This document shows, piece after piece, positions 1-64,000 of a stretch of 64,000 nt of DNA (the first letter of the stretch is position 1; every line of letters begins with the position of its first letter). Below the pieces are notes generated by a model, which did not search any database, was not told the DNA's origin, and worked only from the letters and a program-made list of their open reading frames with translations. The DNA is from an uncultured Verrucomicrobiota bacterium. Its GTDB lineage: Bacteria; Verrucomicrobiota; Kiritimatiellia; CAIKKV01; CAITUY01. The stretch spans positions 8,287-72,286 of the forward strand of contig CAZTAJ010000004.1 in assembly GCA_964611575.1 (NCBI GenBank), read 5' to 3'. Position numbers and translations under genes: made by a program.

Positions 1-2472
1 GCGCAGTTTTTTGTAGCCTGGTTCAAGCGGGTAGATGCCCAAAACGTTCGTGGAGAGCGTCCACACAAGGCTTCCCCCCCACACGGGCGAAACCCAGGTG
101 AAGCCGGCGAGATTGCGATTGTCCATTTCCCACTCTTCGCCCGTATGCGTCGGAAAGTCCGATTTCTCAAGCATCGCCGCATATCGCCGGGCGGTCAATT
201 CGAACGCGTAATCAGTGGCACCGAGCTTAACCAATCCTTCGACCAGCCAATGGAAGTAATTGGGGCCGGGACAGATCAGTTCAAAGCGCGGCGACTGCCA
301 CCGCCTGCGATATTGCGAGACGGGCAGACCCAGTCCCGCACCTTTCTCCGCACTCCCGAAGACACTGTACTCTTCGGCGCTCCGATCCGTCAGCCGGCAG
401 CGGATCGACGCTTTGTGACCGTCATCGGCAATGTCGTACAGCACCGCCAGAGCGTTATCCAGTTCATTGTATATCGGTATCTGCTTCCCATCGATAACGC
501 TGTTTACGAATAGGCCGTTCTTGGAATTCCAGTGCAGACGCCGCAATGACTTCACCACCTGTTCTGCCAAGGCCCGCCAGTTTTCTGTGTCACCGGGCAA
601 GGACAGCAATGCCGCCAGTCTTTCCATGATCAGGAGCAGCCGATAATAATCGGCATTGGTCTTGAAATAGGCGCCGCGAAACTCACATTTCACCCAATCG
701 GCATACGAGCATTGCGGGATGTTATACACCAGGCCATGATCATCGCAATGGTCCAGGTAATAGCGCGCCGTCCGCACCAGGGCGGGATAATGCTCTCGGA
801 TGAAATCAATGTTGCCTGTATACTCGTAACGGCACCAGACGGCCTCGGCGTAAAAAGCCAGTTCGCTGACAACCTGGGGGGGATTAATGCTGACGGAAGA
901 CTTAAACTGGTCGCTTGACAAACCAAGGTCGCCGTAAGCCCCCAATATGAGCGGGAACGATCCGTCCGGCAACTGTGAACGCGTCGTCTGACGGAAATGC
1001 CAATCGATCACCGATTGGTAGCCGTATCCGGCGGTGAACGCCAGCGGCACCTGAAACCCTTCCGGGTAGATCGTGACAAATCGGTGCTCCCGATACGCAT
1101 CGGTGATCTGAGTGTCTTCAAAATGGAGTTGCGCAGTGTCGACTCCGGCTTTCCATAGTTTTGTCAGAATGGGATCCGAGCACGTGAAGCTTCCGACGCG
1201 ATCCGCTGGATACTCATAGCGACTGACCTGGACGGAATGAACCTGGATGGGGCGCGCGTTCTTCGCCACCAGCTCAAGGTAATCCCTCGACTTCGGTCCA
1301 CCCTGAACGGATAAATGGCAGGAGACATTGCGGAAGACGATTTGCAGGTAGCGGAAGCAGTGTTTCTCCCAGGTCTGCCAGACTTGCCGGCCTTCCCGGG
1401 CAATGCAGGCCGAGGCGAAATCCTGGTCCACTTCATATACCGGCACCCGCCCATCCACCAGTTGGGCGGAATATGTCATTTCGATCACCGCCCGTTCCGG
1501 AGCGTCAACATCGATCCGCGGAAAACCGCAGACCGGCCGGCCGAAGTCGAGGATGATGAACGGGTCGCGCGTCCCTTGCGCAGCGTTTTGGTTTGCGCCG
1601 TAGGTCAGGGGCAGGCTCTGAAAATGCGCCACGCCTTTGCCACCAAGGAGGGCTTTGACGTTTTCCGCTTTGGCGTAGCGCAGCGGATAGTGCGGCTCGT
1701 AGGCCAGCCGCATGCTCACGTGAATGTCTTTCACCGCGGTCCAGCTGGGATTCCAAATAAGCGCCCGCGCCTCGCCGACGGTGATGATGGCCTCCGGCAG
1801 CATCTCCTCTTCCTGCAGAAGCGGTGTCATTCGCGGCTCCAATAAGCTCCAGCACGAGGCACCGCTCCAGGGATCAATAAGTTTGGCGTAATCCCAGGAT
1901 GAGTCATTGAAATCGGGCTTCATCCAATCCGCCGGATCCTTCGTCGCATCGAAGATTTCAATCAGCCGACCATCCAGACCGTTTAAGAGCTCCTTGTCCC
2001 GGCGGTAGCCGGTCAGCGGCCGGGTTTTCCACGTCGCATCCGAACCGATGATTTTCTGCCCGTTCACCGTGGTCAGATGGGCCTCCGCCCAAAAACCGGC
2101 GCGCTGGCTAAAGGAGTAGGCGTTCTTGCATCCGTAGTGATACGCGAAAACAGCGATGACATTTTTACCGGGGCGCAGAAGCCCGTCGATGTCGTGCGTG
2201 TCGTAGGACGTCCAGTGCGGTCCGACGGAGCGCGCTGGTCCGCGCCCGACATACATGCCATTGATAAACAACCGATATTTATCGGCGGCAGTGATGTGGA
2301 TGACGGCGCCGGAAGACTTCTGTTTCAGGTTAAACTCCTTGCGCAACAGCAACGAATAATGAAACGGCGTGCCCTCGCCGTGATCCCAGATGAAGCGCCC
2401 CGTCCAGCTGCCAGGGTAGCCGCCGGATTTTGGTTTGCACCACACGCCAATCTGTTTTTTTTGTATAATCAT
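1..2472 (-). CDS. alpha-L-rhamnosidase-like glycoside hydrolase (GH78-like); 3' end runs off the window
   Basis: Uninterrupted reverse-strand frame from the ATG at 2472 to base 1 (824 codons). It is missing from the ORF track because no stop lies in the window. 'VIHITAADKYRLFINGMYVGRGPARS...GKNVIAVFAYHYG' looks like the rhamnosidase N-terminal beta-sandwich. 'FTCSDPILTKLWKAGVDT' looks like the start of the six-hairpin catalytic domain. No signal peptide. Confidence 0.6.
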   Translation of the reverse strand, partial: MIIQKKQIGVWCKPKSGGYPGSWTGRFIWDHGEGTPFHYSLLLRKEFNLKQKSSGAVIHITAADKYRLFINGMYVGRGPARSVGPHWTSYDTHDIDGLLRPGKNVIAVFAYHYGCKNAYSFSQRAGFWAEAHLTTVNGQKIIGSDATWKTRPLTGYRRDKELLNGLDGRLIEIFDATKDPADWMKPDFNDSSWDYAKLIDPWSGASCWSLLEPRMTPLLQEEEMLPEAIITVGEARALIWNPSWTAVKDIHVSMRLAYEPHYPLRYAKAENVKALLGGKGVAHFQSLPLTYGANQNAAQGTRDPFIILDFGRPVCGFPRIDVDAPERAVIEMTYSAQLVDGRVPVYEVDQDFASACIAREGRQVWQTWEKHCFRYLQIVFRNVSCHLSVQGGPKSRDYLELVAKNARPIQVHSVQVSRYEYPADRVGSFTCSDPILTKLWKAGVDTAQLHFEDTQITDAYREHRFVTIYPEGFQVPLAFTAGYGYQSVIDWHFRQTTRSQLPDGSFPLILGAYGDLGLSSDQFKSSVSINPPQVVSELAFYAEAVWCRYEYTGNIDFIREHYPALVRTARYYLDHCDDHGLVYNIPQCSYADWVKCEFRGAYFKTNADYYRLLLIMERLAALLSLPGDTENWRALAEQVVKSLRRLHWNSKNGLFVNSVIDGKQIPIYNELDNALAVLYDIADDGHKASIRCRLTDRSAEEYSVFGSAEKGAGLGLPVSQYRRRWQSPRFELICPGPNYFHWLVEGLVKLGATDYAFELTARRYAAMLEKSDFPTHTGEEWEMDNRNLAGFTWVSPVWGGSLVWTLSTNVLGIYPLEPGYKKLR

Positions 2473-2694
2473 TCTGTTATAGCCTTCTTCCTGATTCTGC
2501 GACTAAAAGTGCATTCGCGTTCATATGCGATTCATTTGATTTCACGGTTGCAGTTTGGTGTCTTGTTTGACATGAGGTGATGTTCCTTTCCATAAGATGG
2601 GCGGACTTCATAACTGCATCTTGCGCGTACTTTTTCCAATCTCCTGTTCACTCAAGCTCTGAACACGTTACGCCCCCGGTCACTTATTTCCTGC

Positions 2695-4005
2695 TCATGC
2701 GGAAAATGACCACCTCGCGCGGCTGAACGGCTTGTCCCCATCCCAGACGGGGACAATATCCAGAGCCTTGACCTCCACGTCGCCGGACGCCAGGCGGACG
2801 ACGGCGCGGTAGCTGGCGTCCTTGACGGACTCGCCGGGATTGCGGAACGCCACGTTGACGGCGAATTTCTTCTTGTTTTCGAAAATCAACGATTTCCGGT
2901 CGGGCGCGACGCGGATGAAGCAGTTCGGCGCCATGGCGTCCGCCGGGACGGGGGTGCGTTTGATCGGCTCGGCGCCGTTGACCACGTCGAGGCGGAACTC
3001 GCGCTCGACGATCTCCTGCGGAAGCGGGCTCTTGCCTTCATACGACCAGCGCAGCCGCACCCGCGCCCAGTAGGTGCCCTTCTCCTTCACGGGGAACTCG
3101 ATCCGCTGGGCGATCTGCAAAGGATAGGGAATGCCGTCGCTTTTCTCCCTCCAGTCCGTCTGGGTGAATTCGAAGCTCTTGCCGCCAACGAGAAACGGGG
3201 TGGCGTCATAACGATCGCGCAGTTCCCAGCTCAGATCGTAGCGCTTGCCGCCCCATTTTCCCAGATGGGCCGGCGTAAGGAACGGAAGGGGATCGAGTTC
3301 GCCGAAACTCTCGACGTCGCGGAACTGGTAGTACAACGGCGCGGCGCGCGGGTCGAGCCGGGTCATGGCGAAGTTGCGGAAGAAGAACTCGGTGAACTTG
3401 CCGCCCTGGTGGCTGCCGATGAAGCGCAGCCCCAGCAGCGTGTAGGGCGGCTTCGGGGCGATGTTCGGCGCCGGGCCTTCGAGCGTCGCGCCGGCAGCCG
3501 GCTCCGGCTTGGGTCGCCCGAAGCCCGGCGTGGTGAAGCGCTCCTCGCGGACACGCCGCGAGAATTGTTCCGGCGAGAACCACCCCTTATTGAACGAGAA
3601 CCAGGAACTGGTGTGGAAGGCAAACTCCTTGCCAGTCGAGTCCCGCGCCAGAACCTTGATCCAAAGACTGGAAGGCGCACCGTTGTTGCCGCAGAGGAAG
3701 GTGAAGCCCGTGACGTCCCCGGGCATGGGCACCGGCTCCTTCAAGCGCAGTTCGCCAATATGGTTTTCGGCGCAGTCAAAACGGACCAGGATCGCGCCGC
3801 TGGCGGGTGAGAAACAGTCGAAGGTGAACGGTGCCCCCCCTTGCGGAGTGGCTGTCCAAGTCACCGCATCGCCCAGGGCCGGCAGCGGCCATACCTGCGG
3901 TTCATCCGTGCCTGCGGCCGACAGGACCGGGGCCGCGGCGCCAGCCAAAACCAGGAGCGCCGTTCCCATTCCCTGCAATCGCTTGAGTAGCTTCATCTTG
4001 TTCAT
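2695..4005 (-). CDS. secreted hypothetical protein
   Basis: ORF 2695..4077. The internal ATG at 4005 gives 'MNKMKLLKRLQGMGTALLVLAGAAAPVLSAAG', a classical signal peptide. Composition is coding-like and no family was recognised. Confidence 0.6.
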   Translation of the reverse strand: MNKMKLLKRLQGMGTALLVLAGAAAPVLSAAGTDEPQVWPLPALGDAVTWTATPQGGAPFTFDCFSPASGAILVRFDCAENHIGELRLKEPVPMPGDVTGFTFLCGNNGAPSSLWIKVLARDSTGKEFAFHTSSWFSFNKGWFSPEQFSRRVREERFTTPGFGRPKPEPAAGATLEGPAPNIAPKPPYTLLGLRFIGSHQGGKFTEFFFRNFAMTRLDPRAAPLYYQFRDVESFGELDPLPFLTPAHLGKWGGKRYDLSWELRDRYDATPFLVGGKSFEFTQTDWREKSDGIPYPLQIAQRIEFPVKEKGTYWARVRLRWSYEGKSPLPQEIVEREFRLDVVNGAEPIKRTPVPADAMAPNCFIRVAPDRKSLIFENKKKFAVNVAFRNPGESVKDASYRAVVRLASGDVEVKALDIVPVWDGDKPFSRARWSFSA

Positions 4006-4259
4006 AGGACATCCACTGGCATCCCATGGGGACGCGGAGTAATGGAGTACGGGAGGATTGGGGTGTTGCCAGACCATGAATTACACATTCTATTCACCCT
4101 TACGCGGAACAAGGGATTTCCGATATCCATGGTTTGCAGATCAGCCGATTCTGCTTGGCCTGTTTGTCCCAATACTCCATCACTCCACTATTCCATGGGA
4201 TGCTATTGTAGGACATCCATTCTTCTACCATGCTCGTTCGCATAGCAAGCCGCCACAGT

Positions 4260-5900
4260 TCACGGCGGCACAACCACGGAACTGTTCAGATACACGGCAA
4301 AACCGCTTCCGTTGCTGCCAGCATGCACCTTGATCATCACCTCGTTGTCCCCTTGATGCAGTTCAACCGGAAACATAACGGGCGCCATCGGATGGCCGTG
4401 ATTGCCATCGACCGTCTTTGCCAGTTTGCCGTTGATCCACACCTTTGCGAAGTAATCCAGCCGCAACCCGGCCTCGACTGTGCCGCCGGCGGTGCGTTTC
4501 ACCACGGTGCGGGCATAGCATACGCCGCGATCCCGCCATCCGCCCAAGCGGACGAAATCGACGAAGGCGCCATCGCCTGCCACCGGCTTCCAGTCGGCGT
4601 AGGGGCCGGTTTCCGGTCCGAACGCGCGCTTGAAATCGTCAGTTGGGATCCCACCGCGTGTTTTTTCAGCGCCGCCGAACGGCCCGCACCATTCCCATTT
4701 CGCCGCCGGGACCGGATCGAACAGGCGCATGGCCTGCGCCCGCAGATCGACATCGCCTTGCGGCGCCCGATCGCCTGTCGCCCGGGATTCACCGGCCACC
4801 AGCACATACCCAAGGTAAACGGGCGCCACTCCGCCATCAAACGGCCGGGCGGTGACCACCCGTACAAGGTGTTCCGCCGGCGCCAGGTCGCTGCCGATCG
4901 TCACGGAAGTATAGCCGTCACGGAACCCCGCATCCTGCATCACGGGCTGGCCTCCGTCCACATTCACATAGAACGGGCCATAGTGCCCGGCGTCCAGCGG
5001 GTAGAGCAGCCCGATCTCGGTGGCCCGAACATTCAGCGTCAGCATGGTCCCCGGCTCGCTGGCGCCAATGAAGCCCTCCGGGAAGAAGCGTGTCCACCAA
5101 GCCGGCACGGTTGCTTCACGGGACCACCCGGGCTGTGGCGCAAGGGGGATCATCCGTCCGTCAAGGATCAGCGGCCGTTTGCTCAGGGGAGGCGGCAGCG
5201 GAGGCGACAGCGCTTCGGATGGCTTGCCTTTGGCGGCGCGGACGACAAACGGCTCCAGCGCCGCGGCAATGGCCTCGGCGTAAAGCGCATGGCCCTTCGC
5301 ATTGGGATGAACATCGTCCGTCATCAGGTCCGCCCACACCCCGCCGGTCTTCTTCAGACGTTCGTCCACAACGCGTTGGAGGTTGATGGAGAGCAACCCA
5401 TAGTGCGCAGCGACCCGTTCGTGCCGGGCATGGTTGGGGCTGTCGCGTTCCGCGGCGTTGACGATGACCACGGCGGGGGGATCGGGTAGCGTCTTGAGCC
5501 GGACCACAAGGCTTTCCATGGACCGGATGACATCCGCATCATCGCCACCCCGGTCGTTCACGGCAAACTCGATCATCACCAGATCAGGCTGCTTGTCGAT
5601 GACATCACGCCCGAGGCGGAAAACCCCCAGCCCACTGCCCGTGCCGCTCATGCCGGCATTGTGCATATCGCCCGTGGCGCCGGGGAACCGCTCGCGCAGC
5701 CAGGGTCCGATCCAGCCGCCGCCGGCCTGGGTGATCGACCCGCCCATGGCCACCGCCCGCAAAGGCCGACCGGCCTGAGCGCGGGCGAATACCGGCAGCA
5801 GGTCGTCGCCCGCTCCCATTGCATGTGTCGCCGCCAACAGAAGAGCCGGGAACCAGACAACCAGCCCGGATAACAAACGGTAAAACCCATCACGTCTCAT
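4260..5900 (-). CDS. secreted SGNH/GDSL-family esterase with C-terminal beta-sandwich domain (probable carbohydrate acetylesterase)
   Basis: Signal peptide 'LVVWFPALLLAATHAMG'. SGNH blocks are present: 'VAMGGSITQ', 'GMSGTGS', 'EFAVND' and 'DDVHPNAKGH'. About 300 further residues follow. Confidence 0.75.
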   Translation of the reverse strand: MRRDGFYRLLSGLVVWFPALLLAATHAMGAGDDLLPVFARAQAGRPLRAVAMGGSITQAGGGWIGPWLRERFPGATGDMHNAGMSGTGSGLGVFRLGRDVIDKQPDLVMIEFAVNDRGGDDADVIRSMESLVVRLKTLPDPPAVVIVNAAERDSPNHARHERVAAHYGLLSINLQRVVDERLKKTGGVWADLMTDDVHPNAKGHALYAEAIAAALEPFVVRAAKGKPSEALSPPLPPPLSKRPLILDGRMIPLAPQPGWSREATVPAWWTRFFPEGFIGASEPGTMLTLNVRATEIGLLYPLDAGHYGPFYVNVDGGQPVMQDAGFRDGYTSVTIGSDLAPAEHLVRVVTARPFDGGVAPVYLGYVLVAGESRATGDRAPQGDVDLRAQAMRLFDPVPAAKWEWCGPFGGAEKTRGGIPTDDFKRAFGPETGPYADWKPVAGDGAFVDFVRLGGWRDRGVCYARTVVKRTAGGTVEAGLRLDYFAKVWINGKLAKTVDGNHGHPMAPVMFPVELHQGDNEVMIKVHAGSNGSGFAVYLNSSVVVPP

Positions 5901-6026
5901 AATCGCACCTCAAAAGAATGGTACAGTGTGCCAGTAACCATCAGATCCATAAGCGCGCGCTCGAACCCGCGAATGTCGCACAGACGGAGCATCTTCACAG
6001 GGCACCCTGCCTCCCAAGGCGCCCGT

Positions 6027-7106
6027 TCACTCGTACTTGCGCACATAGTCCAGATAGTATCGGAACTTCTCCAGGGACACGTTCGGCGGAACCGTATGAT
6101 CCAGGCATGGCACGAACCGGCCGCGGGACAGAAAATGCGGCAGAACGCGGTCCACCTCCCGCTCGATGTCCCTGAAGCTGCCGGCGAGCGCGCGCTTGTC
6201 GAGCCCCCCCATAATGGCCAACTCCGGATACTGCCGACCGATGGCGACCACGTCCATGCCGGCCTGAACTTCGAACGGCATCAGACTGTCAACGCCCGCC
6301 TCCATGAACAAGGGGATCAGTTTCAGGCAGTCGCCGTCCGTATCCACGATAATCGCCTCGATGCCGCAGGAACGGGCCACCGCGATCACTTCCCGGTAGC
6401 GGGGCAACATGAACCGGCGAACGGCCTCTGGACTGATCAGCGGACCCGACTTGTAGCACATATCCTCCCAAATCAGGATGGCATCCACGCGCACGATGCC
6501 GGTCACGTGCCGGATCAGTTCCGTATACAGATCCCGCCAGTTTTCAAGGATCTCCTCCAGCAGTGCGGGATCGTCATACATCAGGTAGGAGAGATTCTCA
6601 TCCCCGAACAGGTTGCGCGGATGCCCGAACGCGCCGCACATGTGCATCAGACTCGGGACTGACGGGTCTCCCGCCACCGCCCTGAGCGCCGCGGCATCGC
6701 CCACGCGATTCGGCGCATCGGCCGGGTTCAACCGATGCCGGAGCACAGCCCAGTCCGCGCGATCGGTCACCGGGAACTTAAGGAACTGGGGCATGGAGGT
6801 GTCGCCGTGCTGGACAAAGACCTTCTTGGTTATGCCATCCCCGTCCACAAACGTCCGACACCCAGCACTTTCCTCCAGGATCTTCTCCGTAAACGCGGGG
6901 CAATACGGTGAGGCCACGTAACCCGACTGGATGGGAAGCTTGACCAAGGGATCCATGTCGAAATAGCGATCGAAACGCACGTCGGAAGGGTAGCCCTCGC
7001 CAAGCCAGCGCTCACGTGTGCTGGGCCATGGCCCATGGTCATAGCGCAAGAACCGGTCAAGCGTTCCGCCCCGGAAGGAGCGCAGAAAACGATCACGAGA
7101 CGTCAT
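6027..7106 (-). CDS. uroporphyrinogen-decarboxylase (URO-D)-like family protein
   Basis: ATG at 7106 preceded by GGAGG. The size (359 aa) and C-terminal 'RGRFVPCLDHTVPPNVSLEKFRYYLDYVRKY' are typical of URO-D/MtaA-like TIM-barrel proteins found in glycan loci. No signal peptide. Confidence 0.55.
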   Translation of the reverse strand: MTSRDRFLRSFRGGTLDRFLRYDHGPWPSTRERWLGEGYPSDVRFDRYFDMDPLVKLPIQSGYVASPYCPAFTEKILEESAGCRTFVDGDGITKKVFVQHGDTSMPQFLKFPVTDRADWAVLRHRLNPADAPNRVGDAAALRAVAGDPSVPSLMHMCGAFGHPRNLFGDENLSYLMYDDPALLEEILENWRDLYTELIRHVTGIVRVDAILIWEDMCYKSGPLISPEAVRRFMLPRYREVIAVARSCGIEAIIVDTDGDCLKLIPLFMEAGVDSLMPFEVQAGMDVVAIGRQYPELAIMGGLDKRALAGSFRDIEREVDRVLPHFLSRGRFVPCLDHTVPPNVSLEKFRYYLDYVRKYE

Positions 7107-7211
7107 CTCATTCCTCCTTCCTGCACCCTTGGCGGCGGCTGCAGGGCCTCAGCGTTCCCACGCATCCGTCGTCAAACGTTCTCTCACAGCCCCGTCATCC
7201 CCGCGCAGCGC

Positions 7212-9440
7212 TCAGGAGTCCCGCTGAACAGCGGGAAAACACGTGAATCGTTCCTGGTCGAGGGTCCAGTAGTGGACGTAGCGAAGATCGGGAAGCCCGT
7301 TCACAGGGTACGCGAAGGGATTGCCCGCGGCCGGCGTCGGCAGACCCGCCAGCTCCCGCGGATGCACCGGCAGCCGGGCGCCTTCCGGGAAGCCGTCGCC
7401 TTCGCCCACCAACGCCAGCAGGATCGGTCCGTACAAAAGCGCATAGCGGTCCACATTGTCCTTGAGTTGATCCAGCCCCTGGTACTGGACCGCCTTGAAG
7501 CCCATCGGCAGCCTGAAGGCGATCGTCTCGCCATCGCCCCACAGGCGCTCGATCGAACAGTAGCTGCCCGGCTTTCCCGTCGCCACCGGCTTGCCGCCGA
7601 CGGTGAACGTCACAGGGCCGGTCGCCCAGGAAGGGACCCGGATCCTCAGATCCAGGCGCGTCGGCGCCGGCGCGCAGACCCGGATGGAGACGTCGCCACT
7701 GACAGGGAAGTCGGCGGTCATGACCAGCCGCGCTCCGCTGCCCAACACGATTTCGGACGAGGCGTAGAGATTCACAAACACCGCGTCGCCGGCCAGGGAG
7801 TAGATGTACTCCGGCAGCCGGCCGATTAGGCCGACGGCGGCGACTTCGCAGCAGGTTCCGGTACATTGCGCCTCCGTCTTCCGGTCGTGGAGCCGGTTGT
7901 GATAACGGATAAACCCGCGGCGATCCTGGGCGGCGGCGATGATATTGTAGAGCGCTTCCTCGATTTCGGCGGCAAAACGTTCCTCCGTGGGAAACAACTG
8001 CAAGAGCTTCTGGTTGACGTAAATCCAGAACACGCTCCCGCAGGTCTCACCCATCGTCTTGTCCGCAAAATAGTATGATTTCGGCGGATAGACCTCGTGA
8101 CTCTCCATGATCGCCGTGGCGCCGCCGATGTGCTTGAAGTGGTTCCGGTACACGTCCCAACCGCCCAGGACCGCGTCGAGACATTCCCGGTCGCCGGTGG
8201 CCCGGTACGCATCGATGTACATTTCCAGGCCAAGCAGGTCGTAACAGTGCGGCCGTTCGCCGGGGTAATGACTCAGCGCGAGCGGTTGCCGGAGAGCGAG
8301 TTCCCGCTTCCAGAAGTCCTGATCGTAGTAGCGCAGCGTCGTGACCAGATCCCGGCTGACTCCGGCCGGAGACAGGTAAGTCAGCGGGCCGCCCGGCATG
8401 CCGTTGGTGGCATTGCCGCCGAACAGGATATCGGCCAGATAGGGCGATGCATTGAACCAGTCGTACAGGCGACGAAGCAGCCCGTACGCCTTGGCATTGC
8501 CCGCCTGACCGGCCGCCAGCATGCCGCGGGTCCAGAACACGCGGTCATAGTTCTTCCGTTCGCTGTTGCCGCCGTAATTCAGACCGTAGGAGTCCTGCTC
8601 GGGATAGTAGTTGTAGTACCCGTCGTCGCGCATGCGCTGCCCGATCGCATCCACGATCTTATCGACGATGGCGCGCAGGTCCTCGCGCTCGCCCCAGCGC
8701 AGGGTGTGACCCGCGCCGGCGAGGAGTCGCCCCTCGATCGAGGCGGGCAGCCAGGCGCTCCAGCCCACCCCATCCACGTAGGTGGGGCTGGCGAAGCTGT
8801 GATTGAGGTAGTCGATGTTCCGCTCCATGAGCGTCTTGAGGACCCCCGCACCCATCGTCACGCCCCGTTCAGGCGCCTGGGCGCCGGGCGCGACCGGCGA
8901 CCACTCTTCCGGCTTAAGATACCGCTTCGTGCCCGTGCGCATCCGGGCCAGGTCAGTGTGCATCGCGTGGCTGATTTCAAGCGGATAGCTGACCGGCTCG
9001 ACAGCCTCGACGGCCGTGACCTCCTGGTAGCAGTCGGCCGCCTGGGGGTTGCGGTCTTTTTTCACCACGACGCGCAGGATATGAAGGCGGTCTCCCCCAA
9101 TGCCGCTCTTCTCGAACTTGACGACATCCTCCCGGAGGCACTCGGCATAGTTGTCAACCGTTCCCTGAAACTCTCCGTCCACATAGACGTCCGCGCAACC
9201 GTGATCGGGGCCCTGCGTCCCGATCCAACGCACCGTGGGGCCCCGGAAGCAGAACTCAAAGGCGCTGAACTGAGTGCGGCAGCGATGCCCGCACTCACGC
9301 GGCACGCCGGGCACGTCTTGTCCCTTCACCGCCCGCCAATCGCCGAAATAGAGGATCGTATCTTCCGCTGGAATGCGGCGCATCGCCAATGCGTCAACGC
9401 GGGCGTCATGCTGGGTTCTCTTCAGGGTGTCAGGTGTCAT
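7212..9440 (-). CDS. GH127-like (DUF1680) beta-L-arabinofuranosidase family protein
   Basis: ATG at 9440 with an AAGGAG RBS. 'MGETCGSVFW' (E-x-C) followed about 75 aa later by 'TGTCCEVAAVG' (CC) matches the Glu/Cys3 Zn-site spacing of GH127. An extra N-terminal domain of about 150 aa is present. Confidence 0.7.
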   Translation of the reverse strand: MTPDTLKRTQHDARVDALAMRRIPAEDTILYFGDWRAVKGQDVPGVPRECGHRCRTQFSAFEFCFRGPTVRWIGTQGPDHGCADVYVDGEFQGTVDNYAECLREDVVKFEKSGIGGDRLHILRVVVKKDRNPQAADCYQEVTAVEAVEPVSYPLEISHAMHTDLARMRTGTKRYLKPEEWSPVAPGAQAPERGVTMGAGVLKTLMERNIDYLNHSFASPTYVDGVGWSAWLPASIEGRLLAGAGHTLRWGEREDLRAIVDKIVDAIGQRMRDDGYYNYYPEQDSYGLNYGGNSERKNYDRVFWTRGMLAAGQAGNAKAYGLLRRLYDWFNASPYLADILFGGNATNGMPGGPLTYLSPAGVSRDLVTTLRYYDQDFWKRELALRQPLALSHYPGERPHCYDLLGLEMYIDAYRATGDRECLDAVLGGWDVYRNHFKHIGGATAIMESHEVYPPKSYYFADKTMGETCGSVFWIYVNQKLLQLFPTEERFAAEIEEALYNIIAAAQDRRGFIRYHNRLHDRKTEAQCTGTCCEVAAVGLIGRLPEYIYSLAGDAVFVNLYASSEIVLGSGARLVMTADFPVSGDVSIRVCAPAPTRLDLRIRVPSWATGPVTFTVGGKPVATGKPGSYCSIERLWGDGETIAFRLPMGFKAVQYQGLDQLKDNVDRYALLYGPILLALVGEGDGFPEGARLPVHPRELAGLPTPAAGNPFAYPVNGLPDLRYVHYWTLDQERFTCFPAVQRDS

Positions 9441-9535
9441 TCCACTATCTCCTTCATACGATCATGTTGTCTGGCCGCAAACGAAATTGCCAGGTTTGTC
9501 TTTACGGTTCAGTGGCGTCCCATAGGACACCGAGA

Positions 9536-9563
9536 CTGTAGGCTATAGGCTGTAGACTGTAGG
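9536..9563. repeat. four tandem heptamers CTGTAGG/CTATAGG/CTGTAGA/CTGTAGG
   Basis: Read directly in the 9441-9673 intergenic region upstream of the GH127-like gene. An inverted copy, CCTACAGCC, lies at 9624-9632. Confidence 0.7.
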
Positions 9564-9649
9564 AAACCCAATGTGCTCAAAGGCATTAAAATGATTCCTT
9601 GATTCCGTGTTTGTTCGTATTTACCTACAGCCTAAACCGCTTCAGCCTT

Positions 9650-9668
9650 GGCGTCCCTGTGGGACGCC
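9650..9668 (-). terminator. stem-loop directly after the stop of the 9674..12184 gene
   Basis: GGCGTCCC-tgt-GGGACGCC is a perfect 8-bp stem, 6 nt downstream of the stop at 9674. No U-tract follows. Confidence 0.35.
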
Positions 9669-9673
9669 AGTAT

Positions 9674-12184
9674 TTACGGGACACTCGTCTCGACCCGTGT
9701 AACCTCTAACTTCTTGAACACCAGCGCCCCATGCCCATCGTGAATCGGAGGGCACGTTGCCACGAGATAGAGCCGGTCGCCCGGCTGCACCTGGATGCCG
9801 TCCACCTGGCCCTGTCCACCCTCCTTGGGCATCAGCTCCCAACGGGCCAGTTCCCGCTGCGGGCGGCTGTGCTCGAGGGTGAGCACAACCGAATTGCGCT
9901 CATTGTCGCTGACCTGGGTCGGATCGAGTTCGAACGACAGGGCTACCTTGCCGGCCACGGGACTCTGCCATGCCAGCACCCGCAGACAGTTTCGGCCCGT
10001 GACCATGCGGAAACGGTACGTCTCGCGCTTCGCCTCGCCCTCGCCTTCCGCCGTCCATTCATGCGTGAACTGCCCGACACGCGAATGGGCGTTCAGCAGG
10101 GGCGTGTTCCACGGGGCGGCAAAAACACAACGTTGCAGCGGCTTGCCCGGCTCCCACCCGAACCGCTCGCAGGGCCAGTAGTTCCCGTCGTGCGCGATGG
10201 GCAGGTTCGTCGAGTATTGATGCAGGTAGTGCCAGACCGGCGTGCCGAACTCATCGACATCCGGATTGAAGCTGCGCCGGCGCGGACCCAGGGTCGCCAT
10301 GAGATCCCACCGGTATCCCGCCGCGTAACGGGCCGTGTTCGTGGGATCGGTCCGGGCCCGATACTCATCCAGGTTGCTCCTGCCGTCGCCGTCCGGATCG
10401 GCATGGGGGTCCGCCGCCCCAACGGCGGGCCAATCCACGATGGACTTTCCGAACCAGTACATCTCGAACCAGTTTGGCAAACCATCGCCATCCTCGTCAC
10501 CGTACTCGCCGCGCAGGATGGGAGCAGCCGGGACCTCGCCGAAGTCTTCCTTCCAATGCCGCAGATCCTCGGTCGAAACACAGACCATGCTGTGCTGTTC
10601 CCGGTAAGGCCGGTCGGTCACGGGCTCTGGGCTGTCCAGGCGGAGTTCGACGCGTGGCATCCCCAGCCCGTTGCGGCGAACCAGTTCCGCCGACACCGGC
10701 CCCACCTTGAGCGGCACCTGTTTCCAGGACAGGCCGGCGGGCGCCTGCCAGGTCTCCGGCCGGCCGGGCAGCCGCACCGTCGCCGGCCGGGTCAGAAGGG
10801 TCAGGACCTCCAGCACGTTGCTCGCATCCCGCCAACGGGCGCGCGTGCCGAAGGGGTAAGTGGCCTGTTGGTGGGCGTACTTCGGATAGGTCAGGTAGAC
10901 CCGGTCGCGGTCCGGTTTGGGCGGTTGCCCCGTCTTCCACCACTGCACGAAATAGGCGTTCAAGTCGAGCAACGCGTAGCGCGTGGTCTCCGTCGGCGCC
11001 AGCATCGTGAGTTCCGTGTAGTCGTTCCAGGTGGTGAACTGGATCAGCGTGGAATCATTGGTGCGTGCCCGCTCCCAACGCTCGCGCATCAGGTCCGTTC
11101 CCGGCCGGATGTGCGCCGCCGACCACAGCACGTTCTCATACTGATACATCATGGGTTCGCCCCACTCGGCGCCTTTCGCAAGAACCGCCTTCGCCATGGC
11201 ATCGTTGCGCGCCACGTTGATGTCCGAGAAATCGCCGATGGAATCGAAGTCCTCAGCCAGCATGCCGGCAGCGTCGATCTCACCCAGCGGCCGTTCCGGT
11301 TTCGGCTCGATGGGAAACCGCGTCCCGTGAAAGAACGCCGACATGCTGAACTGGAAGTACATCGGCGTCTTGAAGCGCTCCTCCAGATAGCGGAATCCGC
11401 TCCGGTACGTGCGCCAGCCTTCCGGCGTGCCGCGGAACGCCGCATAGGCGCCCACTTCCTTGCCTTTCCATTCAGGGCGCTCGGCCCATTGGCGCACCCC
11501 GTCCCCATGGTGAAGCGCCTGCCAGATGGACTGGTACCCGAAGAACAGCACCTTGCCGTCGCGTCGCGCCAGCTTCGGGCTCTTTCCGTGCTCGCGCAGG
11601 AGATACTCGACGACGACGGGATTCTTGCCGGCGTTGTCCAGACACCAGGTGATTTCGAACGGATAGTCGTTGCTTTCCGCCACCTTGAACATGGCATCCA
11701 TGTAGGCGAACGCCCGGTCCTCGGGAAGCGGGAGCACGTCGAAGGCGAACCCATCGATGCCCGCCCGCATCGCGCGCCGGATCTCCAGATCGGCCGACTG
11801 CTCGGCCGTCAGGCTGTCCACGCCGTCCGGCAGCAACGGGCCGGCGCGGCCGCGGCCGCCAAAGGCCCGTTCCATGTCCGGGGAATCATGCCGGATCTTC
11901 GGCGCCTCGTGCTTGATCGCATATCCCGGCGCACTGCCGTACATGCCGACGGGATAGCAGACCATGTAGTGGGCAAAGATCTTCTTCGGGCGCTGGTCCA
12001 ATTTCGCCCGTCGCGCGGCCCAGGGGTCCGCACCCGGCTCGCCCGTCGCCCGCGATATCGCCGGCAGGACGGCCATGGCAAGCAGCAGGAAAAGGCACGC
12101 TGTCTTGACCATCGTCCGGGTTAGCAGCCACGGCATGTGGCCGCCTAAGCCAGCACGAGCAATACGCTTAGTCATGATGGCCAT
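9674..12184 (-). CDS. secreted GH71/GH99-like glycoside hydrolase with TSP type-3 Ca-binding repeats and C-terminal beta-sandwich (paralog 1)
   Basis: The track ORF starts at a TTG (12193). The first ATG is at 12184, and the signal peptide 'MVKTACLFLLLAMAVLPAISRA' begins at 12112. 'IFAHYMVCYP', 'GIDGFAFDV' and 'FTTWNDYTE' resemble the GH71 (and GH99) TIM barrel. 'DEDGDGLPNWFEMYWFG...ADPDGDGRSNLDEY' is a TSP3-type repeat. Confidence 0.65.
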   Translation of the reverse strand: MAIMTKRIARAGLGGHMPWLLTRTMVKTACLFLLLAMAVLPAISRATGEPGADPWAARRAKLDQRPKKIFAHYMVCYPVGMYGSAPGYAIKHEAPKIRHDSPDMERAFGGRGRAGPLLPDGVDSLTAEQSADLEIRRAMRAGIDGFAFDVLPLPEDRAFAYMDAMFKVAESNDYPFEITWCLDNAGKNPVVVEYLLREHGKSPKLARRDGKVLFFGYQSIWQALHHGDGVRQWAERPEWKGKEVGAYAAFRGTPEGWRTYRSGFRYLEERFKTPMYFQFSMSAFFHGTRFPIEPKPERPLGEIDAAGMLAEDFDSIGDFSDINVARNDAMAKAVLAKGAEWGEPMMYQYENVLWSAAHIRPGTDLMRERWERARTNDSTLIQFTTWNDYTELTMLAPTETTRYALLDLNAYFVQWWKTGQPPKPDRDRVYLTYPKYAHQQATYPFGTRARWRDASNVLEVLTLLTRPATVRLPGRPETWQAPAGLSWKQVPLKVGPVSAELVRRNGLGMPRVELRLDSPEPVTDRPYREQHSMVCVSTEDLRHWKEDFGEVPAAPILRGEYGDEDGDGLPNWFEMYWFGKSIVDWPAVGAADPHADPDGDGRSNLDEYRARTDPTNTARYAAGYRWDLMATLGPRRRSFNPDVDEFGTPVWHYLHQYSTNLPIAHDGNYWPCERFGWEPGKPLQRCVFAAPWNTPLLNAHSRVGQFTHEWTAEGEGEAKRETYRFRMVTGRNCLRVLAWQSPVAGKVALSFELDPTQVSDNERNSVVLTLEHSRPQRELARWELMPKEGGQGQVDGIQVQPGDRLYLVATCPPIHDGHGALVFKKLEVTRVETSVP

Positions 12185-12189
12185 AAACC

Positions 12190-13242
12190 TCAATCCTTCC
12201 AGTGGAAGGCTATCGAACTGTACCTCCCGGGTTGCTCTCTGAGATTTGCGTAAGCTTCAGGCGCCTTGCTCACCGGCAAAGGCTCGGCCACAAACTCGGA
12301 CACCGGCAGGAGCCCTCTCCGAATGAAATCCACGACCATCTGCCTGTCCTCAACCTTGCGGTCGTTTGGGCGAAAGACGACGACGCCCTCACGATCTGCG
12401 AGACCGCCCGGATGGGTCTGCACCTCGTCCGTATAGGTGGCGAGATAGACCATGCGCGGCCATTTGAACGGGTTGGCCTGGAGCCCTGGGAGGTGGTAGG
12501 CGATTCCCGCAACGGACTCGACAGGTCTCTTCAGGAGGCTCGAGGCGAGTCTGCAGCCTGCCATCGTGGATGAGGCTTCCACGGAAATGTCGGCGCCGTT
12601 CTCAAAACAACGCAACATCCTCTCCGCAACATGGGGCTCTTTCGCTGAAACCACACCAGCCGCCCCCCATCGGCGCGCCCTCTCAAGACGGGACTCCTCA
12701 AGATCCGTGACCACGACTCTCAGTCCGAGGTTCAGGAGCCACTTGGCGGCGAAAGCGCCGATCAGCCCCTGCCCCACCACGCAGGCCGCCTCACCGGCGC
12801 GCGGGACGGCCATGCTGATCCCGTGCCAACTGATGGCGGCGACTTCCACCGTGACGTAGTGCCACGGGTCGGCGCCGTCGGGCAGGCGGACGGGCGCGCA
12901 GTCCCCCTTGACCACGCATCGGTGGTGGCTGACATGGCCGCCATAGACGCAGTCGACCCCCTCGGGGTTCAAGGAGTCGGGCTGGTTGCGGCCGGAGATC
13001 AGGTCGCCTTCACGCCATCCCTTGACGTTCCTTCCCACCTCGATGATGCGTCCGACATAGGAATAGCCGGGAATGCAGGGAAAGGTCTTGTTGTGCGTTG
13101 AGAGGTTCCTCAACTCGGTGCCGGGCGAGACAAATGAATAAATTGTTTCGCAAAGGATTTCGTCCTCGCCGCAAGGGGCGAGCTCAAACGTCCCGGCGCC
13201 GACTTTGCCGGGGGCTTCATAGACAATCGCTTTGATTCTCAT
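12190..13242 (-). CDS. medium-chain (zinc-type alcohol/sorbitol dehydrogenase-like) oxidoreductase
   Basis: ATG at 13242 with an AAGGAG RBS. It has a GroES-like N-terminus and a Rossmann motif 'VVGQGLIGAFAAKWL...VVVTDLEESR'. Cytoplasmic. Confidence 0.7.
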   Translation of the reverse strand: MRIKAIVYEAPGKVGAGTFELAPCGEDEILCETIYSFVSPGTELRNLSTHNKTFPCIPGYSYVGRIIEVGRNVKGWREGDLISGRNQPDSLNPEGVDCVYGGHVSHHRCVVKGDCAPVRLPDGADPWHYVTVEVAAISWHGISMAVPRAGEAACVVGQGLIGAFAAKWLLNLGLRVVVTDLEESRLERARRWGAAGVVSAKEPHVAERMLRCFENGADISVEASSTMAGCRLASSLLKRPVESVAGIAYHLPGLQANPFKWPRMVYLATYTDEVQTHPGGLADREGVVVFRPNDRKVEDRQMVVDFIRRGLLPVSEFVAEPLPVSKAPEAYANLREQPGRYSSIAFHWKD

Positions 13243-13318
13243 GGTTCATGCTCCTTTCGTCGTGATGACGGCTGTCCGGTTGAGTTTTCGACGCTGTTGA
13301 CTTCAACCCTATCAGCCC

Positions 13319-15457
13319 TTAGTGCCTCATCCAGCCCTCGCCCCACACGGAGACCGTTCCATCGGCGCCGCGGAGCAGGAGTCCGTGCCGGCACTGGCGG
13401 CCGGTCACGCGATGGCCCTCCCATTCGAAATCGGCATCCAGGGGCACGGCGTGGCGCGCGCACAGGGCCAGCAGGCGTTCCTCCCCGCGGGTGTAGGCAA
13501 AGGCGAGAAAGCCGGCCGGCGCGACGGGTTGCACCGGCCACAGAGCCGCGAGCCCGCCCGGAACCTGGGGCAGTTCAGTCGTCACCGTGGTGACGCCGCC
13601 ATGCCGAATGCCGATCGGCCGGCCTTCCCAACAGACGATCGGTTCGCCGCCGCTCAGTTCCCACGCCTTGATGTGATCGGGATAGGTGCGCTCCGGATTG
13701 GATTGCCAGTTCGGCACCATGCGGGCCGGATCCAGGGGCAGGCGGCACCCGGCGATGTCCAGCGCCGCGCCGTAGGGTATCGCCAACGCGGCCTCGCGCG
13801 CGGGCACGGCGCACCCGGCAAGCGCCGCCCAGCGCGCGCTGACATCCGCCCCGGTATCGCTGACCCGCGCCGGCGGCCCGACCAGCATGATCTCGACACC
13901 CCCTGCCGCCGCCCGTTCGAGACCCTCCCAGGCCGCAAGGTCCAGGCGGTTGGGCCACAGCGCCAGGATGCGGCGGAAACGCCCCAGCGGCGTCACCCAG
14001 CGTTCGGTCTCCGCGCGGCCCGCGGCCAGGGTGCCCGGGTCGATAACGGTCACGCCCGCCTGGGCCACGCTCAGCTCCAGCACGCCCATGAGCAGATCAC
14101 GCCGGTGCTGGTGCAGGTAGTTGTCGGAGAAATCGGCCAGCCCGCGCCAGTTGTAGAGGACCGCCGTGTCAGGGTCCGGAACGGCGCCCGCGAGGCGGTC
14201 CAGCAGTTCGCGATGGACATCCAGATGCCGGCCGATGCCCGCCCATGTCGGATGATGCGGATACCCCGGGCCGAACATCATGCTCCCGTGATAGGCGTGC
14301 CCGAGCCAGCGGACGCCCAGACACCCCATCAGCCGCAGGTAGTAGGCCAGATGCGTCGCGGTGGGCCGGAACCCCCAGGAGTTGTTCCACGCGTCGCCAC
14401 TGTCAGACAACTGTCCGAGCGCCCGCGCGAGCATGAGCATCGCGACCATGCTGTCCTCGCGCTCGAAGACCGAATCCGTGAAGCCGGCCGTGACGCCGCG
14501 GTTGTGGCGAAAGTAGTCCACGCTGCCGATGCGGAAGTCGTCGGACAACTCCTCGTGCATGGTGCGGTGGATGCCGACGAAGCACCGCGGGGTACGCGCG
14601 CGCATGCGGGACTTGAAGTCGGTCTCCAGCCGCGCGAGCCGCGACTCCAGCAATTCGGCGAAATCATGGCGCACCTGGCCGCCGTCCCGGTCGAGCCACA
14701 GGTCGGGCAGCCGCGACCGCAGGTCATAGCCGAACCGCGCGGCGAACGCGTCATACAGCAGAGTGCCGATCGGATATGTGTCCCTGAGGAAGTGAAAGCC
14801 GAAATGGGGCTCGTCCCACACCACGCCGTCGGCGCCCAACGCGGTGGCGTCGTCGCACGCCCGGTCGAGGTACTTCCCGAATCCTGGATGTCCGAGATCG
14901 CTGTCGGCATAGGCGAAGCGCCGGCGGAGGACGACAAACAGCTCGCCGTCTTCCAACCCTTCCACGGTCCACGCCTGCCGGGTGACCGCCTGGCCGCGCT
15001 CGCGGGTCATGGCGCAGCCGCCGCCCTCGCTCACCTGAGAGAGCAGCCGGCAGCGCGCGCCGACCGGCTCCAACGCAGGCCACGTCCAGGCATTCTCCAG
15101 CACCTGGCAGGACGGGTCGCCGCTCTCAACCACCAGCTCAAACGTCCCGCCTTTGACGTGCGCCCGGCCATGCGCAAGGGTCTCGGTAAATAGGTCCGGG
15201 TCGGCGTCCAGCATGTCGCCGCCATACCGGCGCAAGCTCGCGTCCACCACCACGGCCAGCCCGAGGCGCCGCGCCTCCGCGCAGATGCGCGCCACCGCCG
15301 CCCGGAACCGCGACGAGCGGTGCGGTGCGCGCGTGTTGCGGAATTCGAGATAGATCGAATCGAAACCGGCCGCCCGAATGTCGGCGAGTCCGCGGACGCT
15401 GATCGACGGGTCGAACGTCTCGGCTTCGGTCATCGCGTAGAACATCATCTGTTTCAT
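13319..15457 (-). CDS. cytoplasmic hypothetical protein, possibly a TIM-barrel glycosidase/phosphorylase-like enzyme
   Basis: 712-aa ORF with no signal peptide. 'AAGFDSIYLEFRN...LGLAVVVDASL' and 'GADGVVWDEPHFGF' suggest a (beta/alpha)8 glycosidase-like fold. The family could not be assigned by eye. Confidence 0.5.
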   Translation of the reverse strand: MKQMMFYAMTEAETFDPSISVRGLADIRAAGFDSIYLEFRNTRAPHRSSRFRAAVARICAEARRLGLAVVVDASLRRYGGDMLDADPDLFTETLAHGRAHVKGGTFELVVESGDPSCQVLENAWTWPALEPVGARCRLLSQVSEGGGCAMTRERGQAVTRQAWTVEGLEDGELFVVLRRRFAYADSDLGHPGFGKYLDRACDDATALGADGVVWDEPHFGFHFLRDTYPIGTLLYDAFAARFGYDLRSRLPDLWLDRDGGQVRHDFAELLESRLARLETDFKSRMRARTPRCFVGIHRTMHEELSDDFRIGSVDYFRHNRGVTAGFTDSVFEREDSMVAMLMLARALGQLSDSGDAWNNSWGFRPTATHLAYYLRLMGCLGVRWLGHAYHGSMMFGPGYPHHPTWAGIGRHLDVHRELLDRLAGAVPDPDTAVLYNWRGLADFSDNYLHQHRRDLLMGVLELSVAQAGVTVIDPGTLAAGRAETERWVTPLGRFRRILALWPNRLDLAAWEGLERAAAGGVEIMLVGPPARVSDTGADVSARWAALAGCAVPAREAALAIPYGAALDIAGCRLPLDPARMVPNWQSNPERTYPDHIKAWELSGGEPIVCWEGRPIGIRHGGVTTVTTELPQVPGGLAALWPVQPVAPAGFLAFAYTRGEERLLALCARHAVPLDADFEWEGHRVTGRQCRHGLLLRGADGTVSVWGEGWMRH

Positions 15458-15496
15458 GGTTGGCTCAAACCGAATAGGGGGATATCGTGAACTGGC

Positions 15497-17992
15497 TTAT
15501 TCCGCGGGCTTGATTTCCGTGAGTTCGACCGAGAGCTTGCGGAAGATTAACGACGCATGCTGGTCGTATTGCGGCGGCACAGTGGCCACCAGGTAGATCC
15601 GGTCCTTCGGCTTGACCTGGATACCCCCGACCGTTCCTTCGCCGCCTTGCTTTGGAATGAAATCCCAGCGGGCCAATTCGCGCTGCGGGCGGCTGTGTTC
15701 GAGCGTGACGATCACCGGGTTGTTTCCATTGTGGAAGCCGCTGTCGATGACTTCGGAACCATCCGTTTTCCATGTGACTTTCACGGTTCCGGCGACAGGA
15801 CTTTCCCAAGCCAAAGCCCGGAGACAATTCCTTCCAGTTTGCAGCGTGAAACGATACCTCTGCCGCTTGCCCTCCCCTTCTCCCTCCGTGCGCCATTCGT
15901 GGACGAACTCGCCGCAGCGGGCGTGGGGCGACGGCACGTTGTACCAGGCAGCGAAGGTGCAGCGCTGCACGGAGTCGCTCTGTTCCCATCCATAGCGTTC
16001 GCAGGGCCAGTAGTTGCCGTCGTGCGCCAGGGGCAGTTCCATCGCGTACTTGTGCAGGTAATGCCAGACCGGCGTATCGAACTCGTCACGATCGGGGTTG
16101 ACGGCCGGCGGGCCTTTGCGCTTCAACAGATCCCAGGTGTATCCGGGAGCATGCTTCGCGGCGACTTTGGGATTTGATTGGTTCTGGAACTCCTGCAGGT
16201 TGCTCAGCCCGTCGCCGTCGGGATCCGCCTTCGGATCGGCGCCCGTGGCTGCCGACCAGTCCGCAAGCGACTTCCCGAACCAGTACATCTCGAACCAGTT
16301 GGGCAGGCCGTCGCCGTCCAGGTCGCCGTATTCCCCGCGCTGGATTGGCGCGGGCGATGTCTCGCCAAAGTCGGCCCGCCAGTGCCGCAGGTCCTCGGTC
16401 GAGGCGCAGACCATGCTGTGCTGGTCGCGGTAGGGCCTGTCCGTCACGGGTTCGGGACTGTCGAAGCGCAGGTCCACCTTCGGGATGCCGATCCAGTTGC
16501 GGCGGACGAGCTCGGCCGAGACCAGACCCGGCCGCAACGGCACTTGCTTCCAGGAAAGGCCCGCAGGCGCCGCCCAGGTCTCCGTCCGCCCCGGCAAGCG
16601 CACCGTCGCCGGCTTGGTCAGCCACGTCGCGACTTCCAGGACATTCTTCTGCTCACGCCAGGGAGCCCGCGTGCCGAACGGATAGGTGGACAATTCATGC
16701 GCATACTTGGGATAGACGAAATAGATGCGGTCATGATCCGTCTGCGGAGGCGTGCCGGTTTTCCACCACTGGGTGAAATAGGAGGTGAGGTCCAAAATCC
16801 CATAGCGGGTGTCGGTGGTCGGCGCGAGCTGGGTCAGCTCGGTGTAGTCGTTCCAGGTCCAGAACTGGAGGAGCGTCGATTGGTTCTTTCGCGCCTGTTC
16901 CCAGGACTCCCGCATCATATCGGTGCCGGGGCGGATGGTGCGGCTGTTCCAGCGAATGCTCTCGAACTGATACATGACCGGCTGCACCCATTCGGCGCCC
17001 TTGGACCGGACCGCCTGCGCCATGGCGGCCGCGTTCGTGCCGACATCGCCGGCCAGATTGCAGCCGACGGCATCGAACGACTCCGCGAGCACGCCGACGG
17101 CGTCGGTCAGGGTGAAGGGGCGTTCCGGCGGCGGCTCGATCGGATGCTGCGTGCCGTGGCCGAAGGCGCCCATGTCGAAATGGAAGTACATCGGGGTCTT
17201 GAACTTCTCCTCGAGGAAGGTGAAGCCGCTGCGATACGTGCGCCAGCCGTCCGGCGTCATGCGGAAGGCCGCGTAGGTGCCGATCTCCTTGTCCTTCCAT
17301 TCCGGCCGCTGGGACCATTCCTTGACGCCGGTGCCGTGGTGGAGGGCCTGGAAGACGGAGAAATAGCCCATGAGCAGGAACTTGCCGTCCCGGCGGGCCA
17401 ACTTCGGGCTCTTGCCGTGCTTCTGAAGAATGTATTCGACGACGTCGGGATTATCCCCTGCGTTGTCCAAACACCAGGTGATCTCGAACGGGTAGTCTTT
17501 TTCCTCCGCCACCTTGAACAATGCGTCCATGAAGGCGAAGGCCTTGTCCTTGCTGGCTGGCAGCACGTCGAAGGCGAAGCCGTCGATGCCGGCCCGCAGT
17601 GCGCGACGGATTTCCAGATCGGCGGACTCCTCGATGCTCGGGCCGTCGATGCCGTCCGGCAGCAACGGATAGCCGCGGGAGAGACCGCCGAGCGTATAGC
17701 CGGCAAACCCGTTCGAAGGATCGGTCGAATCGTGACGGATTTTGGGCGCCTCGTGGCCAAAGGCATAGCCCGGCCTGATGCCGTCCCGCCCGATCGGATA
17801 GCAGACCATATAGTGGGCATAGACCTTCTTCGGACGCTCGTCGAGCTTGGCCCGCCGCGCCGCCCACGGATCAGCCGCCTGCTCTCCGCCGGTGGCCGCG
17901 CACAGGACCCCGCCCAGCCAGGCGCCGAACAGCAGAACACTCATCCCTTGCGTGTGCACCCGCTTTTCTTGTCGTGTGGTTCGTGTCATCAT
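15497..17992 (-). CDS. secreted GH71/GH99-like glycoside hydrolase with TSP3 repeats (paralog 2)
   Basis: Collinear with paralog 1 ('VYAHYMVCYP', 'GIDGFAFDV', 'FWTWNDYTE', 'DLDGDGLPNWFEMYWFG...DPDGDGLSNLQEF'). The ATGATGA overlap with the upstream gene's stop indicates translational coupling. Confidence 0.65.
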   Translation of the reverse strand: MMTRTTRQEKRVHTQGMSVLLFGAWLGGVLCAATGGEQAADPWAARRAKLDERPKKVYAHYMVCYPIGRDGIRPGYAFGHEAPKIRHDSTDPSNGFAGYTLGGLSRGYPLLPDGIDGPSIEESADLEIRRALRAGIDGFAFDVLPASKDKAFAFMDALFKVAEEKDYPFEITWCLDNAGDNPDVVEYILQKHGKSPKLARRDGKFLLMGYFSVFQALHHGTGVKEWSQRPEWKDKEIGTYAAFRMTPDGWRTYRSGFTFLEEKFKTPMYFHFDMGAFGHGTQHPIEPPPERPFTLTDAVGVLAESFDAVGCNLAGDVGTNAAAMAQAVRSKGAEWVQPVMYQFESIRWNSRTIRPGTDMMRESWEQARKNQSTLLQFWTWNDYTELTQLAPTTDTRYGILDLTSYFTQWWKTGTPPQTDHDRIYFVYPKYAHELSTYPFGTRAPWREQKNVLEVATWLTKPATVRLPGRTETWAAPAGLSWKQVPLRPGLVSAELVRRNWIGIPKVDLRFDSPEPVTDRPYRDQHSMVCASTEDLRHWRADFGETSPAPIQRGEYGDLDGDGLPNWFEMYWFGKSLADWSAATGADPKADPDGDGLSNLQEFQNQSNPKVAAKHAPGYTWDLLKRKGPPAVNPDRDEFDTPVWHYLHKYAMELPLAHDGNYWPCERYGWEQSDSVQRCTFAAWYNVPSPHARCGEFVHEWRTEGEGEGKRQRYRFTLQTGRNCLRALAWESPVAGTVKVTWKTDGSEVIDSGFHNGNNPVIVTLEHSRPQRELARWDFIPKQGGEGTVGGIQVKPKDRIYLVATVPPQYDQHASLIFRKLSVELTEIKPAE

Positions 17993-19455
17993 TCGATTGG
18001 ACTCCAGCCGGTGAACTCCTTGACCTTCGCGCCGAATTCCCCCTGCGCGCGCAGGGGCGAATCCTGGGGCAATTCATAGAGCGGCCCTTCCAGGAGGAGC
18101 GACGACTCGACGATGTTGCCCGTCACGGTGGCGCTGTTGGTTTGGGCGAACGCCTCCCACTGTGCCGCCCCAACCCGTCCGCCCCCCCAATCGAGCGTAC
18201 CCAGGCCGACGACGTTCTTCGTCAGCTTCACGCGGCCGACGGCCTCCTTGGCAACCCACACGGGCACCCTGTTGCTGACCAGCAGGCAGTTCTCGATCAT
18301 GGCCCCGTCCGAAATCGCAATCCCCTGTCCGGCGCCAACCACCGTGCAGCGCACGATCCGCCCCTTGCGGAGTGAGATGCCCCCCCCCTTCCCCCGCACC
18401 AGGCAGTTCTCCAGCTCGACGTTATGGCCGCCCACTTGGCCGCCATCGTTGTCGATGAACTGCGAGCCGCGGCAACTGTGAAAGGAGCCCTGGAACGCGG
18501 CCCCGCCGATAAGATTCCGGCGCACGACGATGTTGCGGTAGATGCTGACGCAGGACATGACATCGACGATGCCCATCCCGCCGTTCCGCTCGAACAGGCC
18601 CCCGTCCACGATCGTCACGCCGTTGCCGTGCATCGTGAAACCCTGGTCGCAATTGAACGATCCTTCGACGTTTTCATACACGTCTCCGTAACCCCAGAAT
18701 CCGGAAAATCCGTCGGCCTGCGAATAGATCGAGCGAAGATTGCGCACCACCACATAGTCGGTATCGACGAACACGCCCCCGTTGAGCGGCATCTCGATGG
18801 TGAGTTCCTCCAGCCTGGCTCCGGCCGGCAGACGAAAATACACCTGCCTCGAGGGGCCGTTGGTTCCCATGGTGTCGTAGAAGAATCCGCCCGGCGGAAG
18901 CGCTTCGAGCGTGAGCACATTCGCGCCGGGCTTGCCGTTCACGAAAAATATCTCCGGCGCCTCGGGTTTGGTGAACCAGCCGCTGTGACTGAGGAACCCC
19001 AGCCAGTTGCTGTGCGGCATGGGGCCCGGCTTGCCGTCGGGCAGCATGTTCTTGAACCAGTAAATGTCATCCTTCAGCCGTGTCCAGCGCTCCGCGGGCA
19101 CCTCAAGCAGGCCAGATACCGTGGCGCCGTGGCCGTCGATCACAAACGGGGCGCCGGGAGTGCCGCGCGCGTTGTGCTCCACCCGCACATACTCACGGTA
19201 ATCCATGCCGGTATTCGCGATCTCGATGTGGGCGCTGACCGGCGCCATGCTGACCGCCTTCATGATCGTGGCGAACGGCCCGGCCTTTCCGTCCGCCGCC
19301 GGCTCCGCCGCCCGGCCGTCGAACGTGTCATTACCCGTCCGGTTGTTCACGTACAGCGTTACGGGCGGCGCAACGGCGGCCCCGGCCGCGAGCGCACCCA
19401 TTAGTCCCATGGCCAAGCTCCAACTCACCATTGTCTTTCGCATTGTTCTGCTCAT
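17989..19455 (-). CDS. secreted right-handed parallel beta-helix protein (pectate-lyase fold, DUF1565-like)
   Basis: Signal peptide 'WSLAMGLMGALAAGAAVA', then 'TLYVNNRTGNDTFDG...PFATIMKAV', typical of beta-helix proteins. Repeated 'N..V' rungs follow. ATGA overlaps occur at both ends. Confidence 0.65.
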   Translation of the reverse strand: MSRTMRKTMVSWSLAMGLMGALAAGAAVAPPVTLYVNNRTGNDTFDGRAAEPAADGKAGPFATIMKAVSMAPVSAHIEIANTGMDYREYVRVEHNARGTPGAPFVIDGHGATVSGLLEVPAERWTRLKDDIYWFKNMLPDGKPGPMPHSNWLGFLSHSGWFTKPEAPEIFFVNGKPGANVLTLEALPPGGFFYDTMGTNGPSRQVYFRLPAGARLEELTIEMPLNGGVFVDTDYVVVRNLRSIYSQADGFSGFWGYGDVYENVEGSFNCDQGFTMHGNGVTIVDGGLFERNGGMGIVDVMSCVSIYRNIVVRRNLIGGAAFQGSFHSCRGSQFIDNDGGQVGGHNVELENCLVRGKGGGISLRKGRIVRCTVVGAGQGIAISDGAMIENCLLVSNRVPVWVAKEAVGRVKLTKNVVGLGTLDWGGGRVGAAQWEAFAQTNSATVTGNIVESSLLLEGPLYELPQDSPLRAQGEFGAKVKEFTGWSPIE

Positions 19456-21242
19456 TTCGACTCCTTGCTTTCTGATGATACGGTATTTGTCCCGTCGGTG
19501 CCGGGCGCCGGCGGCGCGTCGGGCAGAGTCGGGTCAGTCTGATCGAGATACTCCTGCCGATTGGACCGTCCATCCCCATCGGGATCGGCCGCGGGGTCGG
19601 CGACCGTCGCCGTGGACCAGTCCATGAACTTGCCGAACCAGTACATCTCGAACCAGTTGGGCAACCCGTCTCCGTCGGCATCGCCGTATTCGCTGGCCGT
19701 GAACAGGGGCTTGTCGCCGAAGTCGGCCTGCCAGTGCCGCGCCTCCTCGGTCGAGAAGCAATAGAGATCGGCCTGGTCACGGTACGGCCGGTCGGTGACG
19801 GGATCGGGACTCTCCAGCCGCGTGGCTACCTTGCCTCTGCGCACCACTTCCACGGCCACGGGACCGGGCGTCAGCGGCAGGATTTTGGAGAATACGCCCG
19901 CCGGGGCCTCGTAGGGCTCGGTCCGGCCCGGCACGCGGATCGTCGCCGGGCGCGGCAGGATCGTCAGCACCTCCAGAACGCCGTCACCCTTGGAGTAGGC
20001 GCGCTCCTTGAACGGAAACACGCGGGCGCCCAGGCCGTAACGCTTGAAGGTGATATAGATGCGGTCATGGTCGGTGACGGGCTGCCTGCCGGTCTTCCAC
20101 CATTCCGAGAAATAGGCGTTCAGGTCGAAGATCCCGTAGTGCGTCTGATAGCCGGGGGCAAGGCTGGTGTTCTCCGTGTAGTCGTTCCAGGTGACGAACT
20201 GCATGAGGTGGGAATTGTAATCCCGCGCCTTGCGCCAGTTCTCCCGGAAGAGGCGGGTGCCGGAGCGCAAGGCGTCCCCGTGCGTGAAGCCCCACGTGGC
20301 GTTGTCGTACTGGTACCACATCGGCTGGCAGTACTCGCCGCCCACGGCGCGCACGGCCTGGGCGACCTCATCCTCCTCGTCGTAGCCCACGAACGAGCCG
20401 ATGCCCAGTCCGCCCTTTGCCAGTGCGGCGCAGGCAGCCTTGAGGTGGTCGCGTTTGAGCTGGCGTTCCTCCGCCCCCTCCACACGCATGAACAACCCCG
20501 AGATATCGAACTGCCAGACGATCGGCTCGCCCAGCTCACGTGCGAGTTCATCGAAGCGTTTGACCATCGCTTCCCAGCCTTCAGGCGTGGTGCGGACGCG
20601 GCGGGATTTGTTGAACGACGTCTTGGGGTCCACCGGCTCCCCCATGGCCCGGGCGGCGTCGTCGGCGACCTTGCTGACGGAGTAGTAGCCGAAGATCAGG
20701 GGCTTGCCTTCGAACCGTGCCAGCTTGGGGCTTTTCCCGTGGGTGGCGAGCAGCCAGCGCAAGCCCTCCACATCGTTGGAGTCGTAGCAGAGCGTGATGC
20801 CGAAGGGGTAATCCTTCTCCTCCGCCAATTTGAACAGCATGTCGATGACCTGCTGACAGTTCGCCTTCTCCCCGGCCCACATGTCGATCGCAAAGCCGTC
20901 GATGCCGGCGCGCACGGCACGGCGGATCTCCAGATCCATGCTCTCCTCCAGCGAGAGTTGCAGCCCTTCCGGCACCAGCGGCCAGTTGCGCCAGCGTCCG
21001 CCCACGGCATCCTGGTCCTTGCCTGTGTGCCGCGACTTCGATGCATCGTTGGACCGGTGATAGGCCGTGGCGCGGCAGGCCACGGGGTAGCAGCCCATGT
21101 AGTGGGCGTAGACCAGCCGGGGCCGCTTGTCCGGAAGCGGCGGTCCGGCCTGGAGCGTCGCGACGTGCCGCAGACATCCCGCCAGGCAGAGCCCCGCGAT
21201 TCCCACGACCCCCCACGCCACGGTTCGCTTTAACGCCTTCAT
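19452..21242 (-). CDS. lipoprotein GH71/GH99-like glycoside hydrolase with TSP3 repeats, lacking the C-terminal domain (paralog 3)
   Basis: Lipobox 'GLCLAGC'. 'VYAHYMGCYP', 'GIDGFAIDM', 'FVTWNDYTE' and 'DADGDGLPNWFEMYWFG...DPDGDGRSNRQEY' are present. The protein ends about 240 aa earlier than paralogs 1 and 2. Confidence 0.65.
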   Translation of the reverse strand: MKALKRTVAWGVVGIAGLCLAGCLRHVATLQAGPPLPDKRPRLVYAHYMGCYPVACRATAYHRSNDASKSRHTGKDQDAVGGRWRNWPLVPEGLQLSLEESMDLEIRRAVRAGIDGFAIDMWAGEKANCQQVIDMLFKLAEEKDYPFGITLCYDSNDVEGLRWLLATHGKSPKLARFEGKPLIFGYYSVSKVADDAARAMGEPVDPKTSFNKSRRVRTTPEGWEAMVKRFDELARELGEPIVWQFDISGLFMRVEGAEERQLKRDHLKAACAALAKGGLGIGSFVGYDEEDEVAQAVRAVGGEYCQPMWYQYDNATWGFTHGDALRSGTRLFRENWRKARDYNSHLMQFVTWNDYTENTSLAPGYQTHYGIFDLNAYFSEWWKTGRQPVTDHDRIYITFKRYGLGARVFPFKERAYSKGDGVLEVLTILPRPATIRVPGRTEPYEAPAGVFSKILPLTPGPVAVEVVRRGKVATRLESPDPVTDRPYRDQADLYCFSTEEARHWQADFGDKPLFTASEYGDADGDGLPNWFEMYWFGKFMDWSTATVADPAADPDGDGRSNRQEYLDQTDPTLPDAPPAPGTDGTNTVSSESKESK

Positions 21243-21329
21243 GAGACTCCTGCCTTCATTAATCCGCCTGCCCGCGCGCCTTCGCGTAGTTCTGCGGTCT
21301 AAGTTGCCGCCGTCCGCCCAGAACCCTCA

Positions 21330-21359
21330 CTCATAACCGCTTATCCCATGGAGTGTCAA
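21330..21359 (-). promoter_or_regulatory. candidate sigma70-type promoter for the 21242->9674 gene string
   Basis: The reverse strand reads TTGACA-18 nt-TATGAG, about 90 nt upstream of the ATG at 21242, which has an AGGAG RBS. The spacer contains CCATGGGAT and is flanked by a CACTC...GAGTG inverted repeat. Confidence 0.35.
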
Positions 21360-21400
21360 GCCATACGCCGTTCGTGCAGAGAGGGGACGCGGCTCGACTT

Positions 21401-22522
21401 TCAGGCGCGCTGTTCGCGCGGGGGCGCTGTGGTGAGGCGCACGGACAGGCGCGCAGGCATCAGGACGTTGGCCGGCACCGCCTCCGGCCCCCCCAGGGCC
21501 TCCATGACCATACGCGCCGCCGTTCTCCCCATTTCGGCAATGTCGAACGCCACGCTCGTCAGCCGGTTGTTGCCGGCCACGTCCGGGAGCGGATCGGTGT
21601 CGTCCCAGCCGACCACGCTCATGTCATCGGGAACACGCACCCCGAGCCGTTCGAGGGCGTAACACGTCTGGATCGCGTTGGGATCGTTTAGCGTCAACAG
21701 CGCGGTTGCCTCGGGATGCTTATGCAAGGCCTCGCGTAATGCCGTCTCGACCATATGCTCCTGCTCGATATCGACCGGCAGCAGACATTGTCTCGGATGC
21801 ACCCCCGCCGCCGCACACGCCGCCGTGTATCCCGCCAGGCGGTCCTCGCACGGATACCCGCCCCCACGATGCCGCAAGTAGAGCACCCGCCGATGCCCCA
21901 ACGCCAGCAGATGCTCAAGCGACAGGCGTCCGCCGGCCCGTTCGTCGCGCAGCACCGACGCCCCCCCCCTGATGCGCGCGTTCAGGGAAACGATGGGGTG
22001 TGACCCGAAGCCGGGCGCACCCCGCAGTCCTTCCATGAGTGACTCCGACAGGCCATGATGCGCAATCAAGCCATCCACCTCACCCCGCCAGATCGCCGGG
22101 GGGAGTTGGAGCGGCAGGGCACGGTGCGCCACCGGATCGTAGGTGGGCAGCATCAGCAACCCGAATCCCCCCGACGACACCTCCTCCGCGATCCCGCGAA
22201 ACAGCTCGTAGAAGAACCGGACTTTCCCCAGATGCCCGGGGATCAGCAAGCCGATAACGTGGTTAAGCGGCAGTTGCCCGGACTTGCGGGAGGCCAGTCG
22301 CCGTGCGGCCTGGTTAAGTTCGGGGCGGTAGCCAAGCGACTCGGCCGCCTCGCGGATGCGGGCGGCGGTGGCGTCCCTGACGCCGGATTTGCCGTTCAGA
22401 ACGCGTGAGACCGGATAGACACTCAACCCGCAGCACTTGGCCACATCCCGCAGACTGACCGGACGACCGTCGCTCGCCGGCTTCCGCCGCGACCTTCCTG
22501 CCGCAACCTGCTTCGTTTTCAT
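21401..22522 (-). CDS. LacI-family transcriptional regulator
   Basis: 'VSLRDVAKCCGLSVYPVSRVLNG...ATAARIREAAESLGYRP' is the LacI HTH, followed by a periplasmic-binding-protein-like domain. The ATG at 22522 is preferred over the track start at 22570. Confidence 0.85.
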   Translation of the reverse strand: MKTKQVAAGRSRRKPASDGRPVSLRDVAKCCGLSVYPVSRVLNGKSGVRDATAARIREAAESLGYRPELNQAARRLASRKSGQLPLNHVIGLLIPGHLGKVRFFYELFRGIAEEVSSGGFGLLMLPTYDPVAHRALPLQLPPAIWRGEVDGLIAHHGLSESLMEGLRGAPGFGSHPIVSLNARIRGGASVLRDERAGGRLSLEHLLALGHRRVLYLRHRGGGYPCEDRLAGYTAACAAAGVHPRQCLLPVDIEQEHMVETALREALHKHPEATALLTLNDPNAIQTCYALERLGVRVPDDMSVVGWDDTDPLPDVAGNNRLTSVAFDIAEMGRTAARMVMEALGGPEAVPANVLMPARLSVRLTTAPPREQRA

Positions 22523-22639
22523 AGGCTGATCAGCTTGCCGCATAGCCACCACTGAATCAAGCCCACGCATCCCGACCCAAGACAGTGTTCACCAGGGTGC
22601 GCGCCGCGTCCCCGTGATTCTTCACACCGGGTTCCCGCC

Positions 22640-23809
22640 TCATCCCACCGGCTTCGGCAGGAAGATGTCTTCATAGAAGTTGCGGGCATAGCGGTCCGTC
22701 ATCAAGGATAGGTGGTCAATCACGATCTGGGCGAGCGAGGGCTGCTCGCGCGGCGCATACATCTTGGCAATGAACCGGTGCAACTCCCGCGCGGGCGCCG
22801 AGTCCCTTTCCATCGACACGCCCCACTGAGATTGCCGGCGCGACGACAACTCGCGCTGCTCGAAATCAAAAATCATGGTCAACATGTTCTCGGCCCGCAT
22901 GGCGTACTCCATGAGCTGCGGGTGAAAGTAGATGTGCTTGCAGTTGTACTCGTACAGGCGGCGGAATGCGTCGAACACGGGGTCCGAGAACCCGATGCGT
23001 TCCGGGGTCTTGAGATTCGTCTGGATGATGTCCGTCACCAGTCGGTTGATGATGGCCCGGTTGTCCGACCCCAGGCTCTTGATCACCCGGGCGGGAAGCG
23101 GCGGCAGTCGGCCCAGAACGTTCAGGGCGTCCTCGTAGTCGCGGCCGGCATACGCAATCCGGTCCACCATGCGCACGACGCATCCTTCCATGGTGTAGGG
23201 CACCAGGCCGCGCCGCTTCAACGTTTCAAGCGCGGGGCCCCGCTTGGACCGGGGACTGATGAATTGCTCCGTCCGCTCGCCGCAATGACAGATGATGCCG
23301 TCGCGCACCTCGTAACACAGGTTCAGCCCGCGCTCCCGGGTGGACGGTCGGAATGCCAGCCGGTCGACCACGCGCAGGCTGTGCAGCTCATGGCTGAACG
23401 ACTGGGCCGGGTCGTTGCGCTTCCAGAGTTTGTCGAGCACCGTTTCGCCGGCATGCCCGAACGGACCGTGGCCCAGGTCATGCCCGAGGGCAATCGCCTC
23501 GACCAGGTCCTGGTTCAGGCCCAGCGCCCGCGCGACCGTCTGGGCGATCGAGGCCATATAGAGGGAATGGTCGGAGCGCGTCGACACGTGGTCGCTCTCG
23601 GGCGAAAAGATCACCTGGGTCTTGTAGCGCAATCGACGGAAGGCGCTGGAATGGATGATGCGATGCGCATCACGCTGGAAACACAACCGGATCGGGTCCT
23701 CGGGTTCCCCTCTCAAGCGCCCCAGGCTGGCGGCACTGTGCGTCGCCAACGGATGGTCGGCGATCTTGTCTTCGCGGTCCTGAGCAAGTTCCCTGAGCGT
23801 TTTCACCAT
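22640..23809 (-). CDS. dgt: dGTP triphosphohydrolase-like HD-domain protein
   Basis: 'FQRDAHRIIHSSAFRRLRYKTQV', 'RSDHSLYMASIAQ' and 'ALGHDLGHGPFGHAGE' are the canonical dGTPase/HD motifs. Start trimmed to the ATG at 23809. Confidence 0.8.
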   Translation of the reverse strand: MVKTLRELAQDREDKIADHPLATHSAASLGRLRGEPEDPIRLCFQRDAHRIIHSSAFRRLRYKTQVIFSPESDHVSTRSDHSLYMASIAQTVARALGLNQDLVEAIALGHDLGHGPFGHAGETVLDKLWKRNDPAQSFSHELHSLRVVDRLAFRPSTRERGLNLCYEVRDGIICHCGERTEQFISPRSKRGPALETLKRRGLVPYTMEGCVVRMVDRIAYAGRDYEDALNVLGRLPPLPARVIKSLGSDNRAIINRLVTDIIQTNLKTPERIGFSDPVFDAFRRLYEYNCKHIYFHPQLMEYAMRAENMLTMIFDFEQRELSSRRQSQWGVSMERDSAPARELHRFIAKMYAPREQPSLAQIVIDHLSLMTDRYARNFYEDIFLPKPVG

Positions 23810-23897
23810 GCCGGATCCCATCCCTGTTCCCATGCACCTCTGAAGTCGCAGACGCTGGTGGCGAGCTATACCACCCACCCGGCCGGTCGTCCAGCGT

Positions 23898-25676
23898 TCA
23901 CTCCCGGTTGCCGATCGAATAGTATTTGATCATCCCGTAAGGAAAATCGTGGGGCTTGTAATTGCGGACCCAGGGATGCCGCAGGCTGAACTGCATGGAA
24001 TGGTGCAGAAACAGCCAGGGGCAGTCGTCCATCACAATCCGCTCCATGGACGCATAGAGGGCCCCGCGCCCGTCCGCCCCCGGCAGCCGCGCCGCTTCCT
24101 CGTACAGCCGGTCAAACCGGGCATTGCGGTAGTTCGTCCGGTTCGCGCCCGGCGTTTCGTTCGGCCCATAGAACAACTGGAGGAAATTCTCGGGGTCGGG
24201 ATAGTCGGCCACCCAGCTCAACAGAAACATCTGCGCGCGCTTTTGCTCGATCTTCTTGAGCAGGGTCGGCCAGTTGTTCACACTGGGATGGATGACGATG
24301 CCGATGCGCTCCATGAACGCGGCCAGCACCTCGGCCGTCTCGCGCGTGTCGGAACTCCCGGACCCGAGTTCGAGGGTCAACTCCAGCCGCCGCCCGGTGA
24401 GGGGGTCGCGCCCGTCGGGATACCCCGCCTGGATCATCAACTGGCGGGCCCTGGCGATATCGAATGGAAACGGGTTCGGGCCTGCCTCCGCGACTCGGAT
24501 GGCGGGCGGCACCGGGCCCTCCGCCGCAATGACCCTGCCGTTCTGAAACTGCACCCACTGCTTGCGATCGAACGCCGCCTGCATGGCCTGGCGGAGACAC
24601 CGGTTTGTCCCCAGCACGGGATCCTGCATGTTGAACCCGATGTACCCCACGTCCAAGGCCGGCGCCGCGTCCATGACAATGCCCCGGCGCGACAGCTCGC
24701 CCATGAGGGCCCGGTCCGGGGTCACCACCGCGTCCCAGTTGTCGCGCGAAATCGAGGACATATCCAGATGGCCGCTCAGGAACATCAGCCACTGGGTGGT
24801 CGGGTCCCCGACCACAACCTGGTCGATCCGGTCGATGAACGGCACGGGCTTGCCGGCGTCGCGCAACCGTCCCTGCTCCGCATCGGCTGATTCGCCGGCC
24901 GAAGGATAGCGGTCGTTTCGTGCCGTGGCGCGCCAGGCCGGGTTGCGCACGAACTCCAGCCGGTGATCCTGAACCCAGGCCTTCAGCACATACGGTCCTG
25001 TGCCGACCGGGTGATTCACGAAGTCGGCTCCGTAATACTCCACCGCCTCGTGCGGCACGGCGCAGGCGTAATTCATCGCCAGCATCCACAGCAGAGCCGG
25101 GAACGGATGCTTCAGTTCAATCCTGAGTGTGCGGGGATCCGGCGCCGTCAATCCCGCCACAGTCACCCCATAGTCGGCCGGTCGCTGCGCGGAGGCGGCG
25201 CGGAATTCATCCAGCCCGACGATGTGCCCGCGGAAGGTCCAGTAGCCGGACGACCCGACTTTCAGGTCGGCGATCCGTTTGAGGGAGTAGACAAAATCGG
25301 CCGCGCACAGTTCACGCCCCCGTCCCGCCGTATTCGTGAAGCAGGGATCATCCTGGAAGCGTATGCCGCGCCGGAGGGTGAAGGTGTATTCCAGCCTGTT
25401 GGAGGACACGACCGGCATGGCCTCGGCCAGCAGGGGTTCGACGCGATAAGGCCTATCCAGATAGGCGTACTGCAGGAGGCCTTCGTAGACTTTGCTGACA
25501 GCCTGGACCGAGGGAACGTCCATCACCAAGGCAGGATCGAACCCGCGAATACGACCGGTTTCGCCGTGATAAACGCTTTCGGCCGCAAGCCGGCTAACGG
25601 CGAGCCCCGTGGCCAACGCAAGCCACAAAACCCCGCCGGTCCACAACCGGCCGGGCTTGCGCATCACCGGGCTCAT
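23898..25676 (-). CDS. ABC-transporter substrate-binding protein, family 5 (peptide/nickel/oligosaccharide type)
   Basis: It has a signal peptide, is about 590 aa, and shows the typical SBP_bac_5 layout ('ESVYHGETGRIRGFDPA...', 'NPAWRA', 'WVADYPDPENFLQLFY'). No permease or ATPase genes are adjacent. Confidence 0.75.
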   Translation of the reverse strand: MSPVMRKPGRLWTGGVLWLALATGLAVSRLAAESVYHGETGRIRGFDPALVMDVPSVQAVSKVYEGLLQYAYLDRPYRVEPLLAEAMPVVSSNRLEYTFTLRRGIRFQDDPCFTNTAGRGRELCAADFVYSLKRIADLKVGSSGYWTFRGHIVGLDEFRAASAQRPADYGVTVAGLTAPDPRTLRIELKHPFPALLWMLAMNYACAVPHEAVEYYGADFVNHPVGTGPYVLKAWVQDHRLEFVRNPAWRATARNDRYPSAGESADAEQGRLRDAGKPVPFIDRIDQVVVGDPTTQWLMFLSGHLDMSSISRDNWDAVVTPDRALMGELSRRGIVMDAAPALDVGYIGFNMQDPVLGTNRCLRQAMQAAFDRKQWVQFQNGRVIAAEGPVPPAIRVAEAGPNPFPFDIARARQLMIQAGYPDGRDPLTGRRLELTLELGSGSSDTRETAEVLAAFMERIGIVIHPSVNNWPTLLKKIEQKRAQMFLLSWVADYPDPENFLQLFYGPNETPGANRTNYRNARFDRLYEEAARLPGADGRGALYASMERIVMDDCPWLFLHHSMQFSLRHPWVRNYKPHDFPYGMIKYYSIGNRE

Positions 25677-25679
25677 GCG

Positions 25680-26108
25680 TCAGGGGGCCGTGGGTGCAGG
25701 CGCGGGCGCCGCGAGGGGGGCTGGCACCGGCACCGGAACGGAAACCGGCGCACTCTCAGGCGCCGGCGCAACCGGCATGGCGGCTCCACCCGCTTCAGGC
25801 ATGCCTTGGGCGATCGGCGCGGTGGCGGGAGTCGAGGGAAGATTGTCGGTAATCGAACTCGTGCTGCTGTGCCCGCCGGAAACGATCAACCCGATGAGCA
25901 TCGTATTCACGAGGAACACAATCGCCAGCCCGATCGTGATCTTGGTGAGAACATTGCCGGCCCGCGACCCGAAGAGCGTTTCACCAACACCCGCGCCGAA
26001 CGCAAGGCCCAACCCCTCGTCCTTGGCCTTCTGGAGCAGAATGACGCCGATCAGCAGAACGCTGACGAGAACCTCGATGATGATCAGAAACCCTTTGATG
26101 GCACCCAT
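25680..26108 (-). CDS. secG: preprotein translocase subunit SecG with Ala/Pro-rich C-terminal extension
   Basis: 'LLIGVILLQKAKDEGLGLAFGAG...GSRAGNVLTKITIGLAIVFLV' is the SecG signature. It lies directly after tpiA, which is conserved synteny. Confidence 0.85.
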   Translation of the reverse strand: MGAIKGFLIIIEVLVSVLLIGVILLQKAKDEGLGLAFGAGVGETLFGSRAGNVLTKITIGLAIVFLVNTMLIGLIVSGGHSSTSSITDNLPSTPATAPIAQGMPEAGGAAMPVAPAPESAPVSVPVPVPAPLAAPAPAPTAP

Positions 26109-26127
26109 GATAATTCCTTTCCGCGGA

Positions 26128-26883
26128 TCAACCCGCGGCGTTCACAATTTCCACAAACGACACCGCATCGAGCGCCGCCCCGCCGATCAGACCGCCGTCG
26201 ATGTCCGGCTGTGAGAACAGTTCCTTCGCATTTGACGGCTTGACGCTGCCGCCGTACTGAATGCGCACGGCCTGCGCGGCGCCGGGATTGCTCATCTTGG
26301 CGAGCACCTTGCGGATCAGGGCATGGACTTCCTGCGCCTGGCCCGACGTGGCTGTGCGGCCCGTGCCGATCGCCCAGACGGGTTCATACGCGACGACCGT
26401 GCGGCGAAACCCGGTTTCATCCAGGCCGGCGAGGCTCTTGGTCACCTGGCCGGTCACCACGTCCTCGATCTGGTTGGCTTCACGCTGTTCCAGCGTTTCA
26501 CCGACACAGACGATCGGCGTCAGGTTTGCCGCCAGGGCCGCCTTCACCTTCCGGTTCACGATGGCGTCCGTTTCATTGAAAAACTGGCGCCGTTCGCTGT
26601 GGCCCAGGATCACATAGTGACAGAAGAGATCGCGCAGCATGCCCGCCGACACTTCGCCCGTGTAGGCGCCTTCCTTCTCCCAGTGCATGTTCTGGGCGCC
26701 CAGTTTCACCTGGGTGTTGGCGATCACGTCACCGACTGTCTTCAACACCGTGAAAGGCGGGCATAGGACCACTTCCACGTCGGTCCGGTCCGCCAGGCTG
26801 CGCTTGACGGCACCGGCCAGTTCCGAGGCCTCGCTCACGAGCTTGTTCATCTTCCAATTGCCGGCTATGATTTTCTTTCGCAT
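26128..26883 (-). CDS. tpiA: triosephosphate isomerase
   Basis: 'IIAGNWKMNK', 'ILGHSERR' and 'AYEPVWAIGTG' are present. Confidence 0.95.
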   Translation of the reverse strand: MRKKIIAGNWKMNKLVSEASELAGAVKRSLADRTDVEVVLCPPFTVLKTVGDVIANTQVKLGAQNMHWEKEGAYTGEVSAGMLRDLFCHYVILGHSERRQFFNETDAIVNRKVKAALAANLTPIVCVGETLEQREANQIEDVVTGQVTKSLAGLDETGFRRTVVAYEPVWAIGTGRTATSGQAQEVHALIRKVLAKMSNPGAAQAVRIQYGGSVKPSNAKELFSQPDIDGGLIGGAALDAVSFVEIVNAAG

Positions 26884-26936
26884 CGGTGATTCCAGGTTTG
26901 ATCGTTAGTGGTTGAGAGGGTGAGAAAGGCACCCGA

Positions 26937-28196
26937 CTACTTATCGGTCAGCGCGGTGACACCCGGCAACGCCTTGCCTTCTAGAAATTCCAGGCTCGCG
27001 CCGCCGCCGGTGCTGATATGCGTCATCTTGTCGGCCAGCCCGCTCTTGTTGACGGCGCTGACGCTGTCGCCGCCGCCCACGATGCTCAGACATTTCGTCT
27101 CGGCCAGCGCCTTGGCAATGGCGAGCGTGCCATTCGCAAAGGGCGCCATTTCGAAACACCCCATCGGGCCGTTCCAGACGACCGTCTTTGCCTTGCGGAC
27201 TTCCGCGGCAAACAGGTCGGCCGATTTCGGCCCGATATCCAGCGCCATCCAGCCGTCGGCGATGCCGTTCTCGCCGACCACCTGGGTAGTCGCCGCCGCA
27301 TCGAACTTGTCGGCGATGATGTGGTCCACCGGCAACAGCAGCTTGACGCCCTTGGCCTTGGCCTGGATCAGGATCTCCTTGGCCAGCTCGACTTTGTCCT
27401 CCTCGACCAGCGACTTGCCGGTGGGCAACCCCTGGGCGCGGTAGAAGGTGTAGGCCATGGCGCCGCCGACGATGAGACTGTCGACCTTGCTCAAAAGGTT
27501 CGTGATCACGGCCACCTTGTCGCTCACCTTGGCTCCGCCGAGAACCGCCACGAAGGGCCGGTCGGGACTGGCCAGCGCACGACCCAGGTAATCGATTTCC
27601 TTCTCCATCAGGAACCCGGCCACATTCTGCTTGTAGAACTTGCACACGACCGCCGTCGATGCATGGGCGCGATGCGCGGACCCGAATGCGTCGTTGACGT
27701 AGACTTCGCCATCGCCCAGCGAGGCCAGCTTTTCGGCAAACGCGGCCTGCTTCTTCTTCATCTCCGCCTTGGCCGCCTTCTTCTCGTCATCCGTGGCGGT
27801 ATCGGCGAGCTTGGCCTTGCCTTCCTCTTCCTTATAGAAACGCGTGTTTTCGACGAGCAGCACCTCGCCGGGCTTGAGCGCCGTGGCCATCGCGATCGTC
27901 TCGGCGCCGACGCAATCCGCGCCGAACTTCACCGGTTTCCCAAGCACTTCCGACAGACGCACCGCCACCGGCTGGAGACTGAACTCCGGCTCGGCCTTGC
28001 CGCCCTTGGGCCGTCCAAGATGACTCATGAGGACGACCGAGGCGCCCTGCTTCAGCACGTACTGAATCGAAGGCAGGGCCGCCGTAATGCGGGTGCTGTC
28101 ACCCACCGTGCCGTTCTTGATGGGCACATTGAAATCCACGCGCATCAGAACGCGTTTCCCCTGCAGGCTGACATCACGGAGCGTCTTCTTGTTCAT
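26937..28196 (-). CDS. pgk: phosphoglycerate kinase
   Basis: 'RVDFNVP', 'SHLGRPKG', 'AVLGGAKVSDK', 'WNGPMGCFE' and 'STGGGASLE' are present. Confidence 0.95.
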   Translation of the reverse strand: MNKKTLRDVSLQGKRVLMRVDFNVPIKNGTVGDSTRITAALPSIQYVLKQGASVVLMSHLGRPKGGKAEPEFSLQPVAVRLSEVLGKPVKFGADCVGAETIAMATALKPGEVLLVENTRFYKEEEGKAKLADTATDDEKKAAKAEMKKKQAAFAEKLASLGDGEVYVNDAFGSAHRAHASTAVVCKFYKQNVAGFLMEKEIDYLGRALASPDRPFVAVLGGAKVSDKVAVITNLLSKVDSLIVGGAMAYTFYRAQGLPTGKSLVEEDKVELAKEILIQAKAKGVKLLLPVDHIIADKFDAAATTQVVGENGIADGWMALDIGPKSADLFAAEVRKAKTVVWNGPMGCFEMAPFANGTLAIAKALAETKCLSIVGGGDSVSAVNKSGLADKMTHISTGGGASLEFLEGKALPGVTALTDK

Positions 28197-28221
28197 CGGC
28201 GTTCTCCCGTACTAAGGATAC

Positions 28222-28251
28222 ACGGCGGCTCCCCTTGGGGAGAGCCGCCGT
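28222..28251 (-). promoter_or_regulatory. intercistronic stem-loop between gap and pgk
   Basis: ACGGCGGCTC CCC ttg GGG(a)GAGCCGCCGT forms 13 bp with one bulge. It lies 24 nt after the gap stop and 26 nt before the pgk start. Confidence 0.35.
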
Positions 28252-28274
28252 TTGTGTCATGCAACCCGACCGGC

Positions 28275-29522
<1,248 letters not shown>

Positions 29523-29642
29523 CTATCGGGCTTGCGGTCACACCCCGGCATGAATGGCGGGAAGGGAATCGGAGGGGGGGGGAAGCCTCGCCGGAGAGTT
29601 CCGTTTCGCTCACGGAGGGGCGGACCGGTGGTTCGACAGGGC

Positions 29643-29671
29643 CGGGGGGGGAGCCCATCGCTCCCCCCCCG
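29643..29671 (-). terminator. strong G8/C8 stem-loop downstream of the lipoprotein gene
   Basis: C-GGGGGGGG-AGC ccatc GCT-CCCCCCCC-G forms a 12-bp perfect stem with a 5-nt loop, 60 nt after the stop at 29731. No U-tract follows. Confidence 0.4.
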
Positions 29672-29730
29672 ACCGGATTGACTGGTCTCAGCCCCGGAAC
29701 ACGGCGCATAGGGCCGGTCCGGCGGCGTGT

Positions 29731-30183
29731 TCAAGGAATATAGGTCACGGTGAAGTGCGCCGCGGCGTTCACGCCGCCACTGTTCAGCAGGTACAAGGTG
29801 ACGGTTTCATCCTTACTGACGGGATCCGCCGTGGACGTCAGCGTGCTGGCCCCCTGAACCCATCCGAAGTTCGCCGGGCCGGATTTCTTGAAGTAGGCCG
29901 TAATCTGCGTTCCCTCACTCCAGGAAATCTGCGCCATGATCGACCCATCGCCGGGCGCCGTGTACGGCCCCATGCTGGCCACCGGCCCAGCGGCAATCAA
30001 CGCCACATCACCGGATCCCAACACCTGGGTCGTCGCCTCCACCACGGGTGCTGCGCTGTTCGTTTCCGTTGCGGCCACCGCGTCGCCGTCATCATCATCG
30101 CCGCCGCTATCGCAGCCCACACAGAACGCCGTCGCGAGAAGACAAACGAAGAGACTAAAGTACATGTACAATCGATTCTTCAT
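29731..30183 (-). CDS. small lipoprotein, function unknown
   Basis: 'LFVCLLATAFCVGCDSGGDDDDGD' gives a lipobox followed by an acidic linker. The remainder is beta-rich. Confidence 0.6.
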   Translation of the reverse strand: MKNRLYMYFSLFVCLLATAFCVGCDSGGDDDDGDAVAATETNSAAPVVEATTQVLGSGDVALIAAGPVASMGPYTAPGDGSIMAQISWSEGTQITAYFKKSGPANFGWVQGASTLTSTADPVSKDETVTLYLLNSGGVNAAAHFTVTYIP

Positions 30184-30339
30184 ACTTCACTCACTTTGAT
30201 GGTTGGCTTGCTCACCCGTGGGGTTTTCACGGAATGAGTTCATGTTGATCAAGCACGTTGCCGTTCATCGTCCGAGGGTCGCCGACCCTCGCTGCATCAT
30301 GGTGTCGCACCGCCTTTCTTCTCGTGTTCCATATCCTCA

Positions 30340-32133
30340 TCAGGGCTTTAGCTCATCGCGATACGGCACCCGGATGCCGTAGGCCTTGGCAACGGCCCTG
30401 ATCTCGGCAAGCACGGATTCCTGCTGCGTGCGGTGGTGTTCGCCGATCAGATCGTAGATCTTCTGCCACGCCCATTGCGTCCGGATCTCCCGGTCACCCG
30501 CGGCCGCCTTTTCAAGATCGATGGTGAACACCATGTCACAGGCGACCTCGCCGGCCTGGCCCGTGGCCTGGAAGACCAACTGCCGCATGTCGCGGGGATA
30601 GCGCGCGAACAACACCAGCGGCTTGTCGAGATACAGATTGCTGGTCAGCCTGGGGAGCGTCTCGGCGGACGCCTGCCCCGCAAACCGGAACCGCACGTCA
30701 TTCAGCACCGGGCGCGCCACTTCACGCATGCGGGTTTCCGCCACGGTCGGAATATCCCAGCGCCCGGTCCGGACGATCGCCGAATCGCCCCGGTTGCGCG
30801 CGCTCAGCAAGTCCAGCAGATACGCATTCGCCCCCGGATAGGTGCCCATCGTAAAAACCGACACCCCGCCCCGGTTTTCCTGGCTGAAAGCCTCGATGAT
30901 CTTCGAGCGATCAGTCAGTCCCACCGTCGCGACCCCGTCACTGATGACCTGCAGAATGACCGGCCGTCCCGGCTGACGCCCGACATCCAGCAGTTCCTTG
31001 AGCGACCCGAAAATATCCGTATTGCCTTCCGATTTCATCTGCCCGATGAACTCGCCCGCCCTCGCTAGGGAATCCGGATTGACCGGCGCCCAGTCCTTGA
31101 AGCACCGGGCGGCCTTGTCCCGGAACTCGACGACATTGAACCGGTCATCCGGGCCCAATTGCGCCAATGACTTGAGCAATCCTTCGCGGCAGAAGTACAG
31201 CTTCTGCTCGGTGATACTGGCCGATGCGTCCTGTACGAACAGCACATCCTTGGCCAGCACCGGCAGGACGTCATCGCCCTTCCGTTTGATCTCGATGCGG
31301 CAGTACAGGTACTGCGGGTCGGCAAGCGACTGATAGACGTACGCATCCGCGCGGAGCAGTTTGTCCAGCCGCTTGAGATTCGCCATGGCCTTTTCGCGTT
31401 CGTCCGGGTCCGACGGGATCCCGGGCGGCGTCGCGCGGGTCGGCGCAAGGCCGCCCGCCCGCCCCCCACCGCCCGCTGGACGCCCCCAGGCAAACCGGGA
31501 GGGATCCCCCAGCGCACCGAAAATGGACAGGTCGGCGGGCCCCTTCCCCAGGTCGGATCGATCCGCCGGTTGAACGACATCCGGGGCGCCCGACAAGCGC
31601 TCGATCTTGGGGGTGTACCGCCGGGGCAAAGCGCTATCCTCATCGCGAACGATCTTCTGCTCGATCTGAAGGATCTCGGCGCGCGGCTGCCAGCGGGGCG
31701 GTTCCGCCGGCGTCGGCTCGCGCAGACTGCGCTCCTCGCCCAGAAGCACGCCGCGCCCCGCGTCGCGCGGTTCGATCAGCGCTTCGTCAATCGGCCGCCG
31801 CAGCGCCGTGGATTCGCCTGCCCCTGCCCCCGTCCCACCGGCAGCCACGACCTCCGGGCGGAACCGGGGGGGGCGCGGCTGGGAGTCCGCACTCTCCGGC
31901 TGCACCCGCACGTCCTGCACCCTCAGAGGACGCCGGACCTCCACCAATCGCTCGCGCACAAAGCCGCCGATGTCAAACCCCGGAAAAATCCAGAGGAGCA
32001 GCAGATGCAGGAGGAGCGATACCAGGACGGCAATGCCGGCCGAGACGAAATGCTGGCGTCGGATGCGCCGCCACACGACGGCGGCGTCAACCGGCGCCGA
32101 TGCGGCACGGAAGTTCAGCCGTTCGTTATTCAT
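30340..32133 (-). CDS. membrane-anchored von Willebrand factor A (VWA_3-like) protein with TonB-like N-terminal anchor and Pro/Arg-rich linker
   Basis: A single TM 'FVSAGIAVLVSLLLHLLLLWIF' carries S39-x3-H43. About 230 aa of Pro/Arg/Gly-rich sequence follows. The VWA MIDAS 'VLFVQDASASI...GNTDI...VISDG' is present, and the tail 'ETLPRLTSNLYLDKPLVLFARYP' is typical of bacterial VWA_3 proteins. Confidence 0.7.
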   Translation of the reverse strand: MNNERLNFRAASAPVDAAVVWRRIRRQHFVSAGIAVLVSLLLHLLLLWIFPGFDIGGFVRERLVEVRRPLRVQDVRVQPESADSQPRPPRFRPEVVAAGGTGAGAGESTALRRPIDEALIEPRDAGRGVLLGEERSLREPTPAEPPRWQPRAEILQIEQKIVRDEDSALPRRYTPKIERLSGAPDVVQPADRSDLGKGPADLSIFGALGDPSRFAWGRPAGGGGRAGGLAPTRATPPGIPSDPDEREKAMANLKRLDKLLRADAYVYQSLADPQYLYCRIEIKRKGDDVLPVLAKDVLFVQDASASITEQKLYFCREGLLKSLAQLGPDDRFNVVEFRDKAARCFKDWAPVNPDSLARAGEFIGQMKSEGNTDIFGSLKELLDVGRQPGRPVILQVISDGVATVGLTDRSKIIEAFSQENRGGVSVFTMGTYPGANAYLLDLLSARNRGDSAIVRTGRWDIPTVAETRMREVARPVLNDVRFRFAGQASAETLPRLTSNLYLDKPLVLFARYPRDMRQLVFQATGQAGEVACDMVFTIDLEKAAAGDREIRTQWAWQKIYDLIGEHHRTQQESVLAEIRAVAKAYGIRVPYRDELKP

Positions 32134-32149
32134 GGGTGTCTCCGCCGTT

Positions 32150-34504
32150 TCATGGTTTCCGGTAACGCTTGGCCCATTCGCTCTCCGGATAGCGTGTCAC
32201 CAGGTCCTTGATCACCTTGCTACTGTCGTCCGCGCGGCCGAGTTGGGCGTAGGCTTGAGCCGCCTCGTGCAGGCATTCCGGGACCAGAACGGGATCATCG
32301 AACAGTATCCCGACGCTGAGGAAGTGTCGCGCGGCTCCCTCCCAGTCGCCCTGGGCCTTGAGCGTGCGGGCCAGCCCCGCATACGACTGGACACGAATCG
32401 CCATCAGCGTCTCCGCCGACGATAGACTCACCGCTTTCTCAAAACACTCGCGCGCTTTGGGATACTCCGCGGCCTGAAGCGCCAGATCGCCCAGTCTCAA
32501 CCAGGCTTCGGCAGCCGCCTGCGTCCTCGCATTCAGCGCCACCGCCTTCTCGAAGGCTGCCCGCGCCTCCGCCGCACGCCCCGCCCCTTGAAACGCCTTG
32601 CCCTGCAGACACCAGGCAATCTGCTGCCACGCCTCTCCCGGAGCCTGCCGGGTCAGCAACGACGCCGACTCGACCGCTTTGACGTAATCCTTGCGGCCCA
32701 GGTGATAGTCGGTGAGCCATTCCAGTAACTCGGGGCCAAAGGTGTTGGTGCCGGCGCTGGCCAGCAACCCCTGCAGGAGGGCGGCCGACTCGTCGGGCTG
32801 CTGGCGCCGCTGCAACACCAGCGCCAGCCGGAAACGCACCCGCGCCTCGAGTTCAGGCGCTGGAGCCGCCTTCAGAGCGCTTCGGAAACCGGCTTCCGCC
32901 TCTTCCAGGCGGCCGCCTTCCTGGCACAGCGCCGCGCTCCAGAAATACGCGTCGGCCAGGTACCGTGACGCCGGATAGCGCCGCACAAGGTCGCGCCAGG
33001 TGGCCAGGGCCTGTTCGTCATGCTTCAGTTGGGTCTCCACCACGGCTTTCTGGTACAGGGCGTCTTCAATGAACCGGCTGGCGGGATACGCCTCAATCAC
33101 CCGGCCCCAGTCGCGCACGGCGGCCTCGCCCTGGCCGGCCTTGCTTTCGCAAAGCCCCGCCGCGAACAGGGCCTGCGGCGCGAGATCGTTGGTCGGGAAG
33201 TCACCGGCCAGCCGCTTGAACCATTCCGCCGCCTGGGGCAGCTCGCCCTTCTTCTGGAGCAGATGCGCCAGCCGGTAGATCGCATCGGCGGCCAGGTCGG
33301 ACCGGGGAAACTTGTCAGCCAGCAACCGGTAGTACTGGACGGCCAGGGCGTCATCCTTCAGCGCCGCGCCGGATTCCGCCAGCAGCCAGTAGGTGTCCTT
33401 CTCGATGCGCGGGTTCGGCGGCAGCGTCCGGGCCTGCTGGATGGCGTCGGCATAGCGGCCCATCTTGAAAAACACGATCGCTTTCTCATACCCGGCCAGG
33501 TCCGCCATCTCGCCCGTCGAAGGTTTCTGAAGCAGGCGGGTATACGTCTGGATGGCGGCATCGTTCTGAACGAGTTGGCGCTCGCAGTTGGCTTTCAGAT
33601 AGAGCCACTCGGCCTCGCGATCGCCGGCGCCGGCCTTCAGCGCCGCGTCGCACACCGCCAGCGCCGCCGCGTACAATCCCGAATGGTGCGACGCCCACGC
33701 CATCTGGAGGCGGGAATCCGCCACCCGTTCATCGCCGGGATAGAGCGTCAACAGCCGCTCATAGGCGCGGGCGCTGGGCTCGAACTGGCGCTGGCGGAAA
33801 TAGAGTTCGCCGAGTTGGAACCAAGCTTCGGCGCCCACGCGCGGTCCCGAGGCATTGGTGGCCGCCAGGCTGTACAGAGCCGCTCCCCGCGGCGACTCGG
33901 GATCGCGCCGCGCGAAAATGTTGCCGAGCGCCAGCGCGGCAAGCGACCGGAAGGGCGAACGGGCGTGCAGGTCCACAATCGTCGCATAAGCCGCGGCCGC
34001 TTCGTTGGTGCGCCCGGCGCGTTCCTGGAGCGATCCGAGCGCATACTGGCAGGCCGCAGCCAGCTCACCGGTGGGGCCCGCCTGGTTCAGTCCCGTGGCC
34101 AGTTGAATGGCGTCCTCCGCGCGACCGGTATCCGCGAGCAACTCCACCCGGCGCAGGCCGGCGCGGAAGCGGTAATCGCCGCCCGACGGCGCCGCGCCCG
34201 AACGCAGGTAGAAACGCTCCGCCTCGTTTGTCCGCCCCAGCGCGCGGCTGCATTCCCCCAGCCGGTAGAGCACCATCGCCTCCTGCGGCGTATGGGTGAC
34301 CTGGGCCAGGGCGAGATCGTATTCCTTGAAGGCCACGTCCCACATGCCGCGGCCGTAGACGCCGTCGGCGAACAGCAATTGCTCGGCGGCATCCAGCGCC
34401 AGGGCCGCCGGCGCAGCCCCCCCCATCAGGCCCAACCCCAGGGCCGCGCACAGCCAGCCGCGACGCCAGGCTTGAACGCGGGATTGGGGTTGGCCGATGT
34501 TCAT
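32150..34504 (-). CDS. secreted tetratricopeptide-repeat protein (multiple YbgF/CpoB-like TPR units)
   Basis: It has a signal peptide, then many 34-aa Ala/Leu/Tyr-rich repeats ('A.Y.LG......G....A...F..L...YP'). ATGA overlap with exbD. Confidence 0.75.
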   Translation of the reverse strand: MNIGQPQSRVQAWRRGWLCAALGLGLMGGAAPAALALDAAEQLLFADGVYGRGMWDVAFKEYDLALAQVTHTPQEAMVLYRLGECSRALGRTNEAERFYLRSGAAPSGGDYRFRAGLRRVELLADTGRAEDAIQLATGLNQAGPTGELAAACQYALGSLQERAGRTNEAAAAYATIVDLHARSPFRSLAALALGNIFARRDPESPRGAALYSLAATNASGPRVGAEAWFQLGELYFRQRQFEPSARAYERLLTLYPGDERVADSRLQMAWASHHSGLYAAALAVCDAALKAGAGDREAEWLYLKANCERQLVQNDAAIQTYTRLLQKPSTGEMADLAGYEKAIVFFKMGRYADAIQQARTLPPNPRIEKDTYWLLAESGAALKDDALAVQYYRLLADKFPRSDLAADAIYRLAHLLQKKGELPQAAEWFKRLAGDFPTNDLAPQALFAAGLCESKAGQGEAAVRDWGRVIEAYPASRFIEDALYQKAVVETQLKHDEQALATWRDLVRRYPASRYLADAYFWSAALCQEGGRLEEAEAGFRSALKAAPAPELEARVRFRLALVLQRRQQPDESAALLQGLLASAGTNTFGPELLEWLTDYHLGRKDYVKAVESASLLTRQAPGEAWQQIAWCLQGKAFQGAGRAAEARAAFEKAVALNARTQAAAEAWLRLGDLALQAAEYPKARECFEKAVSLSSAETLMAIRVQSYAGLARTLKAQGDWEGAARHFLSVGILFDDPVLVPECLHEAAQAYAQLGRADDSSKVIKDLVTRYPESEWAKRYRKP

Positions 34505-34929
34505 GAGCCGGGGGTTTTTTCAGCAATGCCGGCGGCGAAGGAGATGTTCCAGATATCCGCCCGGCGGCACAGATCCAGCACCCGGATGACGTGCTCGTAG
34601 GCCGTTTGCCGATCCGCCCGGATCAGCACGGGCTGGCCCGGAAAGAGCTTCACCAGCCGGTTCATCAGTTCGCCGAGTTCCCCATCGTCCAGACGGCGTC
34701 CGTTGACGCTGGTCGTGCCGTCCTTGAGCACGTTCAGGATGATCTCTCCCGGCAGGCGCTGTCCGATCGCCGCGGTGGAGGCGGTCGGCAGCGTGACGTC
34801 AATCTCAGCCTCCCACTGTGTGAAGATCTGGCTTGTCACGAAGAAGCACAGCAGCAGGAAGACGACATCGATCATCGGCGCGAGTTGGAATCCGACCGGG
34901 TCGGGCTTGTATTTGCCGCGGAAGTTCAT
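34501..34929 (-). CDS. exbD: biopolymer transport protein ExbD/TolR
   Basis: 'QLAPMIDVVFLLLCFF' TM with the conserved Asp. 'VNGRRL' and 'PVLIRADRQTAYEHVIRVLDLC' are present. Confidence 0.85.
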   Translation of the reverse strand: MNFRGKYKPDPVGFQLAPMIDVVFLLLCFFVTSQIFTQWEAEIDVTLPTASTAAIGQRLPGEIILNVLKDGTTSVNGRRLDDGELGELMNRLVKLFPGQPVLIRADRQTAYEHVIRVLDLCRRADIWNISFAAGIAEKTPGS

Positions 34930-35696
34930 GCGCCTTTGTTCCTGAGCATGGCGTTCATCAACTGGGCGGAAGCGGCTTCCAGGTCCGCAACCAGCCGCGA
35001 GGAGCGGCCGCGGAAGTAGGCGTAGAAGATCATGGCCGGGATGCCGATGATCAGGCCGCCGGCGGTCGTGATCAGGGCCTCGGCAACCCCCGCGGCGAGC
35101 AGCATCGGTTTGGCCTTGGCCAGGTCGAACGCCACGACATTGAAGGCGCGCATCATGCCGAACACGGTGCCGAGCAGGCCGATCATCGGCGCAATCACCG
35201 CCACATCAAGCAGGTACTGGATCTGGCCCTGCAGCACGGCGGCCTGCCGCGCGCCCTCCCCTTCGATCACATCCTTGAGCAGCGCGGCATCGACCCGCCC
35301 CACCGAGCCCGCGTGGTCCAAAGCCGCGACGGCAATCTCGGAGAACGGGCAGGGCCGGTAACTGCAGGCGGTGCGCGCATCGTCCGTGAGCCCCTGCTCC
35401 ACCTTGCTCACCACATCGCGGCGCAGCAGGTCGGGCGCCACGAGATCGCGGCGCAGGACGACGAAGAAGTACACGACGAACGCCACGCCGATCACGGACA
35501 TGACCGCCAGCGGGTACATCAGCACGCCGCCCTTGTCGAACAGTTCGCCCAGCGAGACATGCTGGGCCAGACGGCCGGTCTCGGCCGCCGTGACGGCATT
35601 GGTCTCCCCCAGCGCCGCGCAGGCCGCCAGCGCCACGAGGCATCCGACCCACGCCACACTCATTGTCCGCCCGCAGATTCTTCTCATCGGTCGCAT
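34926..35696 (-). CDS. exbB: MotA/TolQ/ExbB proton-channel protein
   Basis: 'IAPMIGLLGTVFGMMRAF' and 'GVAEALITTAGGLIIGIPAMIFY' are present. The start was set to the ATG at 35696 because the track ORF (to 36173) would overlap argH. The N-terminus looks like a signal peptide. Confidence 0.85.
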   Translation of the reverse strand: MRPMRRICGRTMSVAWVGCLVALAACAALGETNAVTAAETGRLAQHVSLGELFDKGGVLMYPLAVMSVIGVAFVVYFFVVLRRDLVAPDLLRRDVVSKVEQGLTDDARTACSYRPCPFSEIAVAALDHAGSVGRVDAALLKDVIEGEGARQAAVLQGQIQYLLDVAVIAPMIGLLGTVFGMMRAFNVVAFDLAKAKPMLLAAGVAEALITTAGGLIIGIPAMIFYAYFRGRSSRLVADLEAASAQLMNAMLRNKGA

Positions 35697-35743
35697 CCTC
35701 TCTGCTTGCCGTCCTTGTCGACACCCCATCTTCCGAACTGCGC

Positions 35744-37135
35744 TCACGCCAGCGGGTAGACCACCCCCATGAGGGCGGATACGGCCCGACAGTGATCGCT
35801 CCATTCCCGACATTGCCAGTCCCGCCCGGCTGCCACCCGATCGCGCATGCCCGCGAAGTCCAGACCCGCCGTGGCGCCCAGGTGTGTCTTGTGCGCGATG
35901 GCGCGATGCGGGTCCATGTGCTCCAGTTCGCTCAAGTGATCCTTCACGTGCTGATAGGCATCCCGGAACGGCATCCCCATCGCGACCAACTCGAGGGCGC
36001 GGTCCGTGGCATAAACACCCGGTGTGAAACCGCGCGCCAGGGCTTCCGCATTCACCGTCAGGTTCCTCATCATCAGCGCCATGCCGCTCAGGCACGCCCG
36101 CGTGGTGGCCAGCCCCTCCATGAAGGGCCCCTTCGTTTCCTGCAAGTCGCGATTGTAGCCGCTCGGCAGGCAACGGGCAATGTCTTTGACCGCCGTTTCA
36201 CAGGCCAGCACGCGGGCCACGCGGGCCCTCACCAGCTCAACCACGTCCGGATTGTTCTTCTGCGGCATGATGCTGCTGCCCGTGCCGAACTCCGGCGGCA
36301 ACGCGAAGTAACCGAACTCCGGCATCGTGAAGATCATCAGGTCCTGCGCCAGCCGCGACAACGAGAGCATGACCTGCGACAGGGTCGACAGGATGAGCGA
36401 CTCGATCTTGCCGCGGGCATTGTTGGCGTAGAGCACGTTGTGGATCGGGCGGCTGAACCCGAGCAGCCGCGAGGTGAGTTCGCGGTCAAGCGGCAGCGGA
36501 ACCCCGTAACTGGCGGCCGACCCGAGCGGACACTGGTCGTTGATCTCGTACACGGCCATCAGCAGCGCCGCGTCATCCAACAGGCTCTCGGCATGCGCCG
36601 TGGCCCACAGGCCCACGGAACTCGGCATGGCCGGCTGCATGTGGGTGCGCCCCACCATGGGAACCGCCCGGTGCCGGTGCCCCAGCACGATCAGCGCGTC
36701 GGCCAGGTCGCAGATTTCACCCATGACATGGATCAGCTGTTCCTTGCCATAGAGGCGCAGGTCAACGGCCACCTGGTCATTCCGGCTGCGCCCGGTATGC
36801 ACCTTCTTGCCGAGCTCGCCCAGCCGCGCCGTGAGCGTGCGCTCCACGGCCAGATGCACATCCTGATCGTCGATGGTGATGGCAAAACGCCCCGCCTGGG
36901 CCTGCCGCATGATCGCGCCCAGTTCGCGAATAACGGCGCGACGTTCCCCCACCCTGATGACGGGCGGGCGGACGGGCATGCGGGACAACATGGTGACGTG
37001 GGCGGCCGTCCCGATGCAGTCCACCTGCACCAACCCCAGGTCCAGCTGCAAGTCGCTGCCGGCCGTGAAGTCCAGGACGGCCGAGTCGATCGCCCCGACG
37101 GTCGTTTTGCACATCCGTTTCCGTACCGTGGTCAT
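35744..37135 (-). CDS. argH: argininosuccinate lyase
   Basis: 'GRSRNDQVAVDLRLY' and 'GSSIMPQKNNPDVVELVR' (fumarate-lyase signature) are present. The ATG at 37135 lies 34 nt after the upstream stop. Confidence 0.9.
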   Translation of the reverse strand: MTTVRKRMCKTTVGAIDSAVLDFTAGSDLQLDLGLVQVDCIGTAAHVTMLSRMPVRPPVIRVGERRAVIRELGAIMRQAQAGRFAITIDDQDVHLAVERTLTARLGELGKKVHTGRSRNDQVAVDLRLYGKEQLIHVMGEICDLADALIVLGHRHRAVPMVGRTHMQPAMPSSVGLWATAHAESLLDDAALLMAVYEINDQCPLGSAASYGVPLPLDRELTSRLLGFSRPIHNVLYANNARGKIESLILSTLSQVMLSLSRLAQDLMIFTMPEFGYFALPPEFGTGSSIMPQKNNPDVVELVRARVARVLACETAVKDIARCLPSGYNRDLQETKGPFMEGLATTRACLSGMALMMRNLTVNAEALARGFTPGVYATDRALELVAMGMPFRDAYQHVKDHLSELEHMDPHRAIAHKTHLGATAGLDFAGMRDRVAAGRDWQCREWSDHCRAVSALMGVVYPLA

Positions 37136-37169
37136 CGCCTGTCGCGCCTTCCCAGCGGGCCGCACCCGC

Positions 37170-38519
37170 CTAATCGTTCCCCGTCCGGCCGAATCGTTTT
37201 TCGACGTCATCAACATACGCCTCCAACGGGCTCTTATCAAGCGCCGGGGACGGCCCCGTCAGCACGGCGGGCCCGCCGGTTGACGCCGCCTCCCGCTCGA
37301 AGGCATCCACATAGGTTTCCCGGGCCCGCGTCAACTCCGACAGGGCGACCCATTCCCGCTCGGCCTGCCGGAGGCGCCACCGTAGTCTCCAGGCCGCCGA
37401 ACCGCGCACCAGGCCCTCATAGAAGAAGGCGTACAATTGCCCCACCCGGACCAGTTCGGGAGCCTTCCCGATCGTGAGCGCCTGAACCTGCTGCATTCGC
37501 TCCTCGGCCACCAGACGAACGGCCGCACGCCTCCGCATCGCCACCAGGTCCAGCGGGGCCAGGCGCCGGTCACCGTCGTCCGGCGCCGCGTCGCCCAACT
37601 CCGATGCCGAGACCTCCACGCGCTCCCGCAATTGGCCGAGCATCACGGACGATACCGCGCCAAGGTCTTGGACCACCCGTTCCTGTCGCTTCAGCCAGGC
37701 GGACCACCTCGTTTCAAGCGCCGCGCCGGAGTTGACCCCGGCCAGGGATTGTGCAACCCACCCCGCCGTCACCGGTTCACCCGCCGCGAGCCGGTCAACG
37801 ATCCTTCGCCAGGACTCTCCCTGTTCCTTGAGGGAATCCAGCCACATGACCGTCATGCCGCACAGCGCCCGTGTCCGGTACCAGCGCTCCGGCAGGTTGT
37901 CCCACGACAGCACGGCGGACACCTCGGGCGGCTCCGAATCCGGCAACGTCCCGTGCACAAGCCGCCGGTTCCGGGCGCACAACGCGGGATCCAGATTCTG
38001 CGCCAGCCCCACCGCCAGCCACGACGGGACCCTCGGAGGCCCGCCGCCGGCCCCCCGAGGGCCACGCTCGCGATCCACCACCGCAACCAGGGCCAGGCGA
38101 CACAAGGCGGCGAGCAGATCCTCGTAGTCCAGTGCCGCGTATTCGTTGACGGTCAGGCCGGCACTCAACCGGCCCTCGCGGTACTGGCATTGCACGACGA
38201 TGCCGGCGGTCGAGGAGTCCGCCGGCGCCAGGTGGATGCGCAGCGGCGATTGGCGGGTGAAGGCCAACGGCATCCCGAGCCGACGTTCCACCCGTTCGGC
38301 CATCGCCTCCGCCCAGTGCGTGTATTCTCTCGTCTTGGCCGCATCCGGGCCCGTCACGACGAACCGGCCGCTGGAACTCGTCGTCACATCCGGGCGAGCG
38401 GCCACTGCCGCCGCCGGCCCATCCTGGGCGCCCCCCTTGATCGCTCCCGCCCCGCAGAGCATCAGGACCAGGCATCGAATGACGGCGGGGGCTAACATGG
38501 CATTGACGCTCGATCTCAC
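37170..38519 (-). CDS. secreted hypothetical protein (distant peptidase-MA/DUF1570-like layout without HExxH)
   Basis: Signal peptide 'VIRCLVLMLCGAGAIKG'. 'PSWLAVGLAQNL' resembles the 'P.W..EGLA.Y' block of MA-like domains. A GTGA overlap links it to the upstream gene; an alternative ATG lies at 38498. Confidence 0.5.
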   Translation of the reverse strand: MRSSVNAMLAPAVIRCLVLMLCGAGAIKGGAQDGPAAAVAARPDVTTSSSGRFVVTGPDAAKTREYTHWAEAMAERVERRLGMPLAFTRQSPLRIHLAPADSSTAGIVVQCQYREGRLSAGLTVNEYAALDYEDLLAALCRLALVAVVDRERGPRGAGGGPPRVPSWLAVGLAQNLDPALCARNRRLVHGTLPDSEPPEVSAVLSWDNLPERWYRTRALCGMTVMWLDSLKEQGESWRRIVDRLAAGEPVTAGWVAQSLAGVNSGAALETRWSAWLKRQERVVQDLGAVSSVMLGQLRERVEVSASELGDAAPDDGDRRLAPLDLVAMRRRAAVRLVAEERMQQVQALTIGKAPELVRVGQLYAFFYEGLVRGSAAWRLRWRLRQAEREWVALSELTRARETYVDAFEREAASTGGPAVLTGPSPALDKSPLEAYVDDVEKRFGRTGND

Positions 38520-39217
38520 GGTCCGAACACCAGTTGGGCTCCCGTCTCGTCGAAGGTTACGCTCTTCAGGGAACGCACCATGCCGGTCTGGGCGAGGATG
38601 TCATCGAACCAGTTCCTGAACCAGGGCGTCGTCACGGAGGCCAGCGGCGCCGGCACCGGCAGATGGCCCAGGCGACCTCCTTGGATCACCAGCGTGCCGC
38701 CATCAAACCGTCCGCTCAGTTCACACGACACCGGGATCACGAGATTGGTCAGAACCGTCACCTGCGGCACGGGCATCCAGCGGTGCCACGCCGCCAGCGT
38801 GAACGAACCGGTCTTGAAGTCGATGGACAGGCGTTGAAGCTTGCGCAGCCTGGCCCGCTCGCCCAGAAACCCGTTCATCTCCGCCTCCGTGAAGGTGAGC
38901 TTGATCTCGCGGCGGGCCCGTAGAGCATTCTGCCAGGCGCGCTGTTTCAGTGGAATCTGTTGCACGCCGGCCGGATCGATCTGGAGGGTGGGCGGATGCT
39001 GCACCCAGAAAGCGGCGGCGATCACCCCGCCGCCCGCCAGCAGCAGACCCGCAACGACGATCCGGCGAATGACGGGGCCCCACTCGAAGGTGCTTCGGCC
39101 GGCCAGTTCCCCGAGCGAGGTATGGGTCAGCTCCAGTCGCTTCCCGCATTGGGCGCAGAACACACGGCCCAGGTCGTTCTTGAACCGGCAAAGCTGGCAC
39201 TCAATCTTGATGGCCAT
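38516..39217 (-). CDS. zinc-ribbon membrane protein, function unknown
   Basis: N-terminal 'CQLCRF...CAQCGKRL' zinc ribbon, a TM 'IVVAGLLLAGGGVIAAAFW', and an extracytoplasmic domain of about 150 aa. Confidence 0.6.
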   Translation of the reverse strand: MAIKIECQLCRFKNDLGRVFCAQCGKRLELTHTSLGELAGRSTFEWGPVIRRIVVAGLLLAGGGVIAAAFWVQHPPTLQIDPAGVQQIPLKQRAWQNALRARREIKLTFTEAEMNGFLGERARLRKLQRLSIDFKTGSFTLAAWHRWMPVPQVTVLTNLVIPVSCELSGRFDGGTLVIQGGRLGHLPVPAPLASVTTPWFRNWFDDILAQTGMVRSLKSVTFDETGAQLVFGP

Positions 39218-39219
39218 GG

Positions 39220-39486
39220 TCAGTCCGCCTTCTTGGCGGGTGTGGAGGTGGCCGGGGGCGCGGCCGGAGCACCGGTATCGGCTTTCGCGGCCTTCTTGTA
39301 ACTATCGCTACGGTAGTCCGTCTGATAGAACCCGCTGCCCTTGAAAATGATCCCGGCACCCGTTCCCATCAGGCGCCGCAAGGCCCCCTTGCACTTCGGA
39401 CACCGTTTCAGGGGCGCATCGCTCATGCGCTGAAACTGCTCGAAGGCGTGGTTGCATTTCTTGCATTCGTACTCGTATGTCGGCAT
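39220..39486 (-). CDS. FmdB-family zinc-ribbon protein
   Basis: 'MPTYEYECKKCNHAFEQFQRMSDAPLKRCPKCKG' is the CxxC_CxxC_SSSS signature. ATG at 39486. Confidence 0.8.
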   Translation of the reverse strand: MPTYEYECKKCNHAFEQFQRMSDAPLKRCPKCKGALRRLMGTGAGIIFKGSGFYQTDYRSDSYKKAAKADTGAPAAPPATSTPAKKAD

Positions 39487-39590
39487 CGATCCCACCCCTA
39501 ACCGCACCGGCTTCCAGTGCTGCAGAAAACAAACGGCAGCTTAATCACGCGGCCATGCACTGTCAATCACGCGGCTTGACATCCCGCGGC

Positions 39591-39618
39591 TTGACAATGC
39601 GGTACCCGCCTCTAGGAT
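39591..39618 (+). promoter_or_regulatory. candidate sigma70-type promoter for the receiver gene
   Basis: TTGACA (39591-39596), a 16-nt spacer, then TAGGAT (39613-39618). A second TTGACA lies at 39576-39581 inside the duplicated 12-mer CGCGGCTTGACA. Confidence 0.4.
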
Positions 39619-39633
39619 GTGCGCCTTCGTTTC

Positions 39634-39643
39634 GGGGGGGGGG
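39634..39643 (+). repeat. G10 homopolymer in the 5' leader of the receiver gene
   Basis: Ten consecutive G lie between the putative -10 element and the AAGGAAG RBS/ATG at 39658. Confidence 0.8.
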
Positions 39644-39657
39644 AAGGAAGGGCAGGC

Positions 39658-40227
39658 ATGGCGTGGCTGATTGAATGGTTTTCCGGCATACAGCTCAGCG
39701 GTTTCTCCCTGCTCGAGTGGATCGGCATCGTCTGCCTGATCTATTTGATCATGGTGGGTGTGGTGTTCGCGTTCCAGCGTCTGGCGGGCGTTTCGTTCTT
39801 CCAGAAATCCGTTCGCCGCAAAGGCGGCCCGGCATCCCTGTCCGAGCGGCTTCCCGGCGGTCATGAGAAGATCCTGATCGTGGATGACGATGACGCCGTC
39901 AGGGATTCCACGGCCCGGATCCTGCGTGAGCTGGGATACCAGACCGTCACGGCCGCAAACGGGGATGACGCCGTGCACTATATGCAGGAAAACGGGGCCG
40001 ACCTCGTTCTGCTCGACATGCGCATGGAGCCCGGGTTGGACGGCATTGAGACCTTCCGCCGCATTCGGGAGATCCGGCCTCTGCAAAAAGCCATGGTCAC
40101 GACCGCCTACGCCGGGCCCGCCGAGATTGCCGCCGTACGCGCGCTCGGCATCGAGCACTACCTGATCAAACCCGCCCCCCTCATGCTGCTCGCCCGCACG
40201 ATCCGCGAGGAACTCGCCCGGCCTTAG
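39658..40227 (+). CDS. membrane-anchored single-domain response regulator (receiver only)
   Basis: N-terminal TM 'FSLLEWIGIVCLIYLIMVGVVFAF', then the receiver 'KILIVDDDDAVR...DLVLLDMRMEPGLDG...TTAY'. There is no output domain and no kinase in the window. Confidence 0.75.
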   Translation: MAWLIEWFSGIQLSGFSLLEWIGIVCLIYLIMVGVVFAFQRLAGVSFFQKSVRRKGGPASLSERLPGGHEKILIVDDDDAVRDSTARILRELGYQTVTAANGDDAVHYMQENGADLVLLDMRMEPGLDGIETFRRIREIRPLQKAMVTTAYAGPAEIAAVRALGIEHYLIKPAPLMLLARTIREELARP

Positions 40228-40234
40228 CCGCTCA

Positions 40235-40696
40235 CTACGGCTGCTCCCGGGTCCAATCGAAACCCGCTTCAGGCGCGTCCTCGGGAATGCGCCCCTCGTC
40301 CGCCGGATTATAGATGTGCGTCGTCATGTAGATGAGGTTCGCCGGCGATTTCAGGACTTTACAGCCGTGCGCCACACCCGGCGGGATCTTGGCGACCCGC
40401 CCCGGCTGGCCATCGCCCATCCGGAAGTCCATGGTCCGGCCCAGGGTCGGCGACCCTGGACGGCAGTCCCACAGCCCCACCCTCAGCACCCCCGTGGCCA
40501 CATACCAGTAGTCCGTCTGGATCTGGTGGATGTGCCAGGCCTTGATGACTCCGTCCACCATCAGGGAATGGCTCCACTGTCCAAAGCCCGGATTGAAAAA
40601 AGGATCCGTCACGCGGATGATCTCCCGGAAGAATCCCCGCTGATCGGGATGCGTCGCCAGGTCCTTGATCACGACCCCCTCAATCGTTGTTTCCAT
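40235..40696 (-). CDS. dTDP-4-dehydrorhamnose 3,5-epimerase-like cupin
   Basis: 'DQRGFFREI', 'QWSHSLMVDGVIKAWHIH', 'DYWYVATG' and 'IPPGVAHG' are present. The ATG at 40696 has a GAAGGA RBS. The track GTG at 40711 would overlap the cmk stop. Confidence 0.7.
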   Translation of the reverse strand: METTIEGVVIKDLATHPDQRGFFREIIRVTDPFFNPGFGQWSHSLMVDGVIKAWHIHQIQTDYWYVATGVLRVGLWDCRPGSPTLGRTMDFRMGDGQPGRVAKIPPGVAHGCKVLKSPANLIYMTTHIYNPADEGRIPEDAPEAGFDWTREQP

Positions 40697-40707
40697 AGGT
40701 ATATCCT

Positions 40708-41358
40708 TCACTCTCTGACCAACGCCACAATGCGGGCGACCACCGCGTCAATGGAGAGCCCCGTCGTATCCAGCGTACAGGCATCCGGCGCCACGCGCAA
40801 CGGCGCGGTCTGCCGGCCGCTGTCCCGCCGGTCGCGAGTCTGCAGCGATGCCATCACGCGTCCCACATCGGCGCCCTCCGTTTCGGCATGCCGCCGCCGC
40901 GCGCGTTCTTCGGGGCTCGCGTCGAGGTAGAACTTGAACCGGGCGTCGGGAAACACCACGGTGCCGATATCACGCCCTTCCATGACCAGCGGGCCTTGCG
41001 TCGCCATGGCCCGCAACCAGGCGGTGGCCTGCGCGCGCACGTCGCCCACGGCGGCCACCAGGCTGACCCGCTCGTTCACCCGCTCGCTCCGGATTTCGGC
41101 CACCGGCTCGTAACCCCCGATGCGGAATCGGACCGCCTGCGCGTCCACAAAGAACTCAATCGGCATCGACCGCAGGACCGCCAGGACTTGATCCGGCTGC
41201 GCCGGGTCGCGGCCCTCCTCAAGCACCCGCCAGGTGATGCCCCGGTAGAGGGCCCCGGAATCGACATACAACCGGCCAAGCCGGGCCGCCACCCGGCGGG
41301 CAACCGTGGATTTCCCGGAGGCCGAGGGCCCATCGATGGCAATAACGTCACTCGACAT
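40708..41358 (-). CDS. cmk: cytidylate kinase
   Basis: 'IAIDGPSASGKSTVAR', 'YVDSGALYR' and 'EGRDIGTVVFPDA' are present. The ATG at 41358 overlaps the aroA 3' end by 11 nt. Confidence 0.9.
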   Translation of the reverse strand: MSSDVIAIDGPSASGKSTVARRVAARLGRLYVDSGALYRGITWRVLEEGRDPAQPDQVLAVLRSMPIEFFVDAQAVRFRIGGYEPVAEIRSERVNERVSLVAAVGDVRAQATAWLRAMATQGPLVMEGRDIGTVVFPDARFKFYLDASPEERARRRHAETEGADVGRVMASLQTRDRRDSGRQTAPLRVAPDACTLDTTGLSIDAVVARIVALVRE

Positions 41359-42673
41359 GTCCGCCCACCTTCTTGAGATCGTCCCAGAACTCGGGATAGG
41401 ATTTATTGACGCACGCGATGTTGTCCAGGCGCACCGGTCCCGAGGCCGACAGCGCCAGCACACTCATCGCCATCGGGATGCGGTGATCGCCGTGACTGTC
41501 GAGGGCGACATCGCCGCGAATGATGGCGCCGCCTTCGATGACAAACCCGTCGGGCCGCTCCTCCGCCGGCACGCCCAGACGGCTCAGGCTGGCCACCACG
41601 CTGTGCACCCGGTCGGATTCCTTCACCCGCAATTCGGCCGCATCGCGAACCACCGTGCGCCCGCGAGCCTTGGCCGCGGCAACGGCCACCAACGGCAGCT
41701 CGTCAATCAGGTCCGGGATTTCGGCTCCCCCCACCTCCGTGCCCGTCAATTCGCGGCCTTCCACACGAATAGTGCCGAGTGTCTCGCATGCCGAGGCACG
41801 GCTGTCAGGTTCGACAGTCACCAAGGCGCCCATGCGTTTCAGGACGCCGAGGAGGGCGCTGCGCCGCGGATTCAAACCCACGCCGCGGACTTCGATCACG
41901 CAGCCCGGCGTGACGGCGGCGGCCGTGAGCCAGAAGGCCGCCGACGAAAAATCGCCCGGGATCACCCACTCGCGGCCCCGCAGACGAGGGCCCTGGGCCC
42001 CATAGCCCGTCAGCCACACCCGCGGGCCGTCGGTATGCACCGGCACCCCCATCGCGTTGAGCAGCCGTTCGGTGTGATCCCGGGTGGGTTTAGATTCGAT
42101 GACGGCGGTGACCCCCTCGGCGAAGAGGCCGGCGAGCAGCACGCACGATTTCACCTGGGCGGAGGCCACCGGGAGGGTGTATTCGATGCCGCGCAGACGC
42201 CCGCCGGTAATGCGCAGGGGGGCGCAACCGGATTCGCCCAGCAGTTCCACCCGCGCTCCCATGCGTTCGAGCGGCTCCTGGATCCGGCGCATCGGGCGCG
42301 ATCGCAGCGACGCATCGCCCGTCAACTCGCTGGCGAACGCCTGGCCGGCCAGCAGCCCGGCCAGCAAACGGATACCGGTGCCGGAATTGCCCATGTCGAG
42401 GGCCCGTGACGGCGCCCGGAAACGCCCCCCCACCCCCCGGATAATCAACCGGTCGGCATCGAAGGCCCAGGATGCGCCGAGCTGCTCCATGACCTCGAGC
42501 AAGGTCACGCAGTCGGCACTGCGCAAAAAACCGCGCACGGTGGTCGTGTCCGCCGCCAGCGCGCCCAGCATCGCCATGCGGTGCGAGACGCTCTTGTCGC
42601 CCGGCACGGTCAGCCCGCCGCCAGGGCGTTGACACGGAAACACGGTCAGGGATGATGGGGTGTTCGCACTCAT
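41348..42673 (-). CDS. aroA: 3-phosphoshikimate 1-carboxyvinyltransferase (EPSP synthase)
   Basis: 'VPGDKSVSHRMAMLGALA', 'LDMGNSGTGIRLLAG' and 'DHRIPMAMSVLAL' are present. ATG at 42673. Confidence 0.9.
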   Translation of the reverse strand: MSANTPSSLTVFPCQRPGGGLTVPGDKSVSHRMAMLGALAADTTTVRGFLRSADCVTLLEVMEQLGASWAFDADRLIIRGVGGRFRAPSRALDMGNSGTGIRLLAGLLAGQAFASELTGDASLRSRPMRRIQEPLERMGARVELLGESGCAPLRITGGRLRGIEYTLPVASAQVKSCVLLAGLFAEGVTAVIESKPTRDHTERLLNAMGVPVHTDGPRVWLTGYGAQGPRLRGREWVIPGDFSSAAFWLTAAAVTPGCVIEVRGVGLNPRRSALLGVLKRMGALVTVEPDSRASACETLGTIRVEGRELTGTEVGGAEIPDLIDELPLVAVAAAKARGRTVVRDAAELRVKESDRVHSVVASLSRLGVPAEERPDGFVIEGGAIIRGDVALDSHGDHRIPMAMSVLALSASGPVRLDNIACVNKSYPEFWDDLKKVGGHVE

Positions 42674-42906
42674 AAACAGGCGCGCGTACTGTATCCCCGT
42701 CCCCCGCCCGGAATCAAGCATGCACCTGAACCCAGCCTCCCCCACCACCCCAGCAGGTGCATAGTCCCCGCCGCACCGGCCGGGCGCCACGGTATGGCGG
42801 GATCTGCGGGGCCACTGCCTCGCCGGTCCATGTCCCGCAGATCAAAGAGGCGCCCATTCTGCGCTTGCCCGATTCGCCCATCGCTCCAATACTCCTGCCA
42901 ACGCCC

Positions 42907-43779
42907 ATGCAGTCGCATCAGAATCCTCAAGACACCGCTCTGCCCTCCCAAACGCCGGAGGGGCATACCGCACGAACCGTCCCGGGACGCGGACAGTTGT
43001 TCCACCGCACCGAACTGCTGATCGGAAAACGGGCGATGACCGAGCTCGCCACCGCGCGTGTCGCAGTGTTCGGCATTGGTGGCGTCGGGAGTTGGGCGGC
43101 CGAAGCCCTCATCCGCAGCGGTGTCGAGCATCTGCTGATCGTGGACTCGGACGTCGTCTGCGCCACCAACGTCAACCGCCAGGCCCAGGCGACCGCGCTG
43201 AATGTCGGACAGCCGAAGCCGCAGGAACTCCGGCGCAGACTGCTGGAGATCAACCCCCGCGCCATGATCGAAGCGCTGCAGATGCCCTACAACGCGAGTA
43301 CGCGTGCCGGGTTTGACTTGGGGGCCTTCGACTACGTTCTCGACTGCATCGACAGCCTGCAGAATAAAGTGCTGCTGCTGGAACACTGCCAGTCGGCGGG
43401 CGTGCCGGTCTTCTCCTCCATGGGGGCCGGGGCCAAACTGGACCCCACGCAAGTGCGCGTGGCGCCCCTCTCGAAATCGTCGGTGTGTCCCCTCGCCCGC
43501 ATGGTGCGCAAGCGACTCGGCCGGCACGGCGCACCACGGGACTTCCTTTGCGTCTACAGCGAGGAATTGCCGCGCGACCCGGTGGAGGCGACCCCGTGCG
43601 GGACCGGCACCTGCGACTGTCAGCCCCGGTCCGGCGAAGCGCCTGGAGACCGTCCCGACTGGTGCAAACAGAAGAGGCGCATCAACGGAACAGTCGTGCA
43701 CGTGACCGCCGTCTTCGGGTTCACGCTCGCAGGACTGATCGTCCAGGATGTCCTGTCCCGCAATAGCAAGACACCCTGA
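42907..43779 (+). CDS. tcdA: tRNA threonylcarbamoyladenosine dehydratase (ThiF/MoeB-family, TcdA/CsdL-like)
   Basis: 'RVAVFGIGGVGSWAAEALIRSGVEHLLIVDSDVVCATNVNRQ' and 'VLDCIDSLQNKVLLLEHC' are present. The ATG at 42907 is preferred to the long Pro/Arg-rich upstream extension. Confidence 0.75.
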   Translation: MQSHQNPQDTALPSQTPEGHTARTVPGRGQLFHRTELLIGKRAMTELATARVAVFGIGGVGSWAAEALIRSGVEHLLIVDSDVVCATNVNRQAQATALNVGQPKPQELRRRLLEINPRAMIEALQMPYNASTRAGFDLGAFDYVLDCIDSLQNKVLLLEHCQSAGVPVFSSMGAGAKLDPTQVRVAPLSKSSVCPLARMVRKRLGRHGAPRDFLCVYSEELPRDPVEATPCGTGTCDCQPRSGEAPGDRPDWCKQKRRINGTVVHVTAVFGFTLAGLIVQDVLSRNSKTP

Positions 43780-43782
43780 CGA

Positions 43783-45753
43783 TCACCGGGCTGGAGCCTC
43801 CAGACGTGTCCGCCAGAACTGGAAACTGCCGTCAAACAAGACACGCCTCAAGGCGCCCAGGGAACTCGGGGCCAGGGTTTTCCCCATCGCGCGATGCACA
43901 CGGTCGCGCATTTTCCGCAAGTCTTTCAGAAGCAGTCGAACCGCCGCCGGGGAGTCCCCGCCCAGCAACAGGCGCTCCTCCCTCAACTTGATCAGGATGA
44001 TGCCGCACGCCAGCGCCACCTCCCGGCCGAAGGGGTGGCGGCAAGAGGTCTCACCCCACGTAATGAGCCGCTCGGCGGCCCGGGCGATCTGCTTCTGGCT
44101 GGCGATCAGGCTTCGCCGTTTCCGGGCGTCCAATGCCCGCAATTCCGTTTCCATGGCCTTGAACTTGTCCTGAAGGATCATCGAGAAGTGTTCCGGGTCC
44201 TCGCTCCAGCCATACCGGGTCAGCGTCAGGATCTGCCGGCCAACCGTCAGGAAGTCCTTCATGACAGCCTGGCGCTTCGCCAGGAACCGCGCGCCAAGGG
44301 CATCATCGATCTCCCCGATCGAGGCGTTGCCCTTCCAGGCGGCCAGCGCACCGGCCACATAGCCCGGGAAGGAGGCCGCCATGAAATGCGTGCCGCGCGG
44401 ACTCCAGTTGGTGTTGATCACGCCCATGGCCCCATTCTTCGCGAGCTCCGCGGTGAACGACAGCACGTTCGGGAGGCGTTTCTCATACATCGGCATGGCG
44501 AAATGCGACCCGAAACACTTGCTCGCCGGCGAGCCGACGACATCGAAGCCCTTGTCGAGGAAGTAGCGCAGGTACGGATACCCCTTAAACGGCGCCGCGT
44601 CATCGTCGCCGCACAGGTACGCGTCATACTCGGCCCGGAGGTCGGCGGGAAACTTGGCGTCCAGATCGTCCTTGCCGCCGGTCTCCTGCATGGAGGGCGT
44701 CTTCATGCCGGTGAAAACAAACCAGGTTGTCTCGTCGCCGGCATACCGCAAGTACTGCCAGTCATTGATGACGATGTCGCGGGGCAGTCCCTCGCATACC
44801 TCCGGGTAGGCAACCAGCATGTCGGCCCACATCATCATGCGCGCCCCGCGCCGTCGCACCATCCGGTGCACCCGCTTGATGTGCTCCCGGTAGATTCCCC
44901 CGTATCCCAGGCGCGCGTAGCGACCCCGGCAACGGGGGCACTGGCCCGAATACCCCACTTCGTCGAGCCCGGCGTGGATGAACCGGCTCTTTGGGAATGC
45001 CTGCCGGACCCCGTCAATGAGCCGCTCGATGAATTCCAGCGATCGCTTGTCGGATGGACAGAGCACGGCCGACGAATCCGGTTTCTCGCGGAGATCCTTG
45101 ACGTCCGCGTGCTTGAGATAGTTGCCCATGTGGCCGAACGTCTGTGCGGTGGGTATAACCTCGATGAACCAGCGGGTCGCCTCCTCACCGAACTTCCGCC
45201 AGAAGTCCATGGGAAGGGCGTCGGGATGGGCCAGCGTCTCAAGCCCCGGAAAGACCAGTTTGTCGGAAATGTCGAGCAGGAGCGTATTCACCGACAGGGC
45301 CGAGAATTGCGGCAACAGCCCCATCAGGAATTCCGGCGTGTACATGGTGTAGGTCAAGTCCAGGTGGGCGCCCCGCATGGACATGGCGGGCCAGTCCTTC
45401 ATCGAGCCGCGGATGGGACGGACGCCACCCGTCAACGAGGTCGCCCGCGTGTTCATGCCGCGCCACAATCCCTCGACCGTTGAGGCGCGGACCACCATCC
45501 GGTCGCGTGAGGCATCGATCCAAAAGGCCTCCCGGTTCAGCCCGGGGTTGACGTGAATGACAAGGGTGCCGTCCAGCACGCCTTGAATGCCGGCTTCCGG
45601 GTCGTTGCAGACGACCCTGAGTCCCGTCCTCTTCCCCAAATCGGCCCACAAATGTCCATACCCGCCCAGACCGGGAACCGAAATTCTCGACGGCTTCCGA
45701 ATCGAACGCCCCAATCCGGATCGGCCTTTCCCGGCATGCTTTCCAGTGCTCAT
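43783..45753 (-). CDS. GH20-like (beta-N-acetylhexosaminidase-type) TIM-barrel protein
   Basis: 'IRGSMKDWPAMSMRGAHLDLT' and 'RFIHAGLDEVGY' resemble the GH20 'I.D.P...RG..LD' and 'H.GGDE' blocks. No obvious signal peptide. ATGA-type overlap with the upstream gene. Confidence 0.5.
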   Translation of the reverse strand: MSTGKHAGKGRSGLGRSIRKPSRISVPGLGGYGHLWADLGKRTGLRVVCNDPEAGIQGVLDGTLVIHVNPGLNREAFWIDASRDRMVVRASTVEGLWRGMNTRATSLTGGVRPIRGSMKDWPAMSMRGAHLDLTYTMYTPEFLMGLLPQFSALSVNTLLLDISDKLVFPGLETLAHPDALPMDFWRKFGEEATRWFIEVIPTAQTFGHMGNYLKHADVKDLREKPDSSAVLCPSDKRSLEFIERLIDGVRQAFPKSRFIHAGLDEVGYSGQCPRCRGRYARLGYGGIYREHIKRVHRMVRRRGARMMMWADMLVAYPEVCEGLPRDIVINDWQYLRYAGDETTWFVFTGMKTPSMQETGGKDDLDAKFPADLRAEYDAYLCGDDDAAPFKGYPYLRYFLDKGFDVVGSPASKCFGSHFAMPMYEKRLPNVLSFTAELAKNGAMGVINTNWSPRGTHFMAASFPGYVAGALAAWKGNASIGEIDDALGARFLAKRQAVMKDFLTVGRQILTLTRYGWSEDPEHFSMILQDKFKAMETELRALDARKRRSLIASQKQIARAAERLITWGETSCRHPFGREVALACGIILIKLREERLLLGGDSPAAVRLLLKDLRKMRDRVHRAMGKTLAPSSLGALRRVLFDGSFQFWRTRLEAPAR

Positions 45754-46553
45754 TTTCCCAGTAACTCCTTGATGATCGGGCTGATGGATGCGCCGAGCAT
45801 CTCATATCCCTTTGCGGTTGGATGCACGAAATCGGACAGGACATCCCGGCTGATGGACTCGTCCTTCCCCACAAACCGGTCGCCGGGGTCCACAAATCGA
45901 ATGTTGGCATCCTCCTTGGCCAGGCCGGCAATCATGCCGTTCACCTGCTTGATGGGATCCCGGAAACGACGCCAGTGCTTGGTGGACGCCGCATCGGACA
46001 GCGGCAGGATGCCCACCAGGAGGATCCTGGTGTGCGGCAGTTTTTCCCTCAGCCGCCCGCATATAGCCCTGATCCCCGCACTGATTTCCTCGGGCGTATA
46101 CATCACCTTCATCGTGCCCCCGGCGAGAATGTTGTTGGCGCCGATCATCAGGACGACCACCTTCGGCGATAGCCCATCGACGGCCCCATGGTCAAGGCGC
46201 CATAGCACATGCTGGGTCCGGTCGGTGCCGAAGCCCATGTTGACGACATCGTATGTCCCGAAATACCTGTCCCAGGACTCTTTGCCCCTGACATACCTGG
46301 CCTCCGGGTTCCCGGCCCAATAGTGGAAGATTGAGTCGCCGATGAAGACCAGGTCGATGTTGCCCATCCTGGCGCACAGGTCTTTGACCTGCTGCTGGCG
46401 TTCCATCCAATCATACTCTTTGGTCTCGCCGGGACGGGGATTGACCGCGGGGATAGCCGCTTCATTCGTGCCCCCCTGGCCACAGACCGTGGCGGCCCCC
46501 GAGAACGCCACCAACCCAATAACGGTCAACAGCAACGCGCTAGTCTCGATCAT
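45750..46553 (-). CDS. secreted SGNH/GDSL-family esterase (PAF-acetylhydrolase/sialate-O-acetylesterase-like)
   Basis: 'LVFIGDSIFHYW', 'GFGTDRTQHVLWRL', 'VLMIGANN' and 'DFVHPTAKGYE' are present. The ATG at 46553 gives the signal peptide 'MIETSALLLTVIGLVAFSGAA'. Confidence 0.8.
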   Translation of the reverse strand: MIETSALLLTVIGLVAFSGAATVCGQGGTNEAAIPAVNPRPGETKEYDWMERQQQVKDLCARMGNIDLVFIGDSIFHYWAGNPEARYVRGKESWDRYFGTYDVVNMGFGTDRTQHVLWRLDHGAVDGLSPKVVVLMIGANNILAGGTMKVMYTPEEISAGIRAICGRLREKLPHTRILLVGILPLSDAASTKHWRRFRDPIKQVNGMIAGLAKEDANIRFVDPGDRFVGKDESISRDVLSDFVHPTAKGYEMLGASISPIIKELLGK

Positions 46554-47994
46554 GTTTCGCCCTCCGCATGGCGCCACCATCCAGTCTCGCCCCGATCACC
46601 GTCCCATCCCTGCCGGTGATAGAGTTCGTCAGCGGCGGAAGGGGCCCGGAAAAGACTTCGACCATCGAATGCCTGTCCAGACCCGTATGATCGATGAACG
46701 CCCGCACATCCCCGGACGGAAGGTTCGTCCCGGGATACGCCACCCTTTTCGATTGCAGGAAGTTATCGTCCAGGTCCAGCGTCGCCTCCGACATGCCGCG
46801 CCATCGGGAGAAGTCATAGAGCGTCTCGCACCCGATAAACGCGGAATGGTCAATTCTCAACGCGCGGGCGGACACCACCTCCACCCCCGTCTTCACGCCG
46901 TAGACGGTCGATTGCTTGAGGGACAATGTACCGCTCAGGATGAAAATGCCCCCGCCGACATCGCCGGTTCTCCCCAGGAAACAATTGATCAGGGTGACAT
47001 CCGCATCGTTGACGACATTCAACTGGGGGCCCACGTTGTTGCGGATGACGCAGTTCTCCATGACGAACTTTCCGCGATGGAACTCGACCCCGCCCTGGAA
47101 CGGGTTGTCTTCGATCACACAGTCCCGGTACGTGACCTCAGCTTCGGGATAGACATCGACGATGCCGCAGTTGGCGTTGTGGTCGAAACGGGAATCGACC
47201 ACGGTGGCCTTCGTGGTGCCGTGGTGGGACATACCCTGATCCATGTTGTAGCAGCCCCTGACGTTTTCGAAACGCACCCCGACATTCTTGCTGGAGGAGA
47301 AGCCGTCATTGCACGAGTACATGCTGGTCAGATTCCGGACCGTCACATGGTCGCTTCCGATGCTGACGATGCCGTCCCCACCCGGGGCCTCGATCTTGAT
47401 ATCGGCGGGGGTCTTGCCGTCGGGCAGCCGCACATAGAGCGTGTTCCTCAGCGGGTCCGGCTCCCGCTTGCCCGCGACGGCGGGAAAGTAGGCATTGGCG
47501 TGCAGGAAGTATCCGCCGGCAACCAGACTCGCGCGGGTTTCGCCATTTATCCCCGGCTTGCCGTCGAAGAACACCAGGTCGAACCCCACCCAGTAGCTGC
47601 GGCTCGTGTGATAGTTGTTGGACAGCATGAGGCTGAACACCTGGTTCCCCTCATCTTTCCATTCCCCGGCTTGATAATGCGTCAGCCCGGTGATGGTGGC
47701 CCCATGTCCGTCGATCACCGTCGGCTTATCCTGGCTGCCGCCCGGGATATACCAAAACGCCAGATGATCGAAGTGCTCGCGCCGTCGATACGGCTCACCC
47801 GTATTCGCCAGATGGAGGGTGTCGCCCGTCCGCATGGCCTTCGCCGCCGGCCGAAGCGTTTGGAAGGGGGCCTGTTCCGTGCCCGGATTCCGGTCGTCGC
47901 CGGCCTTGTTGTTCACGTAGATGTCGCCGGCGCACGCGACCAACGAAGCCATCATGACAACCGGCACGACCGCGAGCCAACCGGCCTCAGGCAT
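46540..47994 (-). CDS. secreted right-handed parallel beta-helix protein, paralog of 17989..19455
   Basis: 'DIYVNNKAGDDRNPGTEQAPFQTLRPAAKAM' parallels 'TLYVNNRTGNDTFDG...PFATIMKAVSMA' in the other copy. Length is similar (484 vs 488 aa). Confidence 0.65.
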   Translation of the reverse strand: MPEAGWLAVVPVVMMASLVACAGDIYVNNKAGDDRNPGTEQAPFQTLRPAAKAMRTGDTLHLANTGEPYRRREHFDHLAFWYIPGGSQDKPTVIDGHGATITGLTHYQAGEWKDEGNQVFSLMLSNNYHTSRSYWVGFDLVFFDGKPGINGETRASLVAGGYFLHANAYFPAVAGKREPDPLRNTLYVRLPDGKTPADIKIEAPGGDGIVSIGSDHVTVRNLTSMYSCNDGFSSSKNVGVRFENVRGCYNMDQGMSHHGTTKATVVDSRFDHNANCGIVDVYPEAEVTYRDCVIEDNPFQGGVEFHRGKFVMENCVIRNNVGPQLNVVNDADVTLINCFLGRTGDVGGGIFILSGTLSLKQSTVYGVKTGVEVVSARALRIDHSAFIGCETLYDFSRWRGMSEATLDLDDNFLQSKRVAYPGTNLPSGDVRAFIDHTGLDRHSMVEVFSGPLPPLTNSITGRDGTVIGARLDGGAMRRAKHDRD

Positions 47995-47997
47995 GGG

Positions 47998-49164
47998 TCA
48001 TGCCCCCCTGATGCTTTCCAATGTTCCGTCCTCAATAGTCGCGCCTGCGGCGTCCGCCACTGTGGCCACCCCGACTGCATGTTCGGCGTGACCATAGGGC
48101 GTCACCAACTTGCATTCCACAACGACCCGCGGCTGGTCCGGCGGCTCGTTCCGCATCAGCCGGATCAGCAAATCCGCCATTCCCAACGCCTCCGCCTCGG
48201 AATCGGACTCGATGCGGGCCACGGGGAACGGAGCGCTGACCGCCGCCCCACGCGACGCATGCGCAACCACATGCAGGTCTTCCGGCACCCGAATGCGCAT
48301 GTTGAGCAAGGCCAGGCAAGCGTCCTGGAAAAGGACCTCATCGGTGACCACAAGCCCATCCGGCTTGTCGGCGCGCGCGCGCCATAGATCGCGAAATACC
48401 TCCCAGCCCCCGCCTTCCTGCGTGGCGCGAAGTTCCGTCCGGCACCACGCGGGGAAGAACGGCAATCCCTCCGCCTGAAGTTCGGCCTCCAGAATGCCTG
48501 CCAAAGGCGGTTGCCCCGCAGGCCGCGTGCGTTCGCTATCCGCACCGATCAGGGCAATGCGGCGGCATCCAATCTCATGCAGGTGCTGGACACCCATGCG
48601 GACCACGCTGCGCTGCCCGCCGGGGTCGACTCCATACGCATAGGAGACACCACCCACCACCGGCACGTGCTGCTCCATAAGCGGTTTCATCCAGGCGGAA
48701 TCGGGCGGTGTAGCCGCCGCGAGGACGCCGCACAGGCGGCCCTCCGCCACGTCCGACAGGAATTCCGGAGGCGCGGTCCGCTGGTCTGCGCTCTGGTTGC
48801 GCCCGAGATACACGCGGCAGCGATAGCCCTGGCTCCACAGTCGTTCCTGGAACGTCTGGATCATGCGCATCCAATGCCGGGGTGGACGGGCGGGAGCAAG
48901 ATCCAACGTGGTCAGAATGCCGACCCATTGTCGCCTGCTGCGGTCCAGCACATACACCCCGCTGCCCTGCTTACGTTCCAGCCATCCCTCGTGACAGAGA
49001 ATCGAGACCGCCTCCCGCAACGTGATGAGGCTCACGCCGAATCGCTTGCTGAGACTCGCCTCGGGCGGCAGGCAATCGCCAACTTTGCAGCATCCGGCGA
49101 TTTCCCGTCGAATACTCTCAAGAACCAGCTCACGGAGCGGCTGACGCGGTTTCTTCTTGCTCAT
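47998..49164 (-). CDS. GntR-type HTH regulator fused to a LacI/PBP1-like sugar-binding domain
   Basis: 'LPPEASLSKRFGVSLITLREAVSILCHEGWLERKQGSGVYV' is the GntR winged HTH. The C-terminal ~300 aa resemble a LacI-type ligand domain. Its stop is 3 nt from the next gene's start. Confidence 0.75.
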   Translation of the reverse strand: MSKKKPRQPLRELVLESIRREIAGCCKVGDCLPPEASLSKRFGVSLITLREAVSILCHEGWLERKQGSGVYVLDRSRRQWVGILTTLDLAPARPPRHWMRMIQTFQERLWSQGYRCRVYLGRNQSADQRTAPPEFLSDVAEGRLCGVLAAATPPDSAWMKPLMEQHVPVVGGVSYAYGVDPGGQRSVVRMGVQHLHEIGCRRIALIGADSERTRPAGQPPLAGILEAELQAEGLPFFPAWCRTELRATQEGGGWEVFRDLWRARADKPDGLVVTDEVLFQDACLALLNMRIRVPEDLHVVAHASRGAAVSAPFPVARIESDSEAEALGMADLLIRLMRNEPPDQPRVVVECKLVTPYGHAEHAVGVATVADAAGATIEDGTLESIRGA

Positions 49165-49298
49165 GTCATATATATGTTATGCAGCTATTGAGAAGTATCA
49201 ACAGCTCTTATGTCGGATCAGCATATCATAGGACTGACTATTTTCATTGCACAAAGGCACTCTTAAGTGCGTATGCTCCACCATTCCTAATCCGTACC

Positions 49299-49308
49299 AT
49301 GATATCAT
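49299..49308. promoter_or_regulatory. perfect 10-bp palindrome ATGATATCAT in an AT-rich intergenic region (candidate operator)
   Basis: Read directly. A related ATATCATAG lies at 49223-49231. It sits upstream of the GntR-type regulator gene. Confidence 0.3.
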
Positions 49309-49342
49309 AGTCACCTGTTAACCTAATCCACAGCCCTCCGGG

Positions 49343-52300
49343 TCACTTGTTACCCGCCACGAAGTACCGGACCTGGTGGCGACCGATCTTCACCGTTAAC
49401 CTGCCGTCTTCACACGGAATCCGTTCGCCGCTCTCCAGATCCTGCACGTCAGCAATGTTGCACGACAAGATCTTTTGCCCTTCGATCGAGAAAGTCGTCT
49501 CAACGTCCTTCTCGTCGCCGTTCAGGAGTATCAGCACGGCCCGCTTTCCCTGGGGATGGACGTAGCCCCCGAGCAGCATCTTCTCCGGCAGCGGGGAGTG
49601 CCAGCCGCCGTCTTCCCAGCAGGGGACCAGTCGCGCGCCGTCGAAGAAGCCGACCTCTGTTTGCAGACGGTCCAGCATCTGCTGAACGTCCTTTTTCAGC
49701 GAGAAGTAGGTGATGCGCATCCCCCGGTCGAAAAGAAGACAATACCCCAGCACCAGTCGCTCCGCGGTGCGGTTGTATGTCCTGTCGCTCTCATACGGCG
49801 GGAAGTTGGGAGAAATCACCACGGGCGATTCGGGGCGCACGGTCAACGCCTGGAAGGCGTCCGGGGTGAATCCCGTGTCGATGTAGTCATGATTGGGGTT
49901 GGCGGTGTAGCTTCTGCCTTCAATGGCATACCCCATCTGAGTGAAAGACGGTTGCGGCTCGGAGACATTCATGCAATTGAACGGCGGCCGCCCGCACAGC
50001 CAGAGGGCCGTGGAGATGCGACGGAGCAGATCCCGCCGCCGGAAGACACCGGCCAACCCCTGAAGCGTGCCGTCATCGCGGCGGTAGGCGTCACCGGTCG
50101 CGTCGGTATCCACGGGGAAACGGATGAAATGCTCGAAATTGTCGTTGTAGGTTCCGTTGAAGCCCGACTTTTCGGCCGCCTGTGTGATATGCCAGATGAA
50201 GAAGTCCCGGTAACTCTCTCCACCCGTGGACCAGAATTGCCCCAGCTTGTCGTCGATGTCCCAAATACGGGTGCCGCCCAGGTTCTTCTTCCCCTTCTTC
50301 TGCAGGCCATACATCGTTGCCGAGTCCTTCAGCACGGCATCGTTGTCCCCCACCCCCAGTCCCCATTCGCCACGAAACGTCGGGAATTCGCGGCAGCCGG
50401 TGCCGACACAGGAGATGGACCCGTACAGCTTCACCGGCCGGTCCTCACGCGCCGGCAGGGCCCAACGCATCGGGTAGTCGCTGGGTTCGCCGTTCTTGCA
50501 GATGCCCCGGTCCCTTGGCCCCAGCTTCATGTCGTGCAAGGCGTAGCGGAGTCCCTCATAGTCCTCATCGGTATACAACGTGAAGGTCGGCCAGCCGGTG
50601 CCAATGACGTAGTTACCGGTCCAGTGGTTCGCGCAAAGCCCATTGGAGGTCATCATCCCCTTCCCCGTGGTGGCATCGGATTCCCACTGCAAGGCCCGAT
50701 GGTTAGCAAACCGGGGCTTGGTGGGAGAGGCGAGTACGGCAAACACGATCTCGCGTGGGCTCCTGATTTCGGCAGGGGTGTTGACCAGACGCAGGCGCAA
50801 CAGCAGCTTGCCGCCGTCGTCGCGCTCCAGTCGGACCAGACTTTCCTTGTCGCTGGTCACCCACCCCTTATCGCTCTCGGCGTACCACCATAGGCCGCGC
50901 GAGTAGTTGCCGATATACGCAGCGGGGATGAACGAGTTCCGGCAGTTGGCGACCATCGGCAGCGACGTGCTCTCCCACAGGATCCCCGAACCTTTCGGTA
51001 TCGTAGCCTGCTTGTAGATCTCGCCCCTTTCAAACCTCATGAGATTGGCTGCCGAATCGAAGGGAATGACCAGGTCCAGGCTGTTCACCTTCGCCCCGGA
51101 TGACGGCGGCGTGAGCCTGAGTTTGACCCGGTACCAGCCATCGTACTCCATGGTCCCGGCGATCTCACACGTGAGATCCCCGATCGTTCCTTCCGCCGAA
51201 ACCGTCGCGGCATAGCCGTCGGTGTCCTCCAGTCTGGCTTTTGGACAGGACCCCTGGAACTGGTAGCGCTCGAATTCCGCAGGAACTTTCTGCCCCTTCA
51301 CTCGAACCACTTGTGTGCGGGTGACTGGCGTCAGGACCTTCTTCTCCCCCTTGATGTCGGCAATCAGGGTCATCGGGCCCGCCAGGATCTCCCGACCCTC
51401 GGCCTTGATTGAAACCGGCAGCCCGTTTTCCCCGAGATCGTACTCCCGCCCCCACACGCCGATCCTGGTCCCGTCAGTGGTGACCGGTATCCAGGGGGGA
51501 ATGATCACCTTCTCCTTGCCGATCGTGTTGTGCTCCCATGGGAAACGGTCACGGACAATCTCCCGCTTCTCGACATCGACCGTCTCATCGCCATTCTGCA
51601 GTTCGATCACCAGCGTGTAACGGCCGGCCGGCAGAGGCTGCGTCAGTTCGGCCAGAACGCGTCCTTTCTGTTCGGACAGATCGGCCGCGGCCTGTCCATA
51701 CACGGTGCCGTCTTTGTCCACCAGGCGCACGCACATGCTTTTGGCCGCGATGATCTTGTCCGCCTTCTGCGGATCATCGGACAGTGCTCGATCGATACGT
51801 GTATCCACCCAGGTTTCCAGTTTGTTGTAGTAAGGATAGAACGCATGGCGATAGGTGGCGTGGGCCGGGAAAGCGATCTTGCGGGATGACCGCCAAAGCT
51901 CCATCTTTTTGTTGAAATCGCTCCGCGCATACCCCTTGAAGGGGAGACTGACCGAATAGAGTTCATACGGGGCACCGGGCCTGTTCTCATACACCCGAAG
52001 GGCCAGGAGATTGTCTTCCCGCGGTTTGAAAGCCGCCCGTCCGGCATCAAACTCAAACCCCTCGCCCGGCAACAGGATCTTCTTCAGGGTGTTGGTCAGG
52101 AGTTCTGTCCCGCCTGAGGTGACCGTCAGGTCGACGCAGTACTCCTGTTTGCCGTTGTGTCCCTTGTTGAACACGGTGCTCTTGTAATGCAGGTTGCCGA
52201 TATTGACGTTGCCCAGCCACCCCCCGAGATAGACGGGGGCCGTGGCCTCGAAGAGGACCTCCCCGAAGCGGTCCCACTCGGTCAGCCCGGCCGGCGCCCA

Positions 52301-52981
52301 GGAGATATACGAAAACCCGTCACGCCCCCCCGCGGAACAACGGGCAAGCTGCAGGAGCATCCGCTTCCCTTCCAGCGAGGGGGTGTCTATCTGTTTCAGC
52401 GGGATGCTGATCTCCGTGATCCACCGGATTGAATCGGCCCAGTAGTTCATGAAGGAACACTTGACCTCGGCCCCGCTCGACCAGTCCAGACGGTCCTGAC
52501 CGGGCTCGGCGTTGCGGATGATGTCGTACAGCGCTCCTTTCGGGTTCACCGCCAGCATGAAGTACTTCTGCGTTCCCGCCCGCTCCCTGGGGTTGAAACT
52601 GAACTGGATCACCACATGGTCATCCTTCAAAATCGCCGGATCGTCATTGGCGACGGCCGTGGCAATGAACGCCGCGCTTTTCGGCTGGATGCAGACGGCC
52701 ATGAAATAGAGGCGCTGATCGTCATAGTTGATCCGCCAGCGGACATCCAGTCCGCTGGATTCGCTCACCAGGCCGGCGGGGGCGTTGACCATGCCGACCA
52801 GGCCGCAGGCCCCCTTCCATTCCGGATCGGAGACAGACGCATCCATCCGGTAGACCTTTTCGTGGAGACGATCCCGGGTGACCCTCAGGAACGGAGGCTG
52901 CCCCGGCGCAGAAGCCGCAGTCACAACGCAACCGATGGTGGATATGACAGCGGTCAGCCAGGAACAAATGCCTCGATGCAT
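49343..52981 (-). CDS. large secreted CBM9/DOMON-like domain protein, putative glycoside hydrolase (DUF6067/GH123-like architecture suspected)
   Basis: The true start is the ATG at 52981 (TGATG overlap with the upstream stop), giving 1212 aa. It has a signal anchor 'ICSWLTAVISTIGCVVTAASA'. 'VSDPEWKGACGL...DVRWRINYDDQRLYFMAVC' is CBM9-like. The track's further 200-aa N-terminal extension is a high-GC artefact. Confidence 0.55.
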   Translation of the reverse strand: MHRGICSWLTAVISTIGCVVTAASAPGQPPFLRVTRDRLHEKVYRMDASVSDPEWKGACGLVGMVNAPAGLVSESSGLDVRWRINYDDQRLYFMAVCIQPKSAAFIATAVANDDPAILKDDHVVIQFSFNPRERAGTQKYFMLAVNPKGALYDIIRNAEPGQDRLDWSSGAEVKCSFMNYWADSIRWITEISIPLKQIDTPSLEGKRMLLQLARCSAGGRDGFSYISWAPAGLTEWDRFGEVLFEATAPVYLGGWLGNVNIGNLHYKSTVFNKGHNGKQEYCVDLTVTSGGTELLTNTLKKILLPGEGFEFDAGRAAFKPREDNLLALRVYENRPGAPYELYSVSLPFKGYARSDFNKKMELWRSSRKIAFPAHATYRHAFYPYYNKLETWVDTRIDRALSDDPQKADKIIAAKSMCVRLVDKDGTVYGQAAADLSEQKGRVLAELTQPLPAGRYTLVIELQNGDETVDVEKREIVRDRFPWEHNTIGKEKVIIPPWIPVTTDGTRIGVWGREYDLGENGLPVSIKAEGREILAGPMTLIADIKGEKKVLTPVTRTQVVRVKGQKVPAEFERYQFQGSCPKARLEDTDGYAATVSAEGTIGDLTCEIAGTMEYDGWYRVKLRLTPPSSGAKVNSLDLVIPFDSAANLMRFERGEIYKQATIPKGSGILWESTSLPMVANCRNSFIPAAYIGNYSRGLWWYAESDKGWVTSDKESLVRLERDDGGKLLLRLRLVNTPAEIRSPREIVFAVLASPTKPRFANHRALQWESDATTGKGMMTSNGLCANHWTGNYVIGTGWPTFTLYTDEDYEGLRYALHDMKLGPRDRGICKNGEPSDYPMRWALPAREDRPVKLYGSISCVGTGCREFPTFRGEWGLGVGDNDAVLKDSATMYGLQKKGKKNLGGTRIWDIDDKLGQFWSTGGESYRDFFIWHITQAAEKSGFNGTYNDNFEHFIRFPVDTDATGDAYRRDDGTLQGLAGVFRRRDLLRRISTALWLCGRPPFNCMNVSEPQPSFTQMGYAIEGRSYTANPNHDYIDTGFTPDAFQALTVRPESPVVISPNFPPYESDRTYNRTAERLVLGYCLLFDRGMRITYFSLKKDVQQMLDRLQTEVGFFDGARLVPCWEDGGWHSPLPEKMLLGGYVHPQGKRAVLILLNGDEKDVETTFSIEGQKILSCNIADVQDLESGERIPCEDGRLTVKIGRHQVRYFVAGNK

Positions 52982-55900
52982 CACCGGCCCTGCTCCTTCG
53001 GCATCGGTTCGACGGCTTTCGCTCCACTCACCGCGTAGGGGGCGCCGTCCTGCGGGCGACCCAGCGGCCAGGCTTTCTGGATGAAGACGTACGCCTCCAT
53101 GCGGCTCGGAGGGAGCCGCAGATTCAAGGTCACCCCGTTGGGACCGGTCACCTCGCGGACGCCCAGATTCGGGTCCCTGCCACCCTGGCCCTTGGCCCCG
53201 GCAAGGGTGAACCGGGTGAGATGCTGAATCTCCCACTCGCCGTCCAGGTTGTAGCCGAGCCCGCGCCAGTCGGGCGCCAGGATGGCCGACAGGTCCTTCT
53301 CGCCCCAGTTGGCGACGTAGAAGATCAGGCGCCGGGCCGAGCGCCAGGCCGTGATCTGGAGAGCGGGGTCCGTGTGCCGGAACCATCGCGAGGTCCGCCA
53401 CGGCGGGATCACCTCCCACTCCACGGCCGGATCCATGGTGCGCGTCATCGCCGGGGGAAACGTGCTGAAAGGCTCGTCGGTGAAGACCCCGCCGGGAATG
53501 GTCCCGCCCACACTCGTGATACCCCACATCGCCAACTCGGCCTGGTTGGTCTCGAACCGGTCGTCCTTGTCCGGCACCGCCGCGTGCCACATGTTGTTAA
53601 GCTGGAATACCGGCATGCCCCAGGCCAGCGAGTGGTATAGCATCATCTTTTCGCCGAGATAGCGGATGACCGGCGCGGGGCCCTTCTCCGGGATCGGGCA
53701 GGGAATGTGCTCGCCCTCGATGCGTTCCTCGACAAAGGGGAAGAGGTGAATCCACTGGTGCGGAGCCGATGTGTGGAAGGTGTTACAGGACGGCCGCCCG
53801 AGTTCCCAGGGCACCAGCGCGCAGCGTTTGAAGAACTCCCGCAGCGCAAAGAGGCCGAACCCCGGCTGCACCCGGCCGTCGTCCATGACGTAGCCCATGC
53901 CCGCGTCCACGTCATCCCCGAACGGCGCCGCCACGCAGTCGAAGTAATAGGCGTCAATCCCATAGGGAATGCTGAGCCATTTGGACATGTGGAAGGCGGT
54001 GAACCGGCGGTACGATTCGGGGAAGATGGCCGTTTCCCAGTCGGGGTAGCCGAAGGGAATCTCGGCCTTGGAGCCGGTCTCGATGTGGATCGCGCAGTGG
54101 TCGTTCAGCGAGCCGCGCGCCAGATCGACGCCGTACGGCGGCTTGCCGCCATGCACGTAAGGCGTGGAGGCGAACTGGGACCACTTGTCGTAATCGACGC
54201 AATCCACCGTGCGCGGCGCATTCTCGGTCGCGCCGCGGCCCGACTTGACCACGTTGACCATGGTCCACTGGCGCTGCCGGTACTCCGGCCGGCTGCCCTT
54301 GCCCGGCGGCGGGAAAGGCCGGCCCGGCGTGGCCTCGAGCGCAAAGACCACCGTGCGGTCCGATCCCAACTGGAACGGCTCGCCCACAAGGTTCAGCACA
54401 AAGGCGCGCGTCGTCCGATCCTCCGACCCGACCACCTGCACCGCCGGAACCTTGCCCGAAGGCACCCACCCCTTGTCGTTGTCGCCAAAGAACAGCACGC
54501 CGTTCTCCAGCGTGCCGACCCATACCGACGGCACAAAGCTGCCGACCGTCATAGGCAGTTGCGTCTCTGGTTCGCTGCTGGCCCACTGCACGCCCGAGCG
54601 GTCCGCGAGCCTTCGCGCGACATGCGTGGAGGTGATCTTCGGCAGCGTGATCCAGGGCACGGCGTCCCAGGCATAGGGAATCACCAGCCGCAGGGAGTCC
54701 ATGGCAACGGGCTTGTCCTTGGCGGCCGGGCCGTAGGTGATGGCGAGTTTCAGCATGCCGTCGCACTCGAACCAGGTGTCCACTGCGAAACGGACGCCGC
54801 CCATCTCGAAGGTCCCCTGCCCCTGCACTCGGACCTCGTTCTGCTCGCGCACGGCGAACCCGCCGCCGCCCGTGGTGTCCGACCGGCACGCCTGGCCGTT
54901 GAGGGTACCCTCGATCCGCACCGGGCCCGTCAGCACGCCGGTCTGCGTCCAGCCGCCCCATACGCGCGGAAGCCGCGACGGGTCGGTGTTCTGGACGATC
55001 TGCGCCGGGAGCCCGTTCGCGCCCATGCGGTACTCGCGGTTCCAGCACGCCAGGGTGCTGGTGGTCCGATCGTAGCGGCAGGGCGTGAACCAGGGCAGCC
55101 GCTGGTCCGACGTGCCCGCCAGGCAGGTCTCCCACGGGTAGTCCTTGACCTCGCAGGTATAGGTGTCCTGGGCAATGGGCTGGCCCGACTTGTCGGTGAT
55201 CACGATATCGGCGGTGTAGGCCCCCGCCTTGAGGACGATGTTGGAAGCCGCGGAGGTGAAGTAGTCGTCAAACGCCGGTGTCTGGAGGGCCAGGACCGTC
55301 CGGCCCGCGGCGTCCTTCAACGCCATGCGCGCGCCCGTCGCCTCGCCGCGCCGCGGCAAGGTGAAACTATCCACGTCCAGCCGGAGTTTGCCCTGCGTCT
55401 TGTAGTAGCGCACATCGTAGGCAAACGCCCGGGGCGCCGCCGTGTATTTCAGCTCGTCGGTATTCCAGAGCGGCTGCACATCCAGCCTGCGCCGGTAATA
55501 CACGTCCTTGCCGGCGGTGTCGGACACCATGATCTCCACAACATAGGGATCGTAGACCTTGCGCGCCTCAGCCTTGCCGCCGGTCTTCTCCGCCTGGACC
55601 TGAGCCTCCTTGTCCACCTCCATCCGGAAGGTTGGATCGTAGGGCAGGCTCTTGAAGGCGAAAGCCTGCGCCGGCGCAAGGGACACCTTCTGGGCTAGGG
55701 ACTTGAGTACGGTGACTTCCGCGGGCTTCTTCGGGTCCGGCCGCGCCTCGCGCGTGACCAGCACACGCAGCAGGGCTTCCTGCGGCTTGGCGGTGAGGTT
55801 GACGATACTGAGCGGCAACTCGTTGCCGCCCTGCATGAGGCTGTCCACCGCCCCCATCTGTACCGCGACGGGCGAACCGTCCAGGCCGAGATCCAGCGTC

Positions 55901-56580
55901 TTCAGGAACGTGCGCTGCAGCGCCGCCTGGTTCCAGGGATGATGAAAGTTGCAGGCCATCATCAGCCCCCACACGTCGCCCGGCACGTAGCCTTTCTTCA
56001 GCATCGTGCGGATGTCCGTGGAGAACTCCAACTCCCATACGCCGTTTTGGAAAGTGCTGGCTGAGACGGTCTTGGGGCTCCAGTTGTTGAATACCTGGCC
56101 GATCAGCTTTGCCTCCAGGGCATCGGTGATCGCCCCCCGCACGTTGGCGATGAACAGGTACGGTCCGATTTCCTGGTCGCTGGCCGACTGCGTGGCCTTC
56201 GGCGGGACCAGACGCATTTCCAGCGAGTCCTCGACCACCGTGACCCGGTCGTGCTTGCGGGTCCGGTAAGTGGGGATCTCCCCGGCCCGCATCTTGACCC
56301 GCATCGCCGTGTAGACATTCGTGCCGTCAAAGCCGAACCAGAACACCGCCTGCCGCGGGCTGAGGGCGCTCTGCACGGAATGCAGGCCCGCGAGCCCGAT
56401 CGCCTCGCGCCATTCGTCCGCGCCGATCTTGCCGTCGATGACCGGAACCTGGGTCATGCGCGGCACCTTGATCTGCTGCGGCGTGTCGAGCATCGCCCGC
56501 AGCTCCGGGGTGAGTTCCTCCGCGAACCCGTTTAGTCCGCCCAATCCCAATACAACCGCCAAGACCAGTGCTTTGCGCAT
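52981..56580 (-). CDS. large secreted CBM9/DOMON-like domain protein, putative glycoside hydrolase; distant paralog of 49343..52981
   Basis: The ATG at 56580 gives 'MRKALVLAVVLGLGGLNGFA'. 'VPVIDGKIGADEWREAIGL...FWFGFDGTNVYTAMRV' is CBM9-like. The C-terminal region 'IDAYYFDCVAAPFGDDVDAGMGYVMDDGRVQPGFGLFALREFFKR' parallels 'YNDNFEHFIRFPVDTDATGDAYRRDDGTLQGLAGVFRRRDLLRR' in the neighbour. Confidence 0.55.
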   Translation of the reverse strand: MRKALVLAVVLGLGGLNGFAEELTPELRAMLDTPQQIKVPRMTQVPVIDGKIGADEWREAIGLAGLHSVQSALSPRQAVFWFGFDGTNVYTAMRVKMRAGEIPTYRTRKHDRVTVVEDSLEMRLVPPKATQSASDQEIGPYLFIANVRGAITDALEAKLIGQVFNNWSPKTVSASTFQNGVWELEFSTDIRTMLKKGYVPGDVWGLMMACNFHHPWNQAALQRTFLKTLDLGLDGSPVAVQMGAVDSLMQGGNELPLSIVNLTAKPQEALLRVLVTREARPDPKKPAEVTVLKSLAQKVSLAPAQAFAFKSLPYDPTFRMEVDKEAQVQAEKTGGKAEARKVYDPYVVEIMVSDTAGKDVYYRRRLDVQPLWNTDELKYTAAPRAFAYDVRYYKTQGKLRLDVDSFTLPRRGEATGARMALKDAAGRTVLALQTPAFDDYFTSAASNIVLKAGAYTADIVITDKSGQPIAQDTYTCEVKDYPWETCLAGTSDQRLPWFTPCRYDRTTSTLACWNREYRMGANGLPAQIVQNTDPSRLPRVWGGWTQTGVLTGPVRIEGTLNGQACRSDTTGGGGFAVREQNEVRVQGQGTFEMGGVRFAVDTWFECDGMLKLAITYGPAAKDKPVAMDSLRLVIPYAWDAVPWITLPKITSTHVARRLADRSGVQWASSEPETQLPMTVGSFVPSVWVGTLENGVLFFGDNDKGWVPSGKVPAVQVVGSEDRTTRAFVLNLVGEPFQLGSDRTVVFALEATPGRPFPPPGKGSRPEYRQRQWTMVNVVKSGRGATENAPRTVDCVDYDKWSQFASTPYVHGGKPPYGVDLARGSLNDHCAIHIETGSKAEIPFGYPDWETAIFPESYRRFTAFHMSKWLSIPYGIDAYYFDCVAAPFGDDVDAGMGYVMDDGRVQPGFGLFALREFFKRCALVPWELGRPSCNTFHTSAPHQWIHLFPFVEERIEGEHIPCPIPEKGPAPVIRYLGEKMMLYHSLAWGMPVFQLNNMWHAAVPDKDDRFETNQAELAMWGITSVGGTIPGGVFTDEPFSTFPPAMTRTMDPAVEWEVIPPWRTSRWFRHTDPALQITAWRSARRLIFYVANWGEKDLSAILAPDWRGLGYNLDGEWEIQHLTRFTLAGAKGQGGRDPNLGVREVTGPNGVTLNLRLPPSRMEAYVFIQKAWPLGRPQDGAPYAVSGAKAVEPMPKEQGR

Positions 56581-56849
56581 ATCGGTAGCCCCTCCGCCCG
56601 TGCCGTGAGCCGGTCGCCGGCACCCGGTGACCCGCGCGGCACCCGATGCGACTCCAGCTTCTCCCGGCACGTTTTGTTTGTGTGCTCTCTATAGAACATG
56701 AAGTCTAAAGTCAACTGGTATCTGGATCCAAACAATCGCTTGAAAGCATGAATGAACAATGATATGCAACTGTTGATTGATGGACAAAACCTGCAAGGAC
56801 AGCGCCGGAATCGTCATGGGTGATACGGCTCACAGAAGATGAGGAGTTT

Positions 56850-58064
56850 ATGCCTGATACCGTAGACGTCATGGTGCCCGTGCGCCGGATTTCGCCCAAG
56901 GGCGATCACACGTTCTTCGGATACTACGACATCCCCGCCGCGGATGCCGCCGGCCGGCATCTCTGCCAGCGGGTCAAGTTTTGCGACCGACTGCCGACTC
57001 CCTCGGACATGGCGCTCATAGGCTGGCTTGATCTGCCCACGGGGTCACAGGCGGCGGACGGCGAACCGCTCTTCCACGAGTTTGCTCAGACCGGTGCATG
57101 GAATTTCCAGCAAGGGTCCATGCTGCAATGGTTGCCGACGATGCCGGACACGTGTCTTTACAACATCGCCGAGAACGGGCAGTTGGGGTCCTGCATTCAC
57201 AATGTCCGAACGGACGCGCGACGCCGGCTCCCCCTCCCGGTGGCCAACGTGGCGCGGGATGGGACCAAGGCGTTGTGCATCAACATGGCGCGGGTGTACG
57301 ACTTCCGGCCGGGTTACGGTTACGAAGAGGCGCCGGACCCGTTCGCTGGCGTGGCCGTCCCCGACAAAGACGGCGTCTTTCTTCTGGATCTGACGACGGG
57401 CAAGTCGCGGCTCATCCTGTCGCTGACCGATATGGTGAGCTTCCTGGAGAAGCACGGCGAGACCACCGGCGGACGCAAGGTGGTCATCAACCACATCACC
57501 TTCAACCCGTCCGCGTCGCGCTTCCTGATCCTGTTGCGAACCTTCCCGAAAGCGCCAGGCGATCCCTGCATCACGTACCTGCTGACGGCCGATGCCACCG
57601 GCGGCAACCTGCGCCATCATCCGGTGTCCGGCATGGCGTCCCACTACCACTGGCGCGACGATGACGGCATGCTGTTCTATGCGAATGCCGCGACGGAACC
57701 GAAACCGGACCTCGTCCTCATCAGCGACAGGACCAGTGCCAGGACGATCTTTGATCCATCCTTCTTCCTGAAGGATGGGCATTGCTCCTACTCGCCGGAC
57801 AAGCGTTGGATCCTGTACGACAGCTATCCCGACACGTCCACGCCCGACTGGCTGCGCAAGTTGCAGGTCTATTCTGTCGACCGGAACGAGGGCATCAACC
57901 TGGGCCGGTTCCGTACGGAGCCCTTCACCAGGGAGACCATGGACCTGCGGTGCGACCTGCATCCGCGCTGGATGCAGGGCGGCCGCGCCATTACCTTCGA
58001 CTCGAACCACGAAGGGTTCCGGGGCGTCTATTGGGCGGATCTCAGCAAGATTGTGGCGGGCTGA
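56850..58064 (+). CDS. beta-propeller protein (TolB/oligogalacturonate-lyase-like)
   Basis: The ATG at 56850 is preceded by GAGGAG. 'HTFFGYYDIPAADAAGRHL' and the C-terminal 'CDLHPRWMQGGRAITFDSNHEGFRGVYWADL' resemble the 'D.HP.fSPDG..I.F.S' blades of PD40/PL22-type propellers. No signal peptide was seen. Confidence 0.5.
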   Translation: MPDTVDVMVPVRRISPKGDHTFFGYYDIPAADAAGRHLCQRVKFCDRLPTPSDMALIGWLDLPTGSQAADGEPLFHEFAQTGAWNFQQGSMLQWLPTMPDTCLYNIAENGQLGSCIHNVRTDARRRLPLPVANVARDGTKALCINMARVYDFRPGYGYEEAPDPFAGVAVPDKDGVFLLDLTTGKSRLILSLTDMVSFLEKHGETTGGRKVVINHITFNPSASRFLILLRTFPKAPGDPCITYLLTADATGGNLRHHPVSGMASHYHWRDDDGMLFYANAATEPKPDLVLISDRTSARTIFDPSFFLKDGHCSYSPDKRWILYDSYPDTSTPDWLRKLQVYSVDRNEGINLGRFRTEPFTRETMDLRCDLHPRWMQGGRAITFDSNHEGFRGVYWADLSKIVAG

Positions 58065-58237
58065 GACACCGCCTGGCCAGATGCCGATCCGGGAAGGCTC
58101 GACGCTCTGCTTGGTCTCTCCAGGCCCGGCGCACAACGTGCCCCTCACTTTCGGTGCGGAACGCGACGTAAGGTGCGGATCAAATAGGCTTGCGCCATTC
58201 ACGAGGCATTCGGCAGAATACGGCACGGGAGGTGCGG

Positions 58238-61126
58238 ATGCGCTCAAGAGTCAGACGGCTCGCTTTGCTTCTCGGCATGATGCCCCTGGCCACCCTCCTT
58301 CTCTCAGGTTGCGCCAGCCCGAATCTCAAGGGGACCCCCTACTATTCCACGGAAACCGATCCCGACCCCCGTGCCGCAAAAGAGCGCGTTCCGCTCTGGC
58401 CCATCGTCTACTATCGAAGCCCGACGCTCTCGATCCTCTGGCCGCTCTTCGAGAAGTCCGACGAGTTCATGGCCCTGCGCCCCCTGGCCTCGGTGTACGG
58501 GCTCGATCAACCGGGAAAAATCTACAGCCTGCTATGGCCGCTGGGACAGTTTGACCGGGTTGAAAAAGAGAACCGCTTCGTCCCCGTGTTCTGGGGGGAG
58601 GGTTATGCGGTGGCATTCCCCCTCTACTGGCATCTCGGCCATCCCCTGGAACCGGACGGCGGCACGGATGCCTTGATCCCACTGTGGTGGTACGCAACCG
58701 ATCGCACCGGCTATTCGTTCAATCTGGTCTGGCCCTTCGTCAATGTGAAGAAGCAGCGCGAGGTGCAAGGGTGGCGCGTCTGGCCCTTGATGGGAAGCTA
58801 CTCCCGCAGGGCCGGCGATTATTACCGGTTTGCGGCCTGGCCGCTCGCCCACCAGTGGGCCGCCGGCCGTGAACGAGGCGATGCGGTGATTCCTCTGTAT
58901 CTGCGCCACCTGTCGCCGGATGGGCACCTCTTCCTCTCCCTCCCCTACTCTCGTCATCGCGGAGCCGACGGACAATGGGACCTGGTGCTGCCGCTTCTCT
59001 ATCACGGCCGGGACGCGACGGGATACAAAACCATCACCCCACTCTTCTTCCAGGGCGGCAGCGCCGATCAGCGCAAGGCCTGGCAGCTCTTGTTGCCGCT
59101 CTACTACGCCAGCCGCAGGGATGACCGGCGGACGCTGGTCACACTGCTGGGCGGAACCCGTCGGGATGCCGACGGAATGGCATGGGTGATCGTGCCGCTG
59201 CTCTCCGGCGGCCGGAAGGCGAAGGACCGTCGCAGCACCTGGGTGCTGGGACCTTTGGCGCATTTCGGACGAGGTCCGGGATATGAGAGCCGTCATATAT
59301 TTCCATTCTTCTACTCAACCGCGGATGAGTCCGGTCGCACGTTCCTCTCGATCCCCTGGTCGAGCCGATCGAGAAGCGACGGGCAGAACTGGCAGTTGAT
59401 CCCCCCGCTCATGCTGAGAATGTCGGATGGCAAAGACCGGCGGTTGCTGACCCCGATCTATTCGGCCGGCACCCGCCACGGCGGGGCCGACGCCTGGCAG
59501 ACGGTGGTCCCGCTCTGGTACCGGAGTGGGGGCGCCGAAGGGAAGACGGTGGCCACACTGCTGGGGGGATGGCAGACGGGAGCGGATGGACGCCGGTGGT
59601 TGATCTGGCCGCTGCTGTCGGGTGGGCATCGTGGAACCGACGGACGGGATGTCTGGATTGTGGCGCCCCTGTTCCATGCCCGACGGGATCGGTCCGGCCT
59701 GTCACATCACCTCCTGCCGCTCTATGGGTGGGACGCCCATGACAAGACCCTGCTTTCGCCGGTGGTGTCAAAATGGCAGAACTCCGCCACCGGTCGCAAG
59801 ACAACCCTGGTCCCGCCGGCCCTGACGCTCTATTCCTCGGAGCCGAAGAAGAAGGATCTCTGGGCCTTGGCCGGGGCGGCTCATTTCAGTTGGGGGGAAG
59901 AGCCCGGATCCTCCCATGTTCTACCCCTGTACTATTACGACCGACCGGAAGGAACCTTTCTGTCAGTCCCCTGGTCGTCGTGGACCTGGAACCGGACGTC
60001 GACCAATACCCTGATCGCCCCGGCCCTGTCCTGGATGACGCGGCGGGAAGGGCGAAACGACCTCTGGGCCGTGGGTCCGCTCGCGCATCTCAGTTGGGGC
60101 GAGAAAGCCGGCTCATCCCATGTCCTGCCGCTGTTCTATCGGAACAAGCCGGACGATACGTTCATCTCCCTGCCCTACTGCCACTGGAACGATGACCGCG
60201 CGGAGCGCTACGTGTATCCGCCCCTGCTGTCGATGTTCACGCGAAACGGCAGGGAACGGCAATTGGATGCGGTGTTGGGTCTGTTTTCGGAGCGGTGGGG
60301 TGACGACCGGAACGAGGGGTATTTGCTTCCCCTTTACTACCACGACAACTGGGACAAGTTCTACACGCTCCTGTTCGGGTGGAACCGGGATGCCCACGAC
60401 GGTTTCTATTATCCCCTGACGCCCCTGCTGGGCGTCCGGACCGGCGAACACTCCGGGGGCTGGGTGTTCCCGTTCTGGTCGCGCGACCGCGATGCGGCAA
60501 CACAGCGGGTCACCGGAAATGTCCTATGGGGAACGTACACGGCGGACGGGGAGCGGACAGAATCGTCGCTGTTTCCGTTCTACGGCTACCATAACCGGGG
60601 CCCCATGCCGGCCGTCCTCCCGACCCCTTCCCAGGGCGCATCCTACGGAAAGACCTTCTGGAGCCTGCCGGCCGTCTGGTACCGCAATACGGTCGATGTC
60701 ACGCCGGTCAGCGATGGGACCGGCAAGGCCACGGGGAAGATGGAACGATCCGCCGCCCGCGATCACGGGTTCTTTCCCTTCTGGTCCTACACGCACCTGA
60801 CGACGCCGCTGGGGGGCGACGACCGGTACGGATCGTTCCTGCTTTGCCTCTATGATTTCAGGCGCACAAGCAAACCCAAGCCGGATGCCGTCCAGCCGCC
60901 GGACGAGCATGTCCGCAAGCGGATCCTCTGGCGCTTCTATCACTTCGAACGGAACAACGAGGATGTGAGTGTGGACATCTTCCCGGCGATCACCTACGAC
61001 CGCACCCACGACGGGTTCCGGCGCTGGTCCTTCCTGTGGCGCGTGTTCCGGTACGAACGGGGACCGGAAGGCAGGAAACTCGATCTCCTATTGGTCCCGC
61101 TGATACGGTCAGCCTCAACCCACTGA
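58238..61126 (+). CDS. large lipoprotein built from about 40 short aromatic/proline repeats, family unknown
   Basis: The ATG at 58238 has a GGGAGG RBS. Lipobox 'LATLLLSGC'. The body is a near-continuous array of degenerate 20-30-aa units centred on hydrophobic-P-[LF]-aromatic cores (e.g. 'SSHVLPLYYYDRPEGTFLSVPWSS' and 'SSHVLPLFYRNKPDDTFISLPYCH'). Confidence 0.7.
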   Translation: MRSRVRRLALLLGMMPLATLLLSGCASPNLKGTPYYSTETDPDPRAAKERVPLWPIVYYRSPTLSILWPLFEKSDEFMALRPLASVYGLDQPGKIYSLLWPLGQFDRVEKENRFVPVFWGEGYAVAFPLYWHLGHPLEPDGGTDALIPLWWYATDRTGYSFNLVWPFVNVKKQREVQGWRVWPLMGSYSRRAGDYYRFAAWPLAHQWAAGRERGDAVIPLYLRHLSPDGHLFLSLPYSRHRGADGQWDLVLPLLYHGRDATGYKTITPLFFQGGSADQRKAWQLLLPLYYASRRDDRRTLVTLLGGTRRDADGMAWVIVPLLSGGRKAKDRRSTWVLGPLAHFGRGPGYESRHIFPFFYSTADESGRTFLSIPWSSRSRSDGQNWQLIPPLMLRMSDGKDRRLLTPIYSAGTRHGGADAWQTVVPLWYRSGGAEGKTVATLLGGWQTGADGRRWLIWPLLSGGHRGTDGRDVWIVAPLFHARRDRSGLSHHLLPLYGWDAHDKTLLSPVVSKWQNSATGRKTTLVPPALTLYSSEPKKKDLWALAGAAHFSWGEEPGSSHVLPLYYYDRPEGTFLSVPWSSWTWNRTSTNTLIAPALSWMTRREGRNDLWAVGPLAHLSWGEKAGSSHVLPLFYRNKPDDTFISLPYCHWNDDRAERYVYPPLLSMFTRNGRERQLDAVLGLFSERWGDDRNEGYLLPLYYHDNWDKFYTLLFGWNRDAHDGFYYPLTPLLGVRTGEHSGGWVFPFWSRDRDAATQRVTGNVLWGTYTADGERTESSLFPFYGYHNRGPMPAVLPTPSQGASYGKTFWSLPAVWYRNTVDVTPVSDGTGKATGKMERSAARDHGFFPFWSYTHLTTPLGGDDRYGSFLLCLYDFRRTSKPKPDAVQPPDEHVRKRILWRFYHFERNNEDVSVDIFPAITYDRTHDGFRRWSFLWRVFRYERGPEGRKLDLLLVPLIRSASTH

Positions 61127-61165
61127 AGTCTTCTCCAGGACTGGTTCGGGGCAGGCGTATCCTCA

Positions 61166-61319
61166 TCACCCGGGGGCGATCGCCGCCGCCACGCGCACGG
61201 GCTTAAGCAAGGCATCCAGAACCTCCGGCTTCATAGGACGAGAGCTCAAAGGCCAGCCCGCTCTCGCGCAACTGGCGAATCGCCGGCGTAACCGGGATGT
61301 CCGCTTCTTTGCCGCTCAT
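61166..61319 (-). pseudogene. possible remnant of a YbaK/EbsC-type Cys-tRNA(Pro) deacylase gene
   Basis: The ATG at 61319 opens 'MSGKEADIPVTPAIRQLRESGLAFELSSYE', comparable to the E. coli YbaK N-terminus '[20 protein letters not shown]'. The frame stops after 38 codons (61203). A shifted frame continues 'KPEVLDALLKPVRVAAAIAPG*', which looks like a YbaK C-terminus. Confidence 0.35.
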
Positions 61320-61326
61320 GGCTCTT

Positions 61327-63018
61327 TCATCCCAGGCGGGCGCCCAATTCCAGAACGCCCCAAATGTTCAATTCTGGAACCCGCAAGGTCAGCCCCTGCG
61401 CACCCTGCTCCACTGTAACCGCCTGAGTCGGCCCCTCGGGACGGTGTAACACGGCTGCGCGAATGGACTGGAAGGCAGGGTGCGGATCGATCTGGATGAC
61501 AACCTCCCCTTGCGGCGCGAAACGGTCGCTCGCGGGATCGTAGGCCCGGTTGAGCAAGTGGACAACCGGCGGCGCCCCGGCCTTCATCCGGGGAAAGATC
61601 CATACGTCCTGGGACGATCGCCACGGGGTGGGTTTCCCCTTCTTCATCAGGGCCGCCGGATCGGTTTGCTCCGCGATGTCGACCACACCGGGATGGTCCG
61701 GGCGGAAGGGGTCGCGGTTGTCCCGCAGAACATGGTGATAGCCGGCGCATGTCTCCGCGAGTCGTCCCGGGTCGCCCAATCCCCAGTCGTTGGGAGCGAG
61801 CACCACATCGAAGGGGACGTTCCGTTCCGCCAGTTGCGCCATCAACCGGGTCATGCGACCACCCCCGTACAGATCCAGCGGGGGATTGAACAGCACAACG
61901 GTCGGAGGCGGAACGGCCCGATAGCCGTCGAACAACACGGCATGCGCTCGCACGAACCGGTAGTACGGAGCGTAGATCTCCGTACGACCATGATAGTAAT
62001 CGGAGCCCTTGCCCGGGGTGTGGCACCAGGCTGACTCGGGAGTCATCAGGCGCTGTCCGCAGGCATAGGCCTGGGCAATCCAAGAGCAAACGCGGTTCTC
62101 CAACTGGTGCGCTTTCACCCGGGCCCAGTCCTGCCCGCTGGCGGTGGCGGCCATCGGTTTGCCAAGGGCGTCAGCCAGACGGTAGGCGGTAACCGCCCCG
62201 CCGCCGTCAAGGGCGCCCTCGGCCTTCTGCTCCACCTCCCCCACCAGGTAGGTCAGATGGGGCGTCACGACCATATGCGGAGGCCAGGGCAGCCCCGTGT
62301 TGGCGCTGAGGGAAACCGGTCGTCCCACCACCTCCTCGGCGAGGGCGTGCAACTCGCGGACGTTCAGGGCCGCCTCATGCAGATGGAATTCGACAAATTC
62401 CCGGTGCAGGGGAATATCGTGTTGGACTTTCAAGTAGTCCTCCCTCGTGGAGGCATACCGGCGCACCAATGTCCGGTAATCGAACCCCTCGAGCGAGCCC
62501 ACGCCGGCGGCGGACCGCACGGAGGCCGGGACCGATTCCAGGTGCCGCCGGAACTTCTCCATGCAGAAGTCGCAGAAACAGCCCCCATAGCTGATGGCGG
62601 GATGCGCCGTACCGAGGTGGTCGTCCACATGCAGGCCATCGGCCCCGCCGGCCATGACCTCGCGCACCATCTTCCGCAGGTGGGCTCGAAAGGCGGGATG
62701 GTTGAAACAGCCCCACAGTTTGGGCCCGTCCTTCTCGCGGCTGTCCGACAACCATGGCACCGCGATGGGGGTCCCCGTAATGTCCCGGATCACTCCTTCC
62801 GCCAGATCGGGGGGTTGTTTGAGCAAAGGGCCCGCTGTCAGGCACCACATGGTGGCGGTCGGATGGACGCCCAATTCCCGGTAGAAGTCGACCTTTTCCC
62901 GTGTATGCGCCCCGCCCCAGGCCAGCACGGTCGCCCCGTAGGCCCGCACGGTTTCCGCATCGCGGGGGGGATACATGAACGCAACATCCGACTCCTTCAA
63001 ACCACGCCTGTCGTGCAT
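61327..63018 (-). CDS. cytoplasmic hypothetical protein, possibly glycosidase-like TIM barrel
   Basis: Long coding-like ORF. The ATG at 63018 is preferred (alternative at 63054). 'GGADGLHVDDHLG...YGGCFCDFCMEKFRRHLES' is reminiscent of GH-like barrels. No family was assigned. Confidence 0.5.
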   Translation of the reverse strand: MHDRRGLKESDVAFMYPPRDAETVRAYGATVLAWGGAHTREKVDFYRELGVHPTATMWCLTAGPLLKQPPDLAEGVIRDITGTPIAVPWLSDSREKDGPKLWGCFNHPAFRAHLRKMVREVMAGGADGLHVDDHLGTAHPAISYGGCFCDFCMEKFRRHLESVPASVRSAAGVGSLEGFDYRTLVRRYASTREDYLKVQHDIPLHREFVEFHLHEAALNVRELHALAEEVVGRPVSLSANTGLPWPPHMVVTPHLTYLVGEVEQKAEGALDGGGAVTAYRLADALGKPMAATASGQDWARVKAHQLENRVCSWIAQAYACGQRLMTPESAWCHTPGKGSDYYHGRTEIYAPYYRFVRAHAVLFDGYRAVPPPTVVLFNPPLDLYGGGRMTRLMAQLAERNVPFDVVLAPNDWGLGDPGRLAETCAGYHHVLRDNRDPFRPDHPGVVDIAEQTDPAALMKKGKPTPWRSSQDVWIFPRMKAGAPPVVHLLNRAYDPASDRFAPQGEVVIQIDPHPAFQSIRAAVLHRPEGPTQAVTVEQGAQGLTLRVPELNIWGVLELGARLG

Positions 63019-63198
63019 TAAGATTCCCTTCTTCCCACCAGTACTACGCTTCATTCGCCCCTGCCCAACACGCGGGCTATTTGCGTTCCGGAGCCGGATA
63101 CTGTACCTTCCGGCGCTCGGGTGAGTCAATTCCGCCGCGGATCACCACCGCAGACGGGGACAATCCCGATCTTTCCATGAAGTGTGAAAGGAGACGTC

Positions 63199-63762
63199 AT
63201 GCTTGAGGTCACAGTGAAGGAGGTTTGGGATGCGCTGGCGCTGGCGGAGAAGGATGATGCCTGCCTGGCCTTCTGGGAGGGCAAGGATGGCTTCAGCCGC
63301 GATGCCCAGCCCCGGGTGATCCAGCAACTCGCCGCCAAACTCAAGTTCAGGGAGGCCTCCCTTAAGCGCCTGCCGCCGCGCGAAAAAGCCCGCTACCTGC
63401 GCTGGCAGGCCGACAGCCCCTCGATGCGGTCCGCGTGCGACGATCTTCTGCGGTCCTGGATGGTGAGCCGGAAAAATCCCCTGCTGGTCTGTTTCGTCGA
63501 GGCGCAGGGACTGAAACACGCCGACGGGATCCTGGATGACGCCGCTGAAGCCCCCACCGCTGAAGCGGTCAAGCGGGGAGTCTGCGCCATTCGCGACCGG
63601 TTCCCGCCCCGCGAGGTCGCCCTCTACCTGGGATTCATCCTCGCCGCCGGGGGCGCATTCTGGACCGGGCTCGCCGAAGCCGTGGAGGCGGAGATCCCAA
63701 CCCTGAAAGCAGCCCTGGCGCCTCCCATCGCTCCCAGCCAATCGGCTGCCGGCGCGCAATAG
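63199..63762 (+). CDS. hypothetical protein
   Basis: The ATG at 63199 has an AAAGGAG RBS 6 nt upstream. The 187-aa product has no recognised motif. Confidence 0.45.
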   Translation: MLEVTVKEVWDALALAEKDDACLAFWEGKDGFSRDAQPRVIQQLAAKLKFREASLKRLPPREKARYLRWQADSPSMRSACDDLLRSWMVSRKNPLLVCFVEAQGLKHADGILDDAAEAPTAEAVKRGVCAIRDRFPPREVALYLGFILAAGGAFWTGLAEAVEAEIPTLKAALAPPIAPSQSAAGAQ

Positions 63763-63766
63763 ACGA

Positions 63767-64000
63767 TTACCGGTACAGCGCCGTCAGCGGCCGGTCCGTC
63801 AGCGTGTTGTAGTGGCGCATGGCCATGCGCCACCACGGGGAGAGTTGAGCTTCCGGCAGGCGCCAGACCCGTTCGTGCAGATCGGTGACCGTCTGGGCGT
63901 TCCGCAACAGAATCATTTGTTCCCGCCGGTTGAGCGCCCCGGGTCCCTTGGCCAGCAACCGGTCGGAAAGACCCCGCAAATAGCGGTGGGCCGCCCCCTC
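63767..64000 (-). CDS. 3' end of an unidentified gene continuing beyond the window
   Basis: The reverse frame is open from base 64000 to the stop at 63767. The track shows only the TTG-initiated 70-aa part. Confidence 0.35.
   Translation of the reverse strand, partial: EGAAHRYLRGLSDRLLAKGPGALNRREQMILLRNAQTVTDLHERVWRLPEAQLSPWWRMAMRHYNTLTDRPLTALYR

What the first reader, a model, noticed from the sequence alone, without database searches (positions are those of the whole stretch)
30340..35696. exbB-exbD-TPR-VWA module in which a VWA-domain protein appears to take the place of TonB
Four tightly packed genes sit on the minus strand.

- **Coupling:** ATGA overlaps occur at 34926-34929 and 34501-34504, and only 16 nt lie between the TPR stop and the VWA start.
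- **No partners:** no TonB C-terminal-domain protein, TolA, TolB, Pal or TonB-dependent receptor is present anywhere in the window.
- **TonB-like N-terminus:** the last gene encodes a short cytoplasmic tail, then one TM helix 'VSLLLHLLLL' with Ser39-x3-His43 (codons at about 32019-32005). That is the same S-x3-H spacing that TonB uses to contact ExbB/ExbD. A Pro/Arg/Gly-rich spacer of about 230 aa follows.
- **Different C-terminus:** where a TonB C-terminal domain would be expected, the protein carries a VWA domain with an intact MIDAS (DASAS...T...D).

This suggests a PMF-energised motor that pulls on, or gates, a metal-dependent adhesion domain in the periplasm, with the 784-aa TPR protein as a scaffold. 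I do not know of a characterised system with this composition.
Basis: partly seen in the sequence, partly recalled or inferred. Interest (0 to 1): 0.75.

Follow-up and report, generated by a model that had tools for sequence, protein, structure and literature searches.

The report
TonB-like anchored VWA protein with ExbBD motor
A conserved four-gene module in Kiritimatiellota-type bacteria pairs a proton-driven ExbB/ExbD motor and a large TPR protein with a membrane-anchored VWA adhesion-type protein carrying the TonB/TolA motor-docking signature, a kind of "force transducer" proposed from sequence analysis in 2025 but never tested experimentally.

Summary
Four translationally coupled minus-strand genes encode an ExbB/TolQ-like protein, one ExbD/TolR-like protein, a secreted 784-aa TPR protein built of CpoB-like units, and a 597-aa protein. 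That last protein has a TM helix, a 190-aa Pro/Arg/Gly-rich linker and an ITIH-like VWA domain with an intact MIDAS.

- **Motif:** Ser39-x3-His43 in the helix is invariant in all 76 orthologues whose N-terminus could be read (down to 34% identity).
- **Linkage from the VWA side:** 48 of 62 informative species-level loci keep exbB-exbD-TPR-VWA colinear.
- **Linkage from the TPR side:** ExbB-ExbD precede the TPR gene in all 73 informative loci where ExbD could be scored. VWA follows in 40 of 62.
- **Partners:** no TonB_C, TolA, TolB, Pal or TonB-dependent receptor was detected in the window.

The idea is not new. A 2025 paper (PMC12204202) proposed "vWA force transducers" next to tolQR and TPR genes in PVC bacteria. 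Its Tichowtungia prototype shares no sequence with this protein beyond the helix, and its locus has two tolR and two vWA genes. This is therefore a distinct variant of a predicted, uncharacterised class.

The most likely mechanism is TonB/TolA-like force transmission to a MIDAS-bound envelope ligand. It may stand in for the TolA that has not been found in these phyla.

The parts
34926..35696 (-). exbB/tolQ-like motor subunit (256 aa). It has an N-terminal signal-peptide-like segment and a periplasmic extension. The conserved 'AEALITTAGGL' segment lies in the last TM region.
   Evidence: Pfam MotA_ExbB, E 1.7e-26. Best NCBIfam hit is tolQ at 77 bits, against exbB at 51 bits; both are below cutoff. 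PDB sequence search gives TolQ 3.7e-11 and ExbB 1.6e-10. Sequence read.
34501..34929 (-). Single exbD/tolR-like subunit (142 aa) with the TM aspartate (Asp21 in 'PMIDVVF'). Its start overlaps the exbB stop (ATGA).
   Evidence: Pfam ExbD, E 1.8e-22. NCBIfam tolR 54 bits against ExbD 35 bits. Overlap read. Exactly one ExbD-like HSP per locus in 48/48 colinear loci.
32150..34504 (-). Secreted 784-aa all-TPR protein made of about seven CpoB/YbgF-like TPR units. Its start overlaps the exbD stop (ATGA). It is the invariant third member of the core triad.
   Evidence: TIGR02795 tol_pal_ybgF scores 176.5 bits (cutoff 90.1) over 7 stretches. BamD/YfiO-like hits also appear. The signal peptide 'AAPAALA/LD' was read. 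ExbB-ExbD lie directly upstream of all 73 informative TPR loci.
30340..32133 (-). 597-aa putative force transducer: cytoplasmic tail, TM helix, disordered linker and an ITIH-like VWA C-terminal unit.
   Evidence: Pfam VWA_3. 113 near-full-length orthologues. AF2 model: TM helix 17-49, disordered 50-242, folded 243-597.
31984..32043 (-). TM helix core (residues 31-50) carrying invariant Ser39 (32019-32017) and His43 (32007-32005). This is the TonB/TolA-type motor-docking signature.
   Evidence: S39 and H43 are invariant in A1. The motif is present in 76/76 readable orthologues, including the loci where VWA is unlinked. hhalign aligns only this helix, with S and H in register, to the Tichowtungia vWA transducer.
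31897..31929 (-). Candidate 'motor box' (residues 69-79, 'PLRVQDVRVQP'; family consensus L-x-L-x-x-V-x-x-x-P). It is a short alternating hydrophobic stretch about 20 residues after the helix.
   Evidence: Conservation profile. The position and pattern resemble the motor box described for TonB/TolA in PMC12204202. AF2 gives no confident structure here, so the assignment is tentative.
31408..31983 (-). Periplasmic linker (residues 51-242), 39% Arg+Pro+Gly and predicted disordered. It carries conserved islands: 'DE..IEPR', 'W148-x-P-R151-x-E-I-L', 'P-R171-R', 'R179' and 'D185'.
   Evidence: Composition. Low pLDDT. Mean column identity is 0.55 for residues 111-190, against 0.29-0.42 elsewhere in the linker. 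The motifs are retained in unlinked orthologues.
30343..31407 (-). Folded C-terminal unit (residues 243-597). It comprises a VWA domain (296-472) with an invariant MIDAS (D302-x-S304-x-S306, T372, D399), a beta-sandwich (475-539) and a helical tail.
   Evidence: PDB profile search: ITIH4 2.1e-28, ITIH1 2.5e-25. Foldseek best hit is ITIH1 6fpy, E 1.2e-22, 349 columns. MIDAS residues are invariant. No VIT domain was detected.

Best explanation
The module encodes a proton-motive-force-driven envelope machine of the Ton/Tol type. In it, the force-transmitting subunit has a VWA domain instead of the TonB/TolA C-terminal domain.

**Proposed mechanism**
1. ExbB and ExbD form the usual inner-membrane stator/rotor. 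This is inferred from family membership and from the conserved ExbD Asp21.
2. The 597-aa protein docks on the outside of the ExbB pentamer through its single TM helix, using the invariant Ser39/His43 pair as TonB and TolA do (inferred).
3. A short conserved strand after the helix may engage ExbD, as the 'motor box' does (tentative).
4. The 190-aa Pro/Arg/Gly-rich linker spans the periplasm.
5. The ITIH-like VWA head binds an acidic residue of an envelope partner through its MIDAS metal site. Motor action therefore pulls on that partner, or alters its binding (inferred).
6. The secreted CpoB-like TPR protein is inseparable from exbBD in every locus examined. It is most likely a periplasmic scaffold or regulator, possibly binding the conserved short motifs of the linker (speculative).

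**Likely function**
The module is housekeeping-like, lineage-wide and mostly single-locus. TolB-Pal without an identifiable TolA is reported for these phyla. I therefore consider an envelope-maintenance, Tol-like role more likely than nutrient import or gliding. Nothing here demonstrates the biological function.
For: - **Domain assignments:**
- **Translational coupling:**
- **Motif conservation:** S39 and H43 are invariant, while the surrounding helix residues vary.
- **Architecture:** TM helix, disordered linker and folded VWA unit. The architecture is fixed: the N-terminal 290 aa occur only in about 124 50%-identity clusters, nearly all 575-615 aa long.
- **Synteny from the VWA side:** 48 colinear, 1 split and 13 unlinked loci out of 62.
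- **Synteny from the TPR side:** ExbB-ExbD upstream in 73/73 loci; VWA downstream in 40/62.
- **MIDAS:** invariant.
- **C-terminal domain:** ITIH-like.
- **No canonical partner:** no TonB_C/TolA signal in the protein at E<=1. No Ton/Tol/Pal/TBDT component in the window.
- **Independent proposal of the mechanism:** PMC12204202 proposes the same mechanism for another vWA family in Kiritimatiellota, with AF3 complexes. Its supplement reports tolB-pal without TolA in Kiritimatiella glycovorans and 'tolQ-tolR-???- No TolA found' in a Lentisphaerae MAG.
- **Tol-like leaning:** the TPR protein passes the CpoB TPR-domain model, and the motor scores best against tolQ/tolR.
Against: - No complex prediction or experiment exists for this family.
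- The motor-box assignment is weak.
- The VWA gene is unlinked from the motor in 21% to 35% of informative loci.
- The motor is about equidistant from solved TolQ/R and ExbB/D, so 'Tol-like' is not established.
- Only the S and H of the four-residue SHLS motif are present. Positions H+7 and H+11 are Phe and Asp (read).
- Whole genomes were not available, so a canonical TonB/TolA elsewhere in this organism cannot be excluded.
- The ligand of the VWA head is unknown.
Confidence: 0.68

Rival explanations
1. The VWA protein is an independent inner-membrane-anchored periplasmic VWA protein. It would be a Bat-like or ITIH-like scaffold or adhesin that happens to lie downstream of an exbBD-TPR operon. 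The motor would work with another transducer encoded elsewhere, or with the TPR protein alone.
For: - VWA is absent downstream of the TPR gene in 22 of 62 informative metagenome loci.
- VWA sits among housekeeping genes (rho, tig-clpPX; DUF1015-thrS) in 13 of 62 species loci.
- The exbB-exbD-TPR triad is the truly invariant unit.
- TM-anchored VWA proteins without any motor are common; the Bat operon is an example (established knowledge).
Against: - An invariant polar Ser-x3-His pair in the middle of a TM helix is kept in unlinked orthologues too. It is hard to explain for a passive anchor, and it is the hallmark of TonB/TolA.
- No alternative S-x3-H protein follows the TPR gene where VWA is missing.
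- There is no BatA_N or other Bat signature.
- Translational-coupling-like spacing holds in most loci; the median TPR-to-VWA HSP gap is 71 nt.
Confidence: 0.15
2. The module is a surface-motility or adhesion machine, analogous to Agl-Glt with the VWA adhesin CglB. This is the function PMC12204202 speculated on for its vWA transducers.
For: - VWA domains mediate adhesion.
- In Myxococcus, a TolQR-type motor (AglRQS) drives a complex that ends in the VWA adhesin CglB, as cited in PMC12204202.
- TPR proteins are part of Glt (established knowledge).
Against: - The VWA domain here is tethered to the inner membrane, and no outer-membrane conduit or Glt-like genes lie nearby.
- The module sits between argH and gap-pgk-tpi-secG. 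It is conserved like a core gene across Kiritimatiellia/Lentisphaerae-type MAGs.
- No gliding-gene homologues were seen in about 2 Mb of related loci. That search was not exhaustive.
Confidence: 0.1
3. The module is a Ton-like import system. The VWA head would engage an outer-membrane transporter, or a substrate-loaded receptor, to energise uptake of glycans or metals.
For: - The organism is rich in glycoside hydrolases, so energised glycan import would be useful.
- The ExbD hit in the PDB is marginally better to ExbD than to TolR.
Against: - No Plug or TonB-dependent receptor gene occurs in the window or next to the module in any locus inspected.
- There is a single conserved copy, not the multiple paralogues typical of TonB.
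- The partner TPR protein is CpoB-like.
Confidence: 0.07

Closest known systems
'vWA force transducers' predicted in PMC12204202 (Mol Biol Evol 2025, msaf138); prototype is the pair of 474/476-aa proteins of Tichowtungia aerotolerans (Kiritimatiellota)
   Same: - N-terminal TM helix with Ser-x3-His.
- Disordered linker with a putative motor box.
- C-terminal vWA fold.
- Lies next to tolQ-like, tolR-like and TPR genes in PVC bacteria.
- No experimental data.
   Different: - No sequence similarity beyond the TM helix (BLASTP E>=2; hhalign aligns only residues 20-50).
- The prototype locus has two heterologous tolR genes and two tandem vWA transducers. Here there is one of each.
- The prototype genes are described as lying downstream of TPR-tolQ-tolR-tolR. 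Here the order is tolQ-tolR-TPR-VWA.
- This head is ITIH-like with a canonical DxSxS MIDAS. The prototype sequence shows 'DADK' at the corresponding place (read).
- The prototype type is absent from the window and from about 2 Mb of related loci.
TonB-ExbB-ExbD (Ton system)
   Same: - ExbB/ExbD-family motor.
- Transducer with a short cytoplasmic tail, a single TM helix with Ser-x3-His, and a Pro-rich periplasmic spacer.
   Different: - No TonB_C domain and no TonB box partner (TBDT) detected.
- The head is a 350-aa VWA unit.
- An obligatory TPR partner gene is present.
TolQ-TolR-TolA with CpoB (Tol-Pal system)
   Same: - The motor scores best against tolQ/tolR models.
- The transducer has a TolA-like topology.
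- A CpoB-type TPR protein is encoded in the same operon.
- Housekeeping-like conservation.
   Different: - No TolA domain III, and no tolB or pal in the locus.
- The TPR protein is three times longer than CpoB and lacks its N-terminal coiled-coil domain.
- All NCBIfam Tol scores for the motor are below the trusted cutoffs.
Inter-alpha-trypsin-inhibitor heavy chains and bacterial VIT-VWA proteins
   Same: Best sequence and fold match of residues 287-531: VWA with MIDAS plus the flanking beta-sandwich. TIGR03788 aligns over residues 292-591.
   Different: - No VIT domain.
- The N-terminus is replaced by the TM helix and linker.
- The protein is tethered to the inner membrane rather than secreted or sortase-anchored.
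BatA-BatE aerotolerance operon (TM-anchored VWA proteins plus TPR protein)
   Same: Membrane-anchored VWA proteins encoded with a TPR protein.
   Different: - No BatA_N domain, no MoxR/DUF58 genes and no paired VWA genes.
- Bat loci have no ExbBD motor and no S-x3-H helix (established knowledge).
- Only a weak BatC hit, 2.4e-5 against a cutoff of 175 bits.

Membership tests
TonB/TolA force transducers | N-terminal single TM helix with the Ser-x3-His motor-binding motif | tested here: met
   S39/H43 are invariant in 38 aligned sequences and in 76/76 loci. The L and S of the full SHLS motif are not conserved: F50 and D54, read.
TonB/TolA force transducers | Periplasm-spanning Pro-rich or helical domain II | tested here: met
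   Residues 51-242 are predicted disordered and are 13% Pro, 13.5% Arg and 12.5% Gly.
TonB/TolA force transducers | Motor box (short beta-strand after the helix that binds ExbD/TolR) | tested here: inconclusive
   A conserved L-x-L-x-x-V-x-x-x-P lies at residues 70-79. AF2 gives no confident strand for the monomer.
TonB/TolA force transducers | C-terminal TonB_C / TolA domain III | tested here: not met
   No TonB_C, TonB_2, TolA or TonB_N hit even at E<=1. The C-terminus is a VWA unit.
TonB/TolA force transducers | Physical docking of the helix on the ExbB/TolQ pentamer | not testable with these tools
   No multimer prediction was available.
vWA force transducers (PMC12204202) | TM helix with conserved His, plus a disordered linker and a vWA C-terminal domain | tested here: met
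vWA force transducers (PMC12204202) | Synteny with tolQ-like, tolR-like and TPR genes | tested here: met
   48/62 loci are colinear. There is one tolR rather than a pair, and the TPR gene lies between the motor and the VWA gene.
vWA force transducers (PMC12204202) | Sequence homology to the Tichowtungia prototype (the paper's family was collected by homology) | tested here: not met
   BLASTP best E = 2.0. hhalign gives 12% probability, over the TM helix only.
MotA/TolQ/ExbB and ExbD/TolR motor | Pfam PF01618 and PF02472 above gathering score, plus the TM Asp in ExbD | tested here: met
   92.8 bits (cutoff 22.9) and 80.2 bits (cutoff 25.4). Asp21 confirmed.
CpoB/YbgF | C-terminal TPR domain (TIGR02795) | tested here: met
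   176.5 bits against a cutoff of 90.1, summed over 7 stretches.
CpoB/YbgF | N-terminal trimerising coiled coil, about 260 aa in size, encoded next to pal | tested here: not met
   No such Pfam hit among 19 families. The full-length CpoB model NF008068 scores 80 bits against a cutoff of 383. The protein is 784 aa, and there is no pal in the window.
ITIH / VIT-VWA proteins | VIT domain N-terminal to the VWA domain | tested here: not met
   No VIT or VIT_2 hit. The distant VIT-VWA relatives P0114-P0119 do carry PF08487.
Anti-phage defence systems with MotAB-like motors (e.g. Zorya) | Match to PADLOC models | tested here: not met
   No hit for any of the four proteins.

The most novel reading that the evidence does not exclude
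This VWA protein is the functional replacement of TolA in Kiritimatiellota/Lentisphaerota-type bacteria. A TolQR-like motor, with a giant CpoB-like partner, would act on the envelope through a metal-ion-dependent (MIDAS), force-sensitive VWA-ligand bond. That bond would replace the beta-strand augmentation used by TolA and TonB. The target might be TolB-Pal, which the 2025 catalogue found in these phyla without a TolA. It would be an integrin-style mechanosensitive bond inside a bacterial periplasm, driven by a 5:2 motor.
Probability: 0.25. Interest if true: 0.8.

Novelty: new variant of a known kind. Interest (0 to 1): 0.6.

Why it matters
Ton and Tol are the two textbook ways in which Gram-negative bacteria carry inner-membrane energy to the outer membrane. 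Both use the same small C-terminal domain.

A lineage-wide system that keeps the motor and the docking helix but swaps the business end for an integrin-like, metal-dependent VWA domain would show that the 5:2 motor platform is modular. It would also give a natural system for studying force-regulated MIDAS binding in bacteria. And it could explain how PVC lineages that lack a recognisable TolA stabilise their outer membrane.

The family is small, has a fixed architecture and sits in a clean operon. That makes it experimentally tractable: His43, the MIDAS site and the TPR protein can each be mutated.

Tried and rejected
- **Source contigs:** The taxon is inferred only from relatives, which are Kiritimatiellia, Lentisphaerae or 'Verrucomicrobiota' MAGs.
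- **Promoter/terminator scan:** not above shuffled expectation, so uninformative.
- **PADLOC:** nothing, so defence-system membership is rejected.
- **Tol versus Ton assignment of the motor:** equivocal. TolQ is slightly better for ExbB, and ExbD slightly better for ExbD.
- **A second ExbD gene, as in the published prototype:** none found.
- **An alternative S-x3-H protein downstream of TPR where VWA is missing:** none found.
- **Fusions of the N-terminal module to other C-terminal domains:** none; hits are almost all 575-615 aa.
- **Downstream 150-aa putative lipoprotein (29731-30183):** rejected as part of the module. It is not found by tblastn in any of the 80 species loci.
- **Upstream argH block:** possibly part of the machine. 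It is syntenic, but it moves as a separate block, so it is left as context.


Full report
**1. The observation**

Four minus-strand ORFs lie at 34926-35696, 34501-34929, 32150-34504 and 30340-32133.
- The ATGA start/stop overlaps at 34929-34926 and 34504-34501 are in the sequence.
- So is the 16-nt gap before the last gene, which has a GGAG upstream of the start.
- Pfam assigns MotA_ExbB (E 1.7e-26), ExbD (1.8e-22), a long series of TPR families, and VWA_3 (7.9e-14, residues 296-450).
- ExbD has the TM aspartate, Asp21. ExbB carries the 'AEALITTAGGL' segment in its last TM region.
- The last protein has Ser39 and His43 in 'AVLVSLLLHLLLLW'. Its MIDAS residues are D302, S304, S306, T372 and D399. 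Its linker (residues 51-242) is 39% Arg+Pro+Gly.
- About 40 further ORFs across the 64-kb window were scanned against Pfam. None hit TonB_C, TolA, TolB, OmpA/Pal, Plug or a TonB-dependent receptor barrel.
- The module's neighbours are argH upstream. Downstream lie a small putative lipoprotein and then gap-pgk-tpi-secG.

**2. Is the S-x3-H helix meaningful?**

A database search found 113 near-full-length relatives. The few that carry names are Kiritimatiellia, Lentisphaerae or Verrucomicrobia MAGs.
- In a 38-sequence alignment reaching 34% identity, S39 and H43 are the only invariant residues in the first 139 positions.
- In 80 species-representative loci, every orthologue with a readable N-terminus (76 of 76) has S-x3-H in a hydrophobic helix.
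- The 14 orthologues not linked to a motor also keep the motif.
- An invariant polar pair, including a His, in the middle of an otherwise variable TM helix is the signature of TonB and TolA (established knowledge; summarised in PMC12204202).
- Only the S and H of the four-residue SHLS motif are present.

**3. Architecture**

The AF2 model shows three regions:
- a confident TM helix, residues 17-49;
- a disordered stretch, residues 50-242;
- a well-folded unit, residues 243-597, made of VWA 296-472, a beta-sandwich and a helical tail.

The folded unit is most like inter-alpha-trypsin-inhibitor heavy chains. By sequence profile, ITIH4 scores 2.1e-28 and ITIH1 2.5e-25. By fold, the best hit is 6fpy at E 1.2e-22 over 349 columns. 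There is no VIT domain and no TonB/TolA signal, even at E<=1.

The linker is not a plain spacer.
- Residues 111-190 are as conserved as the helix, with a mean column identity of 0.55. They carry the motifs 'W-x-P-R-x-E-I-L', 'P-R-R' and a conserved R179.
- These motifs persist in unlinked orthologues.
- A short L-x-L-x-x-V-x-x-x-P stretch at residues 70-79 is a candidate motor box. It is unconfirmed.

The N-terminal 290 residues find only about 124 clusters among 1.84 billion representatives. Nearly all are 575-615 aa, so the architecture is fixed and the family is small.

**4. Gene neighbourhood, from both directions**

Starting from the VWA protein, 62 loci had enough upstream DNA:
- 48 have exbB-exbD-TPR-VWA colinear, always with a single exbD;
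- one has a 5.6-kb insertion between exbD and the TPR gene;
- 13 have the VWA gene among unrelated housekeeping genes, either rho and tig-clpPX or DUF1015 and thrS.

Starting from the TPR protein, 80 metagenome loci were fetched:
- ExbB-ExbD precede the TPR gene in all 73 informative cases;
- VWA follows in 40 of 62;
- where VWA is absent, the downstream genes are heterogeneous, and none encodes another S-x3-H anchor.

So exbB-exbD-TPR is an invariant triad. The VWA gene is attached to it in two-thirds to three-quarters of lineages and relocated in the rest.

The TPR protein has a signal peptide. It scores 176.5 bits on the CpoB/YbgF TPR-domain model (cutoff 90.1), spread over seven stretches. 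The motor proteins score best against tolQ and tolR models, though below their cutoffs. Against solved structures the motor is equidistant from Tol and Ton.

**5. What is known**

- These are inner-membrane-tethered vWA proteins with an SHLS-type helix, a motor box and a disordered linker.
- The paper reports AF3 models that dock the helix at the TonB/TolA site.
- It states that no phenotype is known.

The prototype is a tandem pair of 474/476-aa proteins from Tichowtungia aerotolerans.
- I transcribed transducer 1 and compared it. BLASTP finds nothing (best E = 2.0).
- Profile comparison aligns only the TM helix, with S and H in register.
- That type is absent from the window and from about 2 Mb of related loci.

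The present family is therefore a separate lineage of the same idea. It has one tolR, one transducer, the TPR gene between motor and transducer, and an ITIH-like head with a canonical MIDAS.

The same paper's supplement records two further points:
- tolB-pal without an identifiable TolA in Kiritimatiella glycovorans;
- 'tolQ-tolR-???- No TolA found' in a Lentisphaerae MAG.

It is my inference, not a result, that the '???' could be the genes described here.

Two further literature searches found no other description.

**6. Mechanism and rivals**

- **Best supported (0.68):** a Ton/Tol-type machine in which the VWA protein is the force transducer. The helix docks on ExbB via His43, the linker spans the periplasm, and the MIDAS head holds an acidic envelope ligand. 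The TPR protein acts as scaffold or regulator.
  - Shown: the parts, their conservation and their linkage.
  - Inferred: docking, force transmission, the ligand and the role of the TPR protein.
- **Preferred function:** I lean to a Tol-like envelope-maintenance role. The reasons are the CpoB-like partner, the housekeeping context, the lineage-wide conservation and the reported lack of TolA. This is the least secure step.
- **Rivals:**
  - a passive anchor with an unrelated motor next door (0.15), disfavoured by the invariant S/H pair even in unlinked genes;
  - a gliding or adhesion machine (0.10);
  - a Ton-like importer (0.07).

**7. Verdict**

The concept has been in the literature since 2025 as an untested prediction, which lowers the novelty. 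This specific family and locus organisation appear not to have been described, and no member of the class has been studied experimentally. I rate it a new variant of a known (predicted) kind, with interest 0.6.

Noticed in passing
window 35744-39507 (minus strand): An upstream block is syntenic with the exbB-exbD-TPR-VWA module. It comprises Zn_ribbon_8 protein (39220-39507), a 233-aa Zn-ribbon/TM protein (38516-39217), a 449-aa secreted protein with no Pfam hit (37170-38519) and argH (35744-37240). Each gene of the block is found in 24 to 32 of the 38 loci with enough upstream DNA, and the block is missing as a unit in 6. Whether the two unknown envelope proteins belong to the machine is open.
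   Followed up: partly
L039:969-9870: In one Verrucomicrobiota MAG, exbB-exbD are separated from TPR-VWA by about 5.6 kb of inserted DNA. The insert was not examined.
   Followed up: no
L069, L070, L073, L076, L079, L084 (VWA at about 9.2-11.7 kb): In lineages where the VWA gene is unlinked, it lies directly after a roughly 500-aa gene. In L069 that gene is rho. In L069 and L079 it is followed by tig-clpP-clpX-sized genes, and a secretin gene lies about 5 kb upstream. Only L069 was Pfam-scanned; the other loci were compared by ORF sizes. The MIDAS there reads D-C-S-E-S, so it is still canonical.
   Followed up: partly
window 29731-30183 (minus strand): A 150-aa putative lipoprotein ('...FCVGC/DSGGDDDDGD') lies 157 nt downstream of the VWA gene. 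It is present in near-identical contigs but not detectable in any of the 80 species-level loci.
   Followed up: partly
window 4260-21326 and 43783-56688: The window is dense in glycan-degradation genes. There are three GH71 paralogues, a GH127, a GH20, two very large GH123_N-like proteins, beta-helix proteins and two GDSL lipases, with LacI- and GntR-type regulators. This fits a polysaccharide-degrading PVC bacterium.
   Followed up: no
whole window: Nearly all high-GC3 ORFs are on the minus strand. GC skew is negative in all but two of the 32 2-kb bins, so cumulative skew falls steadily from -0.04 to -1.73. This is consistent with a long co-oriented stretch on one replichore.
   Followed up: no
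window 34926-35696: The ExbB-like protein starts with a signal-peptide-like segment and a roughly 30-aa extension before the first TM helix. This resembles the 'long ExbB' type. The 5' extended ORF up to 36173 overlaps argH and is not coding.
   Followed up: partly

Follow-up and report, generated by a model that had tools for sequence, protein, structure and literature searches.

The nearest solved shape to the protein described here is the TCP10 domain (G-box) of the eukaryotic centriole protein CPAP/SAS-4 (PDB 4bxr, 4bxp, and 4lzf), an open, single-layer antiparallel meander in which ~170 residues form roughly 20 short strands with tight turns between them. The cytosolic MORN-repeat proteins (PF02493) also form an elongated single sheet, built from tandem β-hairpins with conserved glycines and aromatics and a 23-aa unit, YxGxWxxGxxxGxG; they are often discussed as membrane-proximal. 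The Borrelia lipoprotein OspA, like its engineered extended version (PDB 2fkg), has a solvent-exposed single-layer sheet, which in OspA is a short link joining two globular domains. The YD/Rhs shells of teneurins, TcB/TcC, and T6SS Rhs proteins consist of many ~20-aa hairpin repeats in one continuous sheet that closes into a cocoon, and in eukaryotic ApoB100 (PDB 9e9r) a very long amphipathic antiparallel β-belt lies on a lipid surface. The relevant precedent for gene context is Arc3A/Arc3B (DUF2339/DUF3999), which prevent lysophospholipid accumulation under phospholipase attack and whose genes neighbor aas genes in many bacteria, according to the authors of that work (PMC8926400). Here we describe an unannotated 962-aa hairpin-repeat lipoprotein that we compare with each of these systems.

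The gene is located within a 64,000-nt stretch of DNA, the whole of which was analyzed and is referred to below as the window. The ORF was called at 58190 to 61126 (+) from a TTG; an ATG at 58238 gives a complete 962-aa coding sequence at 58238..61126 (+), stop codon included, and the identical product is called on five public contigs. A Shine–Dalgarno-like GGAGG, read from the sequence at 58228..58232 (+), lies 5 nt upstream of the ATG and thus favors the 962-aa start over the upstream TTG at 58190. Terminator-like matches showed no clear excess over shuffle expectation, and the single promoter-like match was on the opposite strand.

The N-terminus consists of MRSRVRRLALLLGMMPLATLLLSG followed by Cys25. 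This putative signal peptide (58238..58312, +), assigned from sequence and conservation, ends in a lipobox, L-S-G-C (nt 58301 to 58312), that conforms to the pattern [LVI]-[ASTVI]-[GAS]-C, and residues 2 to 21 are helical in the AlphaFold2 (AF2) model. The original prediction had identified a lipoprotein with the lipobox LLSGC; in agreement, 103 homologs conserve G24 and C25 at ≥90%. The same holds for G32, T33, and P34 of the adjoining tether (58313..58387, +), which harbors a conserved K-G-T-P-Y/F-Y motif and follows the putatively lipidated Cys in a region modeled with low confidence (pLDDT <50 at residues 20 to 42). A simple lipobox pattern is found in 83 of the 120 listed homolog N-termini, and most full-length homologs share the signal peptide and the sequence G-C-[AST]-[ST], after which comes a conserved motif, MKGTPFYTGEY. 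With a pI of 9.4, the mature protein is basic; aromatic residues make up 14.8% of it and Trp 5%. Judged by its sequence, the protein is a bacterial envelope lipoprotein and a putative substrate of signal peptidase II.

More than 220 full-length homologs, all unnamed, were found in Kiritimatiellia-like PVC metagenome-assembled genomes, with one locus per genome and 32 to 70% identity over ~97 to 100% of the length; cluster counts were 2553 at E < 1e-3 and 712 at E < 1e-30. Family members range from 819 to ~1210 aa, and conservation is higher in the N- and C-terminal modules than across the repeats. No paralog was detected in the window by tblastn. For the protein itself, Pfam and NCBIfam gave no match at E ≤ 1. 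Precomputed Pfam domains were absent from all 120 listed homologs, and a Pfam scan of seven longer family members revealed no extra domain, including no toxin or plug domain. A single-sequence search of the PDB gave no match, and a profile search returned one negligible match, to a designed Kelch-like protein (E = 0.021, no significant stretch). Thus, the initial impression that the repeats belong to no known family was upheld, and the literature searched on envelope proteins of Kiritimatiellia and on lipoproteins with single-layer sheets contained no report of this family. By these comparisons, the gene is a member of a conserved, unannotated envelope lipoprotein family that has so far been seen only in Kiritimatiellia-like PVC bacteria. 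Kiritimatiellia are abundant bacteria that degrade sulfated glycans and mucin, and few have been cultured; the analysis defines for them an envelope protein family that is lineage-wide.

The Pro-Leu-aromatic array that was noticed in the sequence far exceeds chance expectation. Specifically, the strict motif [hydrophobic]-P-[LF]-[hydrophobic] is present in 22 copies, compared to 1.6 ± 1.2 (maximum 7) in 2000 shuffles, and P-[LF]-[hydrophobic] in 26 copies, compared to 4.0 ± 1.9. Motif spacings of 17 to 20, 33 to 36, and 67 to 69 aa give a basic period of ~17 aa, corresponding to one β-hairpin, and not the unit of 20 to 30 aa first proposed; the family comparison revealed 50 conserved Pro positions at this hairpin period. 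The hairpins are nested in longer super-repeats of 68 to 69 aa (four hairpins) and 137 to 138 aa (eight hairpins) across residues ~177 to ~720 (58766..60397, +). These lengths are the dominant lags in a profile self-comparison, which confirms the nearly duplicated segments, two in number, that had been picked out by eye.

AF2 modeled the full-length protein with a pLDDT of 83.8 and a pTM of 0.52, as a repetitive β-fold as opposed to a disordered chain. Residues 177 to 451, which comprise two 137-aa modules (16 hairpins; 58766..59590, +), were modeled separately as an all-β structure with a pLDDT of 97.6 and a pTM of 0.77. By DSSP, the full-length model is a single unbroken antiparallel meander of 102 short strands, or ~51 consecutive hairpins, with strands of 5 to 6 residues and, throughout the repeat array, turns of only 2 to 4 residues. 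Indeed, the β-hairpin units that had been inferred from the periodicity are present in the model. The main ribbon, residues 51 to 786 (58388..60595, +), contributes 88 of the 102 strands. It is followed by a variable insertion, residues 787 to 845 (60596..60772, +), that consists of a 14-residue loop and then strands of 9 to 15 residues and is poorly conserved in the family, its consensus being mostly "x". The best-conserved C-terminal module, residues 889 to 959 (60902..61114, +), contains two copies of LWRxxxYER-x(4-8)-D-hhh-(F/V)P hairpins at a lag of 36, including DVSVDxFPAITYDR, and its invariant or near-invariant residues are R895, L897, E904, D913, P916, T919, Y920, D921, R935, R938, Y939, E940, D949, and P954.

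The turns of the model alternate strictly in character: 51 are hydrophobic (Φ-P-L/F; 93% apolar) and 50 are polar (G/D/R/E; 74% polar). Pro is present in 41 of the hydrophobic turns, close to the ~40 cores originally counted by eye. The same polarity is evident in the family-averaged hairpin profile, in which Wimley–White interfacial energies are negative from position −5 to +4 relative to the Pro, with polar residues outside this span. The hairpins are predicted with high confidence to pair laterally through hydrogen bonds, giving a single long and narrow antiparallel ribbon of 102 strands, which would be ~2 nm wide and, if extended, up to 40 to 50 nm long. The description of the sheet as single layered rests on the DSSP pattern and the best Foldseek analogs, both of which indicate a continuous antiparallel meander, and it applies to the predicted model.

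Foldseek searches with the 177 to 451 fragment identified open single-layer sheets as the nearest shapes (CPAP G-box, engineered OspA, and MORN proteins), all with TM ≤0.41; the top matches, with a probability of 1.00, were the central-pair proteins 7sqc_9A/E/F and the CPAP G-box. The G-box gave the best three-dimensional superposition (probability 1.00, TMt 0.39 to 0.41, ~190 columns). However, the ~10% identity indicates no sequence relationship, the RMSD of 8 to 9.5 Å reflects a different curvature, the G-box has far fewer strands, and it lacks both a lipid anchor and a hydrophobic Pro-Leu edge. MORN proteins from BFVD also matched the fragment at a probability of 1.00 (TMq 0.26 to 0.29), but the ribbon unit is 17 aa, W-x-h-h-P-L-Y, with a Pro-Leu turn, and there was no Pfam match to PF02493 or PF07661; we therefore rejected assignment to the MORN repeat and regard the likeness as one of fold only. 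OspA, itself a bacterial lipoprotein, matched at a probability of 1.00 with TM values of 0.23 to 0.26, but it has neither repeats nor a hydrophobic edge. With the full-length model, a local match to ApoB100 (E 1.4e-6, TM ~0.08) offers a functional analogy for a lipid-contacting β-belt; the two are not homologous, the ApoB100 strands are longer, and its amphipathicity is face-wise and not edge-wise.

With the full-length model, teneurin/Tc-toxin YD shells and propeller-rich proteins led the Foldseek list by E-value. This ranking supports the view that the protein adopts a closed, compact fold, either an Rhs/YD-like cocoon or a β-propeller array, that AlphaFold or Foldseek has missed. However, these matches have TM ≤0.08 to 0.09 and RMSDs of 34 to 69 Å, a likeness that is local only, and the 275-aa fragment best matches open single-layer sheets (probability 1.00), with propellers at TM ≤0.16. 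The uniform turns of 2 to 4 residues also leave no blade-to-blade crossovers. With no match to RHS_repeat, PD40, WD40, Kelch, or FG-GAP and no toxin or plug domain, we consider a closed fold improbable. Specific candidates of this type were rejected as well. For a YD/RHS repeat protein, TM values to teneurin, Tc, and Rhs proteins are ≤0.08, YD/Rhs strands are longer, and the protein has neither an Rhs core motif nor an encapsulated C-terminal toxin domain; likewise, no additional domain was found in the longer family members. For the β-propeller families PD40/TolB, WD40, Kelch, FG-GAP, LVIVD, and Reg_prop, there was no Pfam or NCBIfam match. A choline-binding-type hairpin solenoid was set aside because non-bonded stacking of hairpins would require longer turns.

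That the protein might instead be an integral outer-membrane β-barrel, a giant porin or translocon, is suggested by its all-β, aromatic-rich envelope character. However, strands of 5 to 6 residues would not reach across a bilayer, hydrophobicity follows a gradient along each hairpin in place of an alternating in/out pattern, the C-terminus (VPLIRSASTH) lacks an aromatic β-signal, and no barrel was among the Foldseek matches. A barrel is therefore extremely improbable. Thus, the original suggestion of a very large β-barrel, solenoid, or propeller array was not supported, given the strand and turn lengths and TM values of ≤0.15 to 0.2 to propellers, YD/Rhs shells, and barrels.

In the window, the gene is accompanied by two GH123_N-like genes, a GH20 gene, a GDSL esterase gene, and a GntR/Peripla_BP_3 regulator gene. 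The adjacent upstream ORF ends at 58064, in keeping with the reported gap of 173 nt, but its reading as a β-propeller gene was not confirmed, as it has no Pfam match and matched TolB only at E = 0.14. The glycan-related and upstream neighbors were found exclusively on contigs of the same organism and are absent both from homologs at 54 to 70% identity and from other family members. Accordingly, neither the link to a glycan locus nor that to the upstream gene was supported.

This distribution bears on whether the protein is a surface glycan-binding lipoprotein, a SusE/F-type analog in which a Trp/Tyr platform serves the GH123-like and GH20 hydrolases. The gene content of the window and the abundance of Trp and other aromatics in the mature protein are consistent with such a role. 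However, the glycan neighborhood is confined to this organism's contigs, Pfam identified no carbohydrate-binding module, and the aromatics are placed with aliphatic Leu, Val, and Pro at hairpin tips and not on a flat polar face. As the putative ancestral gene context, described below, is one of lipid metabolism, a PUL-type glycan-binding function appears very improbable.

Among the relatives, 12 to 14 of ~39 informative species-level loci have, immediately upstream of the family gene and in the same orientation, an MFS+PlsC+AMP-binding fusion gene; the gaps are −4 to +59 nt. NCBIfam identifies the fusion at equivalog level as acyl-[ACP]--phospholipid O-acyltransferase (score 1377.6 bits; cutoff 1221), that is, a fused LplT-Aas. 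In nine loci, genes for an α/β hydrolase, Arc3A (DUF2339), and Arc3B (DUF3999) lie downstream of the family gene, so that Arc3A/Arc3B and Aas/LplT share an operon-like cluster with it in many relatives. Two additional contigs, L056 and L057, have the same arrangement, and L056 also encodes PlsY and FeeM. The arrangement recurs across homologs of only 31 to 45% identity. The family proteins of the syntenic loci are only 31 to 77% identical to one another (median 40%), indicating that the gene arrangement is old. The synteny is absent from the clade of the window and from approximately two-thirds of the loci, and no aas or arc3A homolog is present in the 64-kb window. The gene often stands alone beside envelope genes (OmpA, TolB-like, LptF/G, OEP, and heptosyltransferase). 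The Arc3 proteins have no sequence similarity to the lipoprotein family, which lies outside the published Arc3 system. By synteny, the LplT-Aas/Arc3 cluster is the putative ancestral neighborhood, from which the gene has apparently moved away in the window and now resides beside glycoside hydrolase genes.

Taking fold and context together, we tentatively favor, with a probability of roughly 0.45, a membrane- or lipid-contacting ribbon that functions in envelope lipid homeostasis. From the LplT-Aas and hydrolase/Arc3A/Arc3B neighborhood we infer the role in lipid homeostasis. In this proposal, Cys25 would be lipidated after signal peptidase II processing, as the conserved lipobox suggests, and a short flexible tether would lead to the ~51 consecutive 17-residue hairpins. 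The two long edges of the ribbon differ in polarity: alternate turns are Φ-Pro-Leu/Phe, with Trp at −4 and Tyr/Trp at +2/+3, and together these residues would form an unbroken greasy edge with an aromatic collar, about four residues in depth, while Gly/Asp/Arg/Glu turns line the opposite edge, so that the ribbon is amphipathic in the direction of its width. The greasy edge would sit within a membrane leaflet or among lipid acyl chains and not in a protein core. By this means, lysophospholipids and fatty acids could be captured or shielded and then handed to LplT-Aas or Arc3; alternatively, the protein could protect the membrane surface against phospholipase damage. Several considerations weigh against the lipid-contacting ribbon: the full-length pTM is low at 0.52, ladders of aromatics and Arg can stabilize single-layer sheets without a membrane, and synteny with LplT-Aas/Arc3, which the clade of the window and about two-thirds of the loci lack, is an association and not a mechanism.

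A more specific version seems distinctly unlikely. In this version, the ribbon would be a new type of lipid-handling device, a lipid-anchored β-belt tens of nanometers long whose continuous Pro-Leu/aromatic edge is either embedded in a leaflet or bridges the periplasm as an open slide. Lysophospholipids and fatty acids set free in the outer membrane would move along this edge to LplT-Aas and Arc3A/B. If true, such a belt would be mechanistically distinct from the groove or tunnel systems Lpt, Mla, MCE, and AsmA/TamB.

It is also possible, if rather doubtful, that the protein is a structural envelope scaffold or tether in which the rigid ribbon self-associates, edge to edge or head to tail, via its hydrophobic edge or its exposed terminal strands. 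The resulting filaments, lattice, or spacer would then stabilize the outer membrane or set periplasmic spacing, with no specific handling of lipids. Consistent with a scaffold, each genome has one conserved locus, often alone beside envelope genes, the terminal modules are conserved above the repeats, and the nearest solved fold, the open sheet of the CPAP G-box, forms fibrils by strand pairing. However, a scaffold leaves unexplained the translationally coupled place behind LplT-Aas and in the Arc3 cluster across deep divergence, and the variable repeat number speaks against a fixed spacer. The range of family lengths likewise argues against a strict molecular-ruler role.

If the prediction holds, the ribbon would be among the longest continuous β-meander ribbons proposed for any protein, and we know of no other ribbon with a systematically hydrophobic edge. 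The deep association with LplT-Aas and Arc3 provides a testable handle both on the route by which lysophospholipids generated in the outer membrane pass to inner-membrane repair enzymes and on the physical action of the poorly understood Arc3 pathway. The regular 17-residue hairpin, given the high pLDDT of the separately modeled fragment, is also potentially of interest for single-layer β-sheet design.

The 962-aa repeat lipoprotein is encoded on the plus strand, where the longest form of its ORF spans 58190-61126 from a TTG. An ATG at 58238, preceded by GGAGG at 58228-58232, yields the 962-aa product (58238-61126), which is called identically on five public contigs. The N terminus reads MRSRVRRLALLLGMMPLATLLLSG|CASPN. 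The lipobox recognized in the original prediction is conserved across the family: G24 and C25 show ≥90% conservation in an alignment of 103 homologs (A1), and in most full-length homologs the same signal peptide leads into a G-C-[AST]-[ST] lipobox, behind which stands a conserved MKGTPFYTGEY motif. The mature protein has a pI of 9.4; aromatic residues make up 14.8% of it, and Trp 5%. Composition does not explain the repeat: the motif [hydrophobic]-P-[LF]-[hydrophobic] is present 22 times, compared with 1.6 ± 1.2 (maximum 7) in 2000 shuffles. Motif spacings of 17-20, 33-36, and 67-69 residues, together with 50 positions of at least 60% Pro at ~17-residue intervals in the family alignment, define a repeat unit of ~17 aa rather than the 20-30 aa originally proposed. 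In profile self-comparison, the region from residue ~177 to ~720 shows duplications nested within one another, at lags of 68-69 and 137-138 residues, which account for the two pairs of parallel segments noted previously; a separate 36-residue repeat lies at the C terminus.

Consistent with the earlier view that the protein lies outside known repeat families, Pfam and NCBIfam profiles gave no match at E ≤ 1, a single-sequence search of the PDB gave none, and a PDB search with the family profile returned only a negligible match (E = 0.021) to a designed Kelch-like protein. A homology search identified >220 homologous proteins at E ≤ 1e-3. The 120 listed homologs share 32-70% identity with the query, most over ~97-100% of its length; all are named hypothetical, none has a precomputed Pfam domain, and those with a named source come from Kiritimatiellia, Kiritimatiellae, and Verrucomicrobiota MAGs. 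An exhaustive family-profile search of 1.84 billion cluster representatives returned 2553 clusters at E ≤ 1e-3, of which 712 also passed E ≤ 1e-30. Longer members, of up to 1767 aa, contain no extra Pfam domain, just more repeats. A scan of GTDB species genomes found 47 loci on as many assembly records. They come from MAGs labeled Kiritimatiellia, Verrucomicrobiota, Lentisphaerae/Victivallales, or PVC, together with two records that are probably mis-binned. No paralog was found within the window. In three MAG loci (L045, L049, and L006) the gene appears as two consecutive ORFs; the repeats may carry frameshifts or have been misassembled, or the genes may be truly split or duplicated.

The full-length protein was modeled by AlphaFold2 with a 103-sequence alignment (mean pLDDT 83.8, pTM 0.52; pLDDT mostly 85-94 for residues 150-790). 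DSSP assigned 102 strands to the model, mostly of 5-6 residues, and the turns that join them have 2-4; the few strands that are longer, at 9-15 residues, fall in a poorly conserved insertion, residues 787-845. Two kinds of turn alternate without exception. The 51 "edge A" turns (e.g., LPL, IPL, WPL, FPF, VPLL, LL) are 93% apolar, with Pro in 41 of them, and the 50 "edge B" turns (e.g., AD, DD, GR, ES, SDGQ, GEKAG) are 74% polar. The computed structure is a predicted ribbon of ~51 hairpins with strict alternation of hydrophobic and polar edges. When 34 hairpins were averaged over the 103 sequences, hydrophobicity was maximal at the Pro turn, with L/V/I at -2/-3, L/F/W at -1, and L at +1, surrounded by an aromatic collar of W at -4/-5 and Y/W at +2/+3; Gly, Asp, Glu, and Arg follow beyond ±6. 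Around the Pro, positions -5 to +4 have negative Wimley-White interfacial energies. This profile indicates that the amphipathicity runs across the ribbon, edge to edge, not face to face. Residues 177-451, comprising two 137-aa modules, were also modeled alone (pLDDT 97.6, pTM 0.77). The models best support a single long antiparallel beta-meander ribbon, open and twisted, which would measure ~2 nm in width and up to 40-50 nm in length if extended (102 strands × ~4.8 Å); a closed fold missed by the prediction appears unlikely.

Foldseek comparison of the full model with the PDB ranked teneurin and Tc-toxin YD shells, Sevenless, the ApoB100 beta-belt, and many propeller proteins by E-value, but all these matches had TM ≤0.09 and RMSDs of 34-69 Å, so the likeness to YD shells, propellers, and ApoB100 is local, at the hairpin level. 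The sole compact superposition was with the TCP10/G-box domain of CPAP (TMt 0.34-0.36). Residues 177-451 matched the G-box with a probability of 1.00 (TMt 0.39-0.41, RMSD 8-9.5 Å), and with the same probability engineered OspA carrying an extended single-layer sheet and three ciliary central-pair proteins; in BFVD, the comparable matches were MORN-repeat proteins (TMq 0.26-0.29). The barrel or propeller array suggested originally found no such support, as no Foldseek match to a barrel, propeller, or YD shell reached TM 0.2, and a barrel is effectively excluded. In its working, the protein is most like the G-box, MORN, and OspA connector, known single-layer beta-hairpin repeat sheets, and resembles the ApoB100 beta-belt in its proposed lipid contact. 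It is a member of none of these, however: profile tests fail, repeat length and signature differ, and TM does not exceed 0.41. The protein represents a new, unannotated family of a known fold class, in which the scale (102 strands), the edge-wise amphipathicity, and the lipid anchor and lipid-repair gene context are new.

In the window, the protein does lie in a glycan locus. It adjoins two divergently transcribed GH123_N-like genes (49343-53020 and 52981-56670, minus strand), adjacent paralogs of ~1200 aa each whose GH123_N matches are weak (~150-190 residues, E = 1.6e-10 and 8e-7) and which may constitute a divergent glycoside hydrolase family; the two long ORFs overlap by at least ~40 nt, the exact length varying with the choice of start codon. 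The glycan-utilization context upstream (43783-49164) comprises GH20 (43783-45753, minus), a GDSL esterase (45750-46580, minus), and a GntR/Peripla_BP_3 regulator (47998-49164, minus), with a 681-aa ORF lacking a Pfam match (46342-48387, plus); an EPSP synthase lies at 41348-42790 (minus). As a conserved link, however, the glycan locus fails: this neighborhood occurs only on contigs of the same organism, and homologs at 54-70% identity have unrelated neighbors. A glycan-binding surface protein is accordingly an improbable reading, placed below the closed fold. The 404-aa ORF at 56850-58064 (plus) ends 173 nt before the gene, as reported, but its beta-propeller label was not confirmed: it has no Pfam or PDB sequence match, its single signal being a TolB-propeller match (E = 0.14, residues 350-408), and it is not a conserved neighbor. 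Nearly all long ORFs of 1-56 kb are on the minus strand, making this ORF and the lipoprotein gene a small plus-strand island. Window GC is 57-67%, and only two of the 2-kb windows lack a negative GC skew. Downstream, convergent ORFs for a 563-600-aa protein (61327-63129, minus) and a 192-aa protein (63184-63762, plus), both without Pfam or NCBIfam matches, are kept beside the gene only on same-organism contigs (L001-L003).

Clustering of the ORFs of 51 related loci revealed a different, recurring gene order, in which the lipoprotein gene shows deep synteny with genes for lysophospholipid repair. Directly upstream of it in 12-14 species-level loci, in the same orientation and at gaps of -4 to +59 nt, lies the gene for a ~1140-aa protein with MFS_1, Acyltransferase, and AMP-binding domains. 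With 1377.6 bits against a cutoff of 1221, this protein scores as a member of NCBIfam equivalog NF006386, "acyl-[ACP]--phospholipid O-acyltransferase"; it is the lysophospholipid transporter and re-acylase LplT-Aas in fused form. On the downstream side, likewise in the same orientation, come optional DUF2157 and GDYXXLXY genes, followed by an alpha/beta hydrolase gene and those for DUF2339 and DUF3999. The arrangement is confirmed by two additional metagenomic contigs: L056 (radical-SAM/SPASM, Aas fusion, repeat lipoprotein, PlsY, FeeM-like, Rce1-like, hydrolase, DUF2339, DUF3999) and L057 (repeat lipoprotein, DUF2157, GDYXXLXY, hydrolase, DUF2339). The repeat lipoproteins of the syntenic loci share 31-77% pairwise identity (median 40%) and are as distant from one another as from the window protein, indicating that the arrangement is ancient and the window position derived. 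In Pseudomonas aeruginosa, DUF2339 and DUF3999 correspond to Arc3A and Arc3B; Ting et al. (eLife 2022, PMC8926400) report that Arc3 stops lysophospholipids from building up when the phospholipase toxin Tle3 attacks, that the effect of Arc3 is additive to that of Aas, and that in many bacteria aas genes adjoin arc3 genes.

On the most likely reading, the greasy, aromatic-collared edge, ~four residues (~1 nm) deep, would be buried in a membrane leaflet or acyl chains, and the protein would cooperate with LplT-Aas and Arc3, either by taking up lysophospholipids and fatty acids, or shielding them, or by protecting the membrane surface; its conserved N- and C-terminal modules are possible docking sites. 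A bolder reading, in which the ribbon supplies LplT-Aas and Arc3 as an open lipid "slide" or as a belt embedded in the membrane, is tentatively given a probability of roughly 15%. A self-associating structural scaffold, though itself doubtful, heads the alternatives, whose probability decreases through the closed fold and the glycan binder to the barrel.

The DUF2157 membrane protein and GDYXXLXY lie repeatedly between the repeat lipoprotein and hydrolase-Arc3A-Arc3B (loci L016, L019, L028, L029, L032, and L057); the DUF2157 start overlaps the lipoprotein stop by 4 nt in L019, L029, and L032, and the called genes also overlap by 4 nt in L057. Just upstream of the Aas-fusion/lipoprotein cluster, L056 (2425-4606) and L057 (5611-7454) encode a SAM methyltransferase, a radical-SAM/SPASM protein, and a 91-103-aa ORF, a set that looks like a RiPP-type maturation cassette. 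In L058, a 61%-identical relative, a gene whose product has a PEP-CTERM (exosortase sorting) domain (7293-7847), an envelope-related, nonconserved neighbor, lies directly upstream of the lipoprotein gene.
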